In this document: piece by piece, positions 1-44,450 of the stretch
Layout: every line of letters begins with the position of its first letter
How positions within the stretch are numbered: position 1 is the stretch's first letter
Sequence record: MZ234012.1
Strand: one strand, 5' to 3'
Length of the DNA stretch: 44,450 nucleotides
Source: Escherichia phage vB_EcoP-101101UKE1
Notes under the pieces: generated by a model
Seen by the model: only the letters and a program-made list of their open reading frames with translations
Told to the model about the DNA's origin: nothing
The model's database searches: none
Program-made: the position numbers and the translations under genes

Positions 1-924
1 ATGACTACTGAAAACATCCTCCTGTCTGTCCGTGAAGCTGCAACCGCTGAGATTAAGCAGCATTTGGATAATATCGGCACTTCTTACATCAAAGTTGGCG
101 CTTGTCTGAATGAATTACGCGGTGATTTCGAAGGTCAAAAAGACTTTTTAGCTTATGTAGAATCAGAGTTCGGCATCAAGAAAGCACAATGCTACAAGCT
201 GATGAGTGTAGCCCGTGTCTTTGAAGGAGACGAACGCTTTAAAGGTGTGGCTATGCGTGTAATGCTGGCGCTTGTTCCTTTCGCTGATGAAAATATGATC
301 ATGGAGAAGGCCGCAGAACTCGCCGCAGAGGGCAAGCTGGACACTAACGCCGTAAACGCCCTGATTGATCCTAAGAAAGAGACAAAGGCCGAGACGGTAC
401 AACCTAAGGTTGAGTCGGTAAAACCGCAGGAGAACGCGACTGAGGCCGCAGAAACTAGGCAAGGACATGCAACCTTTGAGGATTTCATATTAGAGAAGGC
501 GAAAGAGGAGCTACAAAGTGTGCCGCCAGCAAGTGAGTCGGATGACGACAAATCAGCACCGTGGGAAGAGGAAAGCAAGCCGGAAGCGCCAAAGGCCGCG
601 CCACTGGACAACACGGCTAACACCGAGAGTGCCGCTATTGCTGGCCTTCTGGCACAAATTAAAGCACTGACTGAGCAATTACAGGCAGCCAATGACCGCA
701 TCGCCTCCTTAAGTAGCGCACGCGAAAGCAAGAAGGCAGCCGCGCCTATGCTGCCGCAATTCAAATCTTCCTGCTTCTATGCTCGCTTAGGTTTAAGCGC
801 TGAGGAGGCAACGAAGAAAACAGCAGTTAACAAGGCACGCCGCGAACTGGTTAAGCTAGGCTACGGCGAAGGCCATGAAGCATGGCCCTTAATCTCTGAG
901 GCAGTAGAAGAATTAACTAAGTAA
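1..924 (+). CDS. hypothetical early protein immediately upstream of the RNA polymerase gene (307 aa; Ala/Glu-rich low-complexity middle)
   Basis: Long ORF starting at ATG 1, preceded at the end of the window (circular junction) by aaggtga spaced as an RBS. It occupies the slot that holds host-takeover genes before gene 1 in T7-like phages. No catalytic motif recognised. Confidence 0.5.
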   Translation: MTTENILLSVREAATAEIKQHLDNIGTSYIKVGACLNELRGDFEGQKDFLAYVESEFGIKKAQCYKLMSVARVFEGDERFKGVAMRVMLALVPFADENMIMEKAAELAAEGKLDTNAVNALIDPKKETKAETVQPKVESVKPQENATEAAETRQGHATFEDFILEKAKEELQSVPPASESDDDKSAPWEEESKPEAPKAAPLDNTANTESAAIAGLLAQIKALTEQLQAANDRIASLSSARESKKAAAPMLPQFKSSCFYARLGLSAEEATKKTAVNKARRELVKLGYGEGHEAWPLISEAVEELTK

Positions 925-987
925 CCTTATCGGTGGCATCTTCTTAGGTGTCACCTATTAAGGTTTCTTTCACTAGGAGTAAACAAG

Positions 988-3615
988 ATGCAAGACCTAC
1001 ACGCTATTCAACTTCAACTTGAAGAAGAAATGTTTAACGGTGGTATCCGTCGCTTTGAAGCGGACCAACAACGCCAGATTGCATCCGGTAATGAATCAGA
1101 CACGGCATGGAATCGCCGCTTATTGTCCGAGTTAATCGCGCCAATGGCTGAAGGTATTCAGGCTTATAAGGAAGAGTACGAAGGCAAGCGCGGTCGTGCA
1201 CCACGTGCATTGGCTTTCATTAACTGCGTAGAAAATGAAGTGGCAGCGTATATCACGATGAAGATCGTAATGGATATGCTTAACACTGATGTAACCTTGC
1301 AAGCTATCGCTATGAATGTAGCTGACCGCATCGAAGACCAAGTGCGCTTCAGTAAACTAGAAGGCCATGCAGCTAAATATTTTGAGAAGGTCAAGAAGTC
1401 ACTTAAGGCAAGTAAGACTAAATCATATCGCCATGCGCACAACGTAGCGGTCGTGGCTGAGAAGTCAGTAGCTGACCGTGACGCTGATTTCTCTCGCTGG
1501 GAAGCGTGGCCTAAAGATACCTTGCTACAAATTGGGATGACCTTGCTTGAAATCTTAGAGAATAGCGTATTCTTCAACGGGCAACCTGTCTTCCTCCGCA
1601 CCTTGCGCACTAATGGCGGCAAACATGGTGTTTACTACCTACAGACTAGTGAACACGTAGGTGAGTGGATAACTGCATTTAAAGAACATGTAGCGCAACT
1701 TAGTCCAGCCTATGCACCTTGCGTTATTCCTCCGCGTCCGTGGGTATCACCCTTTAACGGTGGGTTTCATACTGAGAAAGTAGCAAGCCGTATTCGTCTG
1801 GTAAAAGGCAATCGTGAGCACGTCCGCAAGCTGACCAAAAAGCAAATGCCAGCGGTTTACAAGGCTGTTAACGCTTTGCAGGCTACTAAGTGGCAGGTTA
1901 ATAAAGAGGTTTTACAGGTTGTGGAGGACGTTATACGTCTAGACCTCGGCTATGGTGTACCTTCCTTTAAACCACTCATCGACCGTGAGAACAAGCCAGC
2001 TAATCCGGTGCCGTTAGAGTTCCAGCACCTGCGAGGCCGTGAACTGAAAGAAATGCTTACGCCGGAACAATGGCAAGCCTTTATCAACTGGAAAGGTGAA
2101 TGTACTAAGCTGTACACCGCTGAAACTAAGCGCGGAAGCAAATCGGCGGCAACCGTTCGCATGGTTGGTCAGGCCCGTAAATATAGCCAGTTCGACGCAA
2201 TCTACTTCGTGTATGCACTGGACAGCCGCAGCCGTGTATACGCGCAATCTAGCACACTCTCACCGCAATCAAATGACTTGGGCAAGGCCTTGCTCCGTTT
2301 TACCGAAGGGCAGCGTCTTGATAGCGCTGAGGCGCTTAAGTGGTTTTTGGTGAACGGGGCGAATAACTGGGGTTGGGATAAGAAAACTTTTGACGTGCGC
2401 ACCGCTAACGTGCTGGATGGCGAATTTCAAGACATGTGCCGCGACATTGCAGCGGATCCGCTGACCTTCACTCAATGGGTAAATGCCGACTCCCCTTACG
2501 GCTTCCTTGCATGGTGCTTTGAATATGCGCGTTATCTGGATGCACTGGATGGAGGCACGCAAGACCAATTCATGACGCACCTCCCAGTCCATCAAGATGG
2601 TAGTTGTTCTGGTATCCAGCACTACAGTGCTATGCTACGCGATGCAGTAGGTGCGAAAGCAGTAAACCTTAAGCCCTCTGACTCTCCTCAAGATATTTAT
2701 GGTGCCGTTGCGCAGGTAGTAATTCAGAAGAATTATGCATACATGAATGCAGAGGATGCGGAAACCTTCACTTCTGGCAGCGTGACTTTAACAGGTGCGG
2801 AGCTGCGTAGTATGGCTAGTGCGTGGGATATGATAGGAATCACTCGCGGCCTGACCAAAAAGCCCGTAATGACACTACCTTATGGCAGCACACGTCTAAC
2901 CTGCCGTGAGTCAGTGATTGATTATATCGTTGATTTAGAAGAAAAAGAGGCCCAACGGGCTATTGCGGAAGGGCGTACCGCCAATCCTGTACACCCTTTT
3001 GATAATGACCGTAAGGACAGCCTGACACCTAGCGCAGCTTATAACTATATGACAGCTTTAATCTGGCCTTCTATTTCGGAAGTGGTTAAAGCTCCTATAG
3101 TGGCAATGAAAATGATTCGTCAGCTTGCACGTTTCGCAGCTAAAAGGAATGAAGGCTTAGAGTACACCTTGCCTACTGGCTTCATCTTGCAACAAAAGAT
3201 AATGGCGACAGATATGCTCCGCGTATCTACTTGCTTGATGGGAGAAATCAAGATGAGTCTACAGATTGAAACGGACGTAGTGGATGAAACGGCTATGATG
3301 GGCGCTGCTGCCCCTAACTTTGTGCACGGTCATGATGCCAGTCACCTTATCTTAACGGTCTGCGACCTTGTTGATAAAGGGATTACATCTATCGCAGTAA
3401 TTCATGATTCTTTTGGCACTCATGCAGGTCGCACCGCAGACCTACGTGATAGTCTAAGGGCAGAAATGGTGAAGATGTATCAAGGCCGTAACGCTCTGCA
3501 AAGCCTGTTAGATGAGCATGAAGAACGCTGGTTAGTAGACACCGGAATCCAAGTGCCAGAGCAAGGAGAGTTTGACCTTAACGAAATCTTAGTATCTGAC
3601 TATTGCTTCGCATAA
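988..3615 (+). CDS. single-subunit DNA-dependent RNA polymerase (T7/SP6 type), 875 aa
   Basis: RBS aggagt 7 nt upstream. Contains the motif B-like stretch [11 protein letters not shown] and motif C IHDSFGTH. Size matches SP6-type RNAPs (~875 aa). Confidence 0.95.
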
Positions 3616-3622
3616 TATTAAT

Positions 3623-3655
3623 AGGCCATTCCTTCGGGAGTGGCCTTTTCTTTTA
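3623..3655 (+). terminator. rho-independent terminator after the RNAP gene
   Basis: Hairpin aggccattcc-TTCG-ggagtggcct (10-bp stem with one G-U pair, UUCG tetraloop) followed by tttcttttt. Confidence 0.75.
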
Positions 3656-3688
3656 CCTACTACCGGTAACATTTCATTAACATAAAGT

Positions 3689-3704
3689 GTCTCACATGTG
3701 AGAC
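3689..3704. promoter_or_regulatory. conserved 16-bp palindrome GTCTCACATGTGAGAC (copy 1 of 6)
   Basis: Perfect inverted repeat immediately upstream of the phage promoter at 3707. Confidence 0.6.
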
Positions 3705-3706
3705 TT

Positions 3707-3729
3707 ATTTACCGGACACTATAGGATAG
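3707..3729 (+). promoter_or_regulatory. phage RNAP promoter (ATTTACCGGACACTATAGGATAG)
   Basis: Matches the recurrent element ATTTACYGGACACTATAGAAG found about 12 times in the window, which is close to the SP6 promoter ATTTAGGTGACACTATAGAAGAG. Confidence 0.75.
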
Positions 3730-3870
3730 CCGTCGGAGACGGGAAAGAAAGGGAAGATAAAGGATATAAAAGGAAGTAATAGGTATTAAAGGTTATATAG
3801 GTTATCTAGGAATACCTATTACCTTCTCCCTTCCTCTTATTACTACTTAGAGGAAGGGCAGATCTAGGTT

Positions 3871-3886
3871 GTCTCACATGTGAGAC
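3871..3886. promoter_or_regulatory. conserved 16-bp palindrome GTCTCACATGTGAGAC (copy 2 of 6)
   Basis: Perfect inverted repeat immediately upstream of the promoter at 3892. Confidence 0.6.
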
Positions 3887-3891
3887 TTCGT

Positions 3892-3914
3892 ATTTACCGG
3901 ACAGTATAGATAAG
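3892..3914 (+). promoter_or_regulatory. phage RNAP promoter variant (ATTTACCGGACAGTATAGATAAG)
   Basis: Consensus-like element with a C-to-G change in the CACTATA core (CAGTATA), upstream of the gp1.1-like gene. T7 likewise has promoters directly before gene 1.1. Confidence 0.55.
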
Positions 3915-3939
3915 ACTAACTTACTTTGGAGATTTAACC

Positions 3940-4068
3940 ATGCGTAACTTTGAGAAGATGACCCGTAAAGCTAACCGTTTTGACATGGAAGAAGGGCAGA
4001 AGAAAGGCAAGAAGCTGAATAAACCTGTCCGTGACCGTGCATCTAAACGCGCTGCGTGGGAGTTCTAA
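3940..4068 (+). CDS. T7 gp1.1-like small basic protein (42 aa, MRNFEKMTRKANRFDMEEGQKKGKKLNKPVRDRASKRAAWEF)
   Basis: Short ORF below the six-frame track cutoff. N-terminus MRNFEKMT and overall length and basic character match my recollection of T7 gene 1.1, and it sits directly after the RNAP gene as in T7. Confidence 0.6.
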   Translation: MRNFEKMTRKANRFDMEEGQKKGKKLNKPVRDRASKRAAWEF

Positions 4069-4071
4069 GTT

Positions 4072-6060
4072 ATGGCTATTATTCAGAATGTACCGTGTCC
4101 TGCCTGTCAAAAGAATGGACATGATATTACTGGCAACCATCTTATGATATTTGACGACGGAGCAGGATACTGTAACCGTGGTCACTTCCATGATAACGGT
4201 AAACCTTATTACCACAAGCCAGAGGGTGGCATCGAGATAACCGAATTGCCTATTACTGGCAATATCAAATATACACCTTCTCAATTCAAAGAAATGGAGA
4301 AGGAAGGGAAGATAAGCGACCCTAAGCTACGCGCCATCGCTCTTGGTGGTATGCGTATGAAAGACCGTTGGGAGGTCATGAATGAGCAAGAAAGGGCAGA
4401 CCAAGAAGCAGAGTGGAAACTTGATGTTGAATGGTTCCTCACGCTTAAGCGTAAGAACCTTGTTTCCCGACACATTCGCGGCGACATTTGCGCATTGTAT
4501 GATGTACGTGTTGGGCACGATGAAGAGGGTAGAGTCTCACGGCATTACTATCCGCGCTTCGAAAAAGGTGAGCTAGTAGGCGCTAAATGTCGCACATTAC
4601 CTAAAGATTTTAAGTTTGGTCATTTAGGTAAACTCTTTGGTATGCAAGATCTTTTCGGTATGAATACTTTGTCTCACGTGTTAGACAAGGGAAGACGAAA
4701 GGATTGCTTGCTTATTGTGGGTGGGGAACTGGATGCACTAGCAGCGCAGCAGATGCTCCTTGATTCTGCCAAGGGCACTAAGTGGGAAGGCCAGCCATAC
4801 CATGTATGGTCTGTCAACAAAGGCGAGTCTTGCCTTGAAGAGATAGTGCAGAACCGTGAGCATATCGCCCAATTCAAGAAGATTATATGGGGTTTTGATG
4901 GAGATGAGGTAGGGCAGAAGCAGAATCAGCAAGCGGCTCGCCTGTTTCCTGGCAAATCCTATATCCTTGAATACCCCTCTGGTTGCAAAGATGCTAACAA
5001 GGCATTGATGGCTGGCAAGGCTAAAGAATTTGTAGATGCATGGTTTAATGCCAAGTCATCTGATGAAGTCTTTGGTAGCCAGATTAAATCTATCGCATCT
5101 CAAAGGGATAAGCTCAAGGCTGCACGTCCAGAGCAAGGACTATCATGGCCTTGGCCTAAGCTGAACAAGGTAACGCTAGGTATTCGTAAGAATCAGCTTA
5201 TCATTGTAGGTGCAGGGTCTGGTGTAGGTAAGACTGAGTTCCTTCGTGAAGTAGTTAAGCACCTCATTGAAGAACACGGTGAATCTGTAGGCATCATTTC
5301 TACAGAAGACCCGATGGTCAAGGTGTCCCGTGCTTTTATCGGCAAGTGGATTGATAAGCGTATTGAGTTGCCGCCAACCAACGACCCGAAAGAAGATGGA
5401 TACCGTGAGGTGTTCGACTACACCGAGGAAGAAGCTAACGCCGCCATTGATTATGTAGCTGATACAGGTAAGCTGTTTGTAGCTGACCTAGAGGGTGACT
5501 ATTCGATGGAAAAGGTAGAGCAAACTTGCCTAGAGTTTGAGGCTATGGGTATTTCTAATATCATCATTGATAACTTAACGGGGATTAAATTAGATGAGCG
5601 TGCTTTTGGTGGGAAGGTTGGTGCACTTGATGAATGCGTCAAGCGGATTGGTACTATCAAAGACCGACACCCGGTTACTATATTCCTTGTATCACACCTT
5701 ACACGTCCTCCGGCAAACCGTACCCAACACGAAGAAGGTGGCGAAGTTATCCTTTCTGACTTCCGAGGCTCAGGCGCTATCGGATTCTGGGCATCTTACG
5801 CCTTGGGGATTGAGCGTAATACAAGAGCTGAAACGCTTGACGAAAGGACTACCACGTACATCTCATGTGTCAAAGACCGCGACCAAGGTATCTGGACTGG
5901 AACCAAGGTCATGCTTAAGGGTGACATTCAAACCGGACGTTTAATGGAACCACAAGCCCGTACTAAGTCATTTGACACCGGCGAAGCAAGGCAACAAGAA
6001 GTACCGGATTTACCGGACACTATAGAAGAGACTAACTTCGATGAAGAAAGTGAGTTCTGA
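4072..6060 (+). CDS. DNA primase/helicase (T7 gp4-like), 662 aa
   Basis: N-terminal zinc ribbon CPACQKNGHD...CNRGH, helicase Walker A GAGSGVGKT, and an acidic C-terminal tail ending DEESEF. Confidence 0.92.
   Translation: MAIIQNVPCPACQKNGHDITGNHLMIFDDGAGYCNRGHFHDNGKPYYHKPEGGIEITELPITGNIKYTPSQFKEMEKEGKISDPKLRAIALGGMRMKDRWEVMNEQERADQEAEWKLDVEWFLTLKRKNLVSRHIRGDICALYDVRVGHDEEGRVSRHYYPRFEKGELVGAKCRTLPKDFKFGHLGKLFGMQDLFGMNTLSHVLDKGRRKDCLLIVGGELDALAAQQMLLDSAKGTKWEGQPYHVWSVNKGESCLEEIVQNREHIAQFKKIIWGFDGDEVGQKQNQQAARLFPGKSYILEYPSGCKDANKALMAGKAKEFVDAWFNAKSSDEVFGSQIKSIASQRDKLKAARPEQGLSWPWPKLNKVTLGIRKNQLIIVGAGSGVGKTEFLREVVKHLIEEHGESVGIISTEDPMVKVSRAFIGKWIDKRIELPPTNDPKEDGYREVFDYTEEEANAAIDYVADTGKLFVADLEGDYSMEKVEQTCLEFEAMGISNIIIDNLTGIKLDERAFGGKVGALDECVKRIGTIKDRHPVTIFLVSHLTRPPANRTQHEEGGEVILSDFRGSGAIGFWASYALGIERNTRAETLDERTTTYISCVKDRDQGIWTGTKVMLKGDIQTGRLMEPQARTKSFDTGEARQQEVPDLPDTIEETNFDEESEF
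6008..6030 (+). promoter_or_regulatory. phage RNAP promoter (ATTTACCGGACACTATAGAAGAG)
   Basis: Exact consensus, embedded in the 3' end of the primase/helicase coding sequence. Confidence 0.75.
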
Positions 6061-6081
6061 TTAGTGTACTTATCAGGGCTT

Positions 6082-6097
6082 GTCTCACACGTGAGAC
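6082..6097. promoter_or_regulatory. conserved palindrome GTCTCACACGTGAGAC with extended arms (copy 3 of 6)
   Basis: Lies inside a longer imperfect hairpin gggcttGTCTCACACGTGAGACaggctc followed by ttatt, just after the primase/helicase stop. Confidence 0.6.
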
Positions 6098-6136
6098 AGG
6101 CTCTTATTAAGTACATTAAATAACTGGAGATTGATT

Positions 6137-6820
6137 ATGTATAAATTAGTATTGAATGTAGGTGATTATGTTCGTAACATCAATGTAACCTCACGTAGAT
6201 ATCGTTGCCGTGGTACTGTGACTAATGTAAGTGAAAACAGCTACTATGTAGAGTACAGTAATGGTATTAGACAGGCTTATCAAAAGGAATCAGCACATAA
6301 CTACCTTGAGAAGATTGGAGAGGTAAGCAATCAATGTAAGTGCGTACACGATGAGGTTTGCGATAAGTGTGCCCGCCAGCTGCATAAAATGCTATTATAC
6401 CCTCTTCGCTATGGTGCTGGTGTTCAAACATTAGCAGAGGCATATGGCAAAAGTAAGATCACACTCAAGAAAGAGCGCCGCAATGTAATCACTGGTAAGA
6501 CTCAAAGTGAAATGATTAAACTATGTGGCACTGCATTAGGTGTTACGCAGTTTAATACTCGTTCATTGGGTAAATCCACAGGGCAAGCTATGGTAAAGAT
6601 TGGCGAAGCCATGATGCATCCAAATGTACCTGTACGAATCATGGATGTTGACCATGCAATCACAGAACACGGTACGCAACGACGTGTAATTAATAAGCAT
6701 TTTGCCGACACTATAGAAGGTATTATTCGTAAGCAAGAGTTGAAGGGTCTTCACATCTTAAATGGTGAAGAATTACTGTACCTACCTATCGTTACTGAAG
6801 AAACATACGTGAATATCTAA
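6137..6820 (+). CDS. hypothetical protein (227 aa)
   Basis: ORF with RBS ggaga 6 nt upstream of ATG 6137 (the track's 6131 start is a TTG). No motif recognised. Confidence 0.5.
   Translation: MYKLVLNVGDYVRNINVTSRRYRCRGTVTNVSENSYYVEYSNGIRQAYQKESAHNYLEKIGEVSNQCKCVHDEVCDKCARQLHKMLLYPLRYGAGVQTLAEAYGKSKITLKKERRNVITGKTQSEMIKLCGTALGVTQFNTRSLGKSTGQAMVKIGEAMMHPNVPVRIMDVDHAITEHGTQRRVINKHFADTIEGIIRKQELKGLHILNGEELLYLPIVTEETYVNI
6699..6720 (+). promoter_or_regulatory. possible weak phage promoter (ATTTTGCCGACACTATAGAAGG)
   Basis: Core GACACTATAGAAGG is perfect but the upstream specificity region has 3 mismatches. It lies inside the 6137..6820 ORF. Confidence 0.35.
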
Positions 6821-6830
6821 GGAGTTAATC

Positions 6831-7049
6831 ATGACTAAGGTATTAATTTATATGCGTGGACCTCATAAATGCTATGCAGTTGTAGCACCAAATGGTGTTA
6901 AGCCCTATAGTACTTCAAAAGGATTGGCATTAATAGGTGCTAGTAGTAGTGCAAGTTTCCAAATGGAACTTTTTGGTCATTGGACTGAATGGCAATTCCG
7001 TGAGGATTTTAAAGTCATTGGCAGCTTCATGGTGAAACATGCAGAATAA
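6831..7049 (+). CDS. hypothetical protein (72 aa)
   Basis: Strong RBS taaggag upstream of ATG 6831. Confidence 0.45.
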   Translation: MTKVLIYMRGPHKCYAVVAPNGVKPYSTSKGLALIGASSSASFQMELFGHWTEWQFREDFKVIGSFMVKHAE

Positions 7050-7225
7050 ACATAGTCTTAAAATGTTCGATGGTCATGAAGACCTGCAAGCCAAGATTAC
7101 TAACCAAGCCTTCCTGTTCGCACAGTTAACTATGGCTGAAGCAAAGAAGAATAGCCTGACGCGTGAACAGGTTATCAAGGAAAGTGAAGTGAAACGTAAG
7201 ATTCGCAGTCGATAAGTCAAGGGTT

Positions 7226-7241
7226 GTCTCACACGTGAGAC
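7226..7241. promoter_or_regulatory. conserved palindrome GTCTCACACGTGAGAC with extended arms (copy 4 of 6)
   Basis: aagggttGTCTCACACGTGAGACagccttt forms a roughly 12-bp imperfect stem followed by a T-rich stretch. Confidence 0.6.
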
Positions 7242-7272
7242 AGCCTTTCATCATATTGATTGGAGGTGCATT

Positions 7273-7380
7273 ATGCCACGTGATTATGATTCTGATTGGG
7301 ATTTCCAAGATTCAATGAATCCAAAACCAGAACGTTCAGATGATTACTACGAAACAGAGGCAATGTATGAAGACTATTAA
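7273..7380 (+). CDS. small acidic protein (35 aa, MPRDYDSDWDFQDSMNPKPERSDDYYETEAMYEDY)
   Basis: Strong RBS ggaggtg before ATG 7273. Below the ORF-track size cutoff. Confidence 0.35.
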   Translation: MPRDYDSDWDFQDSMNPKPERSDDYYETEAMYEDY

Positions 7381-7585
7381 ATTAAGCAAGGTTTGCTCTT
7401 GCGGTAAAGGTTATCGCAGTCGTATTGATGGTAAGTGTGGGCATTGCAGGTCTAAGAAAGAGGCTGCTTTGTTTGATAAGTACCACAATGAATTAGCATA
7501 TAACTATCCTCATCTAACACCTAATTCTTTATTAGGACTTGGTTATAGGGTTAAATACTTTGGAGCAATCTATGAAATCAATTGA
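7367..7585 (+). CDS. small zinc-ribbon protein (CxxC...CxxC)
   Basis: Internal start MKTIKLSKVCSCGKGYRSRIDGKCGHCRSKK with RBS agagg. Its 3' end overlaps the DNA polymerase start. Confidence 0.4.
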   Translation: MKTIKLSKVCSCGKGYRSRIDGKCGHCRSKKEAALFDKYHNELAYNYPHLTPNSLLGLGYRVKYFGAIYEIN

Positions 7586-10118
7586 TTGGAAGAAGGAGGC
7601 AGAAGGTCGTATCCTCGTGATGGATGCGGAAGCTAAAGGACTCCTTGACGCTATCCGATATGGACACCGTGAAGATGTGCATATCATTTGCTGCATGGAT
7701 TTGCTTACTACCGAGGAGTTTCTCTTCTTTGACCCGTATGAGATGCGTGACCCTGAAGCAAGAGAACGCCTGAAGGAATGGGAAGGTCATCAAGACGGAA
7801 CCTTGGTTGATGGTGTTAACTTCCTGAAGCATTGTGAAGCTATTGTGTCACAGAACTTACTAGGGTATGACGGACTTCTCTTTGAGAAAGCATTCCCTGA
7901 TATTTGGAAGGGCTTTAACTATACCGAGAAGCGCGGTAAGGGCAGACTCCGTGCTGACCTGTGTCCGGTGCGAGTCATGGATACGCTGGTGATGAGTCGC
8001 CTGTTAAACCCCGATAGACGCCTTCCTCCGCAAGCATATGCCAAAGGTATGGGTAACGTCGCCCCTCACTCAATTGAGGCGCACGGCATCCGTATAGGCC
8101 GCTATAAACCGGAGAACGAGGACTGGTCTAAACTAACTGACCACATGGTTCACCGTGTACGTGAGGACGTGGCGATTGGTCGTGACTTGTTCCTCTGGCT
8201 CTTTAACGGGGAATGGATGGAGCACAAACGCCGTGGCGTGAATAAACGCACTGGCCTAGGTATTGAGACAGCCTTCCACATGGAGTCCATTGTGGCGCTG
8301 GAGATGAGCCGTCAGGCAGAGCGTGGATTCCGTCTGGATATTGACAAAGCACTAGCGCGATGCGAAGAACTGGACGCTAAGATTGACGAGACAGTCGCAG
8401 CGTTCCGCCCTCACATGCCTATGCGTATCAAGTCTAAGCCTTTTAAACCGGAAGAAAAGAATGAAGTATGCCAACGCGCAAATGAGTATGGAGCTAGCAA
8501 CAATATACCTACTGTCCTTGACCCCTCACACTTTCTTCATGCCGAGAGACGAGGAGATCGCAAGACAGTATGGAGTGTCACTACTAAGTCTGGTGATTGG
8601 TCGGCTAGTGTCAAGAAAGACTTTCCTCACCTTAGAGGAAACCGTAATGACACGCCAAGCATCAAGTGGATTGGCGCTTACTCGCCTGTTACTTTCGAAG
8701 AGATTCCCTTGGGTAACAGGGATACAGTTAAGCAAGTGCTCTATGATTATGGATGGAAAGGTGTTGAATTTAACGATACCGAGCAAGCGCATCTCGATGA
8801 GCACGGAGTGTTACCCAAACCTTGGAGTGGTAAGATAAATGAAAAGTCCCTTACTTTATGGCAAGAGAGAGCCGCACGTGAAGGTAAAACAGTCCCTGAT
8901 TGGTGCTTGGGTATCGCTGCATGGTACATACTCGTATCCCGTCGTGGTCAGATACTCAACCGTGGTGACGTTGAAGCCTTCAACGAGAAGGGAACGTGGC
9001 CCTCGCAGGCTGGTGTACGAAAGTGTCGCGGCCTTGTACCTGTAGCATTCAACAAGGAGCTAGGAATCAATGCGCAGCAATACTACGAGAGGTACGGATG
9101 TTGGCCTACGTCTGACAAAGATGATGGAGAGTGGCGTGTTCCAGCTGTTGCTATTAGCATTGGCACTTCTACGTTCCGTATGCGTCATCGTAACGTGGTC
9201 AATATTCCTGCCCGTGGCTTGTATCCTTTACGTGATTTATTCATAGCAGGGAAAGGCAAGCTAATCCTTGGTTGTGACGGTGCAGGTCTTGAACTGCGTG
9301 TCCTGTCTCACTTCATGAATGACCCTGAGTACCAAGAGATTGTACTGCACGGTGATATTCATACGCATAACCAGATGAAGGCTGGTCTTCCTAAGCGTGA
9401 TATGGCGAAGACGTTTATATACGCCTTCCTCTATGGCTCTGGTATAGCCAACCTTGCAGCAGTATGTGGTGTTACTGAGGAAGAAATGAAGGAAGTTGTG
9501 GCAAGATTCGAGATTGAACTGCCGTCTCTTGCACGTCTTCGTGAGAATGTTATCGCACAAGGTAACAAGTTTGGCTACCTGCAAGCACCTGATGGGCATT
9601 GGGGTCGCATCCGCATGTCTGGTGGTGAACTTAAAGAGCACACGATGCTTAACGTATTACTCCAGATGACTGGCTCTTTGTGTATGAAATATGCATTAGT
9701 CAAGGCATTTGCAGTAATGCGCAAGGAAGGTGTAGCCTTGGATGCTATGGGAAATCCTTGTGGTGTGGCTAACGTGCATGATGAAATCCAGATGGAAGTT
9801 CCTGAAGAGGAGGTCTTGTATCTTAACTACGACCTACCTTTCACCTTAGATGGGTTCGAAACAGAGAAGGCTGCCGTGAAGGCAGTGTTCGATGCAGAGG
9901 AGAAACGTGTTCATGTGGATTCTGAAGGACGTATGTGGTCTGCTGCAAACCTCGTTAGTGTTGATGCTGATGCTGGTGTATTGCATTGCCAGCGCCGTTA
10001 TCACCGTGCAGGTCATATCATTGCCGACGCCATGACTTGGGCAGGGCAGTATCTGAAGATGCGTTGCCCGATGGCAGGCGAATATAAGATTGGCGCAAGT
10101 TGGAAGGAAACACACTGA
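7572..10118 (+). CDS. family A DNA polymerase with 3'-5' exonuclease domain (T7 gp5-like)
   Basis: Exo I motif ILVMDAEAKG, pol motif A DGAGLELRVLSHF, motif B KTFIYAFLYG and motif C VHDEIQ. Start chosen at ATG 7572 (RBS tggag); the track ORF opens at 7539. Confidence 0.92.
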   Translation: MKSIDWKKEAEGRILVMDAEAKGLLDAIRYGHREDVHIICCMDLLTTEEFLFFDPYEMRDPEARERLKEWEGHQDGTLVDGVNFLKHCEAIVSQNLLGYDGLLFEKAFPDIWKGFNYTEKRGKGRLRADLCPVRVMDTLVMSRLLNPDRRLPPQAYAKGMGNVAPHSIEAHGIRIGRYKPENEDWSKLTDHMVHRVREDVAIGRDLFLWLFNGEWMEHKRRGVNKRTGLGIETAFHMESIVALEMSRQAERGFRLDIDKALARCEELDAKIDETVAAFRPHMPMRIKSKPFKPEEKNEVCQRANEYGASNNIPTVLDPSHFLHAERRGDRKTVWSVTTKSGDWSASVKKDFPHLRGNRNDTPSIKWIGAYSPVTFEEIPLGNRDTVKQVLYDYGWKGVEFNDTEQAHLDEHGVLPKPWSGKINEKSLTLWQERAAREGKTVPDWCLGIAAWYILVSRRGQILNRGDVEAFNEKGTWPSQAGVRKCRGLVPVAFNKELGINAQQYYERYGCWPTSDKDDGEWRVPAVAISIGTSTFRMRHRNVVNIPARGLYPLRDLFIAGKGKLILGCDGAGLELRVLSHFMNDPEYQEIVLHGDIHTHNQMKAGLPKRDMAKTFIYAFLYGSGIANLAAVCGVTEEEMKEVVARFEIELPSLARLRENVIAQGNKFGYLQAPDGHWGRIRMSGGELKEHTMLNVLLQMTGSLCMKYALVKAFAVMRKEGVALDAMGNPCGVANVHDEIQMEVPEEEVLYLNYDLPFTLDGFETEKAAVKAVFDAEEKRVHVDSEGRMWSAANLVSVDADAGVLHCQRRYHRAGHIIADAMTWAGQYLKMRCPMAGEYKIGASWKETH

Positions 10119-10234
10119 TGGATAGGCTTGACATTGTTTACCTATTCTTCACTTTCTTTCTTACACTCCTTATGCTTGCTTGTTATGGGAGTATGAGACT
10201 AGATATATCTGATGAAGAAGAGGGTTACGACTAA
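10118..10234 (+). CDS. small hydrophobic peptide (38 aa, MDRLDIVYLFFTFFLTLLMLACYGSMRLDISDEEEGYD)
   Basis: ATG overlaps the polymerase stop (TGATG). One predicted transmembrane helix plus an acidic C-terminus. Confidence 0.3.
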   Translation: MDRLDIVYLFFTFFLTLLMLACYGSMRLDISDEEEGYD

Positions 10235-10332
10235 TGCAAACTGCTTTTATTATTCTTGGTATCATATTATTTATGGTAGTATTCTGGGCTTTCTCTGGCA
10301 TTGACCCAGATTGTGATGGTAACTACGACTGA
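10234..10332 (+). CDS. small hydrophobic peptide (32 aa, MQTAFIILGIILFMVVFWAFSGIDPDCDGNYD)
   Basis: TAATG-coupled to the preceding peptide, with the same architecture (TM helix plus acidic tail ending YD). Confidence 0.3.
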   Translation: MQTAFIILGIILFMVVFWAFSGIDPDCDGNYD

Positions 10333-10391
10333 GTTATACTCAAGGTCACTTACGAGTGGCCTTTATGAATAACTTAACTGGAGGAAATATA

Positions 10392-10949
10392 ATGAATGAA
10401 CTGAACACTAAGATGCTCAAGAAAGTTTATAATCTTGTATATAGTATCACGGGCCTACACTTCTACCCTGTAGGCGGTGCGGTTCGTGACACCCTGTACG
10501 GATTAACACCTAAAGACTATGATATGGTGTTGCCTGTAGGGTCTATGGCAGATTCTCAGGCGCACGAAATCATGGAAAATATCTCTGAAGAGATGGCAAT
10601 TATGGGATTTAGTACCAAACTCTACCAATCATACGGTATCAATTTAGGTTATGAAATCAACCCTACCTCTTTTCAGGCTATGTTCCTTAGCTGCATGAAA
10701 GTGCAGATGCGTAATTGCCAACTTGATTTGCTTCTTTCTAAGGCTGAAACCATCCAAGATCATGTACGTAAGCACGATTGCAATATGAATATGGTGTGGT
10801 TCGATGGTAAAGATATCAAGTGGGAGCACGGCGGTGTTACTCCTTTCGTTCCTGTGTTAGAGTTCAACCCTGACGGATGTGATCGTCGCATTGCTTACAT
10901 GGACAAGAAGCGCCATGAACTTATCCGTCACAAATTAATGCATCTTTGA
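10392..10949 (+). CDS. minimal Pol-beta-superfamily nucleotidyltransferase with CCA-adding-enzyme/poly(A)-polymerase head motif
   Basis: Motif VGGAVRDTLYGLTPKDYDMV (GGxVRD followed by DxD) matches the class II CCA-adding enzyme head signature. RBS ggagga 7 nt before ATG 10392. Protein is only ~185 aa. Confidence 0.6.
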   Translation: MNELNTKMLKKVYNLVYSITGLHFYPVGGAVRDTLYGLTPKDYDMVLPVGSMADSQAHEIMENISEEMAIMGFSTKLYQSYGINLGYEINPTSFQAMFLSCMKVQMRNCQLDLLLSKAETIQDHVRKHDCNMNMVWFDGKDIKWEHGGVTPFVPVLEFNPDGCDRRIAYMDKKRHELIRHKLMHL

Positions 10950-10970
10950 TTTACCGGACACTATAGAAGG
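10949..10970 (+). promoter_or_regulatory. phage RNAP promoter (ATTTACCGGACACTATAGAAGG)
   Basis: Consensus match. Confidence 0.75.
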
Positions 10971-11035
10971 AAGTCCTAGGTAATCTAGGTTTATAAGGTA
11001 GTATAGGTAATTAAGTAAATATAGGAGATATAAAC

Positions 11036-11413
11036 ATGTCTATGGTAACTACTCTGGTATTTGTAGCTCAATACTTTCGTGGTCTGGCTAATAAGTTCAA
11101 GTCCAAGGCTATCAAAGCTATTGAGTCTCGCATCGAGGCAGTACAGGCAGAGCAAGTTAAAGTTGAAGAACATCGTAGTTCTCAAATGATTGACTGCCAT
11201 AACCGCTACTATGCATCTCGTGATGACCTTAATGCACGCCAAGTCAAAGAGGTTGAAGAGATGCTGGCACGTCACCAGCAAGAGCGCGACAGCCTGAAAG
11301 CTGAATTTGAAGAGAACAAGGCATCCATCGCCCTTGTACATCAAGCCGCATCTGACAACCTGAAGAAAGAGATTGTTATGCTGGAAATTGAGTTAGACAA
11401 CCTGACCAAATAA
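11036..11413 (+). CDS. hypothetical membrane-anchored coiled-coil protein (125 aa)
   Basis: RBS aggag. N-terminal hydrophobic segment MSMVTTLVFVAQYF followed by heptad-like charged sequence. Confidence 0.45.
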   Translation: MSMVTTLVFVAQYFRGLANKFKSKAIKAIESRIEAVQAEQVKVEEHRSSQMIDCHNRYYASRDDLNARQVKEVEEMLARHQQERDSLKAEFEENKASIALVHQAASDNLKKEIVMLEIELDNLTK

Positions 11414-11434
11414 TTACTGGACACTATAGAACAA
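11412..11434 (+). promoter_or_regulatory. phage RNAP promoter (AATTACTGGACACTATAGAACAA)
   Basis: Consensus match. Confidence 0.7.
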
Positions 11435-11490
11435 TAGGTCGGCTTAGTTCGGCCTATGATTGTGTAGTGTAACAATAGGAGACTAAATAA

Positions 11491-12297
11491 ATGGCACGTG
11501 GTGATTTTGATTTTGGTGCTCAGGTTACTAAAGCTGAAGGTAAGGTTTTTAAGAACCCTGAAGTTGGTGATCATGAAGCAGTAATCTCTGGCATCATTCA
11601 TGTGGGTTCCTTCCAAGATATCTTTAAGAAAGGTAATACCACTGAAGTTAAGAAGCCAGCAAACTTTGTTCTTGTTAAGATTGTACTGATGGGTGACGAT
11701 GACAAGAACGAAGATGATTCTCGCATGGAACAGTGGATGGCTGTGCCTCTGAAGTCTGGTGACAAGGCAACCTTGACTAAGTTCCTGAATGCAGTTGACC
11801 CTAAAGAGCTGCTTGGTGGTTTCGATGACTTCATCGGTGAATGCCTGACTGCAACTATGGTTGGCTCTGGCGACAAGAATGATGATGGTACTTTCAAGTA
11901 TGTTAACTGGAAAGGCTTTGGCGGTATGCCTGATAAGTTGAAGAAGCTTGTACTGGCTCAGGTAGAAGAGGAAGGTCTGTCTATGACAGGTCATATCACC
12001 TTCGACAAGCTGACCAAAGAAATCCTTGATGACATTCCTGCTAACTTGGTGCGTCAATACTTCCTTAATGAAACACCTCGTGGTAAGAACCTGTCTGTTG
12101 CTGGTTCTCACGTAGAAGCAATCATTAAAGCTGCTCGTGAAGAAGACCCAGAGTGGAAGAAAGCCAAGAAGAAAGATGACGAGGATGCTACTCCAGCTAA
12201 TCGTAAGTCTCTGGATACTGGCGAGTCTGTTCCACAGGAAGTACCTGAAGCAGAAGATACTCCTGCACCGGAGATGGATGAGGACGCGGAATATTAA
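11491..12297 (+). CDS. putative single-stranded DNA-binding protein (gp2.5-like), 268 aa
   Basis: Own promoter, strong RBS aggag, highly biased codon usage, and an acidic C-terminal tail ending DEDAEY (T7 gp2.5 has an acidic tail ending in F). The assignment is tentative. Confidence 0.45.
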   Translation: MARGDFDFGAQVTKAEGKVFKNPEVGDHEAVISGIIHVGSFQDIFKKGNTTEVKKPANFVLVKIVLMGDDDKNEDDSRMEQWMAVPLKSGDKATLTKFLNAVDPKELLGGFDDFIGECLTATMVGSGDKNDDGTFKYVNWKGFGGMPDKLKKLVLAQVEEEGLSMTGHITFDKLTKEILDDIPANLVRQYFLNETPRGKNLSVAGSHVEAIIKAAREEDPEWKKAKKKDDEDATPANRKSLDTGESVPQEVPEAEDTPAPEMDEDAEY

Positions 12298-12306
12298 GGA
12301 GAAAGG

Positions 12307-12525
12307 ATGAAAGTACAAATCGTAACTCTGCACTGCAAGAAAGGTATCACAACGCTCGGAGGTAGCACTTTCCACTCTTTCTCCGAAGGGGAGATTTATG
12401 CTGACCTGCACTACATCTGGCGCGACGGACAGCACGTGGTGAACTACAGCGACCCCGCTACGGGGAAGCGCCACGGCGTATCGCTTCCGGCGCATGACAT
12501 TGCTCAGGTGAACACAGTTTTATAA
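12307..12525 (+). CDS. hypothetical protein (72 aa)
   Basis: Strong RBS taaggagaaagg before ATG 12307. Confidence 0.4.
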   Translation: MKVQIVTLHCKKGITTLGGSTFHSFSEGEIYADLHYIWRDGQHVVNYSDPATGKRHGVSLPAHDIAQVNTVL

Positions 12526-12526
12526 A

Positions 12527-12542
12527 GTCTCACGTGTGAGAC
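12527..12542. promoter_or_regulatory. conserved palindrome GTCTCACGTGTGAGAC (copy 5 of 6)
   Basis: Immediately after the stop of 12307..12525 and 15 nt upstream of the promoter at 12558. Confidence 0.6.
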
Positions 12543-12557
12543 AAATCGGTGTCCGGT

Positions 12558-12580
12558 ATTTACTGGACACTATAGAAGAG
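12558..12580 (+). promoter_or_regulatory. phage RNAP promoter (ATTTACTGGACACTATAGAAGAG)
   Basis: Exact consensus. Confidence 0.8.
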
Positions 12581-12629
12581 AAGAATTTTAATCGGCGATA
12601 ATGCCACAACTAACAAAGGAGAATTTAAT

Positions 12630-13010
12630 ATGTTCAAGATTGAAACTATCGTAAACCGTGTTGTTAAAGGTGCTGCTCTGGTATCCGTTGAGTCTTTCAT
12701 TATCGTCGATGAAGCTGATCAACTGGTAGCTGGTACTAAGGCTTACGATACCCGTGAAGAAGCTCAGGCTAAGATTGACAGCATGGGTAACTTCGCTGCT
12801 GGTCTGGAGTTCGCTCGCGCTTGCTTCCCTGAGCAGGCTGACAAAGCTCAGATTGGTAAGGCTAATATCGTAGCTGAATATCTGGATTGGATTGCTGCTG
12901 GTAAGCCGGTGAAAGAAGTTAAGTCTGCTGAAGAAGCTGAATCTCAGGCAGTAGAAGAAGAAGTAGCTGCACCGGTAGATGCTCCGGTAAGCGAAGAGGA
13001 AGAGTTTTAA
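12630..13010 (+). CDS. abundant acidic protein (126 aa) with C-terminal acidic tail ending SEEEEF
   Basis: Strong RBS aaaggag, own promoter, codon usage like the capsid gene, and a terminator directly downstream. Confidence 0.5.
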   Translation: MFKIETIVNRVVKGAALVSVESFIIVDEADQLVAGTKAYDTREEAQAKIDSMGNFAAGLEFARACFPEQADKAQIGKANIVAEYLDWIAAGKPVKEVKSAEEAESQAVEEEVAAPVDAPVSEEEEF

Positions 13011-13012
13011 TT

Positions 13013-13047
13013 GATGCCCTGTCTGCCTTAGTGTAGGCAGGGTCTTT
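13013..13047 (+). terminator. putative rho-independent terminator
   Basis: Imperfect hairpin gccctgtctgcc...ggcagggtc followed by ttttg. Confidence 0.45.
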
Positions 13048-13074
13048 TGCGTAATAGTTATTGGAGAATGAATT

Positions 13075-13380
13075 ATGCCGACTATTAAATCTCGTTTAGT
13101 AGCAGACTATGTGTATGGTCGTGACTTAAAGTTAATGCAAGATTACTTTAAAGTAATCATCCTGCTGGATGGAGAAGTGTTTCACACTAAAACATTCACC
13201 CTTCCTGAATTGTTTGATTTAGGTTATTGGGGTTATACATATCAGGCCATAGCAGACAAGGTGCTACTCAGTGTATTAGAGGAGTGGCCTACATGCGACC
13301 AAACTTCGACTTCGGAGCTACAGTATCGGAAGACAATAACCTGTTGCTGTGGCCAACTGAAGGTAATAGAATCGCTTTAA
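13075..13380 (+). CDS. hypothetical protein (101 aa), 3' end overlapping the exonuclease gene
   Basis: RBS ggaga before ATG 13075. Overlaps the exonuclease gene out of frame. Confidence 0.3.
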   Translation: MPTIKSRLVADYVYGRDLKLMQDYFKVIILLDGEVFHTKTFTLPELFDLGYWGYTYQAIADKVLLSVLEEWPTCDQTSTSELQYRKTITCCCGQLKVIESL

Positions 13381-14321
13381 TAGATGCTGACATGTTACCC
13401 TACATCGTAGGTTATACAATCAGTGACATGACTTATGTACGAGCCACAACTCGTGTTAAGTCAGGACAAGTCCCATCAATCAAAGATACACCTGAGTGTA
13501 AGCAAGCGTGTGACCGTGTGAACTCCTTGCTCAACTCTTGGGTGTATGCAGCAGAGTGTGATGCAGCTAAGTTATTCATGACGAAATCAGAAGCTAACTT
13601 CCGTGTTCGCCTAGCCTTCACCAAGCCTTATAAGGGTCAACGTAAGACCGAGAAGCCTCCGTTCTTCTATGAATTGCGAGAGCATCTCTTAGAGGTTCAT
13701 GGTGCAATCTTGGCAGATGGAGAAGAGGCTGATGACCTCATGAGCATTGCACAATGGGACAGCCACCGCCGCTTCCAGCAAGATACAGGTAACGAGTTCC
13801 CTATCGGTAGTCCAGAGCATAAAGCATTCTCTGATACTTGCATCGTTTCCTTAGATAAGGATTTGATGATTGTTCCCGGTTGGCATCTTCAGCCGGGTCA
13901 AGAGAAGAAATGGGTAGAGCCTATGGGTTGGCTTGAGCTACGCCGTAAGGCTAATGGTCAGGTTAAAGACCTTAAAGGTGCTGGCCTCATGTTTCATTAT
14001 GCACAGATGATTATCGGTGATGATATTGATAACTATGCTGGCATACCTGGACGTGGTGCTAAATACGCCTATGATCTTCTCAAAGATTGTAAGACAGAGA
14101 AAGAGTTGTACATGGCAGTGCTTGGTGCTTACAAGGCTAAGTTCGGACATGGACAAGTTAAGATTAAGAATTACCGAGGTGGTTATCGTATCGGCAAGTC
14201 TTTTGACCTGATGCTCGAATGTGGTCGCCTAGCTCACATGGCAAGATTCAAAGGTGATATATGGCGAGCCGATAAGAACCCAATCTTGTGGGGAGATGAT
14301 GCGAAATGGTTAGCAAATTAA
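13293..14321 (+). CDS. 5'-3' exonuclease (T7 gp6-like, FEN family)
   Basis: Motifs IVSLDKDL and GDDIDNYAGIPGRG resemble T7 gp6 CDKDF and GDITDGYSGIAGWG. Start at ATG 13293 with RBS gaggagtgg; the track ORF opens at 13227. Confidence 0.85.
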   Translation: MRPNFDFGATVSEDNNLLLWPTEGNRIALIDADMLPYIVGYTISDMTYVRATTRVKSGQVPSIKDTPECKQACDRVNSLLNSWVYAAECDAAKLFMTKSEANFRVRLAFTKPYKGQRKTEKPPFFYELREHLLEVHGAILADGEEADDLMSIAQWDSHRRFQQDTGNEFPIGSPEHKAFSDTCIVSLDKDLMIVPGWHLQPGQEKKWVEPMGWLELRRKANGQVKDLKGAGLMFHYAQMIIGDDIDNYAGIPGRGAKYAYDLLKDCKTEKELYMAVLGAYKAKFGHGQVKIKNYRGGYRIGKSFDLMLECGRLAHMARFKGDIWRADKNPILWGDDAKWLAN

Positions 14322-14716
14322 AATCATCGGAGGTAGCAGCTTATAAGAGGGAATTGCTAGAGAAGCAAGGGTGGAAGTGCCCACTATGTGGCGGCAGTCT
14401 CAAGGCTGTTACTCCTATAAACCGTGTACTTGACCATGACCATGAGACAGGATTCTGCCGTGCTGTTGTATGCCGAGGCTGCAATGGTGCAGAAGGAAAG
14501 ATTAAGGGTGTTATCTCTGGTTACGGTAAGGCTGGTAACAACCGTTACTTCCAGCTTCAATGGTTAGAGCGACTATATGAATACTGGAAGTTACATAGTA
14601 CGCCTCAGACAGATAAGTTATATCACAAACATCAAACGGAGGCAGAGAAGCGCGAGGCTAAGAACCGTAAGGCACGCCTTGCTTATGCAAGAAAGAAGGA
14701 GGTTAAAGTTGGGTAA
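14306..14716 (+). CDS. endonuclease VII-like Holliday junction resolvase
   Basis: Zinc-binding signature CPLCGG...LDHDHETGFCRAVVCRGCNGAEGK, typical of the T4 endonuclease VII family. Confidence 0.8.
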   Translation: MVSKLKSSEVAAYKRELLEKQGWKCPLCGGSLKAVTPINRVLDHDHETGFCRAVVCRGCNGAEGKIKGVISGYGKAGNNRYFQLQWLERLYEYWKLHSTPQTDKLYHKHQTEAEKREAKNRKARLAYARKKEVKVG

Positions 14717-15716
14717 GCTTCGCAGCTTGTACAAAGACTCCGAGGTACTTGATGCAATCGAGCAAGCTACCGACGAGAAAGGTAATGTTAATTATAATGA
14801 GATGGCACGTGTATTATCGTGTCACCCTGTGGGTAAGAAGATTACCCGCCAGTTGGCTCGATACTGGCATGGTCAATTCAAGAAGACCAAGAAGAAAGGT
14901 GATTATTACCAGACCCTTCTGCAAGAAGATAAGCGTATCAAAGAAGAGCGTAAGCTCAGGACTCCTGACCGCTACGAGGATTTGGCTATTGTACCATTGC
15001 CTGACTCGCCTCATCGAAGTGTACTGGTAATCCCTGATACTCATGCACCTTATGAGCATCCAGATACCTTAGAGTTCCTTGCAGCAGTCGCGGCACGTTA
15101 CCGTCCAGATACAGTGGTTCACTTAGGAGATGAGGCAGATAAACACGCCCTCTCCTTCCATGACTCTGACCCTAATCTGGATAGTGCTGGCATGGAGCTA
15201 GAGAAGGCTCGTGTCTTCATGCACAAGTTGCACAAGATGTTCCCTGTGATGCGCCTGTGTCATTCTAATCACGGCTCTATGCACTTCCGTAAGGCAAGCG
15301 CCAAGGGTATTCCAGTGCAATATCTTCGCACCTACCGTGAAGTCTTTTTCCCAAATGGAGGTGGCGACCAGTGGGATTGGCAGCATACACATGTTCTTGA
15401 GTTGCCGAATGGTGAACAAGTGGCATTCAAGCATCAACCTGCTGGCTCTGTCCTAGCAGATGCAGCGCATGAGCGTATGAACCTTGTGTGTGGTCACTTG
15501 CACGGTAAGATGTCTGTGGAGTACGCACGTAATACACATGAACAGTATTGGGCTGTGCAAGGTGGCTGCTTAATTGATGAGTCATCCCGTGCATTTGCCT
15601 ATGGTCGTGAGTCTAAATACAAGCCAGCATTAGGTTGTGTGGTCATTCTGGAGGGTGTGCCTCACATTGTCCCGATGCAAACCAATAGCGACAACCGTTG
15701 GATTGGCAAGATTTAG
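14709..15716 (+). CDS. calcineurin-like metallophosphoesterase with ~100-aa N-terminal extension
   Basis: Phosphoesterase motifs IPDTHAPYEHPD (DxH), HLGDEAD (GD), HSNHG (NH) and CGHLHG (GHxH). Probable TTG start at 14709 after RBS aaggagg; the track ORF opens at 14577. Confidence 0.75.
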   Translation: MGKLRSLYKDSEVLDAIEQATDEKGNVNYNEMARVLSCHPVGKKITRQLARYWHGQFKKTKKKGDYYQTLLQEDKRIKEERKLRTPDRYEDLAIVPLPDSPHRSVLVIPDTHAPYEHPDTLEFLAAVAARYRPDTVVHLGDEADKHALSFHDSDPNLDSAGMELEKARVFMHKLHKMFPVMRLCHSNHGSMHFRKASAKGIPVQYLRTYREVFFPNGGGDQWDWQHTHVLELPNGEQVAFKHQPAGSVLADAAHERMNLVCGHLHGKMSVEYARNTHEQYWAVQGGCLIDESSRAFAYGRESKYKPALGCVVILEGVPHIVPMQTNSDNRWIGKI

Positions 15717-15734
15717 TTGACACTATAGAACAAA
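15711..15734 (+). promoter_or_regulatory. phage RNAP promoter (ATTTAGTTGACACTATAGAACAAA)
   Basis: One mismatch from the SP6 promoter core ATTTAGGTGACACTATAGAA. Overlaps the phosphoesterase stop codon. Confidence 0.75.
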
Positions 15735-15816
15735 GGGTTAGGTAAGACTTTATCGGCTGGCGTATCCAAATGATATTGCACTAGCCCTTGATTGTATAGT
15801 GAATGGAGGATTCAAT

Positions 15817-16320
15817 ATGTCACACTATGAATGTAAGAAGTGTCATAAGCGTTATGATTACTGTACTTGTGGTCAAGAGAAAACATCTTTTAAAGTTGGA
15901 GACAAGGTATTTCGTAATGAAAAAGATTCGATTCCTTGGAATCAATACTGCAAAGAAGCTGGTATTGACCCTGATAACCCTGTAACCATAGATGATATTG
16001 ATGGCATTAACTTGTGCTTTCGTGAGGTGAGAGGTACAGGTTGGGATTCCAAAAAATTCAAACTTGCATCTGATAAGTTAGACAACAATATGGTAACTCA
16101 GCCTAAGCACTACGAGTTCTTTGATGGTGTAGAGGCAATCACTATCATTGCCCGCAGTATGACTGAAAAGCAATTCGCTGGGTACTGCATGGGTAATGCC
16201 CTTAAGTATCGCCTGCGTGCAGGTAAGAAGTTCAATACTGAAGAAGACTTGAAGAAGGCAGACTATTATAAAGAGTTATTCCAGAAGCATCGTCACGAAT
16301 GTATTGATGAGGATATTTAA
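15817..16320 (+). CDS. conserved phage protein with N-terminal zinc ribbon (possibly DUF3310-like)
   Basis: CxxC...CxCG ribbon YECKKCHKRYDYCTCG, then PKHY...GNALKYRLRAGKK. RBS ggagga 6 nt before ATG 15817. Confidence 0.5.
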   Translation: MSHYECKKCHKRYDYCTCGQEKTSFKVGDKVFRNEKDSIPWNQYCKEAGIDPDNPVTIDDIDGINLCFREVRGTGWDSKKFKLASDKLDNNMVTQPKHYEFFDGVEAITIIARSMTEKQFAGYCMGNALKYRLRAGKKFNTEEDLKKADYYKELFQKHRHECIDEDI

Positions 16321-16321
16321 T

Positions 16322-16495
16322 ATGGAAGGTAAACTGTATAGAGGGTGCTTCGGTAACTTATATAAAGTAAGCCCTCGCGGTTTTGTATTGACCTCTGATG
16401 ATGAAGGTGCAATGTGGCACCTAAGTGCATATGGTTCTAACTTAGCATACTTTAAAGAGGCAATAGTCAAAGGTGTGATGAAGGAGGTGAAATGA
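16322..16495 (+). CDS. hypothetical small protein (57 aa)
   Basis: RBS gagga. Its stop overlaps the ligase start (ATGA). Confidence 0.3.
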   Translation: MEGKLYRGCFGNLYKVSPRGFVLTSDDEGAMWHLSAYGSNLAYFKEAIVKGVMKEVK

Positions 16496-17439
16496 ACATC
16501 TTCCAATTCCTAGGTCTTCCAGAAGACCACCGCAATCATCCATTCATGCTGGTGAAGCATCGCGGTGAAGTTCCTGAGAAGAAACTTACTTTTCCATGTT
16601 ATGCACAGGTGAAACGAGATGGAATATTCAGTGCTGTTGTGGTGCGCAATGATGGTGCTGTTGCCATCTTTGGTCGTACTGGTAAGAAGCTCGCAAATGT
16701 TGAATCCTTGGAAAAGACGTTTAGTGTATTTCCTGTCGGGTTGTATCTTGGTGAGTTGCAATCTATGGCTGTTGATGTTTATCTTGAAGCTCTGTCAGGA
16801 GTGGTAAACCCTAATCGTACAGAGCCACTTGACTTCATAGGCCAGCAGATTAAAGACAACCTGTATATCGACTTCTTCGATATGTTAACTATTAAGGCAT
16901 TCCATGATGGATTCACTGATGTTTCTTATCTCAAACGTTACGATGCTTTACATCGTCGTATCGGCACTCATCTTAGCGGGTGCAACGCTATCCTTCCTAT
17001 CACTCCTTGCCATAATGAGCGAGAAGTTGAAGCGTTTGCGCAAGAGCAAATAGATGCAGGACGTGAGGGTGCTGTATTCAAACTGGACTGCGATTATGAA
17101 GCAGGACACAAAGGTTATCGTCAGACTAAAGAAGTCCGTAAGGTAACTTATGACCTTACTTGTATTGGCTTTGAAGAAGGTAAAGGTAAATACAAAGGTA
17201 AGGTAGCTAACCTCATTTTCAAGTGGAAAGGGGGCAAGACAATCAAAGCTATGCTCGGTAAAGGGTGGACTCATGCAGATGCAGAACAGATGTTCCACGA
17301 TATTAAACATGGCGGACGGTTGAATGTCATTGGTAAAATCTTTGAAGTCAAAGGTCTTCAGGATTCAAGCAAGGGCAACATTCGTCTGCCCAAAGCGGGA
17401 GAATTAAGACATGACAAAGATGAACCAGATTTCTTTTGA
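16492..17439 (+). CDS. ATP-dependent DNA ligase
   Basis: Adenylation motif QVKRDGIF (KxDG), size 315 aa, and position after the exonuclease/endonuclease block. Confidence 0.85.
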   Translation: MNIFQFLGLPEDHRNHPFMLVKHRGEVPEKKLTFPCYAQVKRDGIFSAVVVRNDGAVAIFGRTGKKLANVESLEKTFSVFPVGLYLGELQSMAVDVYLEALSGVVNPNRTEPLDFIGQQIKDNLYIDFFDMLTIKAFHDGFTDVSYLKRYDALHRRIGTHLSGCNAILPITPCHNEREVEAFAQEQIDAGREGAVFKLDCDYEAGHKGYRQTKEVRKVTYDLTCIGFEEGKGKYKGKVANLIFKWKGGKTIKAMLGKGWTHADAEQMFHDIKHGGRLNVIGKIFEVKGLQDSSKGNIRLPKAGELRHDKDEPDFF

Positions 17440-17626
17440 TAGCATGAAGGCAACTCGTGCAGTTGAGGTAGCAGAAGCTATCTTTGAAACTTTATCATGT
17501 GGCATGGAAGTGCCATATACTTTACTTGCTGATGCAGAAGAACTTGGTCTTTCTGTAGAAGCTATCCAAGAGAAGGTTGACGAATTATATGGTACAGACG
17601 AAGAAGAAACCGACGATTTCATTTGA
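17411..17626 (+). CDS. small acidic protein (71 aa)
   Basis: RBS ggaga. Strongly acidic, ending DEEETDDFI. Confidence 0.4.
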   Translation: MTKMNQISFDSMKATRAVEVAEAIFETLSCGMEVPYTLLADAEELGLSVEAIQEKVDELYGTDEEETDDFI

Positions 17627-17764
17627 AGGAATGGAGATGCTTGAGATGATTCTCAAGCCTTCTTCTCCGAAGGTGACTAAGACTCATGAAGAGTTAATCG
17701 TTGATGAAGTGAAGCGTTACATCATGGATTGTGTCAGAGCACAACTGGTGGTCCAATGATACGT

Positions 17765-18217
17765 CCAGCTTCCTTCCTAGATATTCCTGAGATTATAAAC
17801 CTTGGGAATAAATATGTGGAAGAGGAAGTCAAGGTAGTGGCCCATCACTCAGCATCATGGAATGCAGAACAAAGCGCACATAACCTTTGCGCATCTCTTA
17901 GTAGGGAAGATTTATTCCTATGGGTTGCTGTAGATGAAGGGCGGATTGTAGGGTTCCTGTGGGCTGGCTATCACGAGTTGGCCCCTTGGACACCTGTAAG
18001 GGTTGCCTCTGACATTCTCTTTTATATTATACCAGAGAAGCGAGGAACACTACTTGGTATGCGTCTCATCAAAGCCCTAAAGCAATGGGCTAGTGATAAT
18101 GAATGCCCTGAGGTTCGCCTGTCTATCGCCTCTGGTATTAATGAAGAACGTGTCGGACGTATGTATAAGCGACTTGGCTTTGAACCGTTTGGCACTGTGT
18201 ATAACCTGAAGTTCTAA
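17765..18217 (+). CDS. GNAT-family N-acetyltransferase
   Basis: Acetyl-CoA-binding-like stretch RGTLLGMRLIKALKQWA and C-terminal RMYKRLGFEPFG. Start ATG 17765; the track ORF opens at 17729. Confidence 0.7.
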   Translation, partial: PASFLDIPEIINLGNKYVEEEVKVVAHHSASWNAEQSAHNLCASLSREDLFLWVAVDEGRIVGFLWAGYHELAPWTPVRVASDILFYIIPEKRGTLLGMRLIKALKQWASDNECPEVRLSIASGINEERVGRMYKRLGFEPFGTVYNLKF

Positions 18218-18226
18218 GGAGACAAC

Positions 18227-18436
18227 ATGGGTGTTGTAAAGAAAGCATTTAAGGCTATCGGTCTTGCTCAAGATGCACCACGTATTGAAGCCAAAGTCCC
18301 AGCACAGCAGCTTGAGCGTAAGCCTGAGACTGAAGCTGAAGATATTCAAATTGGTGCAGGTGGTGATGATGCGACTGCATCTGCAAAAGGTAAGCGCGGC
18401 CTTGTCCGTCCGGTAGCTTCTAGCTTGAAGGTGTAA
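18227..18436 (+). CDS. small protein upstream of portal (69 aa), possibly virion-associated
   Basis: Strong RBS taaggag. Placement analogous to T7 genes 6.7/7.3. Confidence 0.35.
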   Translation: MGVVKKAFKAIGLAQDAPRIEAKVPAQQLERKPETEAEDIQIGAGGDDATASAKGKRGLVRPVASSLKV

Positions 18437-18437
18437 T

Positions 18438-19988
18438 ATGAAACAGAGCACAGATTTGGAGTATGGAGGTAAGCGGTCTAAGATACCTAAGCTATGGGAG
18501 AAGTTCTCCACTAAACGTAGCTCTTTCCTTGATAGGGCGAAGCATTACTCCAAATTAACCTTGCCCTATCTGATGAATGACAAAGGTGATAACGAGACTT
18601 CGCAGAATGGATGGCAAGGTGTAGGTGCTCAGGCAACTAATCATCTAGCCAACAAGCTAGCGCAAGTACTATTCCCTGCACAGCGTTCCTTCTTCCGTGT
18701 AGACTTAACTGCACAAGGTGAGAAGGTTCTTAATCAGCGTGGCCTGAAGAAGACAGAGCTAGCTACCATCTTCGCTCAAGTGGAAACACGGGCAATGAAA
18801 GAGTTAGAGCAACGTCAATTCCGGCCTGCTGTAGTGGAAGCATTCAAGCATCTTATTGTTGCTGGTAGCTGTATGCTATACAAGCCGAGCAAAGGTGCAA
18901 TCAGTGCTATCCCAATGCATCACTACGTAGTTAACCGTGATACCAATGGCGACCTGTTAGACATTATCTTGCTACAAGAGAAAGCCTTACGTACCTTTGA
19001 CCCAGCTACACGTGCTGTAGTAGAGGTTGGCCTGAAAGGTAAGAAGTGCAAGGAAGATGACAGCGTTAAGCTGTACACACATGCTAAGTATCTTGGTGAT
19101 GGATTTTGGGAACTCAAGCAATCTGCGGATGATATCCCTGTGGGTAAGGTGAGTAAAATCAAATCAGAAAAGCTACCTTTCATCCCATTAACTTGGAAGC
19201 GAAGCTATGGTGAGGATTGGGGTCGCCCTCTTGCAGAGGATTACTCCGGTGATTTATTCGTTATCCAATTCTTATCTGAAGCGGTTGCCCGTGGTGCTGC
19301 GCTGATGGCAGATATCAAGTACCTGATTCGTCCGGGTGCTCAAACTGATGTTGACCACTTTGTTAACTCTGGCACTGGTGAGGTTGTCACTGGTGTAGAA
19401 GAAGACATCCATATTGTACAGTTAGGTAAGTACGCAGACCTCACACCTATTAGCGCGGTTCTAGAGGTATACACTCGCCGTATCGGTGTTGTCTTTATGA
19501 TGGAGACAATGACACGCCGTGACGCCGAACGTGTTACTGCTGTAGAAATCCAGCGAGATGCGTTAGAGATTGAGCAGAACATGGGTGGTGTATACTCCCT
19601 CTTTGCTACTACTATGCAATCGCCAGTAGCGATGTGGGGTCTGCTGGAGGCAGGGGAGTCCTTCACTAGTGACCTAGTGGACCCTGTGATTATCACAGGT
19701 ATTGAAGCTTTAGGACGCATGGCTGAGTTGGATAAACTGGCTAACTTTGCCCAGTATATGTCACTGCCATTACAATGGCCTGAGCCTGTCCTAGCTGCTG
19801 TGAAATGGCCTGACTATATGGATTGGGTGCGTGGTCAAATCTCTGCTGAACTGCCGTTCCTTAAATCGGCTGAAGAGATGGCACAAGAACAGGAAGCACA
19901 GATGCAAGCACAGCAAGCACAGATGCTTGAAGAAGGTGTGGCTAAGGCCGTGCCGGGTGTAATTCAACAAGAACTTAAGGAGGCGTAA
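18438..19988 (+). CDS. portal (head-tail connector) protein
   Basis: 516 aa, RBS gaaggtg, immediately upstream of scaffold and capsid genes as in T7 gene 8. Confidence 0.8.
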   Translation: MKQSTDLEYGGKRSKIPKLWEKFSTKRSSFLDRAKHYSKLTLPYLMNDKGDNETSQNGWQGVGAQATNHLANKLAQVLFPAQRSFFRVDLTAQGEKVLNQRGLKKTELATIFAQVETRAMKELEQRQFRPAVVEAFKHLIVAGSCMLYKPSKGAISAIPMHHYVVNRDTNGDLLDIILLQEKALRTFDPATRAVVEVGLKGKKCKEDDSVKLYTHAKYLGDGFWELKQSADDIPVGKVSKIKSEKLPFIPLTWKRSYGEDWGRPLAEDYSGDLFVIQFLSEAVARGAALMADIKYLIRPGAQTDVDHFVNSGTGEVVTGVEEDIHIVQLGKYADLTPISAVLEVYTRRIGVVFMMETMTRRDAERVTAVEIQRDALEIEQNMGGVYSLFATTMQSPVAMWGLLEAGESFTSDLVDPVIITGIEALGRMAELDKLANFAQYMSLPLQWPEPVLAAVKWPDYMDWVRGQISAELPFLKSAEEMAQEQEAQMQAQQAQMLEEGVAKAVPGVIQQELKEA

Positions 19989-20908
19989 TGTCTTTCTCAT
20001 TTACTGAACCGTCAACCACTCACCCTACTGCTGAAGAGGGTCCGGTAGAAACCAAGGAGGTAACAACTGATGCTGCTACTACTGATGTTCCTGCTGACGC
20101 TGGCACTGCTGTACAAGATGACAATGCTGGTGCACAACCTACTGAAGACACCGGAGGAGAAGCTTCTGGACAGCCTTCAGGAAAAGGAGACAATGGCGGA
20201 GAGAATGGTGAACCTAAGCCAGATGATACCGCGACCGACACTGAGGAAGTGCAATACTTCTTCGGAGAACATGAAGTAACAGTAGACATCCCACAGGATG
20301 TAACTGACAGCCTTAAAGAGAAAGGCATTGATGCCAAGCAGGTTGCCAAGGAACTCTATTCCAAAGGTGGCAAGTTTGAACTGTCAGATGCAACCAAGCA
20401 GAAATTGTATGATGCTTTTGGCAAGTTTGCGGTAGATGCTTACCTGTCAGGTCTTAAGGCTCAAAATGAAGCCTTCTTCCTGAAAGAAGCCAACGCAGCT
20501 AAAGAGTTGGAAGCAGCTAACACCCAACGCTTCTCTGATGTTTCTAAGGAAATTGGTGGCGAAGAAGGCTGGTCCCGTCTTGAGGAGTGGGCGCTTGAAA
20601 CGCTATCAGATGACGAACTCACGGCATTCAATGCGGTGATGGAGTCTGGCAACCAATACCTTCAGCAATATGCTGTGCGTGAACTAGAAAGCCGCCGGAA
20701 AGCTGCACAGGGTGATGACAAGCCAAACTTGATTGAACCCTCTGCACCTGCTGCTGCGTCTGAAGACAACGGCCCACTATCGCGTGAGCAGTACCTGCGT
20801 GAGATGATGACCCTTAGCTCTCGTTTCGGTACAGACAAGAAAGCGGCTGCTGAGTATCAGGCTAAACTGGATGCTCGCCGTCGTGCGGGGATGGCTCGCG
20901 GACTCTAA
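19988..20908 (+). CDS. capsid assembly scaffolding protein
   Basis: 306 aa, acidic and Ala/Glu-rich, RBS aaggagg, between portal and capsid. Confidence 0.7.
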   Translation: MSFSFTEPSTTHPTAEEGPVETKEVTTDAATTDVPADAGTAVQDDNAGAQPTEDTGGEASGQPSGKGDNGGENGEPKPDDTATDTEEVQYFFGEHEVTVDIPQDVTDSLKEKGIDAKQVAKELYSKGGKFELSDATKQKLYDAFGKFAVDAYLSGLKAQNEAFFLKEANAAKELEAANTQRFSDVSKEIGGEEGWSRLEEWALETLSDDELTAFNAVMESGNQYLQQYAVRELESRRKAAQGDDKPNLIEPSAPAAASEDNGPLSREQYLREMMTLSSRFGTDKKAAAEYQAKLDARRRAGMARGL

Positions 20909-20913
20909 TCAGT

Positions 20914-20936
20914 ATTTACTGGACACTATAGAAGGG
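20914..20936 (+). promoter_or_regulatory. phage RNAP promoter upstream of the capsid gene (ATTTACTGGACACTATAGAAGGG)
   Basis: Consensus match. A strong promoter before the capsid gene is typical of T7-like phages. Confidence 0.8.
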
Positions 20937-20984
20937 AGAAATGTCTCCCTAAAATATCACTTTGATTTATAAGGAGGTTTATTA

Positions 20985-22187
20985 ATGTCTACACCGAATA
21001 CTCTGACCAACGTTGCAGTCTCCGCTTCCGGTGAGGTAGACAGCCTGCTCATTGAGAAATTCAATGGTAAGGTGAATGAGCAGTACCTGAAAGGTGAGAA
21101 CATCATGTCCTACTTTGATGTTCAGACTGTTACTGGTACTAACACTGTAAGCAACAAATATTTGGGTGAAACCGAGTTGCAGGTTCTGGCACCGGGACAG
21201 TCTCCGGCTGCAACTTCTACTCAGGCCGATAAAAACCAACTGGTAATCGATGCCACTGTTATTGCTCGTAACACGGTTGCTCACCTGCATGATGTACAGG
21301 GTGACATTGATAGCCTGAAGCCGAAGCTGGCTACTAACCAAGCGAAGCAGCTGAAGAAGATGGAAGATGAAATGCTGATTCAGCAGATGCTGCTGGGCGG
21401 TATTGCCAACACTCAGGCTGAGCGTACTAATCCGCGTGTTAAAGGCCATGGCTTCTCTGTCAACGTAGAAGTTGCAGAAAGTGAAGCACTGGTCAACCCG
21501 CAGTATGTAATGGCGGCTGTAGAGTTTGCTCTGGAGCAGCAGCTTGAGCAGGAAGTAGACATCTCTGATGTAGCTATCCTGATGCCGTGGCGCTACTTCA
21601 ACGTACTGCGTGATGCAGACCGTATCGTTGACAAGAGCTACACAATTAGCCAGTCTGGTGCAACCATTCAGGGTTTTGTTCTGTCTTCTTACAACTGCCC
21701 TGTTATCCCGTCTAACCGCTTCCCTAAATACTCTGCTGGTCAGAAACATCACCTGCTGTCAAATGAAGACAACGGTTATCGTTATGACCCGACTGCAGTA
21801 ATGAATGGCGCTATCGCTGTACTGTTCACTGCTGATGCGCTGCTGGTTGGTCGTTCTATTGATGTAACCGGTGATATCTTCTATGAGAAGAAAGAGAAGA
21901 CCTATTACATTGACACCTTTATGTCTGAAGGTGCAATCCCTGACCGTTGGGAGGCAGTGTCTGTAGTTACCACCAAGCGAGAGACAAATGGCACGCCTAC
22001 CACTACTGCAACTCAGGCCGCACAGCATACTCAGGTTCTGAACCGTGCACAGCGTAAGGCTGTCTACGTCAAGAACGCTGCTCCGGCTGCCGCTGCTGCA
22101 AACCTGTCTGCTGAAGACTTGGTTGCTGCTGTTCGTGCTGTCATGGCTAATGACATTAAGCCGACTGCAATGAAGTCTGCTGAGTAA
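20985..22187 (+). CDS. major capsid protein
   Basis: 400 aa, strong RBS taaggagg, highly biased codon usage, own promoter upstream and terminator downstream. Confidence 0.8.
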   Translation: MSTPNTLTNVAVSASGEVDSLLIEKFNGKVNEQYLKGENIMSYFDVQTVTGTNTVSNKYLGETELQVLAPGQSPAATSTQADKNQLVIDATVIARNTVAHLHDVQGDIDSLKPKLATNQAKQLKKMEDEMLIQQMLLGGIANTQAERTNPRVKGHGFSVNVEVAESEALVNPQYVMAAVEFALEQQLEQEVDISDVAILMPWRYFNVLRDADRIVDKSYTISQSGATIQGFVLSSYNCPVIPSNRFPKYSAGQKHHLLSNEDNGYRYDPTAVMNGAIAVLFTADALLVGRSIDVTGDIFYEKKEKTYYIDTFMSEGAIPDRWEAVSVVTTKRETNGTPTTTATQAAQHTQVLNRAQRKAVYVKNAAPAAAAANLSAEDLVAAVRAVMANDIKPTAMKSAE

Positions 22188-22195
22188 TACCTATG

Positions 22196-22228
22196 CCCTA
22201 TCTACCTTGCGTAGGTAGGGTTCTTTTT
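22196..22228 (+). terminator. rho-independent terminator after the capsid gene (T-phi-like position)
   Basis: Hairpin ccctatctac...gtaggtaggg followed by ttcttttt. Confidence 0.7.
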
Positions 22229-22241
22229 GTTAGGAGGATTC

Positions 22242-22979
22242 ATGCCTGTAATTAAACAAACCAGTAAAGTAGGACACATGATGGAAGATGTGGCCTTCCA
22301 GATTATTGATAGCAAGCTTGAAGCGGTCAACTTGTGTATGCGAGCTATTGGTCGTGAGGGTGTGGATTCTCTCGACTCAGGCGATCTTGATGCAGAAGAT
22401 GCAAGTAAGATGATTGATATTGTATCCCAGCGCTTCCAGTATAACAAAGGCGGTGGCTGGTGGTTCAATCGTGAACCTAACTGGCAGCTTGCACCAGACA
22501 CGAACGGTGAGATTAACTTGCCTAATAACTGCCTAGCTGTATTGCAGTGCTACGCATTGGGTGAGAAGAAAGTGCCTATGACTATGCGTGCAGGTAAGCT
22601 TTACTCCACATGGAGTCACACCTTTGATATGCGCAAGCATGTTAATGCTAATGGCATGATTCGTCTTACCTTACTCACCTTACTACCCTACGAGCATCTA
22701 CCTACAAGTGTAATGCAGGCTATTGCCTATCAAGCTGCTGTAGAGTTTATTGTGTCTAAGGATGCAGATCAGACTAAGCTAGCCACTGCGCAGCAGATAG
22801 CCACTCAGCTTCTTATGGATGTACAATCTGAGCAAATGTCACAGAAGCGATTAAACATGCTGGTACATAACCCCACTCAGCGTCAGTTTGGTATCATGGC
22901 TGGTGGCTCTCAGAATGTACCTGCTTACTCTCATTCACCTTATGAAAGTTGGGCGCTCCGTCCGTGGGAGGATCGTTAA
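22242..22979 (+). CDS. tail tubular protein A (gp11-like)
   Basis: Position after capsid. RBS aggagga before ATG 22242; the track ORF opens at 22227. Confidence 0.7.
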   Translation: MPVIKQTSKVGHMMEDVAFQIIDSKLEAVNLCMRAIGREGVDSLDSGDLDAEDASKMIDIVSQRFQYNKGGGWWFNREPNWQLAPDTNGEINLPNNCLAVLQCYALGEKKVPMTMRAGKLYSTWSHTFDMRKHVNANGMIRLTLLTLLPYEHLPTSVMQAIAYQAAVEFIVSKDADQTKLATAQQIATQLLMDVQSEQMSQKRLNMLVHNPTQRQFGIMAGGSQNVPAYSHSPYESWALRPWEDR

Positions 22980-25381
22980 TGGAAGTACAAGGTTCATTAG
23001 GTAGACAAATCCAAGGTATTAGCCAGCAGCCGCCAGCGGTACGCTTGGATGGTCAGTGCACAGCTATGATTAATATGATACCTGATGTAGTGAATGGTAC
23101 TCAATCACGCATGGGTACAACTCATATTGCAAAGATACTTGATGCGGGGAATGATGACATGGCTACTCATCATTATCGCAGAGGTGATGGTGATGAAGAG
23201 TATTTCTTCACGTTGAAGAAAGGACAAGTTCCTGCGATATTTGATAAGTATGGGCGCAAATGTAATGTGACTTCACAAGATGCACCTATGGCTTACTTGG
23301 CTGAGGTGATAAACCCAAGAGAAGATGTGCAATTTATGACGATAGCTGATGTTACTTTCATGCTTAACCGCAGGAAGGTAGTTAAAGCTAGTAACAGAAA
23401 GTCACCCAAAGTTGGAAACAAAGCCATTGTGTTTTGTGCATATGGTCAATACGGTACATCTTATTCCATTGTAATTAATGGGGCCAACGCTGCTAGTTTT
23501 AAAACACCGGATGGTGGAAGTGCAGACCATGTTGAACAAATTCGAACTGAACGTATCACTTCTGAATTGTACTCTAAGTTACAGCAATGGAGCGGTGTGA
23601 GTGACTATGAAATACAAAGAGACGGTACTAGTATATTTATCGAGAGACGGGATGGTGCTAGCTTTACAATAACAACCACCGATGGTGCAAAAGGTAAGGA
23701 TTTAGTGGCTATCAAGAATAAAGTTAGCTCTACTGACCTACTCCCTTCTCGTGCGCCTGCGGGTTATAAAGTGCAAGTGTGGCCTACTGGCAGCAAACCT
23801 GAGTCTCGTTACTGGCTGCAAGCTGAGCCTAAAGAGGGAAACCTTGTATCTTGGAAAGAAACAATAGCTGCCGATGTATTACTTGGGTTTGATAAAGGCA
23901 CAATGCCTTATATCATTGAACGTACAGGTATCGTAGACGGCATAGCTCAATTCAAGATAAGACAAGGCGATTGGGAAGATCGTAAAGTAGGAGATGACCT
24001 GACTAACCCTATGCCTTCTTTTATTGATGAAGAAGTACCTCAGACAATAGGTGGGATGTTCATGGTGCAGAACCGCCTATGCTTTACAGCAGGTGAAGCT
24101 GTTATTGCTTCTCGTACATCATACTTCTTCGATTTCTTTCGTTATACGGTTATCTCTGCATTGGCAACTGACCCATTTGATATTTTCTCAGATGCTAGTG
24201 AAGTCTACCAGCTAAAACATGCAGTGACCTTAGATGGCGCTACCGTGTTGTTCTCTGATAAGTCACAATTCATACTGCCAGGAGATAAGCCTTTAGAGAA
24301 GTCAAATGCATTGCTTAAGCCTGTTACAACATTTGAAGTGAACAATAAAGTGAAGCCAGTAGTAACTGGTGAATCGGTAATGTTTGCCACTAATGATGGT
24401 TCTTACTCTGGTGTACGAGAGTTCTATACAGACTCTTATAGTGACACTAAGAAGGCACAAGCAATCACAAGTCATGTGAATAAACTCATCGAAGGTAACA
24501 TTACCAACATGGCAGCAAGCACCAATGTCAACAGGTTACTTGTCACTACCGATAAGTATCGTAACATAATCTACTGCTACGATTGGTTATGGCAAGGAAC
24601 AGACCGTGTACAATCAGCATGGCATGTATGGAAGTGGCCTATAGGTACAAAGGTGCGAGGTATGTTTTATTCTGGCGAATTACTTTACCTGCTCCTTGAG
24701 AGAGGTAATGGTGTCTATCTGGAGAAGATGGATATGGGTGATGCATTAACCTATGGTTTAAATGATCGCATCCGAATGGATAGACAGGCAGAGTTAATCT
24801 TCCAGCATTTCGAAGCAGAAGATGAATGGGTATCTGAACCGCTACCTTGGGTTCCTACTAACCCAGAACTTTTAGATTGCATCTTAATCGAGGGTTGGAA
24901 TTCATATATTGGTGGTTCTTTCCTATTCAAATACAACCCCGGTGATAACACCTTGTCTACAACCTTTGATATGCATGATGATAGCCACGTAAAAGCGAAG
25001 GTTATTGTTGGTCAGATTTACCCTCAAGAGTTTGAACCAACACCTGTAGTTATCAGAGATAGGCAAGACCGTGTATCCTATATTGATGTACCTGTTGTGG
25101 GATTAGTTCACCTTAATCTTGATATGTATCCTGATTTCTCCGTGGAGGTTAAGAATGTGAAGAGTGGTAAAGTACGCAGGGTGCTAGCGTCAAACCGGAT
25201 AGGTGGTGCTCTCAACAATACAGTAGGTTATGTTGAACCAAGAGAAGGTGTCTTCAGATTCCCACTGAGAGCTAAGAGTACGGATGCTGTTTATCGTATT
25301 ATTGTAGAATCACCTCACACATTCCAGCTTCGTGATATTGAGTGGGAAGGGAGCTACAATCCAACCAAAAGGAGGGTCTAA
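22979..25381 (+). CDS. tail tubular protein B (gp12-like)
   Basis: ~800 aa, TAATG-coupled to the tail tube A gene. Confidence 0.75.
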   Translation: MEVQGSLGRQIQGISQQPPAVRLDGQCTAMINMIPDVVNGTQSRMGTTHIAKILDAGNDDMATHHYRRGDGDEEYFFTLKKGQVPAIFDKYGRKCNVTSQDAPMAYLAEVINPREDVQFMTIADVTFMLNRRKVVKASNRKSPKVGNKAIVFCAYGQYGTSYSIVINGANAASFKTPDGGSADHVEQIRTERITSELYSKLQQWSGVSDYEIQRDGTSIFIERRDGASFTITTTDGAKGKDLVAIKNKVSSTDLLPSRAPAGYKVQVWPTGSKPESRYWLQAEPKEGNLVSWKETIAADVLLGFDKGTMPYIIERTGIVDGIAQFKIRQGDWEDRKVGDDLTNPMPSFIDEEVPQTIGGMFMVQNRLCFTAGEAVIASRTSYFFDFFRYTVISALATDPFDIFSDASEVYQLKHAVTLDGATVLFSDKSQFILPGDKPLEKSNALLKPVTTFEVNNKVKPVVTGESVMFATNDGSYSGVREFYTDSYSDTKKAQAITSHVNKLIEGNITNMAASTNVNRLLVTTDKYRNIIYCYDWLWQGTDRVQSAWHVWKWPIGTKVRGMFYSGELLYLLLERGNGVYLEKMDMGDALTYGLNDRIRMDRQAELIFQHFEAEDEWVSEPLPWVPTNPELLDCILIEGWNSYIGGSFLFKYNPGDNTLSTTFDMHDDSHVKAKVIVGQIYPQEFEPTPVVIRDRQDRVSYIDVPVVGLVHLNLDMYPDFSVEVKNVKSGKVRRVLASNRIGGALNNTVGYVEPREGVFRFPLRAKSTDAVYRIIVESPHTFQLRDIEWEGSYNPTKRRV

Positions 25382-26127
25382 TGGCTATAGGTTCAGCCGT
25401 TATGGCTGGTATGTCTTCTATTGGTAGTATGTTTGCAGGTAGCGGTGCAGCAGCCGCTGCTGGGGGTACTGCCGCAGCAGCAGGAGGGACAGCCGCCGCA
25501 GGTGGCGGAGGTTTGCTTGGCTCCCTTGGTAGTTTCTTAGGAGGTTCTTCTGCTGGCTTCTCTAATGCAGGGCTGCTTAGTGCAGGTATGCAAGGTCTTG
25601 GGCTTCTAGGCAATCTTTTTGGTGGAAGTGATGAAGCCAAAGCTATGAAGAAAGCTCAGGAGGAGCAATGGCGGCAGCAGTTAATTGCTACACAAGAAGC
25701 ATATAAGACAGTAGCAGATGCAGAACGCTCTGCTGCTAAACAGTATCATGCGGATGCAATAAGCAATCAGGCTTCACTGCTACAGCAAAGAGCGCAGGTT
25801 GCACTACTTGCAGGTGCAACTGGCACTGGTGGTAACTCTGTATCTTCTATGCTGAATGACTTAGCAGCAGAGGGCGGGAGGAACCAGAGTACAATTATTG
25901 ATAACTATGAGAATCAGAAGATTAACTTCACCAATCAGCTTAAGTCTATCCAGCGAGGTGGACAGATGCAGATGCGTGAGTTTAAGAAGCCTTCTGCCGT
26001 GAGCACCTTGGTGCAAGGTATACCGAGTCTGGCATCTGCCTATGTAACAGGTAGTAAGTCCGGCATGGCTTTAGGTAAAGCTTTAACTGACTCTCGTACA
26101 TATTCATCTGGAACAAGAGGTATTTAA
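25381..26127 (+). CDS. internal virion protein A (Gly/Ala-rich N-terminus)
   Basis: TAATG-coupled to the previous gene. First of three consecutive genes in the T7 gp14-16 position. Confidence 0.6.
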   Translation: MAIGSAVMAGMSSIGSMFAGSGAAAAAGGTAAAAGGTAAAGGGGLLGSLGSFLGGSSAGFSNAGLLSAGMQGLGLLGNLFGGSDEAKAMKKAQEEQWRQQLIATQEAYKTVADAERSAAKQYHADAISNQASLLQQRAQVALLAGATGTGGNSVSSMLNDLAAEGGRNQSTIIDNYENQKINFTNQLKSIQRGGQMQMREFKKPSAVSTLVQGIPSLASAYVTGSKSGMALGKALTDSRTYSSGTRGI

Positions 26128-29075
26128 TGGCAATTGAGCGACAAGCAGTACAAGGTCTGCCACAAGTGCAGGCCACTTCTCCTAATGTCATGACCTTTGC
26201 ACCTCAACAAGTGGGAGGTGTGGAGGCTGGCGTGGCTTCTACCTCCGGTAGTAGATTTATCGAAGACCTTATTCGTGCAGCCAGCAGCGTGGCTGATGTT
26301 ACCACTGGTATCCTTAATCAGAAGATTGAGGAAGATAAGGTTATTCAAATGGAGCGGGCATATAATGGATTAATGCCTTCTGAGGATGCAACTCGTGGTG
26401 GCGCTCGTGCTAACATGCTTGTCAAAGCTCAACTGCTAGCTAATGATGAAGCAGCACGAATGAAAGACATGGCTACTCGTTTCCAAGGGACGGATGACGA
26501 GTGGACACAACTTATGGTTGACTCTCGTAATGAGATGCAGAATAAGCTGTTCCAGCAATACCCTGAGTTGCAAGGTGACAAAGACACTATGCGTATGGTC
26601 ACTAATGTCTTCCAAGAACAGCAGCCTCAGATTTGGGCTACACGAACCCAGCATAAACTTGACCGTGAACAAGCAGACCGTGAGGATACCTTTGACGGGC
26701 GAGTGGCTTCTACTTGGGATTCTAATATTGACCCTGAAGCCTCTGGCTATGCTTTACAGGAACGAATCCGCGAAGGTCTTACTCAAGGATTACTACCTGA
26801 ACAGATGCACAAGAAGTTAGTCCAGCGAGCAATTTCACTTGCACAAGGCGGTGATGTTAGCATGGCTGAAGCCCTGAAGTATGTGAAGGACGATAAGGGT
26901 GTTTCTGTTTATGCTAAGAACCCACAGCTTATCACAGCCATCACTAGTGGTAATGCAGTTTGGGCTAGGAATAATGTAGCTGATGTAACTCGTATGTCTT
27001 TCGAGGTTAAAGAATCCTACCTTGCAGGTGATTTAACTGATGAAGAATTGTTGGAACGAGCACAGCACATTAATAATCTTACAGGTAACTCTGTCTTCTC
27101 TAATCCAGAACTAGAGGCACTGATGCGCCAACGGGCTAAGCAGAATGCAGAGCTAGGTGCAATGCAGGATATGCGACGTGAGCTTTACTCCGATCGCCTG
27201 ACTGGCTTCCAAGGTAAGACTGATAAAGAGAAGAAGGCTTACATTGATGTTATCAAACAAGATAGCCAACTTTATGCAGACCAGCAAATCAAACAACGTG
27301 GCTTGGACCCTTACAGTCAAGAGGCTGAAGCTATTCGTGGTGCAGTGGAAGTGCAGCGCCTGCAATTCATGAACTCCAAAGGCTTAGTGGATGATACCTT
27401 TGAGTCTCGTATCAAAGCCATGGAATCTATACTATCGCCTGAGCACTTTGCCAAGGGCGAACCACAAGAGTTGATGACTATTCGCCAGTTGTGGGAACAG
27501 TTGCCAGAAGAGAGCCGAGGTGTCTTTGGTGACACGGTGAATGGCTACATGGATAACTACAACACTGCACTACAAATGGGAGAGACACCTTTGCAGGCTG
27601 CAAGGTTTGCGCGTGAAGCACAGCAGAAATTCTCTCGTACTGAGAAGGAAACCAAGAAGTTCAACTCAGCTATTGGAGATGCACTGGATGAGGTATCTGG
27701 TGCTGGCTGGTTCGATGGTAAAACCGAAGTGTCAGACTTAGGTAAAGCTATTGCAGAAGAGGAGTTACGAGCTAAGGCTAATATGCTGTGGTCTAGTGGT
27801 ATGCGTAACATGGATTCCATCAAGAAGGCTTTAATTACTTGGGGCAGTAAACGCTACACTCAATCAGAGGATGCAAAGACTTCCGGTGGCTATTTCATTA
27901 AAGGTGATTACACTTCTGCATCTGATATGCTTATGTCAGTTGGGAAAGGCGTAAACCCTACCGATGTACCTCTGGCGCTTGGTAGGTATGTAGAAACACA
28001 GATGCCAGAATTGAAGAAGGAGCTTCAAGAGTGGGAAACTAAAGATGATATATACATTGATTACAATGAACAGAAAGGAACTTTTGTGATTCGTGCTGGT
28101 GCAGCAGGTCGCCCTCTTTCTGGAGTAATCCCTGTAACCTCTTTAGATACCACTTCACTACTAGATTCTGCCTATCAGAAGAAAGTAGAGGCACGAGATA
28201 AAGGCGAGTATGTTCACCCGTATCGTACAGATATTGGTGCACAAGAGCCTATGCCAGCTAAACCAACTGCCAAAGATATTGGTAAATTTGGACTAGCTAA
28301 CTTCCTCATGTCTTCTGCTTTTGCTTCTGGTGAGAATCTGCCTTCTAACTTCGAGATTAACTATCGAGGTAATATGCAACAATTCTATGACAAGCTAGCT
28401 ATGGATGAGAATAAAGATAAAGTTGGCTTTAATAAGGCAACTGGAACCTTTACTCCATATAAAGACGCTCGCGGTGAGTCTATCGGTTACGGTCATTTCT
28501 TAACGGAAGAAGAGAAGCGAAACGGGTATATTAAGATTGGTGATGAACTAGTTCCCTATCGAGGGTCTATGTCTCAGCTTACAGAGAGCAAGGCTCGCGC
28601 TCTTATGGAGCAAGATGCTAAGAAGCATGTGCCTCCTACTCGTGACTGGAAGATTCCGTTTGACCAGATGCATCCTGCACAGCAACGTGGCTTAATGGAT
28701 TTAACCTACAATTTAGGTAAAGGTGGAATCCAGAACTCACCGCGTGCTCTTGCTGCATTCAAAGCTGGTAGGCTTACGGAAGGCTTTATCGAAATGCTGG
28801 GTACTGCATCAAGTGAAGGTAAGCGTATTCCGGGCCTACTGAAGCGACGCGCTGAGGCATACAATATGGCATCTGCTGGTGGTGTGCCTAAGATTACCGA
28901 AGTGGAGACTCGTGAAGATGGCTCCATGTGGGTTAGGTTTGGTGGACCTATGCCAGCAGGTTCTGTCTCGGCATGGACTCATAAACGTATTGGCGCGGAT
29001 GGTTGGTATCAGGTTTATGAGGCTGCACCTACCAAGTTAGCTAAAGGTTCTAAGGTGGGTAAATTTAAGTTGTAG
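26127..29075 (+). CDS. internal virion (ejection) protein B with C-terminal lysozyme-like domain
   Basis: 982 aa. C-terminal region ...ESIGYGHFLTEEEK...LMDLTYNLGKGG... resembles T4-type lysozyme folds. Confidence 0.7.
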   Translation: MAIERQAVQGLPQVQATSPNVMTFAPQQVGGVEAGVASTSGSRFIEDLIRAASSVADVTTGILNQKIEEDKVIQMERAYNGLMPSEDATRGGARANMLVKAQLLANDEAARMKDMATRFQGTDDEWTQLMVDSRNEMQNKLFQQYPELQGDKDTMRMVTNVFQEQQPQIWATRTQHKLDREQADREDTFDGRVASTWDSNIDPEASGYALQERIREGLTQGLLPEQMHKKLVQRAISLAQGGDVSMAEALKYVKDDKGVSVYAKNPQLITAITSGNAVWARNNVADVTRMSFEVKESYLAGDLTDEELLERAQHINNLTGNSVFSNPELEALMRQRAKQNAELGAMQDMRRELYSDRLTGFQGKTDKEKKAYIDVIKQDSQLYADQQIKQRGLDPYSQEAEAIRGAVEVQRLQFMNSKGLVDDTFESRIKAMESILSPEHFAKGEPQELMTIRQLWEQLPEESRGVFGDTVNGYMDNYNTALQMGETPLQAARFAREAQQKFSRTEKETKKFNSAIGDALDEVSGAGWFDGKTEVSDLGKAIAEEELRAKANMLWSSGMRNMDSIKKALITWGSKRYTQSEDAKTSGGYFIKGDYTSASDMLMSVGKGVNPTDVPLALGRYVETQMPELKKELQEWETKDDIYIDYNEQKGTFVIRAGAAGRPLSGVIPVTSLDTTSLLDSAYQKKVEARDKGEYVHPYRTDIGAQEPMPAKPTAKDIGKFGLANFLMSSAFASGENLPSNFEINYRGNMQQFYDKLAMDENKDKVGFNKATGTFTPYKDARGESIGYGHFLTEEEKRNGYIKIGDELVPYRGSMSQLTESKARALMEQDAKKHVPPTRDWKIPFDQMHPAQQRGLMDLTYNLGKGGIQNSPRALAAFKAGRLTEGFIEMLGTASSEGKRIPGLLKRRAEAYNMASAGGVPKITEVETREDGSMWVRFGGPMPAGSVSAWTHKRIGADGWYQVYEAAPTKLAKGSKVGKFKL

Positions 29076-29092
29076 TATCTAACTCAAGGCTT

Positions 29093-29108
29093 GTCTCACA
29101 TGTGAGAC
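29093..29108. promoter_or_regulatory. conserved palindrome GTCTCACATGTGAGAC with extended arms (copy 6 of 6)
   Basis: aaggcttGTCTCACATGTGAGACaggtcttt, between internal virion protein genes B and C. Confidence 0.6.
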
Positions 29109-29139
29109 AGGTCTTTATGATAGGCACTATGGAGGAATT

Positions 29140-32100
29140 ATGGAACAAGACATTAAGACTAATTGGGCTGGATATGTCCAGTCTACTCCTGAGCCGTTTT
29201 CTATTGAGGCGGCTCCGGTATCGGCTCCTACGATACGCCAGCGTAATGAGTTACAAGAGCAAGTTCTTGAAGCTAAAGCTGATGCTGATATCTTAGGTGC
29301 TGTAGGTGCTGCCTTCCAGAATGAGTGGTTGGCATTCGGAGGCAAGCGGTGGTATGACCGTGCCACTGCTGATTTCACACCTCAACCAGACTTCGAGATA
29401 CAACCTGAGCAACGTGAAGCACTACGTTTCAAATATGGTACAGATATGATGCAGACAATCACTGAGGGTGTTCGTTCTGAGGATGAATTGAACTTCCGTA
29501 TTCAGAATGCTGATGAAGACCTTGAGCGCAATAAGCGCATTGCTCAGGCTGGCTGGGTTGGCTCTGTGGCGACGATTGGCGCTGCTGTGCTTGACCCAGT
29601 GGGTTGGGTTGCCTCTATCCCAACTGGCGGTGCAGCCAAAGTCGGCCTCGTAGGTCGTGCCGTGCGTGGCGCTATCGCCGCTGGCGTGAGCAATGCCGCT
29701 ATTGAATCCGTATTGGTCCAAGGTGACATGACTCGTGATTTAGATGACATTATGGTAGCACTAGGTTCCGGTATGGCTATGGGTGGCGTTATTGGCGCTG
29801 TAGCGCGTGGTAGGGCCACTAAGCTCAGTGAGCAAGGGGATGACAGGGCTGCGAGCATTGTGCGCAGTGCAGACGCAGGGGACCGCTATGTGCGTGCTGT
29901 TGCTGATGACAGTATCGGTGCGATGCGTGTTAAGGGCGAAGAGGTACTCACTGAGGGCGCATTTGATATATCTAGTAAAGGCGAAGACTTGCTGAAAACA
30001 TTGCAGAGGGAGGGGAACTCTATTGATATGACCCCTCGCCGCTGGGCCGGAACCATGTCTGCCCTTGGGACTGTCGTGCACTCCTCTCATGATGCTAGTG
30101 TTCGTGGCCTCGGTGCTCGCCTGTTTGAGTCTCCGCAAGGTTTAGGTATGCAAAAGGCATCTGCCAGTCTTATGCAGAATACCAACTTGAATCGACTGAA
30201 GTCTGCTGATATGAACCGTTTCAATGACGGGTTTGACTTATGGCTCAAAGAAAATAATATCAATCCAGTTGCAGGCCATACTAACTCTCACTATGTGCAG
30301 CAATATAATGAGAAGGTATGGGAAGCTGTACGCATCGGTATGGATGAGTCTACGCCTAAGTCTATCCGTATGGCAGCAGAGGGGCAGCAAGCTATGTACC
30401 GAGAAGCCTTAGCTTTAAGGAAGCGCTCCGGTGAAGCTGGCTTTGAAAACATTAAAGCAGATAGTAAGTATATGCCTGATATCTTTGACACTATGAAAGC
30501 TCGCCGTCAATTTGATAGGATAGGAAAGGATATAGATAAAGAAGATATCATTGAGTTATTCTCTCGTGCTTATCAGAACGGCGCTCGTAAAATTCCAAAA
30601 GAAGTAGCGGATGAAATTGCACGAGCACAAGTAAACCGTGTTGTGGATGCCACTCTGACAGGACGTATGAGTTTCGAAAAGGCTATGTCTGGTCAGACTA
30701 AAGCCGAGTATGAAGCAATAATGCGCAAGGCAGGATTCAGTGATGAAGAAATTGAAAAGATGGTAGAAGCTCTGGATAACAAAGAAACCAGAGATAACAT
30801 CTCTAACCGAGCTAAAATGAGTTTAGGACTAGATGTTACTCAAGAATACAATGGTATTCGTATGCGTGACTTCATGAATACCAACGTGGAAGAGCTAACA
30901 GATAACTATATGAAGGAGGCAGCAGGTGGCGCTGCATTGGCCCGTCAAGGATTCTCTACCTATCAGGCTGCACTTAATGCAATTGACCTTGTAGAGCGAA
31001 ATGCACGAAACGCGGCTAAGGATAGCAAGGCTAGCTTAGCACTAGATGAAGAGATTCGTCAAATGCGAGAAGGGCTTCGCTTGATTATGGGTAAATCTAT
31101 CGATGTAGACCCACAGGCTTTGTCTACTAAAATGCTGCGACGTGGTCGTGACATTACAGGTGTACTTCGCTTAGGTCAGATGGGCTTCGCACAGCTAGGC
31201 GAACTTGCTAACTTCATGGGTGAGTTTGGTATTGCTGCAACCACTATAGCTTTAGGTAAGCAATTCCGCTTTACATCTAAGGCTTTGCGGAGCGGTGATG
31301 GCTTCTTTCGAGATAAGAACTTGGCAGAAGTAGAGAGAATGGTAGGTTACATTGGTGAGGATAACTGGCTAACAACCAAGGGTGCACGTCCAGATGAGTT
31401 TGGTGATGTAACCACAGTAAAAGGAATGATGGCTCACTTTGACCAATCCATGAACTCAATACGTCGTGCTCAGACCAACCTATCACTTTTCCGCATGGCG
31501 CAGGGTTCTCTGGAGCGAATGACCAATAGGCAAATAGCTTTGTCTTTCATTGACCACCTTGAAGGCAAGAAGATTATTCCTCAGAAGAAACTGGAGGAAC
31601 TTGGTCTTACTCAGGAGTTCATGACTAATCTACAGAAGCACTATGATGCTAACTCTAAAGGTTCTGGCTTGCTTGGCTTTGATACAATGCCTTATGCCAT
31701 GGGTGAAACTTTAGCTAATGCTATTCGTCGTAAGTCAGGTCTAATTATCCAACGTAACTTCATTGGTGATGAAGGTATCTGGATGAACAAAGCACTAGGT
31801 AAGACATTTGCACAGCTTAAGTCATTCTCTCTTGTATCTGGTGAGAAGCAATTTGGTCGAGGGATTCGCCACGATAAAATCGGTCTTGCTAAGAAGACAG
31901 CTTACGGGTTTGCTTTGGGTTCAATAGTGTATGCGGCAAAAGCCTATGTGAACTCTATTGGGCGAGAAGACCAAGATGAATATTTGGAAGAGAAGTTATC
32001 TCCTAAAGGGTTGGCCTTTGGTGCAATGGGTATGATGAGTACAACTGCTGTATTTAGTCTAGGTGGAGATTTCTTAGGTGGCCTAGGTGTTCTACCTTCT

Positions 32101-32337
32101 GAATTAGTACAATCCCGTTATGAGGCTGGCTTTCAGACTAAGGGTTTGATAGACCAAATACCACTAGTAGGTGTTGGTCAAGATGCATATCGTTTAGCAG
32201 ATTCTATAACTAAATATGCAGAGGGTGATACAGAAGGTGTAGATGTGGCACGTAGGGCTTTACGCTTAGTGCCTCTAACTAATGTAATAGGAATCCAGAA
32301 CGCATTGCGTTATGGCTTAGATGAACTGGAGGATTGA
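29140..32337 (+). CDS. internal virion (core/ejection) protein C
   Basis: 1065 aa, RBS ggagga, in the T7 gp16 position. Confidence 0.7.
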   Translation: MEQDIKTNWAGYVQSTPEPFSIEAAPVSAPTIRQRNELQEQVLEAKADADILGAVGAAFQNEWLAFGGKRWYDRATADFTPQPDFEIQPEQREALRFKYGTDMMQTITEGVRSEDELNFRIQNADEDLERNKRIAQAGWVGSVATIGAAVLDPVGWVASIPTGGAAKVGLVGRAVRGAIAAGVSNAAIESVLVQGDMTRDLDDIMVALGSGMAMGGVIGAVARGRATKLSEQGDDRAASIVRSADAGDRYVRAVADDSIGAMRVKGEEVLTEGAFDISSKGEDLLKTLQREGNSIDMTPRRWAGTMSALGTVVHSSHDASVRGLGARLFESPQGLGMQKASASLMQNTNLNRLKSADMNRFNDGFDLWLKENNINPVAGHTNSHYVQQYNEKVWEAVRIGMDESTPKSIRMAAEGQQAMYREALALRKRSGEAGFENIKADSKYMPDIFDTMKARRQFDRIGKDIDKEDIIELFSRAYQNGARKIPKEVADEIARAQVNRVVDATLTGRMSFEKAMSGQTKAEYEAIMRKAGFSDEEIEKMVEALDNKETRDNISNRAKMSLGLDVTQEYNGIRMRDFMNTNVEELTDNYMKEAAGGAALARQGFSTYQAALNAIDLVERNARNAAKDSKASLALDEEIRQMREGLRLIMGKSIDVDPQALSTKMLRRGRDITGVLRLGQMGFAQLGELANFMGEFGIAATTIALGKQFRFTSKALRSGDGFFRDKNLAEVERMVGYIGEDNWLTTKGARPDEFGDVTTVKGMMAHFDQSMNSIRRAQTNLSLFRMAQGSLERMTNRQIALSFIDHLEGKKIIPQKKLEELGLTQEFMTNLQKHYDANSKGSGLLGFDTMPYAMGETLANAIRRKSGLIIQRNFIGDEGIWMNKALGKTFAQLKSFSLVSGEKQFGRGIRHDKIGLAKKTAYGFALGSIVYAAKAYVNSIGREDQDEYLEEKLSPKGLAFGAMGMMSTTAVFSLGGDFLGGLGVLPSELVQSRYEAGFQTKGLIDQIPLVGVGQDAYRLADSITKYAEGDTEGVDVARRALRLVPLTNVIGIQNALRYGLDELED

Positions 32338-33299
32338 TGAGTTATACTTTCACAGAACATATAGCCAACGGTACGCAAGTAACCTATCCCTTTAGATTTG
32401 CTGGCAGGGATAAAGGCTATCTTCGTGCCTCAGATGTGATAGTGGAATCTCTTCAAGGTAACACTTGGATTGAAGTTACATCTGGCTGGCAACTAACTGG
32501 CACGCACCAGATTACTTTTGATGTAGCACCAGTTGCAGGTTTGAAGTTCCGTATTCGAAGGGAAGTACAAAAGGAGTATCCATACGCTGAGTTTGACCGT
32601 GGTGTTACCTTGGATATGAAGTCTTTAAATGGTTCTTTCATTCATATACTGGAGATTACACAGGAGTTACTTGACGGGTTTTATCCAGAAGGATACTTCA
32701 TTAAACAGAATGTAAGCTGGGGCGGCAATAAGATTACTGATTTGGCTGATGGCACAAATCCTGGAGATGCAGTAAATAAAGGGCAGCTTGATGCCATCGA
32801 CAAGAAGCATACAGATTGGAACGCCAAACAGGACATTGAGATTGCTGGCCTTAAGGCTGGTATGACTTCTGGTATTGCGCACAGAACTGTTCCTTGGTAC
32901 ACGATAGCCAAAGGTGGTGAGATTTCCGTAAAACCACCTTATGAGTTTCAAGATGCACTAGTTTTCCTTAATGGGGTGTTGCAGCACCAAATTGTAGGCG
33001 CATACTCTATAAGCAACAACACTATCACTTTCGCAGAGCCGCTTGTGGCGGGTACAGAGGTGTATGTGCTGATTGGTAGTCGTGTGGCTACATCTGAACC
33101 TAATATTCAGTTAGAGTTGAACTTTGACTTAATAGAAGGCCAACAAGTAGTACAGATTGGCTCTGCATTTAAGTACATTGAGGTCTACCTTGATGGATTA
33201 TTACAACCTAAACTTGCTTACCAGGTAGACGGTGACATTGTTACTTTCTCAGAAAGAGTACCAGAATGCCGGATGACTGCTAAGATTATCACAGCATAA
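32337..33299 (+). CDS. tail fiber-like adaptor protein (T7 gp17 N-terminal-domain-like)
   Basis: ~320 aa, in the gene 17 position before the holin. Too short to be a full fiber, and distal tailspikes are encoded separately at the right end. Confidence 0.6.
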   Translation: MSYTFTEHIANGTQVTYPFRFAGRDKGYLRASDVIVESLQGNTWIEVTSGWQLTGTHQITFDVAPVAGLKFRIRREVQKEYPYAEFDRGVTLDMKSLNGSFIHILEITQELLDGFYPEGYFIKQNVSWGGNKITDLADGTNPGDAVNKGQLDAIDKKHTDWNAKQDIEIAGLKAGMTSGIAHRTVPWYTIAKGGEISVKPPYEFQDALVFLNGVLQHQIVGAYSISNNTITFAEPLVAGTEVYVLIGSRVATSEPNIQLELNFDLIEGQQVVQIGSAFKYIEVYLDGLLQPKLAYQVDGDIVTFSERVPECRMTAKIITA

Positions 33300-33308
33300 G
33301 GAGGTGGG

Positions 33309-33503
33309 ATGATTAACTCCGAACTGGTAGATAGTGGTGTGAAGCTTGCGCCACCTGCACTCGTATCAGGTGGGTACTTCCTCGGTATCAGTTGGGATAA
33401 TTGGGTGTTAATAGCAACATTCATTTATACCGTGTTGCAAATTGGGGACTGGTTTTATAATAAGTTCAAGATTTGGAGGGAGAAGCGTGAGCGTACACAA
33501 TAA
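33309..33503 (+). CDS. class II holin (T7 gp17.5-like)
   Basis: 64 aa. FIYTVLQIGDW resembles T7 gp17.5 IAYTVVQIG. RBS taaggagg. Confidence 0.65.
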   Translation: MINSELVDSGVKLAPPALVSGGYFLGISWDNWVLIATFIYTVLQIGDWFYNKFKIWREKRERTQ

Positions 33504-33786
33504 ACATGCAGCTACAGAGGATGAGGTTGGCATTCTGCATGGTGCTATTACCAAAATCTTCAATAAGAAAGCACAGGCAATACTGGACACTATAGAAGAA
33601 GACCCTGATGCAGCATTACATTTAGTGTCTGGTAAGGATATTGGTGCGATGTGTAAGTGGGTTCTTGATAACGGCATTACCGCCACACCTGCTGCACAGC
33701 AGGAAGAGTCCAAGTTATCTAAGCGCCTCAAGGCTATCCGAGAGGCATCCAGTGGCAAGATTATTCAGTTTACAAAAGAGGAGTGA
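33487..33786 (+). CDS. putative terminase small subunit (assigned by position)
   Basis: GTG start after RBS ggaggg, located between the holin and the HNH/large terminase genes as for T7 gene 18. No motif recognised. Confidence 0.4.
   Translation: MSVHNKHAATEDEVGILHGAITKIFNKKAQAILDTIEEDPDAALHLVSGKDIGAMCKWVLDNGITATPAAQQEESKLSKRLKAIREASSGKIIQFTKEE
33579..33600 (+). promoter_or_regulatory. phage RNAP promoter variant (AATACTGGACACTATAGAAGAA)
   Basis: Core ACTGGACACTATAGAAG is perfect. It lies inside the putative small terminase gene, upstream of the HNH and large terminase genes. Confidence 0.55.
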
Positions 33787-33787
33787 T

Positions 33788-34231
33788 ATGCATAGATGGT
33801 GTGAATCTCAAGGTTATACCATCTTACCTTCTGGTGTCATCCTTTCAAAGGGTGGCACCCCTCTCAAACCATTCAAGGCGGGTAGGGGTTATTTAGCAGT
33901 TAAAATTAAAAATAAAGAAGGTAGATGGCGTAATGTCTATGTTCATCAATTAGTGGCTTATAAGTATTTACCTAAAACTAATAATGAAGTAAACCACAAA
34001 GACGGCGATAAGCACAACAATGATGTTAGCAACTTGGAGTGGGTAACAAGAAGCGAGAATAACTATTTAAAATGCAATGGAAATGATAGGAGTACCTTAA
34101 ATAGCTATTTAGCAAGATTAAAAGATTGCTTCTTGCAAGGTAAGGGTGTAGCAGAAACCGCTAGACTTACTGGTAAAAGTGAACCAAGAGTTTCTTCTCT
34201 CTTTAAGGAGTGGCGAAATGGCAAAGGCTAG
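33788..34231 (+). CDS. HNH homing endonuclease
   Basis: HNH motif VNHKDGDKHNNDVSNLEWVTRSEN. AT-rich compared with its neighbours. Start ATG 33788 with RBS aagaggag; the track ORF opens at 33641. Confidence 0.8.
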   Translation: MHRWCESQGYTILPSGVILSKGGTPLKPFKAGRGYLAVKIKNKEGRWRNVYVHQLVAYKYLPKTNNEVNHKDGDKHNNDVSNLEWVTRSENNYLKCNGNDRSTLNSYLARLKDCFLQGKGVAETARLTGKSEPRVSSLFKEWRNGKG

Positions 34232-36116
34232 AGAATCACAGGCAGAGGCATTAAAGCGGTGGGAAAACCTTAAAGAACTACAAGACACTTTTAAATATAC
34301 AGCGGAAGGTTTGCTTCTCTTTGCAGATACAGTTATTCATAACTTAATTGCAGGCAACCCTCATCTGATTCGTATGCAGGCTGATATCTTGAAGTTCCTA
34401 TTTTACGGACACAAGTACCGCCTCATCGAAGCGCCTCGTGGTATCGCTAAGACAACACTATCAGCAATCTATACGGTATTCCGTATTATTCATGAACCGC
34501 ATAAGCGTATCATGGTTGTGTCCCAAAACGCCAAGCGAGCAGAGGAAATCGCAGGTTGGGTAGTTAAAATCTTCCGTGGCTTAGACTTTCTTGAGTTTAT
34601 GCTGCCGGATATCTACGCTGGGGACCGTGCATCCGTTAAGGCGTTTGAGATTCATTACACCCTACGTGGTAGTGATAAGTCTCCTTCTGTATCCTGTTAC
34701 TCAATCGAAGCAGGTATGCAGGGTGCTCGTGCTGATATTATTCTAGCGGATGACGTAGAGTCGATGCAGAATGCTCGTACGGCAGCGGGCCGTGCCTTGC
34801 TTGAGGAACTGACTAAGGAGTTTGAATCTATCAACCAGTTTGGGGATATCATTTACCTTGGTACACCTCAGAACGTAAACTCTATCTACAACAACCTACC
34901 TGCTCGTGGTTACTCTGTTCGTATCTGGACTGCGCGTTACCCTTCAGTAGAGCAAGAGCAATGTTATGGCGACTTCCTTGCACCTATGATTGTTCAAGAT
35001 ATGAAGGACAACCCAGCACTTCGCTCAGGGTACGGGTTGGATGGTAATAGTGGTGCACCTTGTGCCCCTGAAATGTATGATGATGAAGTCCTGATTGAGA
35101 AGGAAATCTCTCAGGGTGCTGCTAAGTTCCAGCTTCAGTTCATGCTTAACACTCGCATGATGGATGCTGACAGATACCCATTACGCCTGAACAATCTAAT
35201 CTTCACCTCGTTTGGTACAGAGGAAGTCCCTGTGATGCCTACGTGGAGTAATGATTCCATAAACATCATTGGTGATGCACCTAAGTATGGTAACAAGCCT
35301 ACGGATTTCATGTACAGACCTGTAGCTCGCCCATATGAATGGGGCGCTGTCTCCCGCAAGATTATGTATATTGACCCTGCGGGTGGTGGTAAGAACGGAG
35401 ATGAGACGGGTGTAGCCATCGTATTCCTGCACGGCACATTCATTTATGTGTATCAGTGCTTTGGTGTACCTGGCGGATACCGAGAGTCGTCCCTGAATCG
35501 CATTGTGCAAGCCGCAAAGCAGGCGGGTGTTAAAGAGGTATTCATTGAGAAGAACTTTGGTCATGGCGCGTTTGAGGCGGTAATTAAGCCGTACTTTGAA
35601 CGAGAGTGGCCTGTAACTCTGGAAGAGGATTACGCCACCGGACAGAAAGAGTTGCGTATCATTGAGACGCTGGAGCCGCTCATGGCAGCACATAGGCTTA
35701 TCTTCAATGCAGAGATGGTGAAGTCAGACTTTGAGTCGGTACAGCACTATCCGCTTGAACTACGCATGTCCTACAGTCTTTTCAATCAAATGTCGAACAT
35801 AACGATTGAGAAGAACAGCCTCCGGCACGATGACCGCCTAGACGCCCTGTATGGCGCTATACGGCAATTAACTTCTCAGATAGACTATGACGAGGTTACA
35901 CGGATTAATCGCCTCAGAGCGCAGGAGATGCGCGATTACATCCATGCTATGAATACACCTCATTTACGCAGGGCAATGCTATATGGAGATTACGGTACTG
36001 AGCGAAGAGTGACCAACACTTCCGTAGCGATGCAGCAGCGAGTTTACGGGCAGAACTACCGAAATAAATCGGCAAGCAGAAATACACTTTCTGCAAGGAT
36101 TTCAAGGACTTATTAA
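34218..36116 (+). CDS. terminase large subunit (T7 gp19-like)
   Basis: Walker A-like PRGIAKTT and Walker B-like ILADDVE. Probable start ATG 34218 (RBS aaggag); the track ORF opens at 34179. Confidence 0.9.
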   Translation: MAKARESQAEALKRWENLKELQDTFKYTAEGLLLFADTVIHNLIAGNPHLIRMQADILKFLFYGHKYRLIEAPRGIAKTTLSAIYTVFRIIHEPHKRIMVVSQNAKRAEEIAGWVVKIFRGLDFLEFMLPDIYAGDRASVKAFEIHYTLRGSDKSPSVSCYSIEAGMQGARADIILADDVESMQNARTAAGRALLEELTKEFESINQFGDIIYLGTPQNVNSIYNNLPARGYSVRIWTARYPSVEQEQCYGDFLAPMIVQDMKDNPALRSGYGLDGNSGAPCAPEMYDDEVLIEKEISQGAAKFQLQFMLNTRMMDADRYPLRLNNLIFTSFGTEEVPVMPTWSNDSINIIGDAPKYGNKPTDFMYRPVARPYEWGAVSRKIMYIDPAGGGKNGDETGVAIVFLHGTFIYVYQCFGVPGGYRESSLNRIVQAAKQAGVKEVFIEKNFGHGAFEAVIKPYFEREWPVTLEEDYATGQKELRIIETLEPLMAAHRLIFNAEMVKSDFESVQHYPLELRMSYSLFNQMSNITIEKNSLRHDDRLDALYGAIRQLTSQIDYDEVTRINRLRAQEMRDYIHAMNTPHLRRAMLYGDYGTERRVTNTSVAMQQRVYGQNYRNKSASRNTLSARISRTY

Positions 36117-36136
36117 TTACTGGACACTATAGAAGG
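36115..36136 (+). promoter_or_regulatory. phage RNAP promoter (AATTACTGGACACTATAGAAGG)
   Basis: Consensus match, overlapping the terminase stop codon. Confidence 0.75.
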
Positions 36137-36272
36137 AAGGCCCAGATAATAAGAGAAAATAATAGGTAATATATAGGTTAACCTAGGTTATATAGGTATG
36201 CCTTAGTATGGGTGTACTCTGTACACCCTATTCCTTACTACCTTACTATATTTACATAATAGGAGAGAGACA

Positions 36273-36551
36273 ATGGCTAATGATTATAGTAGTCAACCAT
36301 TAACAGGTAAGTCTAAGAGAAAGCAGGTACAACCTGTAAGTGAAGCACTAATGCTTCCGGTAATCTCAAAAGAGGAAGCTAGTAAGAAAATCAATGTTAT
36401 TAATGATGCCACCAAATCAGGTAAACAGAAAGGGGCCATGGTGTGCCTTGAAGTGGAAGATGGCGTATTGAAGATTGCTATCGCGGTTGATGGCAAAGAA
36501 GATTCAGAGTGGAAGTTAGTGACAGTGGAACCAACTGTTACCCCAGTTTAA
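36273..36551 (+). CDS. small protein, paralog 1 (92 aa)
   Basis: RBS ggagagag. Shares SGKQKGAMV...IAVA with the next ORF. Confidence 0.5.
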   Translation: MANDYSSQPLTGKSKRKQVQPVSEALMLPVISKEEASKKINVINDATKSGKQKGAMVCLEVEDGVLKIAIAVDGKEDSEWKLVTVEPTVTPV

Positions 36552-36569
36552 GAGAAGGAGGAAGATTAC

Positions 36570-36863
36570 ATGGCTAAATATGGTACTACAGGTTCTGTTA
36601 CTGGTCAGGCTTTTCGAGTAAAAGCAGTACAAACTATTGCAACGGCAATCCCGATGCCTGTTGTTAAAGAAGCAGACCTTAAGGATAAAGATCACCCTAT
36701 CAACATCAAACACCTGTCAGGTAAGCAGAAAGGTGCAATGGTTGCTGTTGAGAGAGGTGACACAACCATGCATATTGCTGTTGCACGTGGTAGTGAACCA
36801 ACAGACTCTTGGGATGTAACTGGTATGGAATCGTCAGCCATTACTCTAGCAGGTGGAGAATAA
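36570..36863 (+). CDS. small protein, paralog 2 (97 aa)
   Basis: RBS gaaggagg. Shares the SGKQKGAMVAVE...IAVA core with 36273..36551. Confidence 0.5.
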   Translation: MAKYGTTGSVTGQAFRVKAVQTIATAIPMPVVKEADLKDKDHPINIKHLSGKQKGAMVAVERGDTTMHIAVARGSEPTDSWDVTGMESSAITLAGGE

Positions 36864-37207
36864 TGCTTAACAAATACTTCAAGCGCCGTGAGTTCGCTTG
36901 CCGTTGTGGGTGCGGTACATCCACTGTTGATGCTGAATTACTACAGGTAGTCACAGATGTGCGTGAGCACTTTGGTTCTCCTGTAGTTATCACTTCTGGG
37001 CACCGCTGTGCTAAGCACAATGCTAATGTAGGAGGAGCTAAGAACTCCATGCATCTTACTGGTAAGGCTGCTGACATTAAGGTACGAGGCATCTTACCTT
37101 CTGATGTACATAAGTATCTTACTGATAAGTACCAAGGCAAATATGGGATTGGTAAGTATAACTCCTTTACTCATATTGATGTACGTGACTGGTGTGCACG
37201 ATGGTAG
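36863..37207 (+). CDS. endolysin, peptidase M15-type (L-alanyl-D-glutamate peptidase)
   Basis: Motif SGHRCAKHNANVGGAKNSMHLTGKAADI (zinc-binding H...D...H of M15 peptidases). TAATG-coupled start at 36863. Confidence 0.85.
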   Translation: MLNKYFKRREFACRCGCGTSTVDAELLQVVTDVREHFGSPVVITSGHRCAKHNANVGGAKNSMHLTGKAADIKVRGILPSDVHKYLTDKYQGKYGIGKYNSFTHIDVRDWCARW

Positions 37208-37315
37208 GTTGTGTTGCATGGTGTGAACGCATGGTTGCTAAGGCTTCAGAGGAAGGCAACTATGAAGATTGGCAGAACTACTCAACTTTATTAGCTCAAT
37301 GGAAAGGGAGATGCA

Positions 37316-37465
37316 ATGAAAAAGCTGTTCAAATCTAAGAAGGTTGTAGGTGCACTAGTTGCATTGGCAATTGCTCTTGTTTCTGTAGGTCTTGGTGTAG
37401 ACCTTGGCTCTGGCACGGAATCCTCTGTGACAGATGTGGTCTGCCAAGTGATCACCTGTGAATAA
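37316..37465 (+). CDS. small membrane protein (49 aa), possible holin or antiholin
   Basis: MKKLFKSKKVVGALVALAIALVSVGLGV has one TM helix. RBS gggag 6 nt upstream. Lies between the endolysin and the spanins. Confidence 0.35.
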   Translation: MKKLFKSKKVVGALVALAIALVSVGLGVDLGSGTESSVTDVVCQVITCE

Positions 37466-37679
37466 GTTTCTAGAAGTTCTGGCAGGTCTTATTGGCCTGC
37501 TTGTCTCTGCTAAGAAGAAACAAGAAGAGAAGGAGGCACAAAGTGAAGCGAATCATGTTAGTGACAACCCTTCTGATTGGTTCGCTGACCACTTCCGGGT
37601 GTCAGCAGGCGTTACCAGAGAAAGCAATGGTGAAACCTCTGAGGCCGACGCTGACGGAAGTTTACGAGGTAGACGATAA
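37458..37679 (+). CDS. putative i-spanin (Rz-like), unusually short
   Basis: N-terminal TM segment FLEVLAGLIGLLVSA. Contains the o-spanin start in the +1 frame. Confidence 0.35.
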   Translation: MNKFLEVLAGLIGLLVSAKKKQEEKEAQSEANHVSDNPSDWFADHFRVSAGVTRESNGETSEADADGSLRGRR

Positions 37680-37752
37680 GGTCTGCTTTAGTAAGCCTGA
37701 CGCTACAAAATTAGGTTTGTATATTCTTTCGCTAGAACGCGGATATAATTAA
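37555..37752 (+). CDS. putative o-spanin (Rz1-like outer-membrane lipoprotein)
   Basis: Lipoprotein signal MLVTTLLIGSLTTSGC with a lipobox Cys, then a Pro-containing mature region. Overlaps the i-spanin ORF out of frame. Confidence 0.55.
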   Translation: MLVTTLLIGSLTTSGCQQALPEKAMVKPLRPTLTEVYEVDDKVCFSKPDATKLGLYILSLERGYN

Positions 37753-37781
37753 TACATAGCTTTATGTATCAGTGTCTTACG

Positions 37782-37805
37782 ATTTACTGGACACTATAGA
37801 AGAGG
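37782..37805 (+). promoter_or_regulatory. phage RNAP promoter upstream of the tailspike genes (ATTTACTGGACACTATAGAAGAGG)
   Basis: Exact consensus. Confidence 0.8.
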
Positions 37806-37883
37806 TAAGATAGCGCCGTTCTTTTGAGCGGCCTATTACTAGCCAATCTTCATAGGGAGGGTTGGAAAGTAATAGGAGATAGC

Positions 37884-39782
37884 ATGGCTAAATTAACCAA
37901 ACCTAATACTGAAGGAATCTTGCATAAAGGACAATCTTTGTATGAGTACCTTGATGCGAGAGTTTTAACATCAAAGCCGTTTGGTGCTGTAGGTGACGCC
38001 GCTACTGATGATACGGAGGTTATAGCTGCTTCATTAAACTCTCAGAAAGCTGTCACAATCTCAGACGGTGTATTCTCTAGCTCTGGTATTAATAGTAATT
38101 ACTGTAACTTAGACGGTAGAGGTAGTGGGGTGCTAAGTCACCGTTCCAGTACAGGTAACTACTTAGTATTTAACAATCCACGTACAGGTCGCTTAAGTAA
38201 TATTACGGTAGAAAGTAATAAGGAGACTGATACAACTCAGGGACAGCAGGTATCTCTTGCGGGTGGAAGTGATGTTACTGTAAGTGACGTTAACTTCTCA
38301 AACGTTAAAGGTACTGGTTTCAGTTTAATCGCATACCCTAATGATGCGCCACCTGATGGACTTATGATTAAAGGCATTCGAGGTAGCTATTCCGGCTATG
38401 CTACTAATAAGGCAGCCGGATGCGTACTTGCTGACTCATCAGTTAACTCCCTCATAGATAACGTCATTGCTAAGAACTACCCTCAGTTCGGAGCAGTAGA
38501 GTTGAAAGGTACAGCCAGTTACAACATAGTCAGTAATGTTATAGGGACAGATTGCCAGCATGTAACTTACAACGGCACTGAAGGGCCAATAGCTCCTTCT
38601 AATAACCTTATCAAGGGGGTGATGGCTAATAACCCTAAGTATGCAGCGGTTGTTGCAGGCAAAGGAAGTACGAACTTGATCTCAGACGTGCTCGTAGGTT
38701 ACTCAACTTCTGATGCTAGGCAGGTTCATGGTGTTACCGTAGAAGGATCTGATAACGTCATAAATAATGTGCTTATGTCAGGATGTGATGGTACTAACTC
38801 TTTAGGACAAAGGCAGACTGCTACAATTGCACGCTTTATAGGTACAGCTAATAACAACTATGCGTCTGTATTTCCTAGCTACAGTGCTACAGGTGTTATT
38901 ACTTTCGAATCCGGCTCTACCCGTAACTTCGTAGAGGTAAAGCACCCTGGCAGGAGAAACGACCTTCTCAGTTCTGCTAGTACTATTGACGGTGCAGCTA
39001 CTATTGACGGCACTAATAATAGTAACGTAGTGCACGCACCTGCCTTAGGGCAGTACATAGGTAGTATGTCAGGTAGGTTCGAATGGCGGATTAAGTCCAT
39101 GTCACTCCCTTCAGGCGTTCTTACTTCTGCTGATAAGTACAGAATGCTTGGGGATGGTGCTGTATCATTAGCTTTAGGTGGGGGTACTTCTTCTCAAGTT
39201 CGCCTATTTACTTCTGATGGTACTTCTCGGACAGTGTCCCTCACCAACGGTAACGTGCGTCTTTCTACCAGTAGCACAGGCTATTTGCAGTTAGGTACTG
39301 ATGCAATGACCCCAGATAGTACTGGTACATACGCATTAGGTTCCGCCAGTCGAGCATGGTCTGGCGGTTTTACTCAAGCAGCATTCACTGTTACATCAGA
39401 TGCTCGGTGTAAAACAGAACCTCTTACTATCTCAGATGCCTTACTGGATGCTTGGTCTGAAGTTGACTTTGTGCAGTTTCAGTATTTGGATCGTGTTGAG
39501 GAGAAGGGTGCAGACTCAGCTAGATGGCACTTCGGTATCATCGCTCAGCGAGCTAAGGAGTCTTTCGAACGTCACGGTATAGATGCACATCGCTATGGCT
39601 TCTTGTGCTTCGACAGTTGGGATGATGTATACGAGGAAGATGCCAATGGCTCTCGTAAACTGATTACACCAGCAGGTTCCCGCTACGGTATTCGTTACGA
39701 GGAAGTGCTGATATTAGAGGCTGCGTTGATGCGGCGGACTATTAAGCGTATGCAGGAAGCACTAGCTTCCCTGCCTAAGTAA
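37884..39782 (+). CDS. tailspike 1: beta-helix depolymerase with C-terminal intramolecular chaperone (peptidase S74) domain
   Basis: N-terminal FGAVGDAATDDTEVIAA is pectate-lyase-like. C-terminal SDARCKTEP...WHFGIIAQRAKESFERHGIDAHRYGFLCFDSWDD matches the auto-cleaving chaperone domain of endosialidases, K5 lyase and the T5 L-shaped fiber. Start ATG 37884. Confidence 0.85.
   Translation: MAKLTKPNTEGILHKGQSLYEYLDARVLTSKPFGAVGDAATDDTEVIAASLNSQKAVTISDGVFSSSGINSNYCNLDGRGSGVLSHRSSTGNYLVFNNPRTGRLSNITVESNKETDTTQGQQVSLAGGSDVTVSDVNFSNVKGTGFSLIAYPNDAPPDGLMIKGIRGSYSGYATNKAAGCVLADSSVNSLIDNVIAKNYPQFGAVELKGTASYNIVSNVIGTDCQHVTYNGTEGPIAPSNNLIKGVMANNPKYAAVVAGKGSTNLISDVLVGYSTSDARQVHGVTVEGSDNVINNVLMSGCDGTNSLGQRQTATIARFIGTANNNYASVFPSYSATGVITFESGSTRNFVEVKHPGRRNDLLSSASTIDGAATIDGTNNSNVVHAPALGQYIGSMSGRFEWRIKSMSLPSGVLTSADKYRMLGDGAVSLALGGGTSSQVRLFTSDGTSRTVSLTNGNVRLSTSSTGYLQLGTDAMTPDSTGTYALGSASRAWSGGFTQAAFTVTSDARCKTEPLTISDALLDAWSEVDFVQFQYLDRVEEKGADSARWHFGIIAQRAKESFERHGIDAHRYGFLCFDSWDDVYEEDANGSRKLITPAGSRYGIRYEEVLILEAALMRRTIKRMQEALASLPK
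39406..39779 (+). other. intramolecular chaperone / peptidase S74 auto-processing domain within tailspike 1
   Basis: Begins at the conserved Ser of the SDARxK motif. Predicted self-cleavage immediately before this Ser. Confidence 0.7.
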
Positions 39783-39788
39783 GCAACA

Positions 39789-39812
39789 GGCAGTGCGTAA
39801 GCACTGCTTTTC
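39789..39812 (+). terminator. rho-independent terminator-like hairpin between the two tailspike genes
   Basis: gcagtgc-GTAA-gcactgc (7-bp perfect stem) followed by ttttc. Confidence 0.55.
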
Positions 39813-39867
39813 ACGCAACTTTTCTTAAAGGTTATCATGGTGGTAGCCTTTCAGAAAAGGAGGTTAC

Positions 39868-41580
39868 ATGCTTCAAAGATTAAGTGCTTACTTGGTGAAG
39901 TACAAGAGTAAACTAACAGGTACTATTGAGCGCCTGCTATCTGATAAACTATCGGATACTATAGATGTTGCGGATTTTGGAGTTAATCCCTCTTCTAATG
40001 ACAACAGGCAAGCCCTTCAAGCTGCATTTAATGCGGTCAGATTGCTAGGCGGTGGTACTGTATCAGTCACTAAGGCTGGCGAATATAAACTAAGTGGTAC
40101 TGTTGAGATATTTGCTAATACACACTTCAAGGTTGCTAAAGGTGTAACATTTGTACGTGACTACGAAACAGGAGATACGCTATTCAGATTATCACAAGGG
40201 CAAGCTAGTAATGTAACAGTCAGTGGAGGTGTCTATGAAGGCAATGGTCACACTAAAGGAGATACACCTTTTGTAGTATTTGCATCTACTAGTAATAATG
40301 ATTTGAAGTTTGAAGGCATAATAGTTAACAATGTAGTGGACTACCACGCCATAGATTTAGCAGATTGGAACAACGTAGTTATTCGTGATTGTAAATTCCT
40401 AGGGTTTAAGAATACAGGCAGTCGTAACTTCTCAGAGGCTATACAGTTAGACCCAGGACTTATTACAGTAGGTCGCTATGTGCAGTCTAGTGGTTTACTG
40501 GTAGAGAATTGCTATGCTGGCCCAAACCTTGATTCTGGATTTGGCGGGTATGGTGCTCTAGTAGGAAATCATGCATCAGCTTATGGTGTTCAAGATAACA
40601 ACATTAGAATCCTAAATTGCACTACAGATGGTGCGCTCTTTGCAGGTGTACGTGTATTTAACTGGAAAAACTGGATAGTACGTGGTTGCACATTTAGAAA
40701 TTCTAATGCAAGAGGTGTTCATGTTACACCTGTCTCCTCTCAAACTAAACCGCAAGGAACTCGACAAGGTAGTGTTGTAGATTGTACTTTTGATGGCGTA
40801 AGAACACCAGTGCTAATTGCTGCACCATCTTGGCCTTTTACCGATATTAGTGACATTTGGCATGACCATATTGAAATTTCTAATAATACTATGATCCTCA
40901 CAGAGGATGTATCCTATGGTGTAGATGCAAGGTGGTGTAAGAATTTAATTGTAAAGGGTAATACAGGCTCTGGTGGCTTAGGGTTAATCGGTTTACGCTT
41001 TGGGACAAAATACCACATAGAAGGTAATACTTGGGAAAACGGAAGAGGTAGTGGGATTTGGTTAGGTGAGTCTGATGCTACTACATTCATTGGTACTGGA
41101 TTATCGGGCGAAGGTATACTTAGTCGTAATATCCTCTCTAAATTAGGGCAATATGGTATTCATGTAAACTGCAAGGTTGGCGGTCTAGTGATTAAGGCTA
41201 ATAATATGAAGGAAGTATCTACAGCTGAAGCAGGTAGGCACTTCATTAGCATAGACACAGGAGCTAACAACATCCTAGTAGAAGGTAATATTGGAGTAGA
41301 TGGAGAAAGCCCTAACAAGCCAAGCCTTGGTATTCGTGTTACTTCTTCTTGTTCCAATATTAAACTCATTGGCAATGATTGCTATGGTACACAGGCGCCT
41401 CAGAATAACCAAGGAGTCGGTTCTAGTACGGTGATTGTTTATGGACTAAATGGCGATCCTACAACTTTAGGCGTAGGTGCACCTGTAGGCTCTTTAGCAA
41501 CTGATATCAATGGGTCTGGTGGTAGTACATTGTACGTTAAAGAATCTGGTACATCTGCTCAAGGTTGGGTTGCAAAGTAG
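39868..41580 (+). CDS. tailspike 2: pectate-lyase-like right-handed beta-helix protein
   Basis: RBS aaaggagg. DVADFGVNPSSNDNRQALQAAFNA is typical of pectate-lyase-superfamily tailspikes, and Gly/Asn/Val-rich repeats follow. Confidence 0.75.
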   Translation: MLQRLSAYLVKYKSKLTGTIERLLSDKLSDTIDVADFGVNPSSNDNRQALQAAFNAVRLLGGGTVSVTKAGEYKLSGTVEIFANTHFKVAKGVTFVRDYETGDTLFRLSQGQASNVTVSGGVYEGNGHTKGDTPFVVFASTSNNDLKFEGIIVNNVVDYHAIDLADWNNVVIRDCKFLGFKNTGSRNFSEAIQLDPGLITVGRYVQSSGLLVENCYAGPNLDSGFGGYGALVGNHASAYGVQDNNIRILNCTTDGALFAGVRVFNWKNWIVRGCTFRNSNARGVHVTPVSSQTKPQGTRQGSVVDCTFDGVRTPVLIAAPSWPFTDISDIWHDHIEISNNTMILTEDVSYGVDARWCKNLIVKGNTGSGGLGLIGLRFGTKYHIEGNTWENGRGSGIWLGESDATTFIGTGLSGEGILSRNILSKLGQYGIHVNCKVGGLVIKANNMKEVSTAEAGRHFISIDTGANNILVEGNIGVDGESPNKPSLGIRVTSSCSNIKLIGNDCYGTQAPQNNQGVGSSTVIVYGLNGDPTTLGVGAPVGSLATDINGSGGSTLYVKESGTSAQGWVAK

Positions 41581-41589
41581 TAGGATTGC

Positions 41590-41739
41590 ATGCCAATAAT
41601 CAAATCAGTTAAGCAAAGTGCTGTACGCCAGAACACAGAAGAGCTTATTCAATCAGGCCGTGACCCTAAGCAAGCTTATGCCATTGCCAAGGATGTACAA
41701 CGTCGTGCCTTGAAGAAACCTTCTGCATCTTCTGCGTAA
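41590..41739 (+). CDS. small basic protein (49 aa)
   Basis: ORF directly after tailspike 2 with a weak RBS. Confidence 0.3.
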   Translation: MPIIKSVKQSAVRQNTEELIQSGRDPKQAYAIAKDVQRRALKKPSASSA

Positions 41740-42045
41740 GCAGGTTAATATCTTAGTGTACACAAGGGCAGACCTAGGTTTGCTCTTAGTGTATTTACAA
41801 TGGAGGTCTTATGTATATACCTATGGAAGCAATAGTAGGTTGCCTGTGTTTGTTGGTAGGCTTCATTATAGGCTTAATAGCAAACCCTTAGTGTAATCCA
41901 AGGAGGTAACATGCAAGAAGAGAATTGGGATGTGTAATATTGGGTTTGGAGGAGGTTGAACCTTAGTCCTGTACAAGGATTAACCAAAGTCAAAATTTTG
42001 ATATATGCGTGTGTCAGTTCTCTCGCCCTCGCCCTCGCCGGGTTG

Positions 42046-42066
42046 CCCCCCCCCCCCCCCCCCCCC
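42046..42066. repeat. 21-nt poly(C) homopolymer
   Basis: Uninterrupted run of 21 C, preceded by (CGCCCT)x3 and followed by TATAGGG. Confidence 0.9.
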
Positions 42067-42326
42067 TATAGGGTGGCCTGAGGGAATCCGTCTTCGACGG
42101 GCAGGGCTGATGTACTCCTTGGATAGTACAAGGGAGGCGGAGGGAACGCCTAGGACGGCCTAGGGAATGGCTTAGTGGTGGACAAGGTGATTACCTTAGT
42201 GAAGCCTCTTAGTGCATTCCTGAGGCCATTCAGGGCGTTTATGAGGGATTGACAGGGTGAATGGGTGTGGGCTATCTGTTCGTTTCGTTCACTCCGCTTG
42301 CGCTCCGTTCACTCGCTCACGTGTAC

Positions 42327-42453
42327 CTTAGGTTATTACTTGATGGATAGCTTAGGTTAACCTTAGTGGAATGCCTTAGTTAAAGACTTAGTGCTTATCT
42401 TAGTAACAGCTTAGTAGTGTACCTTAGTTGGTCTTAGTGAATAGCCTTAGTGA
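42327..42453. repeat. array of about 10 CTTAGT short repeats with 10-13-bp spacing
   Basis: CTTAG occurs at 42327, 42351, 42362, 42375, 42387, 42399, 42410, 42423, 42433 and 42446. Further copies at 42171, 42196, 42208 and between 42590 and 42775. Confidence 0.85.
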
Positions 42454-42648
42454 TTGCACATGCAAGAATGTAAGATGCCAATAGGTCGCGGTCGGTAGAC
42501 CGCTAAAGAGAGAGAATAGTAATAAGATGCAGTAGGAGGAACACCAGAAACCTAGCCAACCTAGCCTATCCTAGCTCTGTATCTATTGCTTTTCCTTAGT
42601 CTAACATGTGAGACAACCTAGATTTATCTTAGTGATGATATCTTAGTG

Positions 42649-42677
42649 TTGACAAGGCCATCTCAATATAATACTAT
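42649..42677 (+). promoter_or_regulatory. candidate sigma70 early promoter (TTGACA-17-TACTAT)
   Basis: Perfect -35 hexamer, 17-bp spacer and a good -10, upstream of the first early gene. Confidence 0.55.
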
Positions 42678-42820
42678 TCATCACGTAGGCAGCACTGAGG
42701 TGCTTAGTAGCCAGCTAGTAAGGCATACGAAGAGACTAGCGCTTACATTGCTCTTTAACAATTTGCTTAGTGTAACCTATGTATGCCGTGGTCAATTACT
42801 TATTGAATGAGGAATTAACT

Positions 42821-43000
42821 ATGACATTAAACAACCGTGAACTGTCCGTTCTCTTCACTCTGTTGTGCTACATGATTCGTAACAACGAATTACTTACAGA
42901 CGATGAGTTAGCCTTGTATCACCGCTTTCTTAACGAAGGTTGGACCGATACAGTTAATCAATACCGTAACATGATAGATGAGTTGAGGGAGGGTAAATAA
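42821..43000 (+). CDS. early hypothetical protein (59 aa)
   Basis: RBS gagga 8 nt before ATG 42821; the track ORF opens at 42779. Confidence 0.4.
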   Translation: MTLNNRELSVLFTLLCYMIRNNELLTDDELALYHRFLNEGWTDTVNQYRNMIDELREGK

Positions 43001-43224
43001 TGTATCAGCATGAGGTTTTCTTTGAGTCAGCTAGTGAAGCTATCCGCTTCCTTGAAGATATGCTACAAGCTGGCGTAGGTGTTGATGTACATCACTTCCT
43101 ACTAGATTACGACACTGAATATCACCGAGTTACCTTAGTATCTGAGTATGACAACCAAGTCATTACTGAGTACCTAGGCAGTGAAGATTACGATTACGAT
43201 GAAGTAATCACGACAAATCTCTAA
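43000..43224 (+). CDS. early acidic protein (74 aa, Asp/Glu/Tyr-rich)
   Basis: TAATG-coupled to the preceding gene, RBS gagggagg. Strong net negative charge. Confidence 0.4.
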   Translation: MYQHEVFFESASEAIRFLEDMLQAGVGVDVHHFLLDYDTEYHRVTLVSEYDNQVITEYLGSEDYDYDEVITTNL

Positions 43225-43232
43225 ATTAACTG

Positions 43233-43261
43233 TTGACAGCCACGGCATACAAGGTTACATT
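43233..43261 (+). promoter_or_regulatory. candidate sigma70 early promoter (TTGACA-17-TACATT)
   Basis: Perfect -35 hexamer with a 17-bp spacer. Confidence 0.45.
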
Positions 43262-43353
43262 AAGCATCAAGACGGCGACGTCTTTAAACATCCCGCTCTT
43301 TAACAATACGGTTTGTGTCTTGATAGGCTAACTAACTAACTAAGGTAATTATC

Positions 43354-43464
43354 ATGAAAGGTTTAATTTGTGTAGAACGTATGGTCAATGGTAAACTTGA
43401 AATATTACCACTGGAAAACCAATCTAGCTTCAAAGAGTGGTATGGCTGTTTCTCACTGATTTAA
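43354..43464 (+). CDS. early small protein (36 aa)
   Basis: ORF after the TAACTAACTAA stop cluster with a weak RBS. Confidence 0.3.
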   Translation: MKGLICVERMVNGKLEILPLENQSSFKEWYGCFSLI

Positions 43465-43614
43465 GGTAGAGGCTGGCACTAGTCAGCCTATCAAGGCGCA
43501 AACCAAGCTCTTTAACAATTTGGATAAAGCTTCTTAGTCTGGATAGGTTAAACCTAGGAGATTCTCTTGAGTCTCCTATAATGTAACCTAACTAACTAAA
43601 TGAGGATTAATAAC

Positions 43615-43968
43615 ATGGCTATGTCTAATATGACTTACTCTCAGGTTTACAACACCGCTCATGCTGCATTAGTTGAACGTATCTGGAATGATGATATTGA
43701 TTGTATCGATAACGCACATGATGCAATCCATGATGCGGCGGATAGCGCTGTACCAATCTATTATGCTGACATCTTCTCCGTGATGGCGAGTGAAGGTATT
43801 GATCACTTCTTCGAAGACTCCGGCCTGATGCCAGATACTAAGGATGTAACGGTCGTACTACAAGCCCGTATTTATGAACAACTCACCATTGATTTATGGG
43901 AACGTGTTCAAGATATGATTGTTGAGTACACCACTTACGCTGAGTATTCAGAAGAAGAGGAAGAATAA
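43615..43968 (+). CDS. ocr: Ocr-like DNA-mimic anti-restriction protein (T7 gene 0.3 homolog)
   Basis: MAMSNMTY..., [43 protein letters not shown] and [15 protein letters not shown] closely match my recollection of T7 Ocr. 117 aa with an acidic C-terminus. RBS gagga 7 nt before ATG 43615. Confidence 0.8.
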
Positions 43969-43969
43969 G

Positions 43970-44083
43970 ATGGAAAAGCTATACAACTTCATCTTTTCAG
44001 ACGGTGTAACCCTGAAGTGTTCCCTACGATTCGCACAAATTCGTGAGGAAGTACTAGGCACTACATACAAACTATTTAGCTGA
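43970..44083 (+). CDS. early small protein (37 aa)
   Basis: Begins 2 nt after the ocr stop, in the slot of T7 gene 0.4. No sequence similarity recognised. Confidence 0.3.
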   Translation: MEKLYNFIFSDGVTLKCSLRFAQIREEVLGTTYKLFS

Positions 44084-44098
44084 CACTATAAGAGAAGG
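44074..44098 (+). promoter_or_regulatory. degenerate phage-promoter-like element (ATTTAGCTGACACTATAAGAGAAGG)
   Basis: Strong resemblance to the consensus but with TATAAGAG in place of TATAGAAG. Confidence 0.3.
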
Positions 44099-44159
44099 CT
44101 TAACAAGGCGTTGCTACGGTAGCGCCTGATTAAACTTTCACTTACTAGGAGTTAAGACT

Positions 44160-44387
44160 ATGGATTTAGATAGCATCATTATGGCATTTGCTCTTATTGG
44201 CTTAAGCTGGTGCTCCTATCACCTTTACCGTGAGTTCTTATTTGATAAAGCTAAACGCAAACTAAGAAAGGAAGGCGGCAATTACCTTTGTGTAAGAGGT
44301 GGGCTTGTAGAATACATTGCACCTAACGGCACGGAATGCGCCATTAGCAAAGATGCATTTATAGAAACGTGGCATTACATCAAGTAA
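44160..44387 (+). CDS. early membrane protein (75 aa)
   Basis: RBS aggag. N-terminal TM helix IIMAFALIGLSWCSY. Confidence 0.4.
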   Translation: MDLDSIIMAFALIGLSWCSYHLYREFLFDKAKRKLRKEGGNYLCVRGGLVEYIAPNGTECAISKDAFIETWHYIK

Positions 44388-44421
44388 CTAGCCTATAGTC
44401 TACCTGAGTGGGCTATGTGAT

Positions 44422-44446
44422 ATTTACTTACACTATATAAGGTGAC
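44422..44446 (+). promoter_or_regulatory. degenerate phage-promoter-like element (ATTTACTTACACTATATAAGGTGAC)
   Basis: Partial match to the consensus, immediately upstream (across the circular junction) of the ORF at 1. Confidence 0.25.
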
Positions 44447-44450
44447 TATT

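Follow-up and report, generated by a model that had tools for sequence, protein, structure and literature searches.

Two adjacent tailspike genes lie near the right end of the window, the whole stretch of 44,450 nucleotides of Escherichia phage vB_EcoP-101101UKE1 (sequence record MZ234012.1) that was analysed. They raise the question of which surface polysaccharides the two spikes recognise and what the structured DNA between them does. The locus is a host-recognition module with two tailspikes in a K1-5/SP6-like podophage of the genus Vectrevirus. The overall explanation, in which a dual-spike module of the K1-5/SP6 type combines a K5 lyase with a candidate K2 spike across a structured RNA spacer, is quite probably correct. 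It builds on direct observations of sequence identity, folding, conservation and covariation and of the cassette boundaries. The arrangement of K5 lyase and second spike is not new and is already in print for phages LL11 and vKMB47 (PMC6687929, PMC11162368); beyond the probable K2 spike and the spacer, the locus is a typical K1-5-type module. All features described below are on the + strand.

Organisation of the two-spike module

The two spike genes follow the lysis genes in the same order as in K1-5 and LL11. The 23-nt consensus of the SP6-type phage RNA polymerase promoter, ATTTACTGGACACTATAGAAGAG, is present without a mismatch at 37782..37804 in front of the spike operon and occurs eight times in the window against an expectation of 0. 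Transcription of both spike genes would be driven from this promoter. The spacer between them (39783..39867) contains no copy of the consensus, and a sigma-70 promoter scan of the spacer gave a single weak match (9/12), which is within chance expectation. On the right, the module is bounded by a conserved 49-aa open reading frame (41590..41739), a homologue of K1-5 gene 48 that matches phrog_2423 (E 7e-22).

The tailspike adaptor (32337..33299) consists of 320 aa and is of the K1-5 gp37 type, being 98.8% identical to the product of K1-5 gene 37. It has a gp17-like N-terminal domain (Pfam Phage_T7_tail, residues 3-153) without a fibre shaft, its residues 1-317 match the 'tail adaptor protein' of PDB 7y22_e (E 1.8e-81), and its PHROG match is phrog_2710. 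The N-terminal domain would dock on the tail as that of T7 gp17 does and the remainder would bear the two spikes, each trimer being held by its own N-terminal anchor of ~30 residues. This attachment geometry is modelled on K1-5, which reportedly carries dual tailspikes on its gp37 adaptor. Consistently, the similarity of spike 1 to 9vvr, a spike with a T7-type N-terminus, begins at residue 31, and spike 2 is disordered over residues 1-29, its residues 1-45 aligning with the N-terminus of K1-5 gp47. A gp17-like adaptor at this position and very short N-terminal anchors on both spikes, as proposed in a preliminary description of this DNA, are thus confirmed.

K1-5 (AY370674; gp46/gp47 on gp37) has the same gene order, promoter, 85-nt spacer and gp48 flank, and its slot 2 product has the same N-terminal anchor as spike 2. 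However, slot 2 encodes an 811-aa K1 endosialidase in K1-5 and a 570-aa beta-helix protein lacking an S74 domain here, and K2 replaces K1 as the predicted second host type. The K5 lyase is paired with spike 2 in LL11 (MH729818), vKMB47 (OR424385), EC120, LI10_P3-P6 and Sem1-4, at 96-99.8% nucleotide identity. In the vKMB47 record, a 55-bp duplication in spike 2 causes a frameshift. The publications on phages with this pair, such as LL11 and vKMB47, assign no receptor to spike 2 and do not analyse the spacer. The host of the present phage, DSM101101, has been described as O25b-positive.

Tailspike 1

Tailspike 1 (37884..39782) is the K5 lyase KflA. It shares 618 of its 632 residues (98%) with K1-5 gp46, its residues 1-505 match PDB 2x3h, 'K5 lyase' (1066 bits, E = 0), and phrog_14895 matches it over its full length. 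An anchor of about residues 1-30 is followed by the lyase beta-helix and stalk, which extend to S505 (codon 39396..39398), and by a Peptidase_S74 domain (residues 506-632). Pfam PF13884 matches residues 505-565 with 52.3 bits against a gathering cut-off of 22. The boundary of the chaperone domain lies exactly between S505 and D506 of SDARCK, where the S-x4-K motif is present as S505-D-A-R-C-K510. In this motif, a serine nucleophile is followed five residues on by a lysine, as in endosialidase K1F (Ser911/Lys916). The released chaperone domain of phi29 gp12 (3gud) aligns with spike 1 from residue 505, and together with the S74 domains of endosialidase K1F (3gw6) and the T5 L-shaped fibre (4uw8) it matches the C-terminal 127 residues with E values from 1e-9 to 3e-22. 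In spike 1 the S74 domain follows a lyase beta-helix instead of a sialidase or fibre. The preliminary description had recognised an S74 intramolecular chaperone starting at SDARCK but had missed the identity of the spike with the K5 lyase.

Because spike 1 is 98% identical to a characterised K5 lyase, it would cut the heparosan K5 capsule by eliminative cleavage. The C-terminal S74 domain is predicted to fold the spike 1 trimer and then to cleave itself off after Ser505, so that the chaperone is released after trimer folding. Such autoproteolysis is supported indirectly by the crystal structure of KflA (2x3h), which has few substitutions relative to spike 1 and whose chain stops at the predicted cleavage serine, residue 505, without the chaperone domain (506-632).

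Tailspike 2 and its target

Tailspike 2 (39868..41580), a candidate K2-capsule depolymerase, consists of an anchor (residues 1-29), a right-handed parallel beta-helix from residue 30 to ~510 and a small C-terminal domain of low confidence. It has no S74 domain and is unrelated to spike 1. The view that 37884-41580 encodes two different spikes, the first with an S74 domain and the second a distinct beta-helix, is therefore upheld. About 21 Vectrevirus records carry spike 2 with at least 95% identity, and homologues that are 45-51% identical are found in metagenomic contigs as well as in phages and prophages of enterobacteria. Among homologues H160, D163, E190, Q193, D195 and H235 are invariant or nearly so; these positions could not be matched to a characterised active site. 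A PDB sequence search with spike 2 retrieved PfbA of Streptococcus pneumoniae (3zpp, 4mr0) as the sole match. PfbA and the Gram-positive phage spikes SPO1 gp18.3 and phi29 gp12 are only distant relatives and have neither their N-terminal nor their C-terminal modules in common with spike 2, and their function cannot be transferred to it.

Spike 2 is encoded almost entirely by an exchangeable cassette (39922..41586) that extends from its codon 19 to 6 nt past its stop codon and replaces the body of the K1-5 endosialidase. The nucleotide sequence is homologous to that of K1-5 as far as 39921 and again from 41587 onwards, and the GC content of the cassette is 40.8% compared with 45.1% for the genome. 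Spike 2 would thus have been swapped into the slot that is held by the K1 endosialidase in K1-5. In the T147 phages the same spike 2 is placed behind another slot-1 spike, and slot 2 of phage K5 holds a third protein that has the anchor alone in common.

The K2 capsule is common among uropathogenic and ST131 E. coli, and the reference strain CFT073 is O6:K2. Spike 2 most likely recognises and degrades this capsule, and we hold this assignment with moderate confidence. Phages LI10_P3-P6, which carry the K5 lyase and spike 2, were isolated on LI10 (O25:H4 K2). In sampled rows of the Gaborieau interaction matrix, with 49 phage columns that do not include LI10_P3-P6, the spike-2 carriers T147_P9 and T147_P10 are positive on 9/10 K2 strains belonging to at least 6 O types, although most of these scores are only 1. 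In contrast, the K5-lyase Vectreviruses PDP21_P3, PDP21_P6, T205_P4 and T205_P5, which have no spike 2, are positive on 0/10 K2 strains. In addition, vKMB47 was propagated on CFT073, whereas vKMB14, which combines the K5 lyase with a different spike, does not infect this strain (PMC11162368). The K1E-like phage SHAK7163 is reported to infect CFT073 without spike 2 (bioRxiv 10.1101/2024.01.12.575291), and so CFT073 counts for less as evidence for K2. The frameshift of spike 2 in the vKMB47 record also counts against the K2 assignment. The combination of the K5 lyase with spike 2 would give a K5 plus K2 host range. The earlier proposal that two enzymatically different spikes imply two polysaccharides is thereby made specific: K5 is indicated by the close relationship of spike 1 to the known lyase, and K2 is the probable second one from public host-range data. 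A paper on K2 (McGarry 2025) concerns other phages.

It is possible but rather unlikely that spike 2 has a different target, for example a Klebsiella-type polysaccharide, an O antigen or another capsule, or that it only binds and has no enzymatic activity. Strains lysed by T147_P9 and T147_P10 also include K5 strains, O6:H1 ST73 strains that are not K2-typed and two O25:H4 strains with capsule type '5', and the infection of CFT073 by SHAK7163 also points away from K2. On the other hand, the K5 lyase cannot explain why LI10 and CFT073, both K2 strains, served as isolation hosts, and a non-K2 target is difficult to reconcile with the failure of the phages without spike 2 on all ten K2 strains. 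A single O antigen is excluded because the positive K2 strains cover O1, O4, O6, O25, O75 and O107. A Klebsiella-type target would fit Sem4, a carrier of the K5 lyase and spike 2 that was isolated and grows on Klebsiella aerogenes, and a 50%-identical protein of a Klebsiella K44 phage (PMC13005862), but E. coli LM07, which has a Klebsiella-type K2 capsule, is negative. Binding alone would agree with the nature of PfbA, the closest solved relative of spike 2, which is an adhesin, but plaques of vKMB47 show halos.

The K2 capsule is a galactosyl-glycerol-phosphate polymer and resembles teichoic acid. It is conceivable, though quite improbable as a whole, that spike 2 is the first identified E. 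coli K2 depolymerase, recruited from teichoic-acid-directed spikes, cleaving a phosphodiester-linked polymer by a chemistry new to coliphage spikes, and expressed by means of RNase III processing of its leader. Such a recruitment is suggested because the closest relatives of spike 2 beyond the 45-51% identical homologues are Gram-positive phage spikes and the pneumococcal PfbA. The reviews consulted name no phage depolymerase for the K2 capsule. A defined K2 spike could help to type capsules and to engineer phage host range, and could serve as an anti-virulence enzyme.

The intergenic RNA element

The two spike genes are separated by a conserved 85-nt element (39783..39867) with two hairpins, identified by folding and covariation. 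Hairpin 1 (39790..39807, extendable to 39788..39809) has a GC-rich stem of 7-9 bp and a GTAA loop and is followed by TTTT (39808..39811). Hairpin 2 (39819..39859) is bipartite, with 7+11 bp and a 1x1 internal loop, and its 3' arm overlaps the Shine-Dalgarno sequence AAGGAGG of spike 2 (39857..39863). The spacer folds with -35.3 kcal/mol (z = -6.7) and is conserved in 131 phage records of several genera, the element spanning the Molineuxvirinae. In an alignment of 14 sequences, 93.8% of cells are paired compared with 36-57% when the structure is slid, and seven pairs show double-sided changes; the observed values were reached by 0/500 shuffles. The alifold consensus of the spacer pairs into GGAGG. 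Rfam has no family for the spacer. Because a scan of IMG/VR with a Shine-Dalgarno-proximal 19-mer gave only 6 loci, spacer diversity was taken from GenBank phages.

The 5' leader of spike 1 (37799..37883) has the same layout, with a hairpin (37815..37832), a bipartite hairpin (37833..37875) and then a Shine-Dalgarno sequence. It folds with an MFE of -34 kcal/mol (z = -5.4) and scores second-best among all + strand matches of the window to covariance model R1 (22.4 bits). These results on the spacer offer a concrete, testable view of how the second spike is expressed and exchanged in SP6-like phages.

Our tentative reading is that hairpin 2 may be a T7-type RNase III site whose base occludes the ribosome-binding site of spike 2. 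T7-type sites are bipartite hairpins of about 18-20 bp, and hairpin 2 is likewise bipartite, has an internal loop, is intercistronic and lies 5' of the Shine-Dalgarno sequence, ending inside AAGGAGG. T7 R1.1 and R1.3, whose positions are unannotated in the T7 record and are presumed here, follow a promoter or a gene and precede the next Shine-Dalgarno sequence. At these presumed positions they share the flanks CT(C/T)AA(A)GG and GCCTT(T) with hairpin 2, as do three other hairpins of the window. Hairpin 2 differs from R1.1 and R1.3 in its stem sequence and in having a single mismatch as its internal loop. No demonstration of RNase III cleavage was found in the sources consulted on SP6-like phages.

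Hairpin 1 would most likely act as a 3' stabiliser or a weak attenuator. The preliminary description had regarded it as a terminator-like structure that could set the relative expression of the two spikes. The hairpin itself is real and under selection, but it is half of a two-hairpin element and its U-run is weak, so that termination is not the best-supported way of setting the spike ratio. It is thus doubtful that hairpin 1 is a terminator or attenuator for phage or host RNA polymerase that sets the spike ratio by reducing read-through into spike 2, even though its GC-rich stem, its loop and the T residues after it have the appropriate form and compensatory changes preserve the stem. A TransTermHP-type annotation as 'terminator' is present in LL11 and KAW1A4500, and hairpin 1 also occurs 3' of the sole spike gene in 101118B1 and RoP3a. 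However, its U-tract consists of 4 U here and of 2-4 in 13 related phages, compared with the ~6-8 of an intrinsic terminator, the site falls short of the 5 T in 8 bases that the scan requires on the + strand, and no downstream promoter would compensate for the loss of transcripts. Since the two spikes are said to be present at equal copy number in K1-5-type virions, strong termination would be counter-productive.

It is improbable that the spacer is conserved only as DNA, as a homology patch for cassette recombination without an RNA function: homology breakpoints between phages do lie at the spacer edges, slots 1 and 2 assort independently, and the unrelated myovirus alia has the same element next to a spike gene, but in more divergent genera the stems survive double-sided substitutions, and in F4M1D and RoP3a hairpin 2 is replaced by different sequences that still form hairpins, which indicates selection on structure. 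The recombination-patch and RNA roles are compatible with each other, and the structured spacer would also provide the homologous joint for spike-cassette recombination.

The spike module and its adaptor

The spike region of 101101UKE1 is a module of a known kind, in which the first spike is known and the second has been noted previously. Matches to it occur in 103 GenBank phage records, nearly all from Vectrevirus (Autographiviridae, Molineuxvirinae), and the whole 3.9-kb stretch is found in 17 records at 96-99.8% identity, with vKMB47 as the best match. K5 lyase and this second spike have already been published as a pair for LL11 (PMC6687929) and vKMB47 (PMC11162368), and Markuskova et al. 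have called 101101UKE1 nearly identical to vKMB47 (PMC11162368). The present analysis adds a data-based candidate receptor for spike 2, the K2 capsule, and evidence for a structured RNA spacer between the two spike genes. The preliminary description was accurate in its observation and right in its main interpretation. Compared with K1-5, the record is circularly permuted: the right genome end of K1-5 corresponds to position 42274, and hence the spikes do lie at the right end when the genome is read in its canonical orientation. Near this junction there is a palindrome-containing C-rich tract (42061-42076), and the remaining 2.2 kb (42275-44450) carry small early-type ORFs.

Spike 1 (37884..39782, + strand; 632 aa) is identical to the K5 lyase of K1-5 (gp46) at 618 of 632 residues, and its GC content (45.0%) is the genome average. 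Residues 1-505 match the crystal structure of KflA (2x3h), the chain of which ends at Ser505. The C-terminal S74 domain proposed to begin at SDARCK is borne out: SDARCK starts at residue 505, Pfam Peptidase_S74 covers residues 505-565, residue 505 is also where the alignment to phi29 gp12's released chaperone domain (3gud) begins, and there are further matches to the chaperone domains of endosialidase and the T5 fibre. Because SDARCK starts at residue 505, cleavage is predicted to occur after Ser505. The anchor is about 30 residues long, since homology to the solved 843-aa spike 9vvr, which has a long N-terminus of T7 type, begins only at residue 31.

Spike 2 (39868..41580, + strand; 570 aa) is recognized by Pfam Beta_helix and by a PHROG tail-spike family, and lacks an S74 domain. 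In its AlphaFold model (pLDDT 84.3, with 14 homologues as input), disordered residues 1-29 are followed by a continuous beta-helix and a small, low-confidence C-terminal domain, in agreement with the distinct beta-helix and short anchor suggested earlier. Over residues 1 to ~45, spike 2 aligns with the endosialidase N-terminus of K1-5. In vKMB47 (OR424385), a 55-bp tandem duplication at the position equivalent to 39970 frameshifts spike 2, the annotation of which is split into two CDS; apart from the duplication, there are just 3 substitutions relative to 101101UKE1. The duplication may have arisen in assembly, or it may be a genuine mutation that inactivates the gene.

The ORF at 32337..33299 (+ strand) was rightly recognized as a gp17-like adaptor: its N-terminal domain is that of T7 tail fibres, its identity to K1-5 gene 37 is 98.8%, and it aligns to the solved structure 7y22_e, a "tail adaptor protein", with an E value of 1.8e-81. 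By analogy, both spikes would attach to this gp37-type adaptor; such attachment was reportedly described in work by Leiman and colleagues in 2007 on K1-5 and K1E. A putative HNH homing endonuclease ORF (33641-34231; HKDGDKHNNDVSNLEWVT), seen in ORF translation alone, lies just 5' of a 645-aa ORF (34179..36116) and overlaps its start.

Exchange of spike cassettes

Nucleotide homology to K1-5 ends at 39921, codon 18 of spike 2, and restarts at 41587, just 5' of the gp48-like ORF. In T147_P1 and T147_P9, the same spike 2 is combined with a different slot-1 beta-helix, the N-terminus of which is MARLTRP, and slot 2 of phage K5 encodes a third protein that has the anchor alone in common. These breakpoints and substitutions indicate, at the sequence level, that slots 1 and 2 assort independently, with the spacer and the anchors as breakpoints. 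Spike 2 is found at 95% identity or more in 21 phage records, all Vectrevirus. Its carriers include LI10_P3-P6 and T147_P1, T147_P7, T147_P9 and T147_P10. Homologues with 45-51% identity begin with different N-terminal modules, among them the P22 head-binding domain and the TSP1/gp66 N-terminus, as is usual for receptor-binding domains that can be exchanged. The low GC content of spike 2 (40.8% versus 45.1% for the genome) would fit a cassette acquired recently.

The K2 capsule as a candidate receptor

Spike 2 is somewhat likely to be specific for the K2 capsule of E. coli, our candidate receptor. Host range was taken from sampled rows of Supplementary Tables 1 and 3 of the preprint by Gaborieau et al. 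(10.1101/2023.11.22.567924). In these rows, T147_P9 and T147_P10, both of which carry spike 2, are positive on 9 of 10 K2-typed strains, mostly with a score of 1, and the positives span O1, O4, O6, O25, O75, O107 and O-negative strains. Four K5-lyase Vectreviruses without spike 2 (PDP21_P3, PDP21_P6, T205_P4 and T205_P5) score zero on all 10. About 20 rows with K1, K7, uncapsulated and Klebsiella-capsule strains are negative in the same passages. LI10, the isolation host of the spike-2 carriers LI10_P3-P6, is typed there as O25:H4, ST131, K2. Growth on K2 hosts cannot be accounted for by the K5 lyase.

As a caveat, the T147 phages in the sampled rows also lyse K5 strains, presumably through the slot-1 spike because their isolation host is K5, as well as two O25:H4 strains of type '5' and O6:H1 ST73 strains for which no capsule is called. 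Slot 1 of T147_P9 (OZ035774; locus 1051-3003) encodes a ~630-aa beta-helix spike with a weak Beta_helix match, not K5 lyase. Since T147_P9 lyses K5 strains without K5 lyase in this slot, its slot-1 spike may be a second, unrelated K5-directed spike.

A further pointer to K2 is CFT073, an E. coli strain of type K2, which has been used to propagate vKMB47 and is not infected by vKMB14, which has K5 lyase and another spike (PMC11162368). Two caveats apply here: SHAK7163 lacks spike 2, yet its infection of CFT073 is reported, and spike 2 is frameshifted by the 55-bp duplication in the vKMB47 record. The literature searched contained no assignment of an E. coli K2 depolymerase.

The spacer RNA and related hairpins

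A stem-loop with a T-run between the spike genes had been proposed to set their relative expression. The stem-loop is present (hairpin 1; 39790..39807, + strand, followed by TTTT), but it is unlikely to be a strong terminator, because the U-run is just 2-4 nt in every phage compared and falls short of the terminator scanner's criterion. There is new evidence that it belongs to a structured RNA element that is conserved. The whole 85-nt spacer folds into two hairpins (-35.3 kcal/mol, z = -6.7) and is present in 131 phage records, including SP6 (Zindervirus), Proteus Acadevirus, Lelliottia Tuodvirus, Pectobacterium POP72, one Klebsiella phage and the myovirus alia. When 14 distinct versions are aligned, standard pairs make up 93.8% of pair cells, compared with 36-57% when the partners are slid; double-sided changes occur at 7 pairs, and on every measure the observed value lies beyond all 500 shuffles. 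At one hairpin 1 pair, 8 sequences have GC and 5 have CG; at another, 5 have UA, 5 have GC and 3 have CG. In the consensus fold, hairpin 2 base pairs into the GGAGG of the spike-2 ribosome-binding site. No Rfam family matches the spacer. There is no phage promoter within it, and so spike 2 needs read-through.

The leader of spike 1 (37799..37883, + strand) is arranged in the same way, with a hairpin, then a bipartite hairpin and a Shine-Dalgarno sequence, and is the next-best + strand match of the spacer-built covariance model. Three intercistronic bipartite hairpins (6061-6120, 7206-7265 and 29071-29133) lie just upstream of Shine-Dalgarno sequences, have the common core AAGGnTTGTCTCAC..GTGAGACAGnCTT, and have flanks (CTCAAGG ... 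CTTTATGAT) nearly identical to the T7 stretch taken as R1.1. The T7 stretches taken as R1.1 and R1.3 have flanks in common with these three hairpins and with hairpin 2. Judging from this likeness, the three hairpins are probably RNase III sites of 101101UKE1.

Because of its fold and covariation, the weak U-run, the layout of the leader and the T7-like flanks, a role of the spacer in RNA processing, stability and translation is favoured; RNase III as the specific mechanism is a tentative prediction. Alternatively, the spacer, which coincides with a cassette breakpoint, may act as a recombination joint at the DNA level, and this is compatible with RNA processing. A weak attenuator, also compatible with that role, would fit a stem-loop followed by TTTT but is unlikely.

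In the single-spike phages 101118B1 (MZ234020) and RoP3a (PQ197423; locus 401-520 in both), hairpin 1 is kept 3' of the spike; next come a perfect hairpin of another sequence (TTCCCTTGAAG...CTTCAAGGGAA) and, after it, the gp48-like ORF. In alia (MN850632, phi92-like; locus 6001-6077), an SP6-type two-hairpin spacer with 87% identity lies directly 3' of a 574-aa pectate-lyase-like spike, alia_23, and a 49-aa ORF 3' of this spacer has an annotation that likens it to a tail protein of a Salmonella podophage. The alia spacer appears to be left over from a podovirus spike cassette that moved into a myovirus.

Follow-up and report, generated by a model that had tools for sequence, protein, structure and literature searches.

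A probable T7-type concatemer junction with an unusually long poly(C) tract in a K1-5-like Vectrevirus of Escherichia coli

Does a non-coding stretch marked by a 21-nt C run and an array of short repeats hold the physical ends of a phage genome and, if so, what is the C run? The question is raised by the region near 42 kb in the sequence of Escherichia phage vB_EcoP-101101UKE1 (MZ234012.1), which we analysed as one stretch of 44,450 nt (hereafter, the window). A preliminary description, made from the sequence letters, had placed the genome ends and a direct terminal repeat (DTR) in this region and had taken the window to be rotated to an internal gene. The first of these claims is supported by homology to the ends of related genomes, and the second is borne out by the gene with which the window starts and by its single DTR copy. 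Here, we conclude from sequence comparison that the phage is a K1-5-like Vectrevirus (Autographiviridae, Molineuxvirinae) and that the region is most probably its concatemer junction, i.e. its terminal region, with the layout given in Table 1 and the proposed roles set out below. The architecture as such is already well known, being the genome end of a K1-5/SP6-type E. coli phage; only the C run is out of the ordinary.

Table 1. Features of the putative concatemer junction and associated genes (window coordinates; a slash in a sequence marks the DTR boundary).
Feature	Position	Strand	Remarks
Terminase small subunit gene	33442–33786	+	PHROG, E 3e-25
Terminase large subunit gene	34179–36116	+	PHROG, E 2e-238
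Four CTTAGT	41752–41967 (starts 41752, 41785, 41887, 41962)	+	Right-end unique region, directly left of DTR
Conserved junction block across left DTR boundary	41982–42073	+	AACCAAAGTCAAAATTTTGATAT..GCGTGTGT..(TC)n/CTCGCCCTCGCCCTCGCCGGGTTG-Cn-ATAGGG
DTR, one collapsed copy (by homology)	42019/42023–42274		252–256 bp; window self-comparison gives the self-match only
(CTCGCC)x3	42022–42039	+	Extreme left end of DTR; kept in all relatives
Poly(C)21	42046–42066	+	Expanded C arm of C-run/ATA/G-run inverted repeat
Perfect palindrome CCCTATAGGG	42064–42073		Last three C's of the run plus TATAGGG
Three CTTAGTG inside DTR	42171–42213 (starts 42171, 42195, 42208)	+	Conserved in relatives
TTGACA (-35-like) within DTR	42250–42255	+	Conserved; 17–18 bp upstream of (C)TATCTG
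TATCTGTT, candidate class II phage RNA polymerase pause/termination core HATCTGTT	42273–42280	+	Straddles right DTR boundary
Spacer, pause core to array	42281–42323	+	C/T-rich; short direct repeats CG(T/C)T(T/C)CGTTCACTC; length varies among relatives
CTTAGK array	42327–42451	+	Two CTTAGG and eight CTTAGT, head-to-tail, ~12-bp spacing
Hairpin 1, directly right of array	42453–42476	+	Conserved; three covarying pairs
Hairpin 2	42488–42503	+	Invariant GCGGTC-GGTA-GACCGC
Five further CTTAGT	42595–42771 (starts 42595, 42628, 42642, 42703, 42766)	+
Sigma70-type early promoter	42649–42677	+	TTGACA-17-TACTAT; conserved in K1-5
Sigma70-type promoter 2	43233–43261	+	TTGACA-17-TACATT
Early gene, Ocr (T7 gp0.3) homologue	43615–43968	+	PF08684, E 2.2e-43

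The terminal repeats of coliphages K1-5 and K1E and of Salmonella phage SP6 have reportedly been described by Scholl and colleagues and by Dobbins and colleagues, both in 2004. The left end of K1-5 (TCGCCCTCGCC...) aligns to window position 42023, that of K1E to 42021, and that of SP6 to 42019. In five of the five relatives whose records carry both DTR copies, the repeat starts in a TC/TCGCC motif ((TC)n-CTCGCC) and ends in ...GGGCTA directly before TCTGTT, which corresponds to window position 42274. Several other records begin at 42021 or 42022, that of AAPEc6 begins at 42275, and that of SHAK7163 contains a tandem DTR–DTR junction in which ...GGGCTA is directly followed by CTCGCC. Judged by this homology, the DTR of the window would extend from 42019–42023 to 42274. 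Its GC content is 60.5%, versus 45% for the whole window, and the repeat unit at its left end, previously read as three copies of CGCCCT, amounts to 2.7 copies in that register, three exact copies being present as CTCGCC. Short DTRs have been determined for a Vectrevirus with PhageTermVirome (PMC13507304) and for an SP6-like phage by run-off sequencing (PMC4837284). The window opens with the gene that precedes the RNA polymerase gene, and its DTR is present once; we therefore regard the window as a rotated, circularly collapsed assembly. Short-read assemblies are known to collapse DTRs in this way (PMC10438801).

K1-5, K1E, and SP6 share with the window homologous DNA, the left-end motif, the right boundary, the CTTAGT units and their spacing, the downstream hairpins, the early promoters, and the gene order. 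They differ in DTR length (234, 288, and 174 bp, respectively, versus 252–256 bp here; the DTRs of Ro_P3a and Mt1B1_P10 have 283 and 267 bp), in a mosaic DTR interior, and in having TCCCC-ATAGGG or CCCC-ATATGGGG where the window has C21-TATAGGG. Across the left boundary, the junction block is near-invariant in an alignment of 22 sequences, with flanks on either side that are mosaic or unrelated, and it is matched by BLAST in more than 100 records, even where the remainder has diverged. This block may be the recognition and cut site for left-end formation. The palindrome within it, whose TATAGGG was confirmed at 42067–42073, has counterparts in K1-5 (CCCCATAGGG, 24–33), SP6 (29–38), K1E (CCCCATATGGGG), and T7 and KP34 (CCCCCATAGGGGG, 26–38), and an inverted repeat CCCC(C)ATAGGGG(G) is conserved in three subfamilies (represented by T7, KP34, and SP6/K1-5), at approximately +24 to +38 counted from the left end.

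The C run is exactly 21 nt long, as first reported, and is both the sole C run of at least 5 nt and the sole homopolymer of at least 7 nt in the window, in which ~7e-11 C runs of at least 21 nt would be expected. It sits 24–27 bp inside the DTR end, with colinear homologous sequence on either flank, and is not the physical end of the genome. Because the tract is internal and flanked in this manner, we reject an end-repair or tailing artefact, which makes one option of the preliminary description (end repair at the true terminus) unlikely; its other option, a tract of variable length, finds support in the comparison between genomes. At the homologous site, relatives have TCCCC, C5, or C6 (the C6 of the closest relative being the longest ‘normal’ run), and three other public records are expanded at this same site (Kpp-61, C10; SHAK7163, C12; NIC06P3, C15 to C22); overall, the run lengths are 4, 5, 6, 10, 12, 15–22, and 21. 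We call a site a candidate hypermutable (contingency-type) tract if it has a run of slippage-prone length (~8 or more) and if this length is polymorphic among relatives, and both properties were found here, although simple slippage does not account for the extra T of the window (C21-TATAGGG versus Cn-ATAGGG). The comparison suggests that the run is probably an expansion of the C4–6 arm, i.e. a real slippage-prone or hypermutable tract that is tolerated in non-coding DNA.

Could the run instead have arisen in sequencing or assembly, the true genome having C5–6 like its closest relatives? Such an artefact might stem from low-complexity reads, from faulty polishing, or from mis-assembly within the collapsed DTR; we consider it possible but less likely than a real expansion. 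Related records from which a run length can be taken, directly or by inference, number ~60–70, and only three of them fall outside 4–6 C's; yet the four expanded records (C10, C12, C15–22, and C21) are expanded at exactly the same site, belong to unrelated accession series, and come from different countries and hosts, where these are stated. The NIC06P3 record contains an evident chimeric join at this site (an insert of ~850 bp that is bacterial, rich in GC, and codes for a DUF3159 protein, bordered by G/C homopolymer junk), so assemblies do fail here, and artefacts in or near Autographiviridae DTRs are documented (PMC10438801). The ‘GGGTTG-C15’ junction of that same record, however, is incompatible with 3' poly-G dark-cycle tails and suggests a real long C template. 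Slippage would not be expected to leave the extra T that follows the run, whereas correct colinear flanks at 24–27 bp from the end do not fit an end-join or tailing artefact, and the window, in which there is no other homopolymer of at least 7 nt, does not look like a generally noisy assembly. Scans of IMG/VR and of metagenomes yielded no further Vectrevirus with at least eight C's: in IMG/VR, GCCGGGTTG+C8 gave unrelated matches only and C8+ATAGGGTG a single, unrelated contig, and zero of the 87 metagenome matches to long-C junctions had Vectrevirus context.

A real expansion also has a parallel in Drulisvirus (KP34-like, Slopekvirinae), where the DTR contains a G/C homopolymer of very different length from record to record (5, 5, 12, 16, and 26) and the palindrome occupies the same DTR positions as in T7. 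The variable G-run of Drulisvirus differs in lying at +58–62, ~20 bp internal to the palindrome, rather than being the palindrome's own arm, and the KP34 DTR edge lacks ATCTGTT. In Vectrevirus, the inverted repeat's own C arm expands (4 to 21–22 nt); in Drulisvirus, the expanding element is a G-run (5 to 26 nt) located 20 bp further inward. Whether G/C homopolymers in Autographiviridae DTRs are, in general, real and recurrently expanding hypervariable tracts adjoining a conserved terminal inverted repeat is, on these alignments, a question on which we are evenly divided. In the literature that we searched, we came across nothing specific on poly-C or other homopolymer runs in the DTRs of Autographiviridae or Vectrevirus, and the recurrence of such expansions in two subfamilies is possibly a small, undescribed observation.

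The concatemer junction of T7, with its 160-bp terminal repeat, class II pause site (‘CJ’), and CCTAAAG arrays, is said to have been described by Dunn and Studier in 1983, and lysozyme-enhanced pausing has been described for this phage. The earlier comparisons of the window with T7 proved correct on NC_001604, in which CCCCCATAGGGGG occupies 26–38 and CCTAAAG arrays lie in and beside the 160-bp repeat. The order and spacing of the elements are the same in both phages: a TC-rich left end (TCTC in both), an inverted repeat ~25–38 bp from the end, three short repeats inside the DTR (CCTAAAG in T7), ATCTGTT at the right DTR edge to within 1 nt (T7 161–167, after the 160-bp repeat), and a same-strand array at 12–13-bp spacing, followed by sigma70 early promoters and the ocr gene. 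The left CCTAAAG array of T7 spans 175–332 (mean spacing 12.8 over the copies at 175–239, including a degenerate CCTAACG at 201), and the T7 copies at 39671 and 39700, upstream of the right repeat, are the counterpart of the window's copies at 41752–41967. The two junctions differ in that they have no alignable DNA similarity beyond short motifs, in that the unit is CCTAAAG in T7 but (C)CTTAGT(G) here (an analogue, not a sequence homologue), and in the phiOL/phiOR-type phage promoters of T7, none of which flanks the junction here. That the T7 layout is kept without alignable DNA argues that each element (terminal inverted repeat, edge pause core, and phased one-strand repeats) is functional.

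The element at the right edge conforms to the class II consensus HATCTGTT, read on the non-template strand (PMC11347151; bioRxiv 10.1101/2021.01.11.426313). ATCTGTT has a single + strand copy in the 44-kb window and exactly one copy, at the right DTR edge, in 17 of 17 relatives for which the sequence examined extends to this edge. The candidate core begins at the last DTR base in the window, K1-5, SP6, and K1E and at the first base after the DTR in T7. For termination rather than pausing, a T-rich tract is needed downstream of a class II core; the sequence that follows here (CGTTTCGTT) has six T's in nine but no uninterrupted T run, and T7 CJ likewise lacks one. Upstream, TTGACAGGGTG is found at the TTGACA site in nearly all aligned relatives. 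A link between paused polymerase and terminase has been described in T7/T3 (PMC3276506).

The hexamer CTTAGT occurs 55 times in the whole window on both strands, versus 30.5 ± 5.9 times in shuffles, and the non-coding stretch 41740–42830 holds 20 copies on the + strand and none on the − strand, whereas the density in the remainder of the window predicts ~0.44 per strand (Poisson P ~2e-26). Each relative has 3–17 copies on the + strand (8–17 where at least 587 nt could be scanned) and none on the − strand; across 18 relatives, the motif columns are invariant and the spacers variable. The preliminary count of ‘about ten’ repeats was fair for the main array, which consists of eight exact units (starts 42362, 42375, 42387, 42399, 42410, 42423, 42433, and 42446; spacings 13, 12, 12, 11, 13, 10, and 13; mean 12.0) and two CTTAGG variants (starts 42327 and 42351). 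The spacing was first read as ‘roughly one per helical turn’; 12 bp is somewhat more than one B-DNA turn. The placement of the array is corrected here: it lies outside the DTR, its first unit being 53 bp right of the edge, and further copies lie inside the DTR. Copies also reach the early promoter region, which fits a role in transcription or entry as well as one in packaging. We know of no protein that binds CTTAGT or the CCTAAAG of T7. Multiple short oriented repeats also characterize phage P1 pac, where hexanucleotide TGATCA/G repeats flank the cleavage region; P1 differs in its headful packaging, in the regulation of its repeats by Dam methylation, and in an unrelated repeat sequence and phage family.

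Rather than in packaging, the CTTAGT units might have a role at the leading (left) end of the genome in early events: they could, for instance, mark a replication origin or be bound by a factor, from host or phage, with an effect on E. coli RNA polymerase promoters or on genome entry. Every copy is on the transcribed-sense strand; copies run past the array to 42766, one of them abutting the -35 hexamer of the first early promoter (CTTAGTGTTGACA, 42642–42654) and others lying upstream of early genes; and the TAAAG-type units of T7 likewise extend through the A1 promoter region. The densest and best-phased array, however, adjoins the DTR edge and not the promoters, and copies are found in the right-end unique region (41752–41967) and inside the DTR as well, i.e. 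on either side of the junction, the distribution that a signal read on concatemers should show. We therefore regard an early-event role in place of packaging as rather doubtful.

The early genes and sigma70-like promoters announced in the preliminary description do lie just downstream (Table 1). The promoter scan gave five sigma70-like matches, versus 6.4 in shuffles, a count not above expectation, and we accept the two + strand sites solely because their TTGACA is perfect, their spacing is 17 bp, and K1-5 conserves them. Since the gene for an Ocr homologue is present, we take the early left-end region to start here. No phage promoters equivalent to T7 phiOL/phiOR were found beside the DTR; the nearest canonical ones are at 37782 (the last before the right end) and 44074 (the first after the left end), and transcription must therefore read through the hairpins at ~41764–41861. 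Hairpin 1 was considered as a phage promoter and rejected, as it is promoter-like in the K1E/SP6 variant only and a covarying hairpin fits better. An Rfam scan of 41500–44450 (E up to 1) gave only chance-level miRNA/snoRNA matches and no known RNA family. Open reading frames across the region, such as 42005–42163 (with the poly(C) read as a proline run), were rejected as coding sequences, given that the frame depends on a variable homopolymer and that K1-5 has no annotation before the homologue of 42821.

That there is no physical terminus here at all, the genome being circularly permuted (headful) or ending elsewhere and the motifs belonging to an ordinary intergenic regulatory region, would suit the circular look of the assembly with its single DTR copy but is highly improbable, given homology at the nucleotide level to either end of five linear records that have exact DTRs (the ground on which we reject headful or permuted packaging), several independent records that begin or stop at the same boundaries, a complete T7-type terminal architecture, and the short DTRs known for the genus Vectrevirus (PMC13507304).

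With the region read as a concatemer junction, a mechanism can be proposed by analogy with T7. The head-to-tail concatemers made by replication would have a single DTR at each junction. The phage RNA polymerase, in rightward late transcription, would enter the junction and pause at the sole + strand HATCTGTT, and the paused complex may help to bring in terminase, whose subunits (Table 1) are the enzymes expected to act on the junction. Terminase would cut at ...GGGCTA (42274) to form the right end and in the (TC)n/CTCGCC motif (42019–42023) to form the left end, with the ~90-bp block over the left boundary, including the inverted repeat, serving as the putative recognition element and the DTR being duplicated via strand-displacement synthesis. 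The one-strand, ~12-bp-phased CTTAGT(G) units would each offer a binding site to a packaging or accessory protein, for which the small terminase is our best guess, and would be a functional analogue of the T7 CCTAAAG arrays.

In practical terms, the assembly can be recognized as collapsed and rotated, and the poly(C) is a site to verify before deposition or engineering. Base 1 of the true genome would be at window position 42019–42023, and the last base at 42274 after a second DTR copy, for a genome of ~44.70 kb. The combination of invariant motifs and variable spacers makes the CTTAGT units a clean target for binding and mutational tests. If homopolymer expansions in these DTRs are real, they would be a footprint of repeat copying or annealing in each generation, with a possible further role in tuning end processing, packaging, or ejection. 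The comparison also shows that the T7 junction layout has been retained in the SP6/K1-5 lineage despite there being no alignable DNA.

Homology to the direct terminal repeat (DTR) boundaries of five relatives suggests that the genome ends lie at 42019–42274, within the 42.0–42.8 kb region in which the preliminary description had placed both the ends and the terminal repeat. The linear K1-5 record starts with TCGCCCTCGCCCTCGCCGGGTTGTCCCCATAGGG, which aligns to window position 42023, and its exact repeat ends in ...GGGCGTGGGCTA, which aligns to 42274. Exact DTRs, computed from both record ends for K1-5, SP6, K1E, Ro_P3a, and Mt1B1_P10 (see table), start within a (TC)n-CTCGCC motif and end at ...GGGCTA, directly before TCTGTT, in all five cases. 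The first base corresponds to 42021/42022 in the records of VEc3, R4596, EEc2, and EEc4 and to 42275 in that of AAPEc6, and SHAK7163 carries two tandem DTR copies, with ...GGGCTA abutting CTCGCC... at the junction. SHAK7163 (OR594179.1, vB_EcoM_SHAK7163) is labelled circular, classed as Studiervirinae/Kayfunavirus, and named in myovirus style; its terminal region is Vectrevirus-like and its tandem copies are linear ends joined, and the record is probably mislabelled.

The DTR sequence is present once in the window, and the assembly has therefore been circularly collapsed and rotated. The internal start had been proposed before: in the stretches read, 41500–44450 and 1–1500, the window opens with a gene that precedes an SP6/K1-5-type RNA polymerase gene and closes with small early genes. 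The virion genome should carry the repeat at both ends and measure ~44.70 kb. Short DTRs have been reported for a Vectrevirus using PhageTermVirome (PMC13507304), Bal31 digestion combined with run-off sequencing demonstrated them in an SP6-like phage (PMC4837284), and DTR loss is documented for short-read assemblies of T7-like phages (PMC10438801).

An ORF check yielded no credible ORF in 41740–42820. A megablast search with 41900–42900 matched 104 phage records, the majority being Vectrevirus or K1-5-like coliphages and the remainder SP6-like Salmonella phages and related Klebsiella, Citrobacter, Proteus, and Raoultella phages. Before the right end, two tail-spike genes (652 and 570 aa, matching different PHROG families) follow each other at 37824–41580, a pairing that resembles the dual-spike K1-5 group. 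An HNH endonuclease ORF (33641–34231; PHROG E 2e-30) lies between the small and large terminase genes, overlaps both, and is probably a homing endonuclease insertion.

Features of the terminal region and terminase genes (window positions), with exact DTRs of relatives
Feature	Position	Detail
Terminase small subunit gene	33442–33786	
Terminase large subunit gene	34179–36116	
Exact DTR, SP6	42019 (start)	174 bp
Exact DTR, K1E	42021 (start)	288 bp
Exact DTR, Raoultella phage Ro_P3a	42022 (start)	283 bp
Exact DTR, Mt1B1_P10	42022 (start)	267 bp
Exact DTR, K1-5	42023 (start)	234 bp
(CTCGCC)x3	42022–42039	
Poly(C)21	42046–42066	
TATAGGG	42067–42073	
CTTAGTG x3	42171, 42195, 42208	inside DTR
TATCTGTT	42273–42280	straddles right DTR boundary
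CTTAGG x2	42327, 42351	ahead of the eight CTTAGT
Exact CTTAGT x8	42362–42451	spacings 13, 12, 12, 11, 13, 10, 13
Sigma70-type promoter	42649–42677	perfect TTGACA, 17-bp spacer
Sigma70-type promoter	43233–43261	perfect TTGACA, 17-bp spacer

At the left boundary, a block from ~41982 to 42073 is nearly invariant in a 22-sequence alignment, with flanks on either side that are mosaic or unrelated among subgroups. It reads AACCAAAGTCAAAATTTTGAT...GCGTGTGT... up to the boundary and CTCGCCCTCGCCCTCGCCGGGTTG-Cn-ATAGGG beyond it. Conservation across the repeat boundary makes sense only on a concatemer, and the block would suit a putative site at which the left end is recognized and cut. The preliminary description had noted (CGCCCT)x3 here; the repeat exists, but that register gives 2.7 copies and the CTCGCC register gives 3.

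At the right boundary stands ATCTGTT, the conserved core of the class II, or sequence-specific, pause/termination signals to which T7-type RNA polymerases respond; this core works in the non-template strand and requires A, C, or T directly before it (PMC11347151). The + strand of the window contains a single copy, at the DTR edge, and the − strand three, with ~3.1 expected per strand. Exactly one copy marks the DTR right edge in 17/17 relatives whose fetched sequence reaches that point, and its distance from the left end (172 to 294 bp) follows DTR length. TTGACA, kept in nearly all relatives, occurs within 42250–42280, 17–18 bp upstream of (C)TATCTG at this edge, and might mark a minor host promoter; according to a recent preprint, the class II site of the T7 concatemer junction can, in some contexts, function as a promoter for E. 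coli (bioRxiv 10.64898/2026.02.12.705533).

Right of the DTR, where about ten CTTAGT repeats at 10–13 bp had been described, eight exact copies preceded by two CTTAGG are present. The window holds 55 CTTAGT in all (30.5 +/- 5.9 in shuffles). Within 41740–42830 the + strand has 20 and the − strand 0, against ~0.44 expected at the density of the rest of the window (P ~2e-26). Each relative has 3–17 copies, all of them on the + strand, within at most the first 900 bp, and 8–17 where at least 587 nt could be scanned. In an 18-genome alignment that spans pause core, array, and downstream hairpins, the units are invariant, the 4–7-bp spacers vary freely, and the segment between core and array differs in length.

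The order of terminal elements is the same as in T7, for which both genome ends were fetched. The 160-bp T7 repeat begins with TCTC, as does the left end of the window, and contains CCTAAAG at 17, 41, and 60, comparable to the three CTTAGTG. T7 CCCCCATAGGGGG at 26–38 corresponds to a C-run/ATA/G-run inverted repeat ~25–55 bp into the window repeat, and T7 ATCTGTT (161–167), directly past the repeat, to TATCTGTT. The comparable CCTAAAG array that had been ascribed to T7 is indeed seen on its sequence, on the same strand from 175 to 332, with a mean spacing of 12.8 (units at 175–239, counting degenerate CCTAACG at 201); that of the window array is 12.0. T7 has phiOR and phiOL, whereas the window has no canonical phage promoter adjoining the junction (the nearest ATTTACyGGACACTATAGAAG sites lie at 37782 on the left and 44074 on the right). 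Two hairpins (42453–42503) directly follow the array, in the place that phiOL and the secondary origin take up in T7. The first (ATTGCACATGCAAGCATGTAAGAT type) has two compensated versions in relatives, ACATGC/GCATGT and ATAGCT/AGCTAT, which differ by three pairs changed on both sides, and one pair is broken in the window (A at 42467); the second, GCGGTC-GGTA-GACCGC (42488–42503), is invariant in all relatives.

Sigma70-type promoters and an Ocr homologue (PF08684, E 2e-43) follow downstream, and the preliminary reading of ends, rotation, and early region is supported by these sequence comparisons. GCTCTTTAACAA precedes an early gene at each of its three positions, 42750, 43295, and 43507. In T7, GCTCTTTAACAATCTGG lies at 814, ahead of gene 0.3 and within the R0.3 RNase III processing region; by this analogy, RNase III likely cuts the early transcript at the three copies.

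By analogy with T7, concatemers would carry one DTR per junction, polymerase would pause at TATCTGTT, helping to recruit terminase, and both DTR boundaries would be cut and the repeat duplicated. Unit invariance, strand bias, and boundary conservation suggest that the CTTAGT units and boundary blocks are functional, and the phased units might, speculatively, be bound by small terminase or another packaging factor. The main alternative is that they serve early transcription or genome entry: copies run on to the first early promoter, where CTTAGTG abuts the −35 (42642–42654). A 23-nt direct repeat (41748–41770 and 42638–42660, 87% identical), ATATCTTAGTGT(A/T)(C/G)ACAAGG(G/C)CA, has one copy in the right-end region, past the last small gene, and the other in the −35 region of this promoter.

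The poly(C) tract and TATAGGG are present as described, and the tract had rightly been called unusual: it is the only C run of at least 5 and the only homopolymer of at least 7 in 44,450 bases (~7e-11 C runs of 21 or more expected). Most relatives have GGGTTG-TCCCC-ATAGGG, or C5, at the homologous site, and the closest, T205P5, has C6; the tract is therefore the C arm of the terminal inverted repeat. The window core, C21-TATAGGG, gives a perfect palindrome, CCCTATAGGG, with an extra T relative to Cn-ATAGGG that simple slippage does not account for; among relatives the core is ATA, ATAT, or TATA.

Records reaching into the tract were picked out by BLAST with short queries across it. The run is C12 in each of the two DTR copies of SHAK7163 and T+C10 in Klebsiella phage Kpp-61, and Vectrevirus NIC06P3 (OZ035778.1) reads GGGTTG-C15...C22-ATATGGG. 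Between its two runs, exactly at the DTR poly(C) site, lie ~850 bp of high-GC DNA flanked by G/C homopolymer junk (about 962–1836). This insert codes for a DUF3159 protein (Pfam E 1e-50) and is almost certainly a contaminant and assembly chimera, spliced in by the assembler at the homopolymer. IMG/VR and metagenome scans returned no further long-C Vectrevirus, and the literature searched held no description of such tracts. The short-query search also matched Klebsiella phage KXP, a Drulisvirus; in this KP34-like group the G-run at the homologous DTR site measures 26 nt in KXP, 16 in SDFMU_Pkc, 12 in KPR2, and 5 in KP34 (DTR positions 58–62) and Dlv622. KP34 shares CCCCCATAGGGGG with T7 at the same DTR positions, 26–38, but, unlike the window and T7, lacks ATCTGTT at the DTR edge; CCTAGTG/CTTAGTG-like units lie right of its repeat.

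Recorded tract length thus differs between genomes at one site, in line with the suggestion that it is variable. A real, slippage-prone tract is the reading we favour as fairly probable, because the expansion recurs at one site and a second subfamily shows a parallel; the expanded records come from unrelated accession series and, where stated, from different countries and hosts. That the tract is an artefact seems rather unlikely. An end-join or tailing artefact, raised earlier as end repair at the true terminus, is rejected because the tract sits 24–27 bp inside the end with both flanks colinear with relatives. The architecture is of a kind already known, in which a terminal repeat of K1-5/SP6 type belongs to a concatemer junction laid out like that of T7, and the poly(C) expansion is the sole unusual element of the terminal region.

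Follow-up and report, generated by a model that had tools for sequence, protein, structure and literature searches.

The closest described systems are the nut sites of phage lambda, the rrn operons of Escherichia coli, the early regions of phages T7 and T3, and the boxA-bearing leaders of suhB and of CRISPR arrays. The lambda boxA is a weaker variant, CGCUCUUA, that needs N bound to a boxB located downstream of boxA. In the rrn operons, boxA is the loading site for NusB and NusE, and its full consensus is necessary and sufficient without a phage protein (PMC10250234). In the tethering model proposed for these operons, Nus factors on boxA keep the leader strand at the exit channel until transcription has brought out its trailer partner; RNase III needs more than 17 bp for the 16S helix, and a second set of boxB, boxA, and boxC lies ahead of the 23S gene (PMC10250234). 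The gammaproteobacterial boxA consensus is GYTCTTTAANA, translation is repressed by the boxA of the suhB 5' UTR, and boxAs are widespread at distances of under 50 nt from a start codon (PMC5725501). In T7, a "boxA anti-termination element" has been named whose mutation makes gp2 dispensable (Savalia 2010, in the passage of PMC3709561 that cites it). Our full-text literature search for boxA in SP6, K1-5, and T7-like phages, whose coverage did not extend to Dobbins 2004 on the SP6 genome, to Savalia 2010, or to the paper on phiYeO3-12, returned PMC3709561 as the one relevant source; the literature searched contained no report of Nus binding, antitermination, or RNase III cleavage in any SP6/K1-5-like phage.

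We analyzed a 44,450-nucleotide stretch of Escherichia phage vB_EcoP-101101UKE1 (MZ234012.1), hereafter the window, whose early region contains the following features.

42649–42677, plus strand: predicted sigma-70 promoter P1, TTGACA-17-TACTAT, 10 of 12 consensus positions matched
42750–42762, plus strand: boxA1, GCTCTTTAACAAT, the same 13-mer as in the E. coli rrn leader, left unpaired by the centroid fold
42764–42791, plus strand: 5' arm of helix A, TGCTTAGTGTAACCTATGTATGCCGTGG, starting 1 nt after boxA1
42821–43000, plus strand: early gene 1, an ORF of 59 aa enclosed by helix A
43000–43224, plus strand: early gene 2, an ORF of 74 aa enclosed by helix A
43233–43261, plus strand: predicted sigma-70 promoter P2, TTGACA-17-TACATT, a consensus match
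43240–43266, plus strand: 3' arm of helix A, CCACGGCATACAAGGTTACATTAAGCA, with inverted repeats of 15 nt at 93% and 12 nt at 100%
43269–43284, plus strand: small hairpin AAGACG-GCGA-CGTCTT with a GNRA-type loop, -7.0 kcal/mol, z -3.35
43295–43307, plus strand: boxA2, GCTCTTTAACAAT, exact match, unpaired in the centroid fold
43310–43334, plus strand: 5' arm of helix B, GGTTTGTGTCTTGATAGGCTAACTA, starting 2 nt after boxA2, its last 7 nt being the start of the CTAA repeat
43328–43345, plus strand: CTAACTAACTAACTAAGG, (CTAA)4 merging into the Shine–Dalgarno (SD) sequence that serves the 36-aa ORF, with a TAA in each of the three frames
43354–43464, plus strand: 36-aa ORF (MKGLICVERM...), enclosed by helix B
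43480–43504, plus strand: 3' arm of helix B, TAGTCAGCCTATCAAGGCGCAAACC, inverted repeat of 25 nt at 88%, ending 2 nt before boxA3
43507–43519, plus strand: boxA3, GCTCTTTAACAAT, exact match
43530–43605, plus strand: long irregular hairpin in the ocr leader, placed where T7/T3 have R0.3, -30.6 kcal/mol, z -4.96
43588–43599, plus strand: three-frame stop cluster CTAACTAACTAA, exact match, directly before the ocr SD
43616–43968, plus strand: ocr (MAMSNMTY...), an anti-restriction gene resembling T7 gene 0.3, which close relatives carry under the annotation "protein Ocr"

The start codons of genes 1 and 2 are fixed by the annotation of K1-5 (gp1, 781–960; gp2, 960–1184), the N-terminus of ocr is the same as that of T7 0.3, and the 36-aa ORF carries no annotation in the K1-5 record. 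The 13-mer GCTCTTTAACAAT has exactly three matches in the 44.4 kb, all on the plus strand, and 100 dinucleotide-preserving shuffles yielded none. A preliminary description of this DNA had reported three copies, each in a gap upstream of an early gene, and this holds with a correction of position: the copies begin at 42750, 43295, and 43507, 2 nt lower than first given, and each lies in a non-coding gap, the gaps preceding gene 1 (start 42821), the 36-aa ORF (43354), and ocr (43616). All three fit GYTCTTTAANA, which has no further exact match in the window; a match with two mismatches at 41489, inside the tailspike gene, is no more than chance predicts. The 13-mer is letter-for-letter the boxA of the E. 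coli rrnH leader and is identical to T7 813–825 and T3 781–793; the preliminary description was thus correct in pointing to a similar T7 element upstream of gene 0.3. A search of positions 42000–44450 against Rfam (E up to 10) returned only sub-threshold noise from eukaryotic miRNA and snoRNA models, and Rfam holds no family covering boxA or the T7 RNase III sites. The motif itself is ordinary, a host-type boxA already recognized in T7. Judging from the sequence, we consider it likely that the three copies are rrn-type boxA elements in early transcripts made by the host polymerase and serve in antitermination.

The positions of the predicted promoters would suit such transcripts. P1 would start at about 42684, some 66 nt upstream of boxA1, and its region is about 80% conserved out to Proteus phages. 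The 3' arm of helix A contains the spacer and -10 element of P2, and transcripts from P2 would therefore begin just past that arm, with a predicted start about 27 nt upstream of boxA2; the TTGAC of P2 is invariant and unpaired in the helix A alignment. A sigma-70 consensus scan found no promoter directly ahead of boxA3, and over the region as a whole promoter-like matches are no more numerous than shuffling predicts. P1 and P2 are predicted from the consensus, and the sense orientation and early-region site of boxA are consistent in all relatives; in T7, where promoters A1–A3 are annotated, boxA lies between A3 (750) and gene 0.3 (925). Between P2 and boxA2 is the hairpin at 43269–43284, variants of which in relatives retain a hairpin. 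It occupies the position of boxB in the rrn leader and, by analogy, may act as one. As at the lambda nut sites, the boxA RNA of this phage would, by analogy, recruit host Nus factors to the host polymerase; unlike those sites, it carries the full rrn consensus, and the small hairpin is upstream rather than downstream of boxA2.

The preliminary description had also pointed to (C)TAACTAACTAA in two of the gaps, where it places a TAA in each reading frame directly before the next ribosome binding site, and this is borne out ahead of 43354 and 43616: the clusters occupy 43328–43343 and 43588–43599. Exact copies of TAACTAACTAA lie at 43329 and 43333 (overlapping, within CTAACTAACTAACTAAGG) and at 43589; shuffles gave an expectation of 0.07, and none produced three or more. 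The 35 nt before the starts at 43354 and 43616 hold stops in all three frames, and the leader of gene 1 (start 42821) in two frames only. Among the ocr-type leaders listed, TAACCTAACTAAC is conserved in 16 distinct ones from K1-5-like phages and related loci; phD2B has the variant TAACTTAACTAAC and SP6 the variant TAACTTACTAACTAAG. In SP6, one TAA is replaced by TGA, and a stop is retained. That retention fits the idea that the clusters are dedicated three-frame stops insulating early ribosome binding sites from upstream ribosomes, as does their frequency: three-frame stops occur within 35 nt of the start in 21 of 44 unique early leaders, including those of T7 and T3 0.3, against 6.7 expected from shuffles, and in a crude genome-wide control 12 of 34 early leaders have them versus 17 of 163 later leaders. 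However, the sampled leaders are phylogenetically related, the homologous cassette-B leaders of K1E (1975), PhiM1, K30, and Peggy carry stops in only one or two frames, TAA and TGA can equally stem from an extended match to the SD complement (TAAGGAGGTGA), no upstream ORF of appreciable length runs into the clusters, and each cluster is predicted to be partly a helix strand. We therefore regard a dedicated insulating function as possible yet doubtful. The clusters are real, and their three-frame property is enriched in early leaders, but it is not always kept in the homologous leaders of relatives.

An effect mainly on translation, with the boxAs serving as S1-bound A/U-rich enhancers or as Nus-dependent repressors, has precedents in the suhB 5' UTR and the widespread boxAs near start codons (PMC5725501) and in the use of the rrnB boxA as an "A/U-rich enhancer" whose RNA is bound by S1 (Mogridge and Greenblatt 1998, in the passage of PMC2176067 that cites it). 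The distance from the end of boxA2 to its start codon, 46 nt, would suit such a function. The corresponding distances for boxA1 and boxA3 are 58 and 96 nt with helices in between, and these elements do not adjoin the SD; the full rrn 13-mer is kept exactly, beyond mere A/U richness, which argues for NusB/NusE specificity; and the genetic phenotype in T7 is one of transcriptional read-through, in the passage of PMC3709561 that treats it. A mainly translational role is thus unlikely. The suhB and CRISPR array leaders resemble the phage leaders in that a consensus boxA, controlling translation or termination by Rho, stands before RNA that is translated poorly or not at all. They differ in that their boxAs are single and the portions of the sources bearing on them report no adjacent long-range helix (PMC5725501; PMC7665894), whereas in the phage several boxAs follow one another, each with a helix.

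Both pairs of helix arms were recovered as inverted repeats without prior assumption. Helix A comprises 27 bp with one bulge and has a duplex energy of -47.9 kcal/mol, compared with about -23 for shuffled arms; helix B comprises about 22–25 bp at -40.7 kcal/mol, compared with about -24 for controls. Across the window, K1-5, K1E, SP6, PM93, phD2B, PhiM1, K30, Peggy, and loci from IMG/VR viral contigs, duplex energies range from -36 to -53 kcal/mol versus about -23 for shuffled arms. Covariation supports both helices: 95.9% of the alignment cells are paired over the 27 pairs of helix A, 9 of which show compensatory changes, and 98.9% over the 22 pairs of helix B, 5 of which do (15 compensatory cells), the percentages being inflated because the 3' arms were chosen as the best duplex partners. 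Against this selection bias, the arms are positionally homologous, sliding the partner leaves only 22–46% of cells paired, and none of 500 shuffles reaches the observed values for either helix. For the 942-nt early transcript (z -5.6), the minimum free energy fold contains both helices, as does the centroid fold. A local hairpin at 43465–43492 overlaps and competes with the 3' arm of helix B. As a control, the same scan applied to rrnH recovered the 16S leader–trailer helix right after boxA, at -57 versus -30 to -34 kcal/mol.

These repeats could instead be DNA-level features, such as inverted promoter copies, opposed protein-binding sites, or the ends of mobile cassettes. The coincidence of the helix A 3' arm with the spacer and -10 element of P2 and the mobility of the cassettes between phages are compatible with this reading, to which we nevertheless give little credence. 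Among the non-Watson–Crick cells on the plus strand, 44 are G·U and 7 are A·C, an asymmetry that points to plus-strand RNA and is not predicted by a DNA duplex or a two-site protein model; moreover, the arms stand at a fixed distance from boxA, as in rrn, the helix B arms contain no promoter, and the complement of the 5' arm has, by eye, no conserved -35 element in most relatives. A candidate leftward promoter on the complement of the helix A 5' arm was rejected, given that its TTGACC is present here and not conserved in relatives.

As RNA helices, the two structures invite comparison with rrn. The 13-mer is identical and the 5' strand follows boxA directly (a gap of 1–2 nt), the complementary segments flank what they enclose and covary, and at 27 and 22–25 bp they exceed 17 bp, a length that would suffice for RNase III. 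UGUGU, a GU-rich stretch near the beginning of the 5' arm, recalls boxC, the small hairpin upstream of boxA2 recalls boxB, and a new boxA past each helix recalls the second set of elements before the 23S gene. Unlike rrn, the GU-rich stretch lies about 8 nt after boxA rather than 18–19 nt, three units are packed into less than 900 bp, and one helix arm holds a predicted internal promoter. Moreover, what the helices enclose is not stable RNA but short ORFs that code for proteins, the arms being 145 and 448 nt apart; they are therefore leader–trailer-like in layout rather than members of the rRNA family. Given that the enclosed RNAs are translated mRNAs, ribosomes could disturb the long-range pairing and could already give some protection from Rho.

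We surveyed boxA in five full genomes of Autographiviridae (the window, SP6, K1E, T7, and PhiM1) and in 23 further loci, for which the left end or a stretch of the early region was covered. In the full genomes, consensus boxA is confined to the early region and the plus strand. Of 63 matches in 27 loci (gh-1 was added separately), 62 are in the host-transcribed early region on the sense strand, and the lone exception looks like chance; the first 5 kb of phiKMV contain no boxA within two mismatches. Conservation in related phages, which the preliminary description had raised as a question, is thus found, in the early region and in sense orientation. Many single, scattered hits appeared among the listed matches of the 14-mer GCTCTTTAACAATT to IMG/VR viral contigs; at that database size they are mostly chance and were set aside. 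The 62 instances, from four named subfamilies, show a near-invariant 13-mer with a few single-base variants and replaced flanks. In 147 pairs of instances the 13-mer is unchanged and one flank is unrelated: 120 pairs share the downstream flank and have unrelated upstream sequence, and 27 show the reverse. The boxA 13-mer is thus conserved independently of its flanks, which points to selection on the motif itself.

The same cassette of boxA, helix, and SD stands ahead of unrelated small ORFs in other phages, and three relatives (L134, L148, and L139) have no cassette at the boxA2–boxA3 position, where boxA leads directly into the ocr leader; in L134 and L148, this boxA carries the upstream flank of boxA2. 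Both this absence and the sharp mosaic breakpoint that the flank-swapped pairs place at boxA would be accounted for if the 13-mer were kept mainly as a recombination linker, a module boundary for exchange or deletion of early-gene cassettes between and within phages. This is very unlikely: 13 bp are short for homologous recombination, and a linker leaves unexplained the identity to the host rrn boxA, the distribution restricted to the sense strand and the early region, and the single T7 copy with its genetic antitermination phenotype (in the part of PMC3709561 concerned), while breakpoints at conserved functional sites are an expected by-product.

The third unit differs from the first two in having the local hairpin at 43530–43605, which starts about 10 nt after boxA3 and has an internal loop between its upper and lower stems; CTAACTAA is its 3' base strand, and the SD GAGG pairs weakly at its foot. 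In seven Vectrevirus sequences, 2 of its 29 pairs show compensatory changes. Single folds give the same architecture with unrelated upper-stem sequences in SP6, phD2B, PM93, and L140, an IMG/VR viral-contig relative with about 85% identity in the RNA polymerase; across distant phages, the hairpins of this leader could not be aligned by MAFFT, and RNAalifold gave no structure for them. As an irregular, intergenic hairpin of some 20 bp or more with an internal loop, the structure at 43530–43605 fits the form of T7-type RNase III sites and is a candidate for cleavage. By position, boxA3, this hairpin, and ocr are the counterpart of boxA, R0.3, and gene 0.3 in T7 and T3, which likewise have the 13-mer on host-polymerase transcripts upstream of the anti-restriction gene, although the hairpin sequences of T7 and this phage are not alignable. 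Unlike T7 and T3, which have one boxA and local hairpins only, this phage has three boxAs, two of which lead into long-range helices. Long-range duplex energies in T7 and T3 are no better than controls, and a long-range helix is therefore not an obligatory partner of a phage boxA.

That GCTCTTTAACAAT is itself an RNase III recognition or processing site punctuating early mRNA, or part of one, draws on its place just upstream of gene 0.3 and R0.3 in T7 and T3 and on the RNase III-sized helices that begin 1–2 nt past the ends of boxA1 and boxA2 and some 10 nt past that of boxA3, but is hardly credible given that the T3 copy (781–793) is upstream of and outside the annotated R0.3 stem-loop (822–875), that the motif is single-stranded or in a loop in the global and local folds of the window and has no covarying complementary partner, and that it is identical to rrn boxA, a known single-stranded protein-binding element. 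The processing or punctuation role first proposed for the motif thus fails for the 13-mer and stands in changed form, as RNase III-sized helices that start directly after each boxA.

Returning to the boxAs as rrn-type antitermination elements, we posit the following course of events. The boxA RNA would bind NusB–NusE (S10), which, with NusA, NusG, and SuhB, would convert the elongating host polymerase into a fast, Rho-resistant complex like that of rrn antitermination, which could then traverse the early region, with its many untranslated gaps and very small ORFs, as far as the gene for the phage RNA polymerase (start 988). Every boxA leads directly into a strand of an RNase III-sized helix: helices A and B are long-range and of leader–trailer type, and the third is a local R0.3-like hairpin before ocr. 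A fresh boxA past each helix would allow the factors to be reloaded once the previous unit had closed or been cut off. The CTAA-repeat clusters form the G-poor stretch between helix and SD, part of each being a predicted helix strand, and their three-frame stops may halt stray ribosomes before the ribosome binding site.

We extend this model tentatively, as a proposal with somewhat less than an even chance of being correct, to the whole early operon of K1-5/SP6-like phages, together with the cassettes common to Corkvirinae and Studiervirinae. The operon would be a chain of miniature rrn-like units, in each of which a boxA and a leader strand precede at least one small ORF and a trailer strand closes the unit. 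Nus factors on boxA would hold the leader at the exit channel so that the helix forms cotranscriptionally, RNase III would excise an mRNA with paired ends, the next boxA would reload the factors, and the units would behave as recombining modules. Such an arrangement would account for the presence of several boxAs per phage and for cassette exchange precisely at boxA, and would mean that phages copy the whole logic of rrn, with Nus-modified transcription coupled to long-range pairing and processing, and not the antitermination signal alone. It would also offer a short (150–450 nt), non-essential, and easily mutated natural system in which to test the proposal that tethering at boxA brings distant RNA strands together.

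What appears to be new is that, in a K1-5-like phage, each boxA directly fronts a conserved RNA helix in the layout of an rrn operon. Beyond what is recognized in T7, serial boxAs, each followed by a covarying helix of leader–trailer type around protein-coding ORFs, are common to several subfamilies of Autographiviridae. In practical terms, the analysis adds putative regulatory elements and at least one small ORF, unannotated so far, to therapeutic phages directed against the K1 capsule. Separately, TAACTAAGTAA at 914 is the end of gene 6, including its stop codon.

The window holds, in circularly permuted form, the genome of a K1-5-like phage (Vectrevirus, Molineuxvirinae, Autographiviridae), and its stretch 42000–44450 is 99.9% identical to KMB47, 95.7% to EEc4, and 93.8% to K1-5. 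Given that the left end of the genome lies near 42020–42063, the region containing the three copies of GCTCTTTAACAAT (boxA1, boxA2, and boxA3) is the start of the early operon. The ORF list and the K1-5 annotation supply the gene order in the following layout.

42649–42677: predicted sigma-70 early promoter P1, TTGACA-17-TACTAT
42750, + strand: boxA1
42764–42791 with 43240–43266: helix A, 27 bp with one bulge, 448 nt between arms, enclosing genes 1 and 2
42821–43000: gene 1
43000–43224: gene 2
43233–43261: predicted sigma-70 early promoter P2, TTGACA-17-TACATT
43295, + strand: boxA2
43310–43334 with 43480–43504: helix B, 25 nt, 88% complementarity, 145 nt between arms, enclosing the 36-aa ORF
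43354–43464: 36-aa ORF MKGLICVERMVNGKLEILPLENQSSFKEWYGCFSLI, with a good Shine-Dalgarno (SD) sequence and no CDS in the K1-5 record
43507, + strand: boxA3
43530–43605: irregular 76-nt hairpin in the ocr leader
43616–43968: ocr
3' of ocr, up to the wrap: small genes
1–924: gene 6, after the wrap
from 988: phage RNA polymerase, after gene 6

The physical left end or terminal repeat of the permuted genome is marked by TCTCGCCCTCGCCCTCGCC and a subsequent C run of ~24 bases (42017–42066), a length that assemblies may not give reliably. A CTTAGT array at this end (41752–43538, 21 + strand copies in 1.8 kb) is densest at 42362–42451, upstream of P1, includes eight copies at 10–13 nt spacing, and resembles the short repeat arrays near the T7 terminal repeat; the whole window holds 55 copies against 30.5 expected. 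SP6-type phage promoter-like sequences precede gene 5 (ATTTAGCTGACACTATAAGAGAA, 44075–44097) and gene 6 (TATTTACTTACACTATATAAGGTGA, 44420–44445), already inside the early region.

The preliminary description placed a repeated motif ahead of three early genes, and we confirm exactly three matches, each 2 nt below the position first reported; none occurred in 100 shuffles. The 13-mer matches the Escherichia coli rrnH leader boxA (tGCTCTTTAACAATttatcagacaatctgtgtggg) at every base and fits GYTCTTTAANA, the gamma-proteobacterial boxA consensus derived by Baniulyte et al. (PMC5725501), which has no further exact match in the 44.4 kb. The same 13-mer lies at T7 813–825, between promoter A3 and gene 0.3, so the preliminary description was correct in placing a similar element there. 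BoxA has been described before in the T7 group: as summarized in PMC3709561, citing Savalia et al. 2010, mutation of the T7 boxA makes gp2, an inhibitor of the host polymerase, dispensable, and the element has a genetic antitermination phenotype. It is established that boxA RNA recruits NusB–NusE, which together with NusA, NusG, and SuhB renders the host polymerase fast and Rho-resistant (PMC5725501, PMC3709561, PMC10250234). Less probably, the role of boxA could be translational, either as an S1 enhancer or in repression as in suhB.

BoxA is conserved among related phages in the early region and on the sense strand. Scans of full genomes found the consensus confined to this region and strand in the window (three copies), K1E (three), SP6 (two), T7 (one), and Pectobacterium phage PhiM1 (one). 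Left ends or early-region stretches hold three copies in K1-5 and Lelliottia phD2B, two in Proteus PM93 and K30, and one in T3, Cronobacter Peggy, and Pseudomonas putida gh-1, and sixteen early-region loci of the IMG/VR viral-contig collection hold two or three each; 62 of the 63 hits in our 27-locus survey are early-region and sense-strand. Near-copies precede the ocr leader in SP6 (GATCTTTAACAAT, ~1535) and K1E (GCTCTTTTAACAAT, with one extra T; NC_007637, ~2238), and these could reflect real decay or sequencing errors. In gh-1, a T7-like phage, boxA lies at 728, after the A3 promoter and before the annotated R1 RNase III site, and positions 1–5000 of phiKMV contain no boxA at ≤2 mismatches; boxA is therefore common in the family without being universal.

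BoxA is also a mosaic breakpoint. The 40 nt downstream are common and the 40 nt upstream unrelated in 120 pairs of boxA instances, and the reverse holds in 27, giving 147 one-sided flank swaps. The constancy of the 13-mer across these flank exchanges indicates that the motif is under selection, and the same pairs would also fit an unlikely alternative in which it serves as a recombination linker. Three related loci (L134, 3176; L148, 3415; L139, 3183) lack the unit of boxA, helix, and ORF (the cassette) in the boxA2–boxA3 position, as though it had been deleted by recombination between boxA copies; the boxA at the junction in L134 and L148 has the upstream flank of boxA2.

By consensus match, P1 and P2 are good sigma-70 promoters, and boxA1 and boxA2 would lie ~66 nt and ~27 nt into their respective predicted transcripts. 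The TTGAC of P2 is invariant among relatives despite its position outside helix A. No promoter was found directly before boxA3; polymerases from P1 and P2 would read this copy. We also observed that predicted P2 is embedded in the helix A 3' arm (43233–43266), such that P1 transcripts contain both arms and P2 transcripts begin just past the 3' arm; RNAs for these shared downstream genes would therefore differ in structure according to promoter.

The helices, rather than the motif, are the main result beyond the preliminary description. An unbiased repeat search identified inverted repeats whose 5' arms start 1–2 nt past boxA1 and boxA2, and helix B ends 2 nt before boxA3. When the 40 nt after every boxA were scanned for duplexes with the next 1–1.3 kb, two helix-cassette types gave −36 to −53 kcal/mol (the window, K1-5, K1E, SP6, PM93, phD2B, PhiM1, K30, Peggy, and IMG/VR loci), compared with ~−23 kcal/mol for shuffled arms (best ~−33, or −38.7 in the case of Peggy); no duplex beyond control level was obtained for ocr-type leaders, T7, or T3. 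Alignments of joined arms support pairing. For helix A (11 sequences, 27 pairs), 95.9% of cells are paired and nine pairs have compensatory changes; for helix B (12 sequences, 22 pairs), 98.9% of cells are paired and five pairs (15 cells) are compensatory. None of 500 shuffles reached the observed value in either case (for helix B, the covariation score), and slid controls paired at 22–43% and 23–46%, respectively. Choosing 3' arms as best partners biases towards pairing; however, the arms are in homologous positions, at a fixed distance from the next boxA and with common flanks, and the energy controls cover the search. The non-Watson–Crick cells comprise 44 G.U and 7 A.C on the + strand, an asymmetry that points to sense-strand RNA and argues against inverted repeats acting at the DNA level. 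When the 942-nt RNA running from the P1 start to ocr is folded (z = −5.6), helices A and B are present in the MFE as well as the centroid structure, with boxA1 and boxA2 unpaired and boxA3 looped out of a weak 5-bp stem. This fold, and the T3 13-mer (781–793), which lies upstream of the annotated R0.3 RNase III stem-loop ahead of gene 0.3 (822–875) and is therefore not part of the processing site, argue against the initial view that the motif itself is an RNase III site. The cassette boxA + GGyTwGTGTCTTGATAGGCT...AGGTnAnTATCATG precedes unrelated small ORFs in SP6, K1E, K30, PhiM1, phD2B, and Peggy. The literature searched, with key genome papers outside it, contained no description of boxA or helices A and B in SP6/K1-5-like phages.

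The phage order of boxA, leader strand, ORFs, trailer strand, and next boxA is like that of rrn operons, although the RNA enclosed by the phage helices is mRNA. As a control, the same scan of rrnH recovered the known 16S leader–trailer helix, which starts directly after boxA and has its other strand just 3' of 16S (−57 kcal/mol, compared with −30 to −34 for shuffled arms). This helix bears an RNase III site, and a second boxB–boxA–boxC set lies upstream of 23S (Warner et al., PMC10250234); as presented there, Wahl and co-workers propose that NusB-bound boxA tethers the leader strand to the polymerase, allowing it to pair with the trailer once this emerges. Two further features are resemblances only: a UGUGU ~8 nt past boxA in the phage 5' arms (rrn boxC is at 18–19 nt) and a small GNRA-looped hairpin (43269–43284) in the boxB position before boxA2.

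The hairpin after boxA3 (−30.6 kcal/mol, z −4.96) occupies the position of R0.3 in T7 and T3 and is a plausible RNase III substrate. Seven Vectrevirus variants have compensatory changes in two upper-stem pairs (AGGAGA/TCTCCT versus AGGGTA/TACCCT), and SP6, phD2B, PM93, and an IMG/VR relative (RNA polymerase ~85% identical) share the plan of two stems (lower and upper) with an internal loop, but their upper-stem sequences are unrelated.

We hypothesize that, with the three boxAs, host polymerases continue elongation as far as the phage polymerase gene, across an early stretch of which about one-third is untranslated. Helices A and B would close more readily under Nus tethering and, like the ocr hairpin, would be cut by RNase III, and each next boxA would reload the complex. 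In T7, host-polymerase transcription helps pull the genome into the cell, and 0.3 is translated better when RNase III cleaves at R0.3; both would fit this antitermination and processing mechanism.

The three-frame stop clusters noted before the next ribosome-binding site are present: TAACTAACTAA occurs at 43329/43333 (inside CTAACTAACTAACTAAGG) and 43589 (0.07 expected), with stops in all three frames ≤35 nt from the next start codon. Of 44 unique early leaders, 21 have such stops (6.7 expected from shuffles), those of T7 and T3 0.3 among them; in a crude whole-genome control, 12 of 34 early and 17 of 163 later leaders have them. A stop-insulator role is possible but not required by the data, given that stops cover just one or two frames in the homologous cassette-B leaders of K1E (1975), PhiM1, K30, and Peggy, the leaders sampled are phylogenetically related, and TAA and TGA also arise through extended SD complementarity. 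Both sites are G-poor stretches between helix and SD, predicted to be partly paired: CTAACTA (43328–43334) ends the helix B 5' arm, and at the foot of the ocr hairpin CTAACTAA (43588–43595) is predicted to pair with TTAGTCTGG and the SD GAGG weakly with CUUC. TAACCTAACTAAC is kept in the 16 distinct ocr-type leaders listed for K1-5-like phages and related loci, and is replaced by TAACTTAACTAAC in phD2B and the variant TAACTTACTAACTAAG in SP6.

Follow-up and report, generated by a model that had tools for sequence, protein, structure and literature searches.

Genes 1 to 5 of phages K1-5 and K1E have been annotated since 2004-06, and Ocr was already labelled among them. Ocr is annotated in many GenBank records of K1-5-like phages, so that finding it once more is in itself of little weight, and its small neighbors have been hypothetical proteins since these genomes were first sequenced. 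For rrn operons, earlier work describes RNase III stems on either side of 16S and a model of 5′-arm delivery by boxA (PMC8632103), and the gamma-proteobacterial boxA consensus is GYTCTTTAANA (PMC5725501). We found copies of this consensus together with long-range stems in the early block of a K1-5-like phage, where both are without annotation in any record examined. Searching the literature for a prior account of boxA and stems in SP6, K1-5, T7-like, or Autographiviridae phages returned nothing relevant; the SP6 (Dobbins 2004) and K1-5 (Scholl 2004) genome papers may hold one. Our main reading, to which we give a probability of about 0.7, is that this is a class I early operon in which Ocr, conserved small genes, and exchangeable slots are organized by an RNA grammar.

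The window, by which we mean the whole stretch of 44,450 nucleotides that was analyzed (Escherichia phage vB_EcoP-101101UKE1, MZ234012.1), is a circularly permuted Vectrevirus genome with 99.9% identity to phage vB-Eco-KMB47. The physical left end of the genome lies near 42020, and the RNA polymerase gene (988-3615) is downstream of the early block. Gene order in the window matches that of K1-5/K1E genes 1-7, and the block itself corresponds to genes 1-5. Thus, it is not a new module. The six ORFs that the original prediction had named were all found at their coordinates, and each has a Shine-Dalgarno sequence 6-9 nt 5′ of it. All features given below are on the + strand.

The ORF at 43615..43968 encodes a 117-aa Ocr of the T7-type allele in the position of K1-5 gene 3, assigned by PDB, Pfam, and PHROG homology. 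It had been proposed as a homolog of T7 Ocr, and the alignment check upheld this: all 117 of 117 residues align without gaps to T7 gp0.3 (PDB 1s7z), 79 of them identical (E 2.8e-42). The match to Pfam PF08684 has an E value of 2.2e-43 and scores 147 bits, with a cut-off of 25. By sequence counts, the protein carries 26 D/E residues (net charge -22) and T7 Ocr 34 (-28); the window protein retains acidic residues at 24 of these 34 positions and has lost 10. At least two diverged forms of Ocr exist among relatives. The distance from the physical left end to the ORF is about 1.6 kb. This is the early region, transcribed by the host, with sigma-70 promoters (P1 and P2) upstream, and Ocr belongs to the earliest genes that host promoters express at the end of the genome that enters first. 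As the only functionally identifiable product of the region, it would be a DNA-mimic dimer which, by homology to T7 gp0.3, would sequester type I restriction-modification enzymes before the remaining genome enters. By the same homology, it would probably also sequester BREX enzymes.

Two sigma-70 promoters and three boxA elements lie in this region. P1 (TTGACA-17-TACTAT, 42649..42677) has 10 of 12 consensus matches, and some 630 bp separate it from the physical left end; P2 (TTGACA-17-TACATT) is at 43233..43261. GYTCTTTAANA occurs exactly three times in 44 kb, always on the + strand and within an 800-nt early stretch, a count equaled in 0 of 100 shuffles. By consensus match, the first, GCTCTTTAACAA at 42750..42761, is a predicted rrn-type Nus-factor site, and the others are at 43295..43306 and 43507..43518. 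Each promoter is followed by a boxA within about 26-65 nt.

The first two boxA elements are each followed by one arm of a long-range stem, and the third and last is without such a partner. The type-A stem (28 pairs) joins 42764..42792, found by helix search and covariation, to 43239..43266, found by folding and covariation, and its 446-nt loop holds gp1 and gp2. The type-B stem (25 pairs) joins 43310..43334, again from helix search and covariation, to 43480..43504 (25 nt, 88% complementary) around a 145-nt loop that holds orf36. Their near-perfect-helix scores were 23.6 and 20.6, whereas the null had a mean of 9.7, a standard deviation of 1.4, and a maximum of 17.6. Both stems appeared in the minimum free energy and centroid folds of their regions (42745-43275 for type A, z -5.6; 43290-43520 for type B, z -3.5). 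RNAduplex energy was rejected as a stem statistic: random genome positions reach -43 kcal/mol, and the observed values were -48 and -42. The arrangement recurs in 46 other Molineuxvirinae loci, where 77 of 114 boxA elements are followed by such a stem and the exceptions (37/37) are all the last boxA of their locus. The spacing from boxA to stem arm has a median of 2 nt.

The loop of the type-B stem raises the question of whether orf36 (43354..43464; Shine-Dalgarno TAAGGT), a 36-aa candidate ORF in the slot between gp2 and Ocr, is a gene. The loop may instead merely separate the two arms of a processing stem, with an ORF there by chance, which we regard as possible while leaning against it. The protein has no match in PHROG or Pfam. 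It is 100% identical across 34 phage records, with one synonymous difference, too little variation for a selection test, so that orf36 stands as a putative gene. That a stem can do without a payload is seen at locus L041, where the loop is an empty 36 nt, while in L044 and L006 the same stem encloses an ORF. However, orf36 has the layout of the other cassettes, with CTAACTAACTAA all-frame stops, a Shine-Dalgarno sequence, and an ATG. Substitutions number 0-1 in the 111-nt ORF and up to 11 (L019) in 279 nt of flanking sequence. In relatives, the slot always holds an ORF of 54-70 aa, and the ORFs found in this gap (gp2.5, gp2.8, gp50) are different ones.

The other genes of the block are under purifying selection: dN/dS is 0.03-0.18 over gp1 (0.12), gp2 (0.18), Ocr (0.09), gp4 (0.03), and gp5 (0.09), each estimated from 4-10 orthologs in related phages. 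Raw pN/pS was 0.04-0.24 in the true frame and 0.6-3.8 in shifted frames of the same alignments. gp4 (K1-5 gene 4, 43970..44083, phrog_11746) has 37 aa, starts 1 nt past the Ocr stop, and is conserved across Molineuxvirinae; it is found in 135 records from six host genera, with at least 73% identity over Vectrevirus, SP6, Proteus, and Klebsiella phages. A suspected resemblance of gp4 to T7 gp0.6A was unsupported by comparison. gp5 (K1E gene 5, 44160..44387, phrog_21597) has 75 aa; residues 3-19 form a single N-terminal hydrophobic transmembrane helix (Kyte-Doolittle 1.68), after which comes a KAKRKLRK cluster. It is present in 31 records, and among relatives its slot holds one of three unrelated alternative small hydrophobic proteins, or none.

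The region around Ocr had been described as a hot spot for host-takeover and anti-defense genes. This applies to the gap between gp2 and Ocr, to the Ocr allele, and to the gp5 slot, whose content differs among relatives, but not to gp1, gp2, and gp4, which form a conserved core. The truly exchangeable units are the orf36 slot, the Ocr allele, and gp5, and these are the best candidates for counter-defense or exclusion, above the acidic gp2. From their conservation pattern and position, gp1, gp2, and gp4 may have host-takeover roles rather than roles in strain-specific counter-defense.

gp1 (K1-5 gene 1, 42821..43000, phrog_9275) is a 59-aa protein whose AlphaFold2 (AF2) model has three helices (pLDDT 80); a PDB fold search with this model returned no neighbor, with nothing below E = 1. 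The start at 42821 is common to homologs. The 73-aa gp1 of some records is probably overextended, because its ATG (42779) sits within the left arm of the type-A stem and is without a Shine-Dalgarno sequence. gp2 (K1-5 gene 2, 43000..43224, phrog_6403) is a 74-aa protein whose start overlaps the gp1 stop (TAATG). It was found in 60 records, each covering at least 80% of the query. An exhaustive profile search of 1.84 billion representatives gave 9 matches at E<=1e-3. Several of these, multi-stretch matches in long proteins, are likely spurious; P0048, P0051, and P0053, none of them annotated, are credible as distant relatives.

It had been proposed that the small neighbors of Ocr, gp2 above all but also gp1, orf36, gp4, and gp5, are candidate new anti-defense inhibitors, with gp2 as a possible second DNA mimic. 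The neighbors are early, host-transcribed, and adjoin Ocr, and the surrounding slots swap genes among relatives. With 17 D/E and 2 K/R among its 74 residues, gp2 has a net charge of about -15. That none of the neighbors has a known function also fits this proposal, and the description of them as uncharacterized was borne out: the PHROG families of the neighbors and of the relatives' cassette proteins are all of unknown function, and in a Pfam search with seven window proteins and ten of these cassette proteins, Ocr was the sole match. However, the fold predicted for gp2 offers no evidence for mimicry. The AF2 model is a compact beta-alpha-beta-beta-alpha-beta, ferredoxin-like domain (pLDDT 78 in one model, 51-55 in the other four). 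Its closest folds in the PDB are PII/CutA-type ferredoxin-like domains (E about 4e-4), and its fold matches also include uncharacterized phage proteins of about 70 aa; no known DNA mimics are among them. Furthermore, gp1, gp2, and gp4 are conserved and not accessory, and because gp2 shares this conservation it is a poor fit to a strain-specific counter-defense gene. We found no homology of gp1, gp2, orf36, gp4, gp5, or gp6 to T7 gp0.4, 0.5, 0.6A, or 0.7, and the searchable literature holds no functional data on gp1, gp2, orf36, gp4, or gp5. We therefore consider it unlikely that the neighbors are new inhibitors of this kind. In the T7 comparison, the only pairing with z>3 was gp4 with Ocr, which we judged meaningless.

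The stems could also be inverted repeats that act at the level of DNA, as module boundaries, recombination linkers, or promoter duplicates, with no function as RNA. The arms and boxA are conserved junctions of swappable cassettes, one stem exists both empty and filled, and P2 is embedded in the DNA of the type-A right arm, so that part of the conservation of that arm could reflect promoter function. In several other genera, right arms likewise hold TTGACA with a TACATT/TACACT-like -10 element, but this is not true of every bracket. Recombination linkers, however, are expected to be direct and not inverted, and each arm pair lies inside one transcription unit, directly after boxA. We examined whether pairing itself is maintained. 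For type A, 91.8% of cells were paired over 16 distinct sequences, compared with 24-41% when the arms were slid; for type B, the values were 94.3% and 27-42%. Compensatory changes were present at 11 of 20 type-B pairs, which 0 of 500 shuffles reached, although these covariation counts come from related sequences with structures taken from the window sequence, both of which inflate support. Such double changes maintain pairing in both stem families and across genera. Internal mismatches were 64 G:U and 19 A:C under symmetric scoring, and this excess of G:U points to + strand RNA and not DNA. It is thus improbable that the repeats function as DNA only.

Downstream of the last boxA, the Ocr leader is predicted to fold into a local hairpin (43530..43605, dG -30.6, z -4.15). 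Its layout aligns with T7 813-927, the stretch between boxA and gene 0.3, where the RNase III site R0.3 of T7 lies. When pairs were counted on the fold of the window sequence itself, 75% of cells were paired, compared with 28-47% in slid controls; this is moderate support, weaker than that for the other stems, and RNAalifold on a sequence-only MAFFT alignment of the leader gave no consensus structure. A predicted long-range helix between the Ocr leader and the Ocr coding sequence (dG -25 to -33) fell within the null range and was rejected. A second conserved long hairpin lies between gp4 and gp5 (44081..44154, dG -29.5, z -6.3), with compensatory changes at 8 of 9 pairs of its central stem. 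A site resembling the promoters of SP6-type phage RNA polymerases overlaps the end of gp4 (44074..44095); its recurring core, GACACTATA(G/A), has about 13 copies on the + strand genome-wide. Rfam found no known RNA family over 41500-44450 and only hairpin-like matches below threshold; these were mir-5879, on both strands at 44083-44154, and sR28.

In E. coli suhB, the Nus complex at boxA occludes the Shine-Dalgarno sequence. That the boxA copies are mainly translational or autoregulatory repressors that throttle the early genes, and not aids to antitermination or RNA folding, is the least probable alternative: they do lie 48-97 nt 5′ of start codons, but that spacing varies while the spacing to the stem arm is fixed, and they are linked to long-range stems in the manner of rrn and not to Shine-Dalgarno sequences.

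These data are consistent with the reading of the region as an operon organized at the level of RNA. The left end of this K1-5-like Vectrevirus would carry its class I (early) operon, the first DNA into the cell, transcribed by host sigma-70 RNA polymerase from P1 and P2. The proposed grammar runs from promoter to boxA, then about 2 nt, the 5′ arm of a 25-28 bp stem, the cassette, and the 3′ arm; after the last boxA, just 5′ of Ocr, a local hairpin in the layout of the T7 gene 0.3 leader would take the place of the stem. The likely roles of boxA and the stems, as read from the sequence, are Nus-factor antitermination and RNase III processing. In the first step, boxA would load NusB/E-NusA-NusG-SuhB on the host polymerase and make it Rho resistant and fast. 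A polymerase loaded in this way would aid untranslated leaders, tiny ORFs, and possibly transcription-driven entry of the genome. In the second step, boxA tethered to the polymerase would bring the 5′ arm together with its distant partner strand, a mechanism already suggested for 16S and 23S rRNA. In the third step, RNase III would cleave the duplexes, so that each cassette became an independent mRNA with paired ends. Translation of gp2 may be coupled to that of gp1, and translation of gp4 to that of Ocr. The shared boxA-plus-arm sequences would double as linkers for cassette swapping.

We further propose, tentatively and at slightly under even odds, that the coupling of boxA to a long-range stem is a previously undescribed grammar of Molineuxvirinae, in which early accessory genes sit in cassettes that imitate rrn operons, are insulated from their neighbors, and are swapped via conserved linkers, Ocr alleles included. 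If the RNA grammar is confirmed, it would mean that a lytic phage applies the strategy of the rRNA operon to mRNA cassettes, and the model of 5′-arm delivery by boxA could be tested directly on a substrate that is small and non-essential. If true, the grammar could also provide a regulatory signature with which to find early counter-defense genes that are without homologs. Among the proteins, the best candidate for a core host-takeover function is gp4, which is found throughout the subfamily and is the most strongly selected.

The early genes of K1-5, K1E, and SP6 are direct orthologs of those in the window and stand in the same order, with gp6 and the RNA polymerase next. Identity to these orthologs is 87-100% for gp1, 92% for gp2, 95-97% for gp4, and 98.7% for K1E gp5, whereas the gp5 of K1-5 differs from that of the window. 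K1E has the extra cassettes gp1.5, gp2.5, and gp2.8 where the window has orf36. For Ocr, the closer likeness is to T7: the window protein shares 68% identity with T7 Ocr, rising to 52 of 60 residues across the core (36-95), but only 44-46% with K1-5 and K1E gp3. T7 gp0.4, 0.5, 0.6, and 0.7 have no homologs in the early block of the window. The order of elements before ocr is the same in T7, with sigma-70 promoters, a GCTCTTTAACAAT boxA, a hairpin, an all-frame stop motif, and a Shine-Dalgarno sequence. However, the first 3.3 kb of T7 contain a single boxA, 5′ of gene 0.3, whereas the window phage has three, two of them tied to gene-enclosing long-range stems. To our knowledge, the RNase III sites of T7 are local hairpins only.

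As at lambda nut, a host Nus-factor boxA, here a predicted one, lies in phage early transcripts, but the window boxA fits the rrn consensus, and neither a boxB hairpin nor an N-like protein was identified. A further comparison is with the E. coli rrn operons. The phage payloads differ in being mRNA cassettes of 145-765 nt for small proteins and not rRNA, and no boxB or boxC was identified in the phage early block. The two share the exact boxA consensus, the repetition of boxA ahead of each payload, and a 5′ duplex arm placed directly 3′ of boxA with its complement past the payload.

The stretch 42000-44450 matches 104 phage records by megablast, the best being Escherichia phage vB-Eco-KMB47 (99.9% identity) and the remaining matches Vectrevirus (Autographiviridae, Molineuxvirinae; the K1-5/K1E/SP6 group). 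The window sequence is a circular permutation that begins at the 307-aa gene 5' of the RNA polymerase gene (988-3615), and the physical left end (TCTCGCCCTCGCC...) lies near 42020. Thus, the Ocr block is the left-end, host-transcribed early region. We also observed a 21-C run at 42046-42066, within the terminal repeat and ~25-45 nt from the physical end, where K1-5 and EEc4 have TCCCCA; the run reflects either hypervariability of the homopolymer or a sequencing/assembly artefact at the terminus. Short CTTAGTG / ACCTTAGTG repeats, densely arrayed at 42190-42640, separate the terminal repeat from promoter P1.

The original prediction placed six ORFs here, an Ocr homologue and its small neighbours. 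We found all six, each with a Shine-Dalgarno sequence. The proposed homology holds: Ocr (43615..43968, 117 aa) aligns end to end and ungapped with T7 gp0.3 (1s7z, E 2.8e-42) and matches Pfam ocr (2.2e-43). The two proteins are identical at 79/117 positions, 52/60 in the core (residues 36-95), and 24 of the 34 acidic positions of T7 are retained, with a net charge of -22. The block as predicted is already known. Its genes are K1-5 genes 1-5, with GenBank equivalents in K1-5 genes 1, 2, 3, 4, and 5 and K1E genes 1, 2, 3, 4, and 5; K1E gene 3 is annotated "ocr-like anti-restriction," and KMB47, EEc4, and other records list "protein Ocr."

To assess coding status, we calculated dN/dS (Nei-Gojobori) with orthologues from ten related phages and obtained 0.12 for gp1 (42821..43000, 59 aa), 0.18 for gp2 (43000..43224, 74 aa), 0.09 for Ocr, 0.03 for gp4 (43970..44083, 37 aa), and 0.09 for gp5 (44160..44387, 75 aa). 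Raw pN/pS was 0.04-0.24 in frame versus 0.6-3.8 in shifted frames. Therefore, these five are, judged by their substitution patterns, real genes. The gp1 stop overlaps the gp2 start (TAATG), and gp4 starts 1 nt past the Ocr stop. The candidate gene orf36 (43354..43464, 36 aa) is invariant in sequence across 34 records except for one synonymous change; in one related locus (L019) there were 0 differences in the 111 nt of orf36 versus 11 in 279 nt of flanks. The only orf36 match beyond enterobacterial phages, in Ralstonia phage P-PSG-11 (MN270889, 24084-24188; 48.6% identity over 35 aa, E 8e-4), lies mid-genome in an unrelated podophage and is possibly due to chance. A 73-aa gp1 starting at 42779, present in some records (e.g., EEc4), is less likely because that start lacks a Shine-Dalgarno sequence and lies inside an RNA stem arm and because the same 15 codons head another ORF (gp54) in ACG-C91. 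The 59-aa form originally predicted is the better call. The leader at 42779-42820, read as MYAVVNYLLNEELT, is conserved and in frame with gp1 in the window; it behaves as a conserved junction or leader, not as coding sequence.

As anticipated, the neighbours are uncharacterised: they have no Pfam match, and every PHROG family is of unknown function. Similarity of gp1, gp2, orf36, gp4, and gp5 to T7 gp0.4, 0.5, 0.6A, and 0.7 was not found. The acidic gp2 has 46 homologues in a collection of 5.8 billion proteins, all with at least 72% identity and all but one of 74 aa, and when 1.84 billion representatives were searched exhaustively with a profile, just a few further credible distant relatives emerged. 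Its AF2 model is a beta-alpha-beta-beta-alpha-beta domain (pLDDT 78; 1/5 models confident). Its structural neighbours are PII/CutA-type ferredoxin-like domains in the PDB (E about 4e-4) and, in BFVD, ~70-aa uncharacterised podophage proteins (Citrobacter, Pectobacterium, and Proteus phages). This predicted fold neither points to DNA mimicry nor excludes it. The gp1 model has three helices, and its search found no structural neighbour. Homologues of gp4 with at least 73% identity occur in 135 records, from phages of E. coli, Salmonella (SP6), Klebsiella, Proteus, Citrobacter, and Raoultella, and the membrane protein gp5 has a single N-terminal hydrophobic helix. At window 1-924, gp6 (307 aa, phrog_4571, no Pfam match) is acidic with a low-complexity middle; it occupies the position of the gp0.7 kinase in T7 and remains conserved throughout the subfamily, with identity as low as 31%. 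An SP6-type phage RNA polymerase promoter-like site at 44074-44095 (ATTTAGCTGACACTATAAGAGA) overlaps the last codons and stop of gp4, with a conserved hairpin directly 3' of it, and its core GACACTATAG has ~12 further copies on the + strand of the genome. This site may allow the phage enzyme to transcribe gp5, gp6, and the polymerase gene as well.

Across eleven GenBank loci that we compared, the proposed hot spot exists in the slots between genes and does not extend to gp1, gp2, gp4, and gp6, which are conserved. The slot 5' of gp1 holds additional ORFs in ACG-C91 and fTuEco01. That between gp2 and Ocr holds orf36 in the window and K1-5, gp2.5 and gp2.8 in K1E, and gp50 in ACG-C91, and is empty in P433.1. 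The gp5 slot holds the 75-aa protein in the window, a 61-62-aa signal-peptide-like protein in K1-5, and a 41-aa hydrophobic peptide in ULINTec7, and is again empty in P433.1. The Ocr gene is itself exchangeable: two diverged alleles occur among Vectreviruses (43615-43968 versus L004:1575-1907 and L005:2346-2672), and the allele in the window shares 68% identity with T7 Ocr versus only 44-46% with K1-5/K1E gp3. That the window type is nearer to T7 suggests that the allele was replaced, leader included, via recombination with T7-like phages. Klebsiella phage VLCpiA2a carries at this position an unrelated 172-aa protein (L006:4545-5063; phrog_11084, function unknown) with an N-terminal GKGSFTKCF motif, translationally coupled to the gp4 homologue 3' of its gene, which may be an alternative counter-defence gene. 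Since these are exchangeable slots among conserved genes, the counter-defence prior suits orf36, the Ocr allele, and gp5 better than the acidic gp2. That the small neighbours could be new inhibitors is speculation. The original observation is confirmed and its interpretation partly supported.

The genome contains exactly three copies of GCTCTTTAACAA (42750, 43295, and 43507; boxA #1 to #3), all of them on the + strand. [quoted passage not shown] Repeat analysis revealed a type-A stem pairing 42764-42792 (29 nt, from 2 nt past boxA #1) with 43239-43266, which has 28 pairs and one bulge and encloses gp1 and gp2. A type-B stem pairs 43310-43334 (25 nt, from 3 nt past boxA #2) with 43480-43504; it encloses orf36 and ends 2 nt 5' of boxA #3. 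Each stem closes its own cassette in both the minimum-energy and the centroid fold (z -5.6 and -3.5, respectively), and the near-perfect-helix scores of the two were 23.6 and 20.6, versus a mean of 9.7 (sd 1.4, maximum 17.6) at 150 random genome positions. boxA #3 lacks a distant partner; a local hairpin (43530-43605, z -4.15) follows it instead. The Ocr leader runs boxA, spacer, GATAGGTTA, inner hairpin, TAACCTAAC, all-frame stops, Shine-Dalgarno, ATG, and this order aligns with the T7 stretch from its boxA to gene 0.3, which presumably contains RNase III site R0.3.

We then examined 15 loci from GenBank and 35 retrieved from IMG/VR by gp6 alignment (identity down to 31%). In the 46 boxA-bearing loci that remained with the window, its near-duplicate, and T7 left out, 77 of 114 boxA copies had a stem behind them at a median distance of 2 nt (17-33 pairs, loops of 36-765 nt), and all 37 stemless copies were the last boxA of their own locus. 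The stems form two families, type A with core TGTATGCCG/CGGCATACA and type B with core YTGATAGGCT/AGCCTATCAR. In type B (17 distinct sequences), 94.3% of cells pair versus 27-42% with the partner slid, with double-sided change in 11/20 pairs; in type A (16 sequences), 91.8% pair versus 24-41%, with 30 compensatory cells. Neither level of covariation was matched by any of 500 shuffles. Internal non-Watson-Crick pairs were G:U in 64 cases versus A:C in 19 (symmetric scoring), which implicates the + strand RNA. In one locus (L041:2508-2591), the type-B stem directly 3' of a boxA closes an empty 36-nt loop, and this stem encloses an ORF in L044 and VLCpiA2a, which looks like cassette loss or gain at the hairpin loop.

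The boxA and stem elements, their geometry, and their evolutionary conservation are direct observations, and the RNA grammar of bracketed cassettes that they appear to follow is well supported computationally. We propose that boxA would bring NusB/E, NusA, NusG, and SuhB onto host polymerase and that the tethered boxA would hand the 5' arm next to it to the complement further downstream, as has been proposed for the RNase III stems flanking 16S rRNA (PMC8632103). RNase III would then cut the duplexes of at least 20 bp and free every cassette as an mRNA of its own, with paired ends, and the common boxA-plus-arm sequences could serve as linkers in cassette exchange. Host transcription draws T7-group genomes into the cell, and rrn-type complexes elongate faster; thus, Nus loading could also speed genome entry. 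Annotation of boxA or the stems was not found in the records inspected, and we found no paper in the open-access literature linking boxA to T7-like or SP6-like phages, although an earlier description is possible. This grammar is the only part of the analysis with some potential for novelty. The layout of a boxA plus a long-range stem is like that of rrn operons, and the Ocr leader is like that of T7 gene 0.3.
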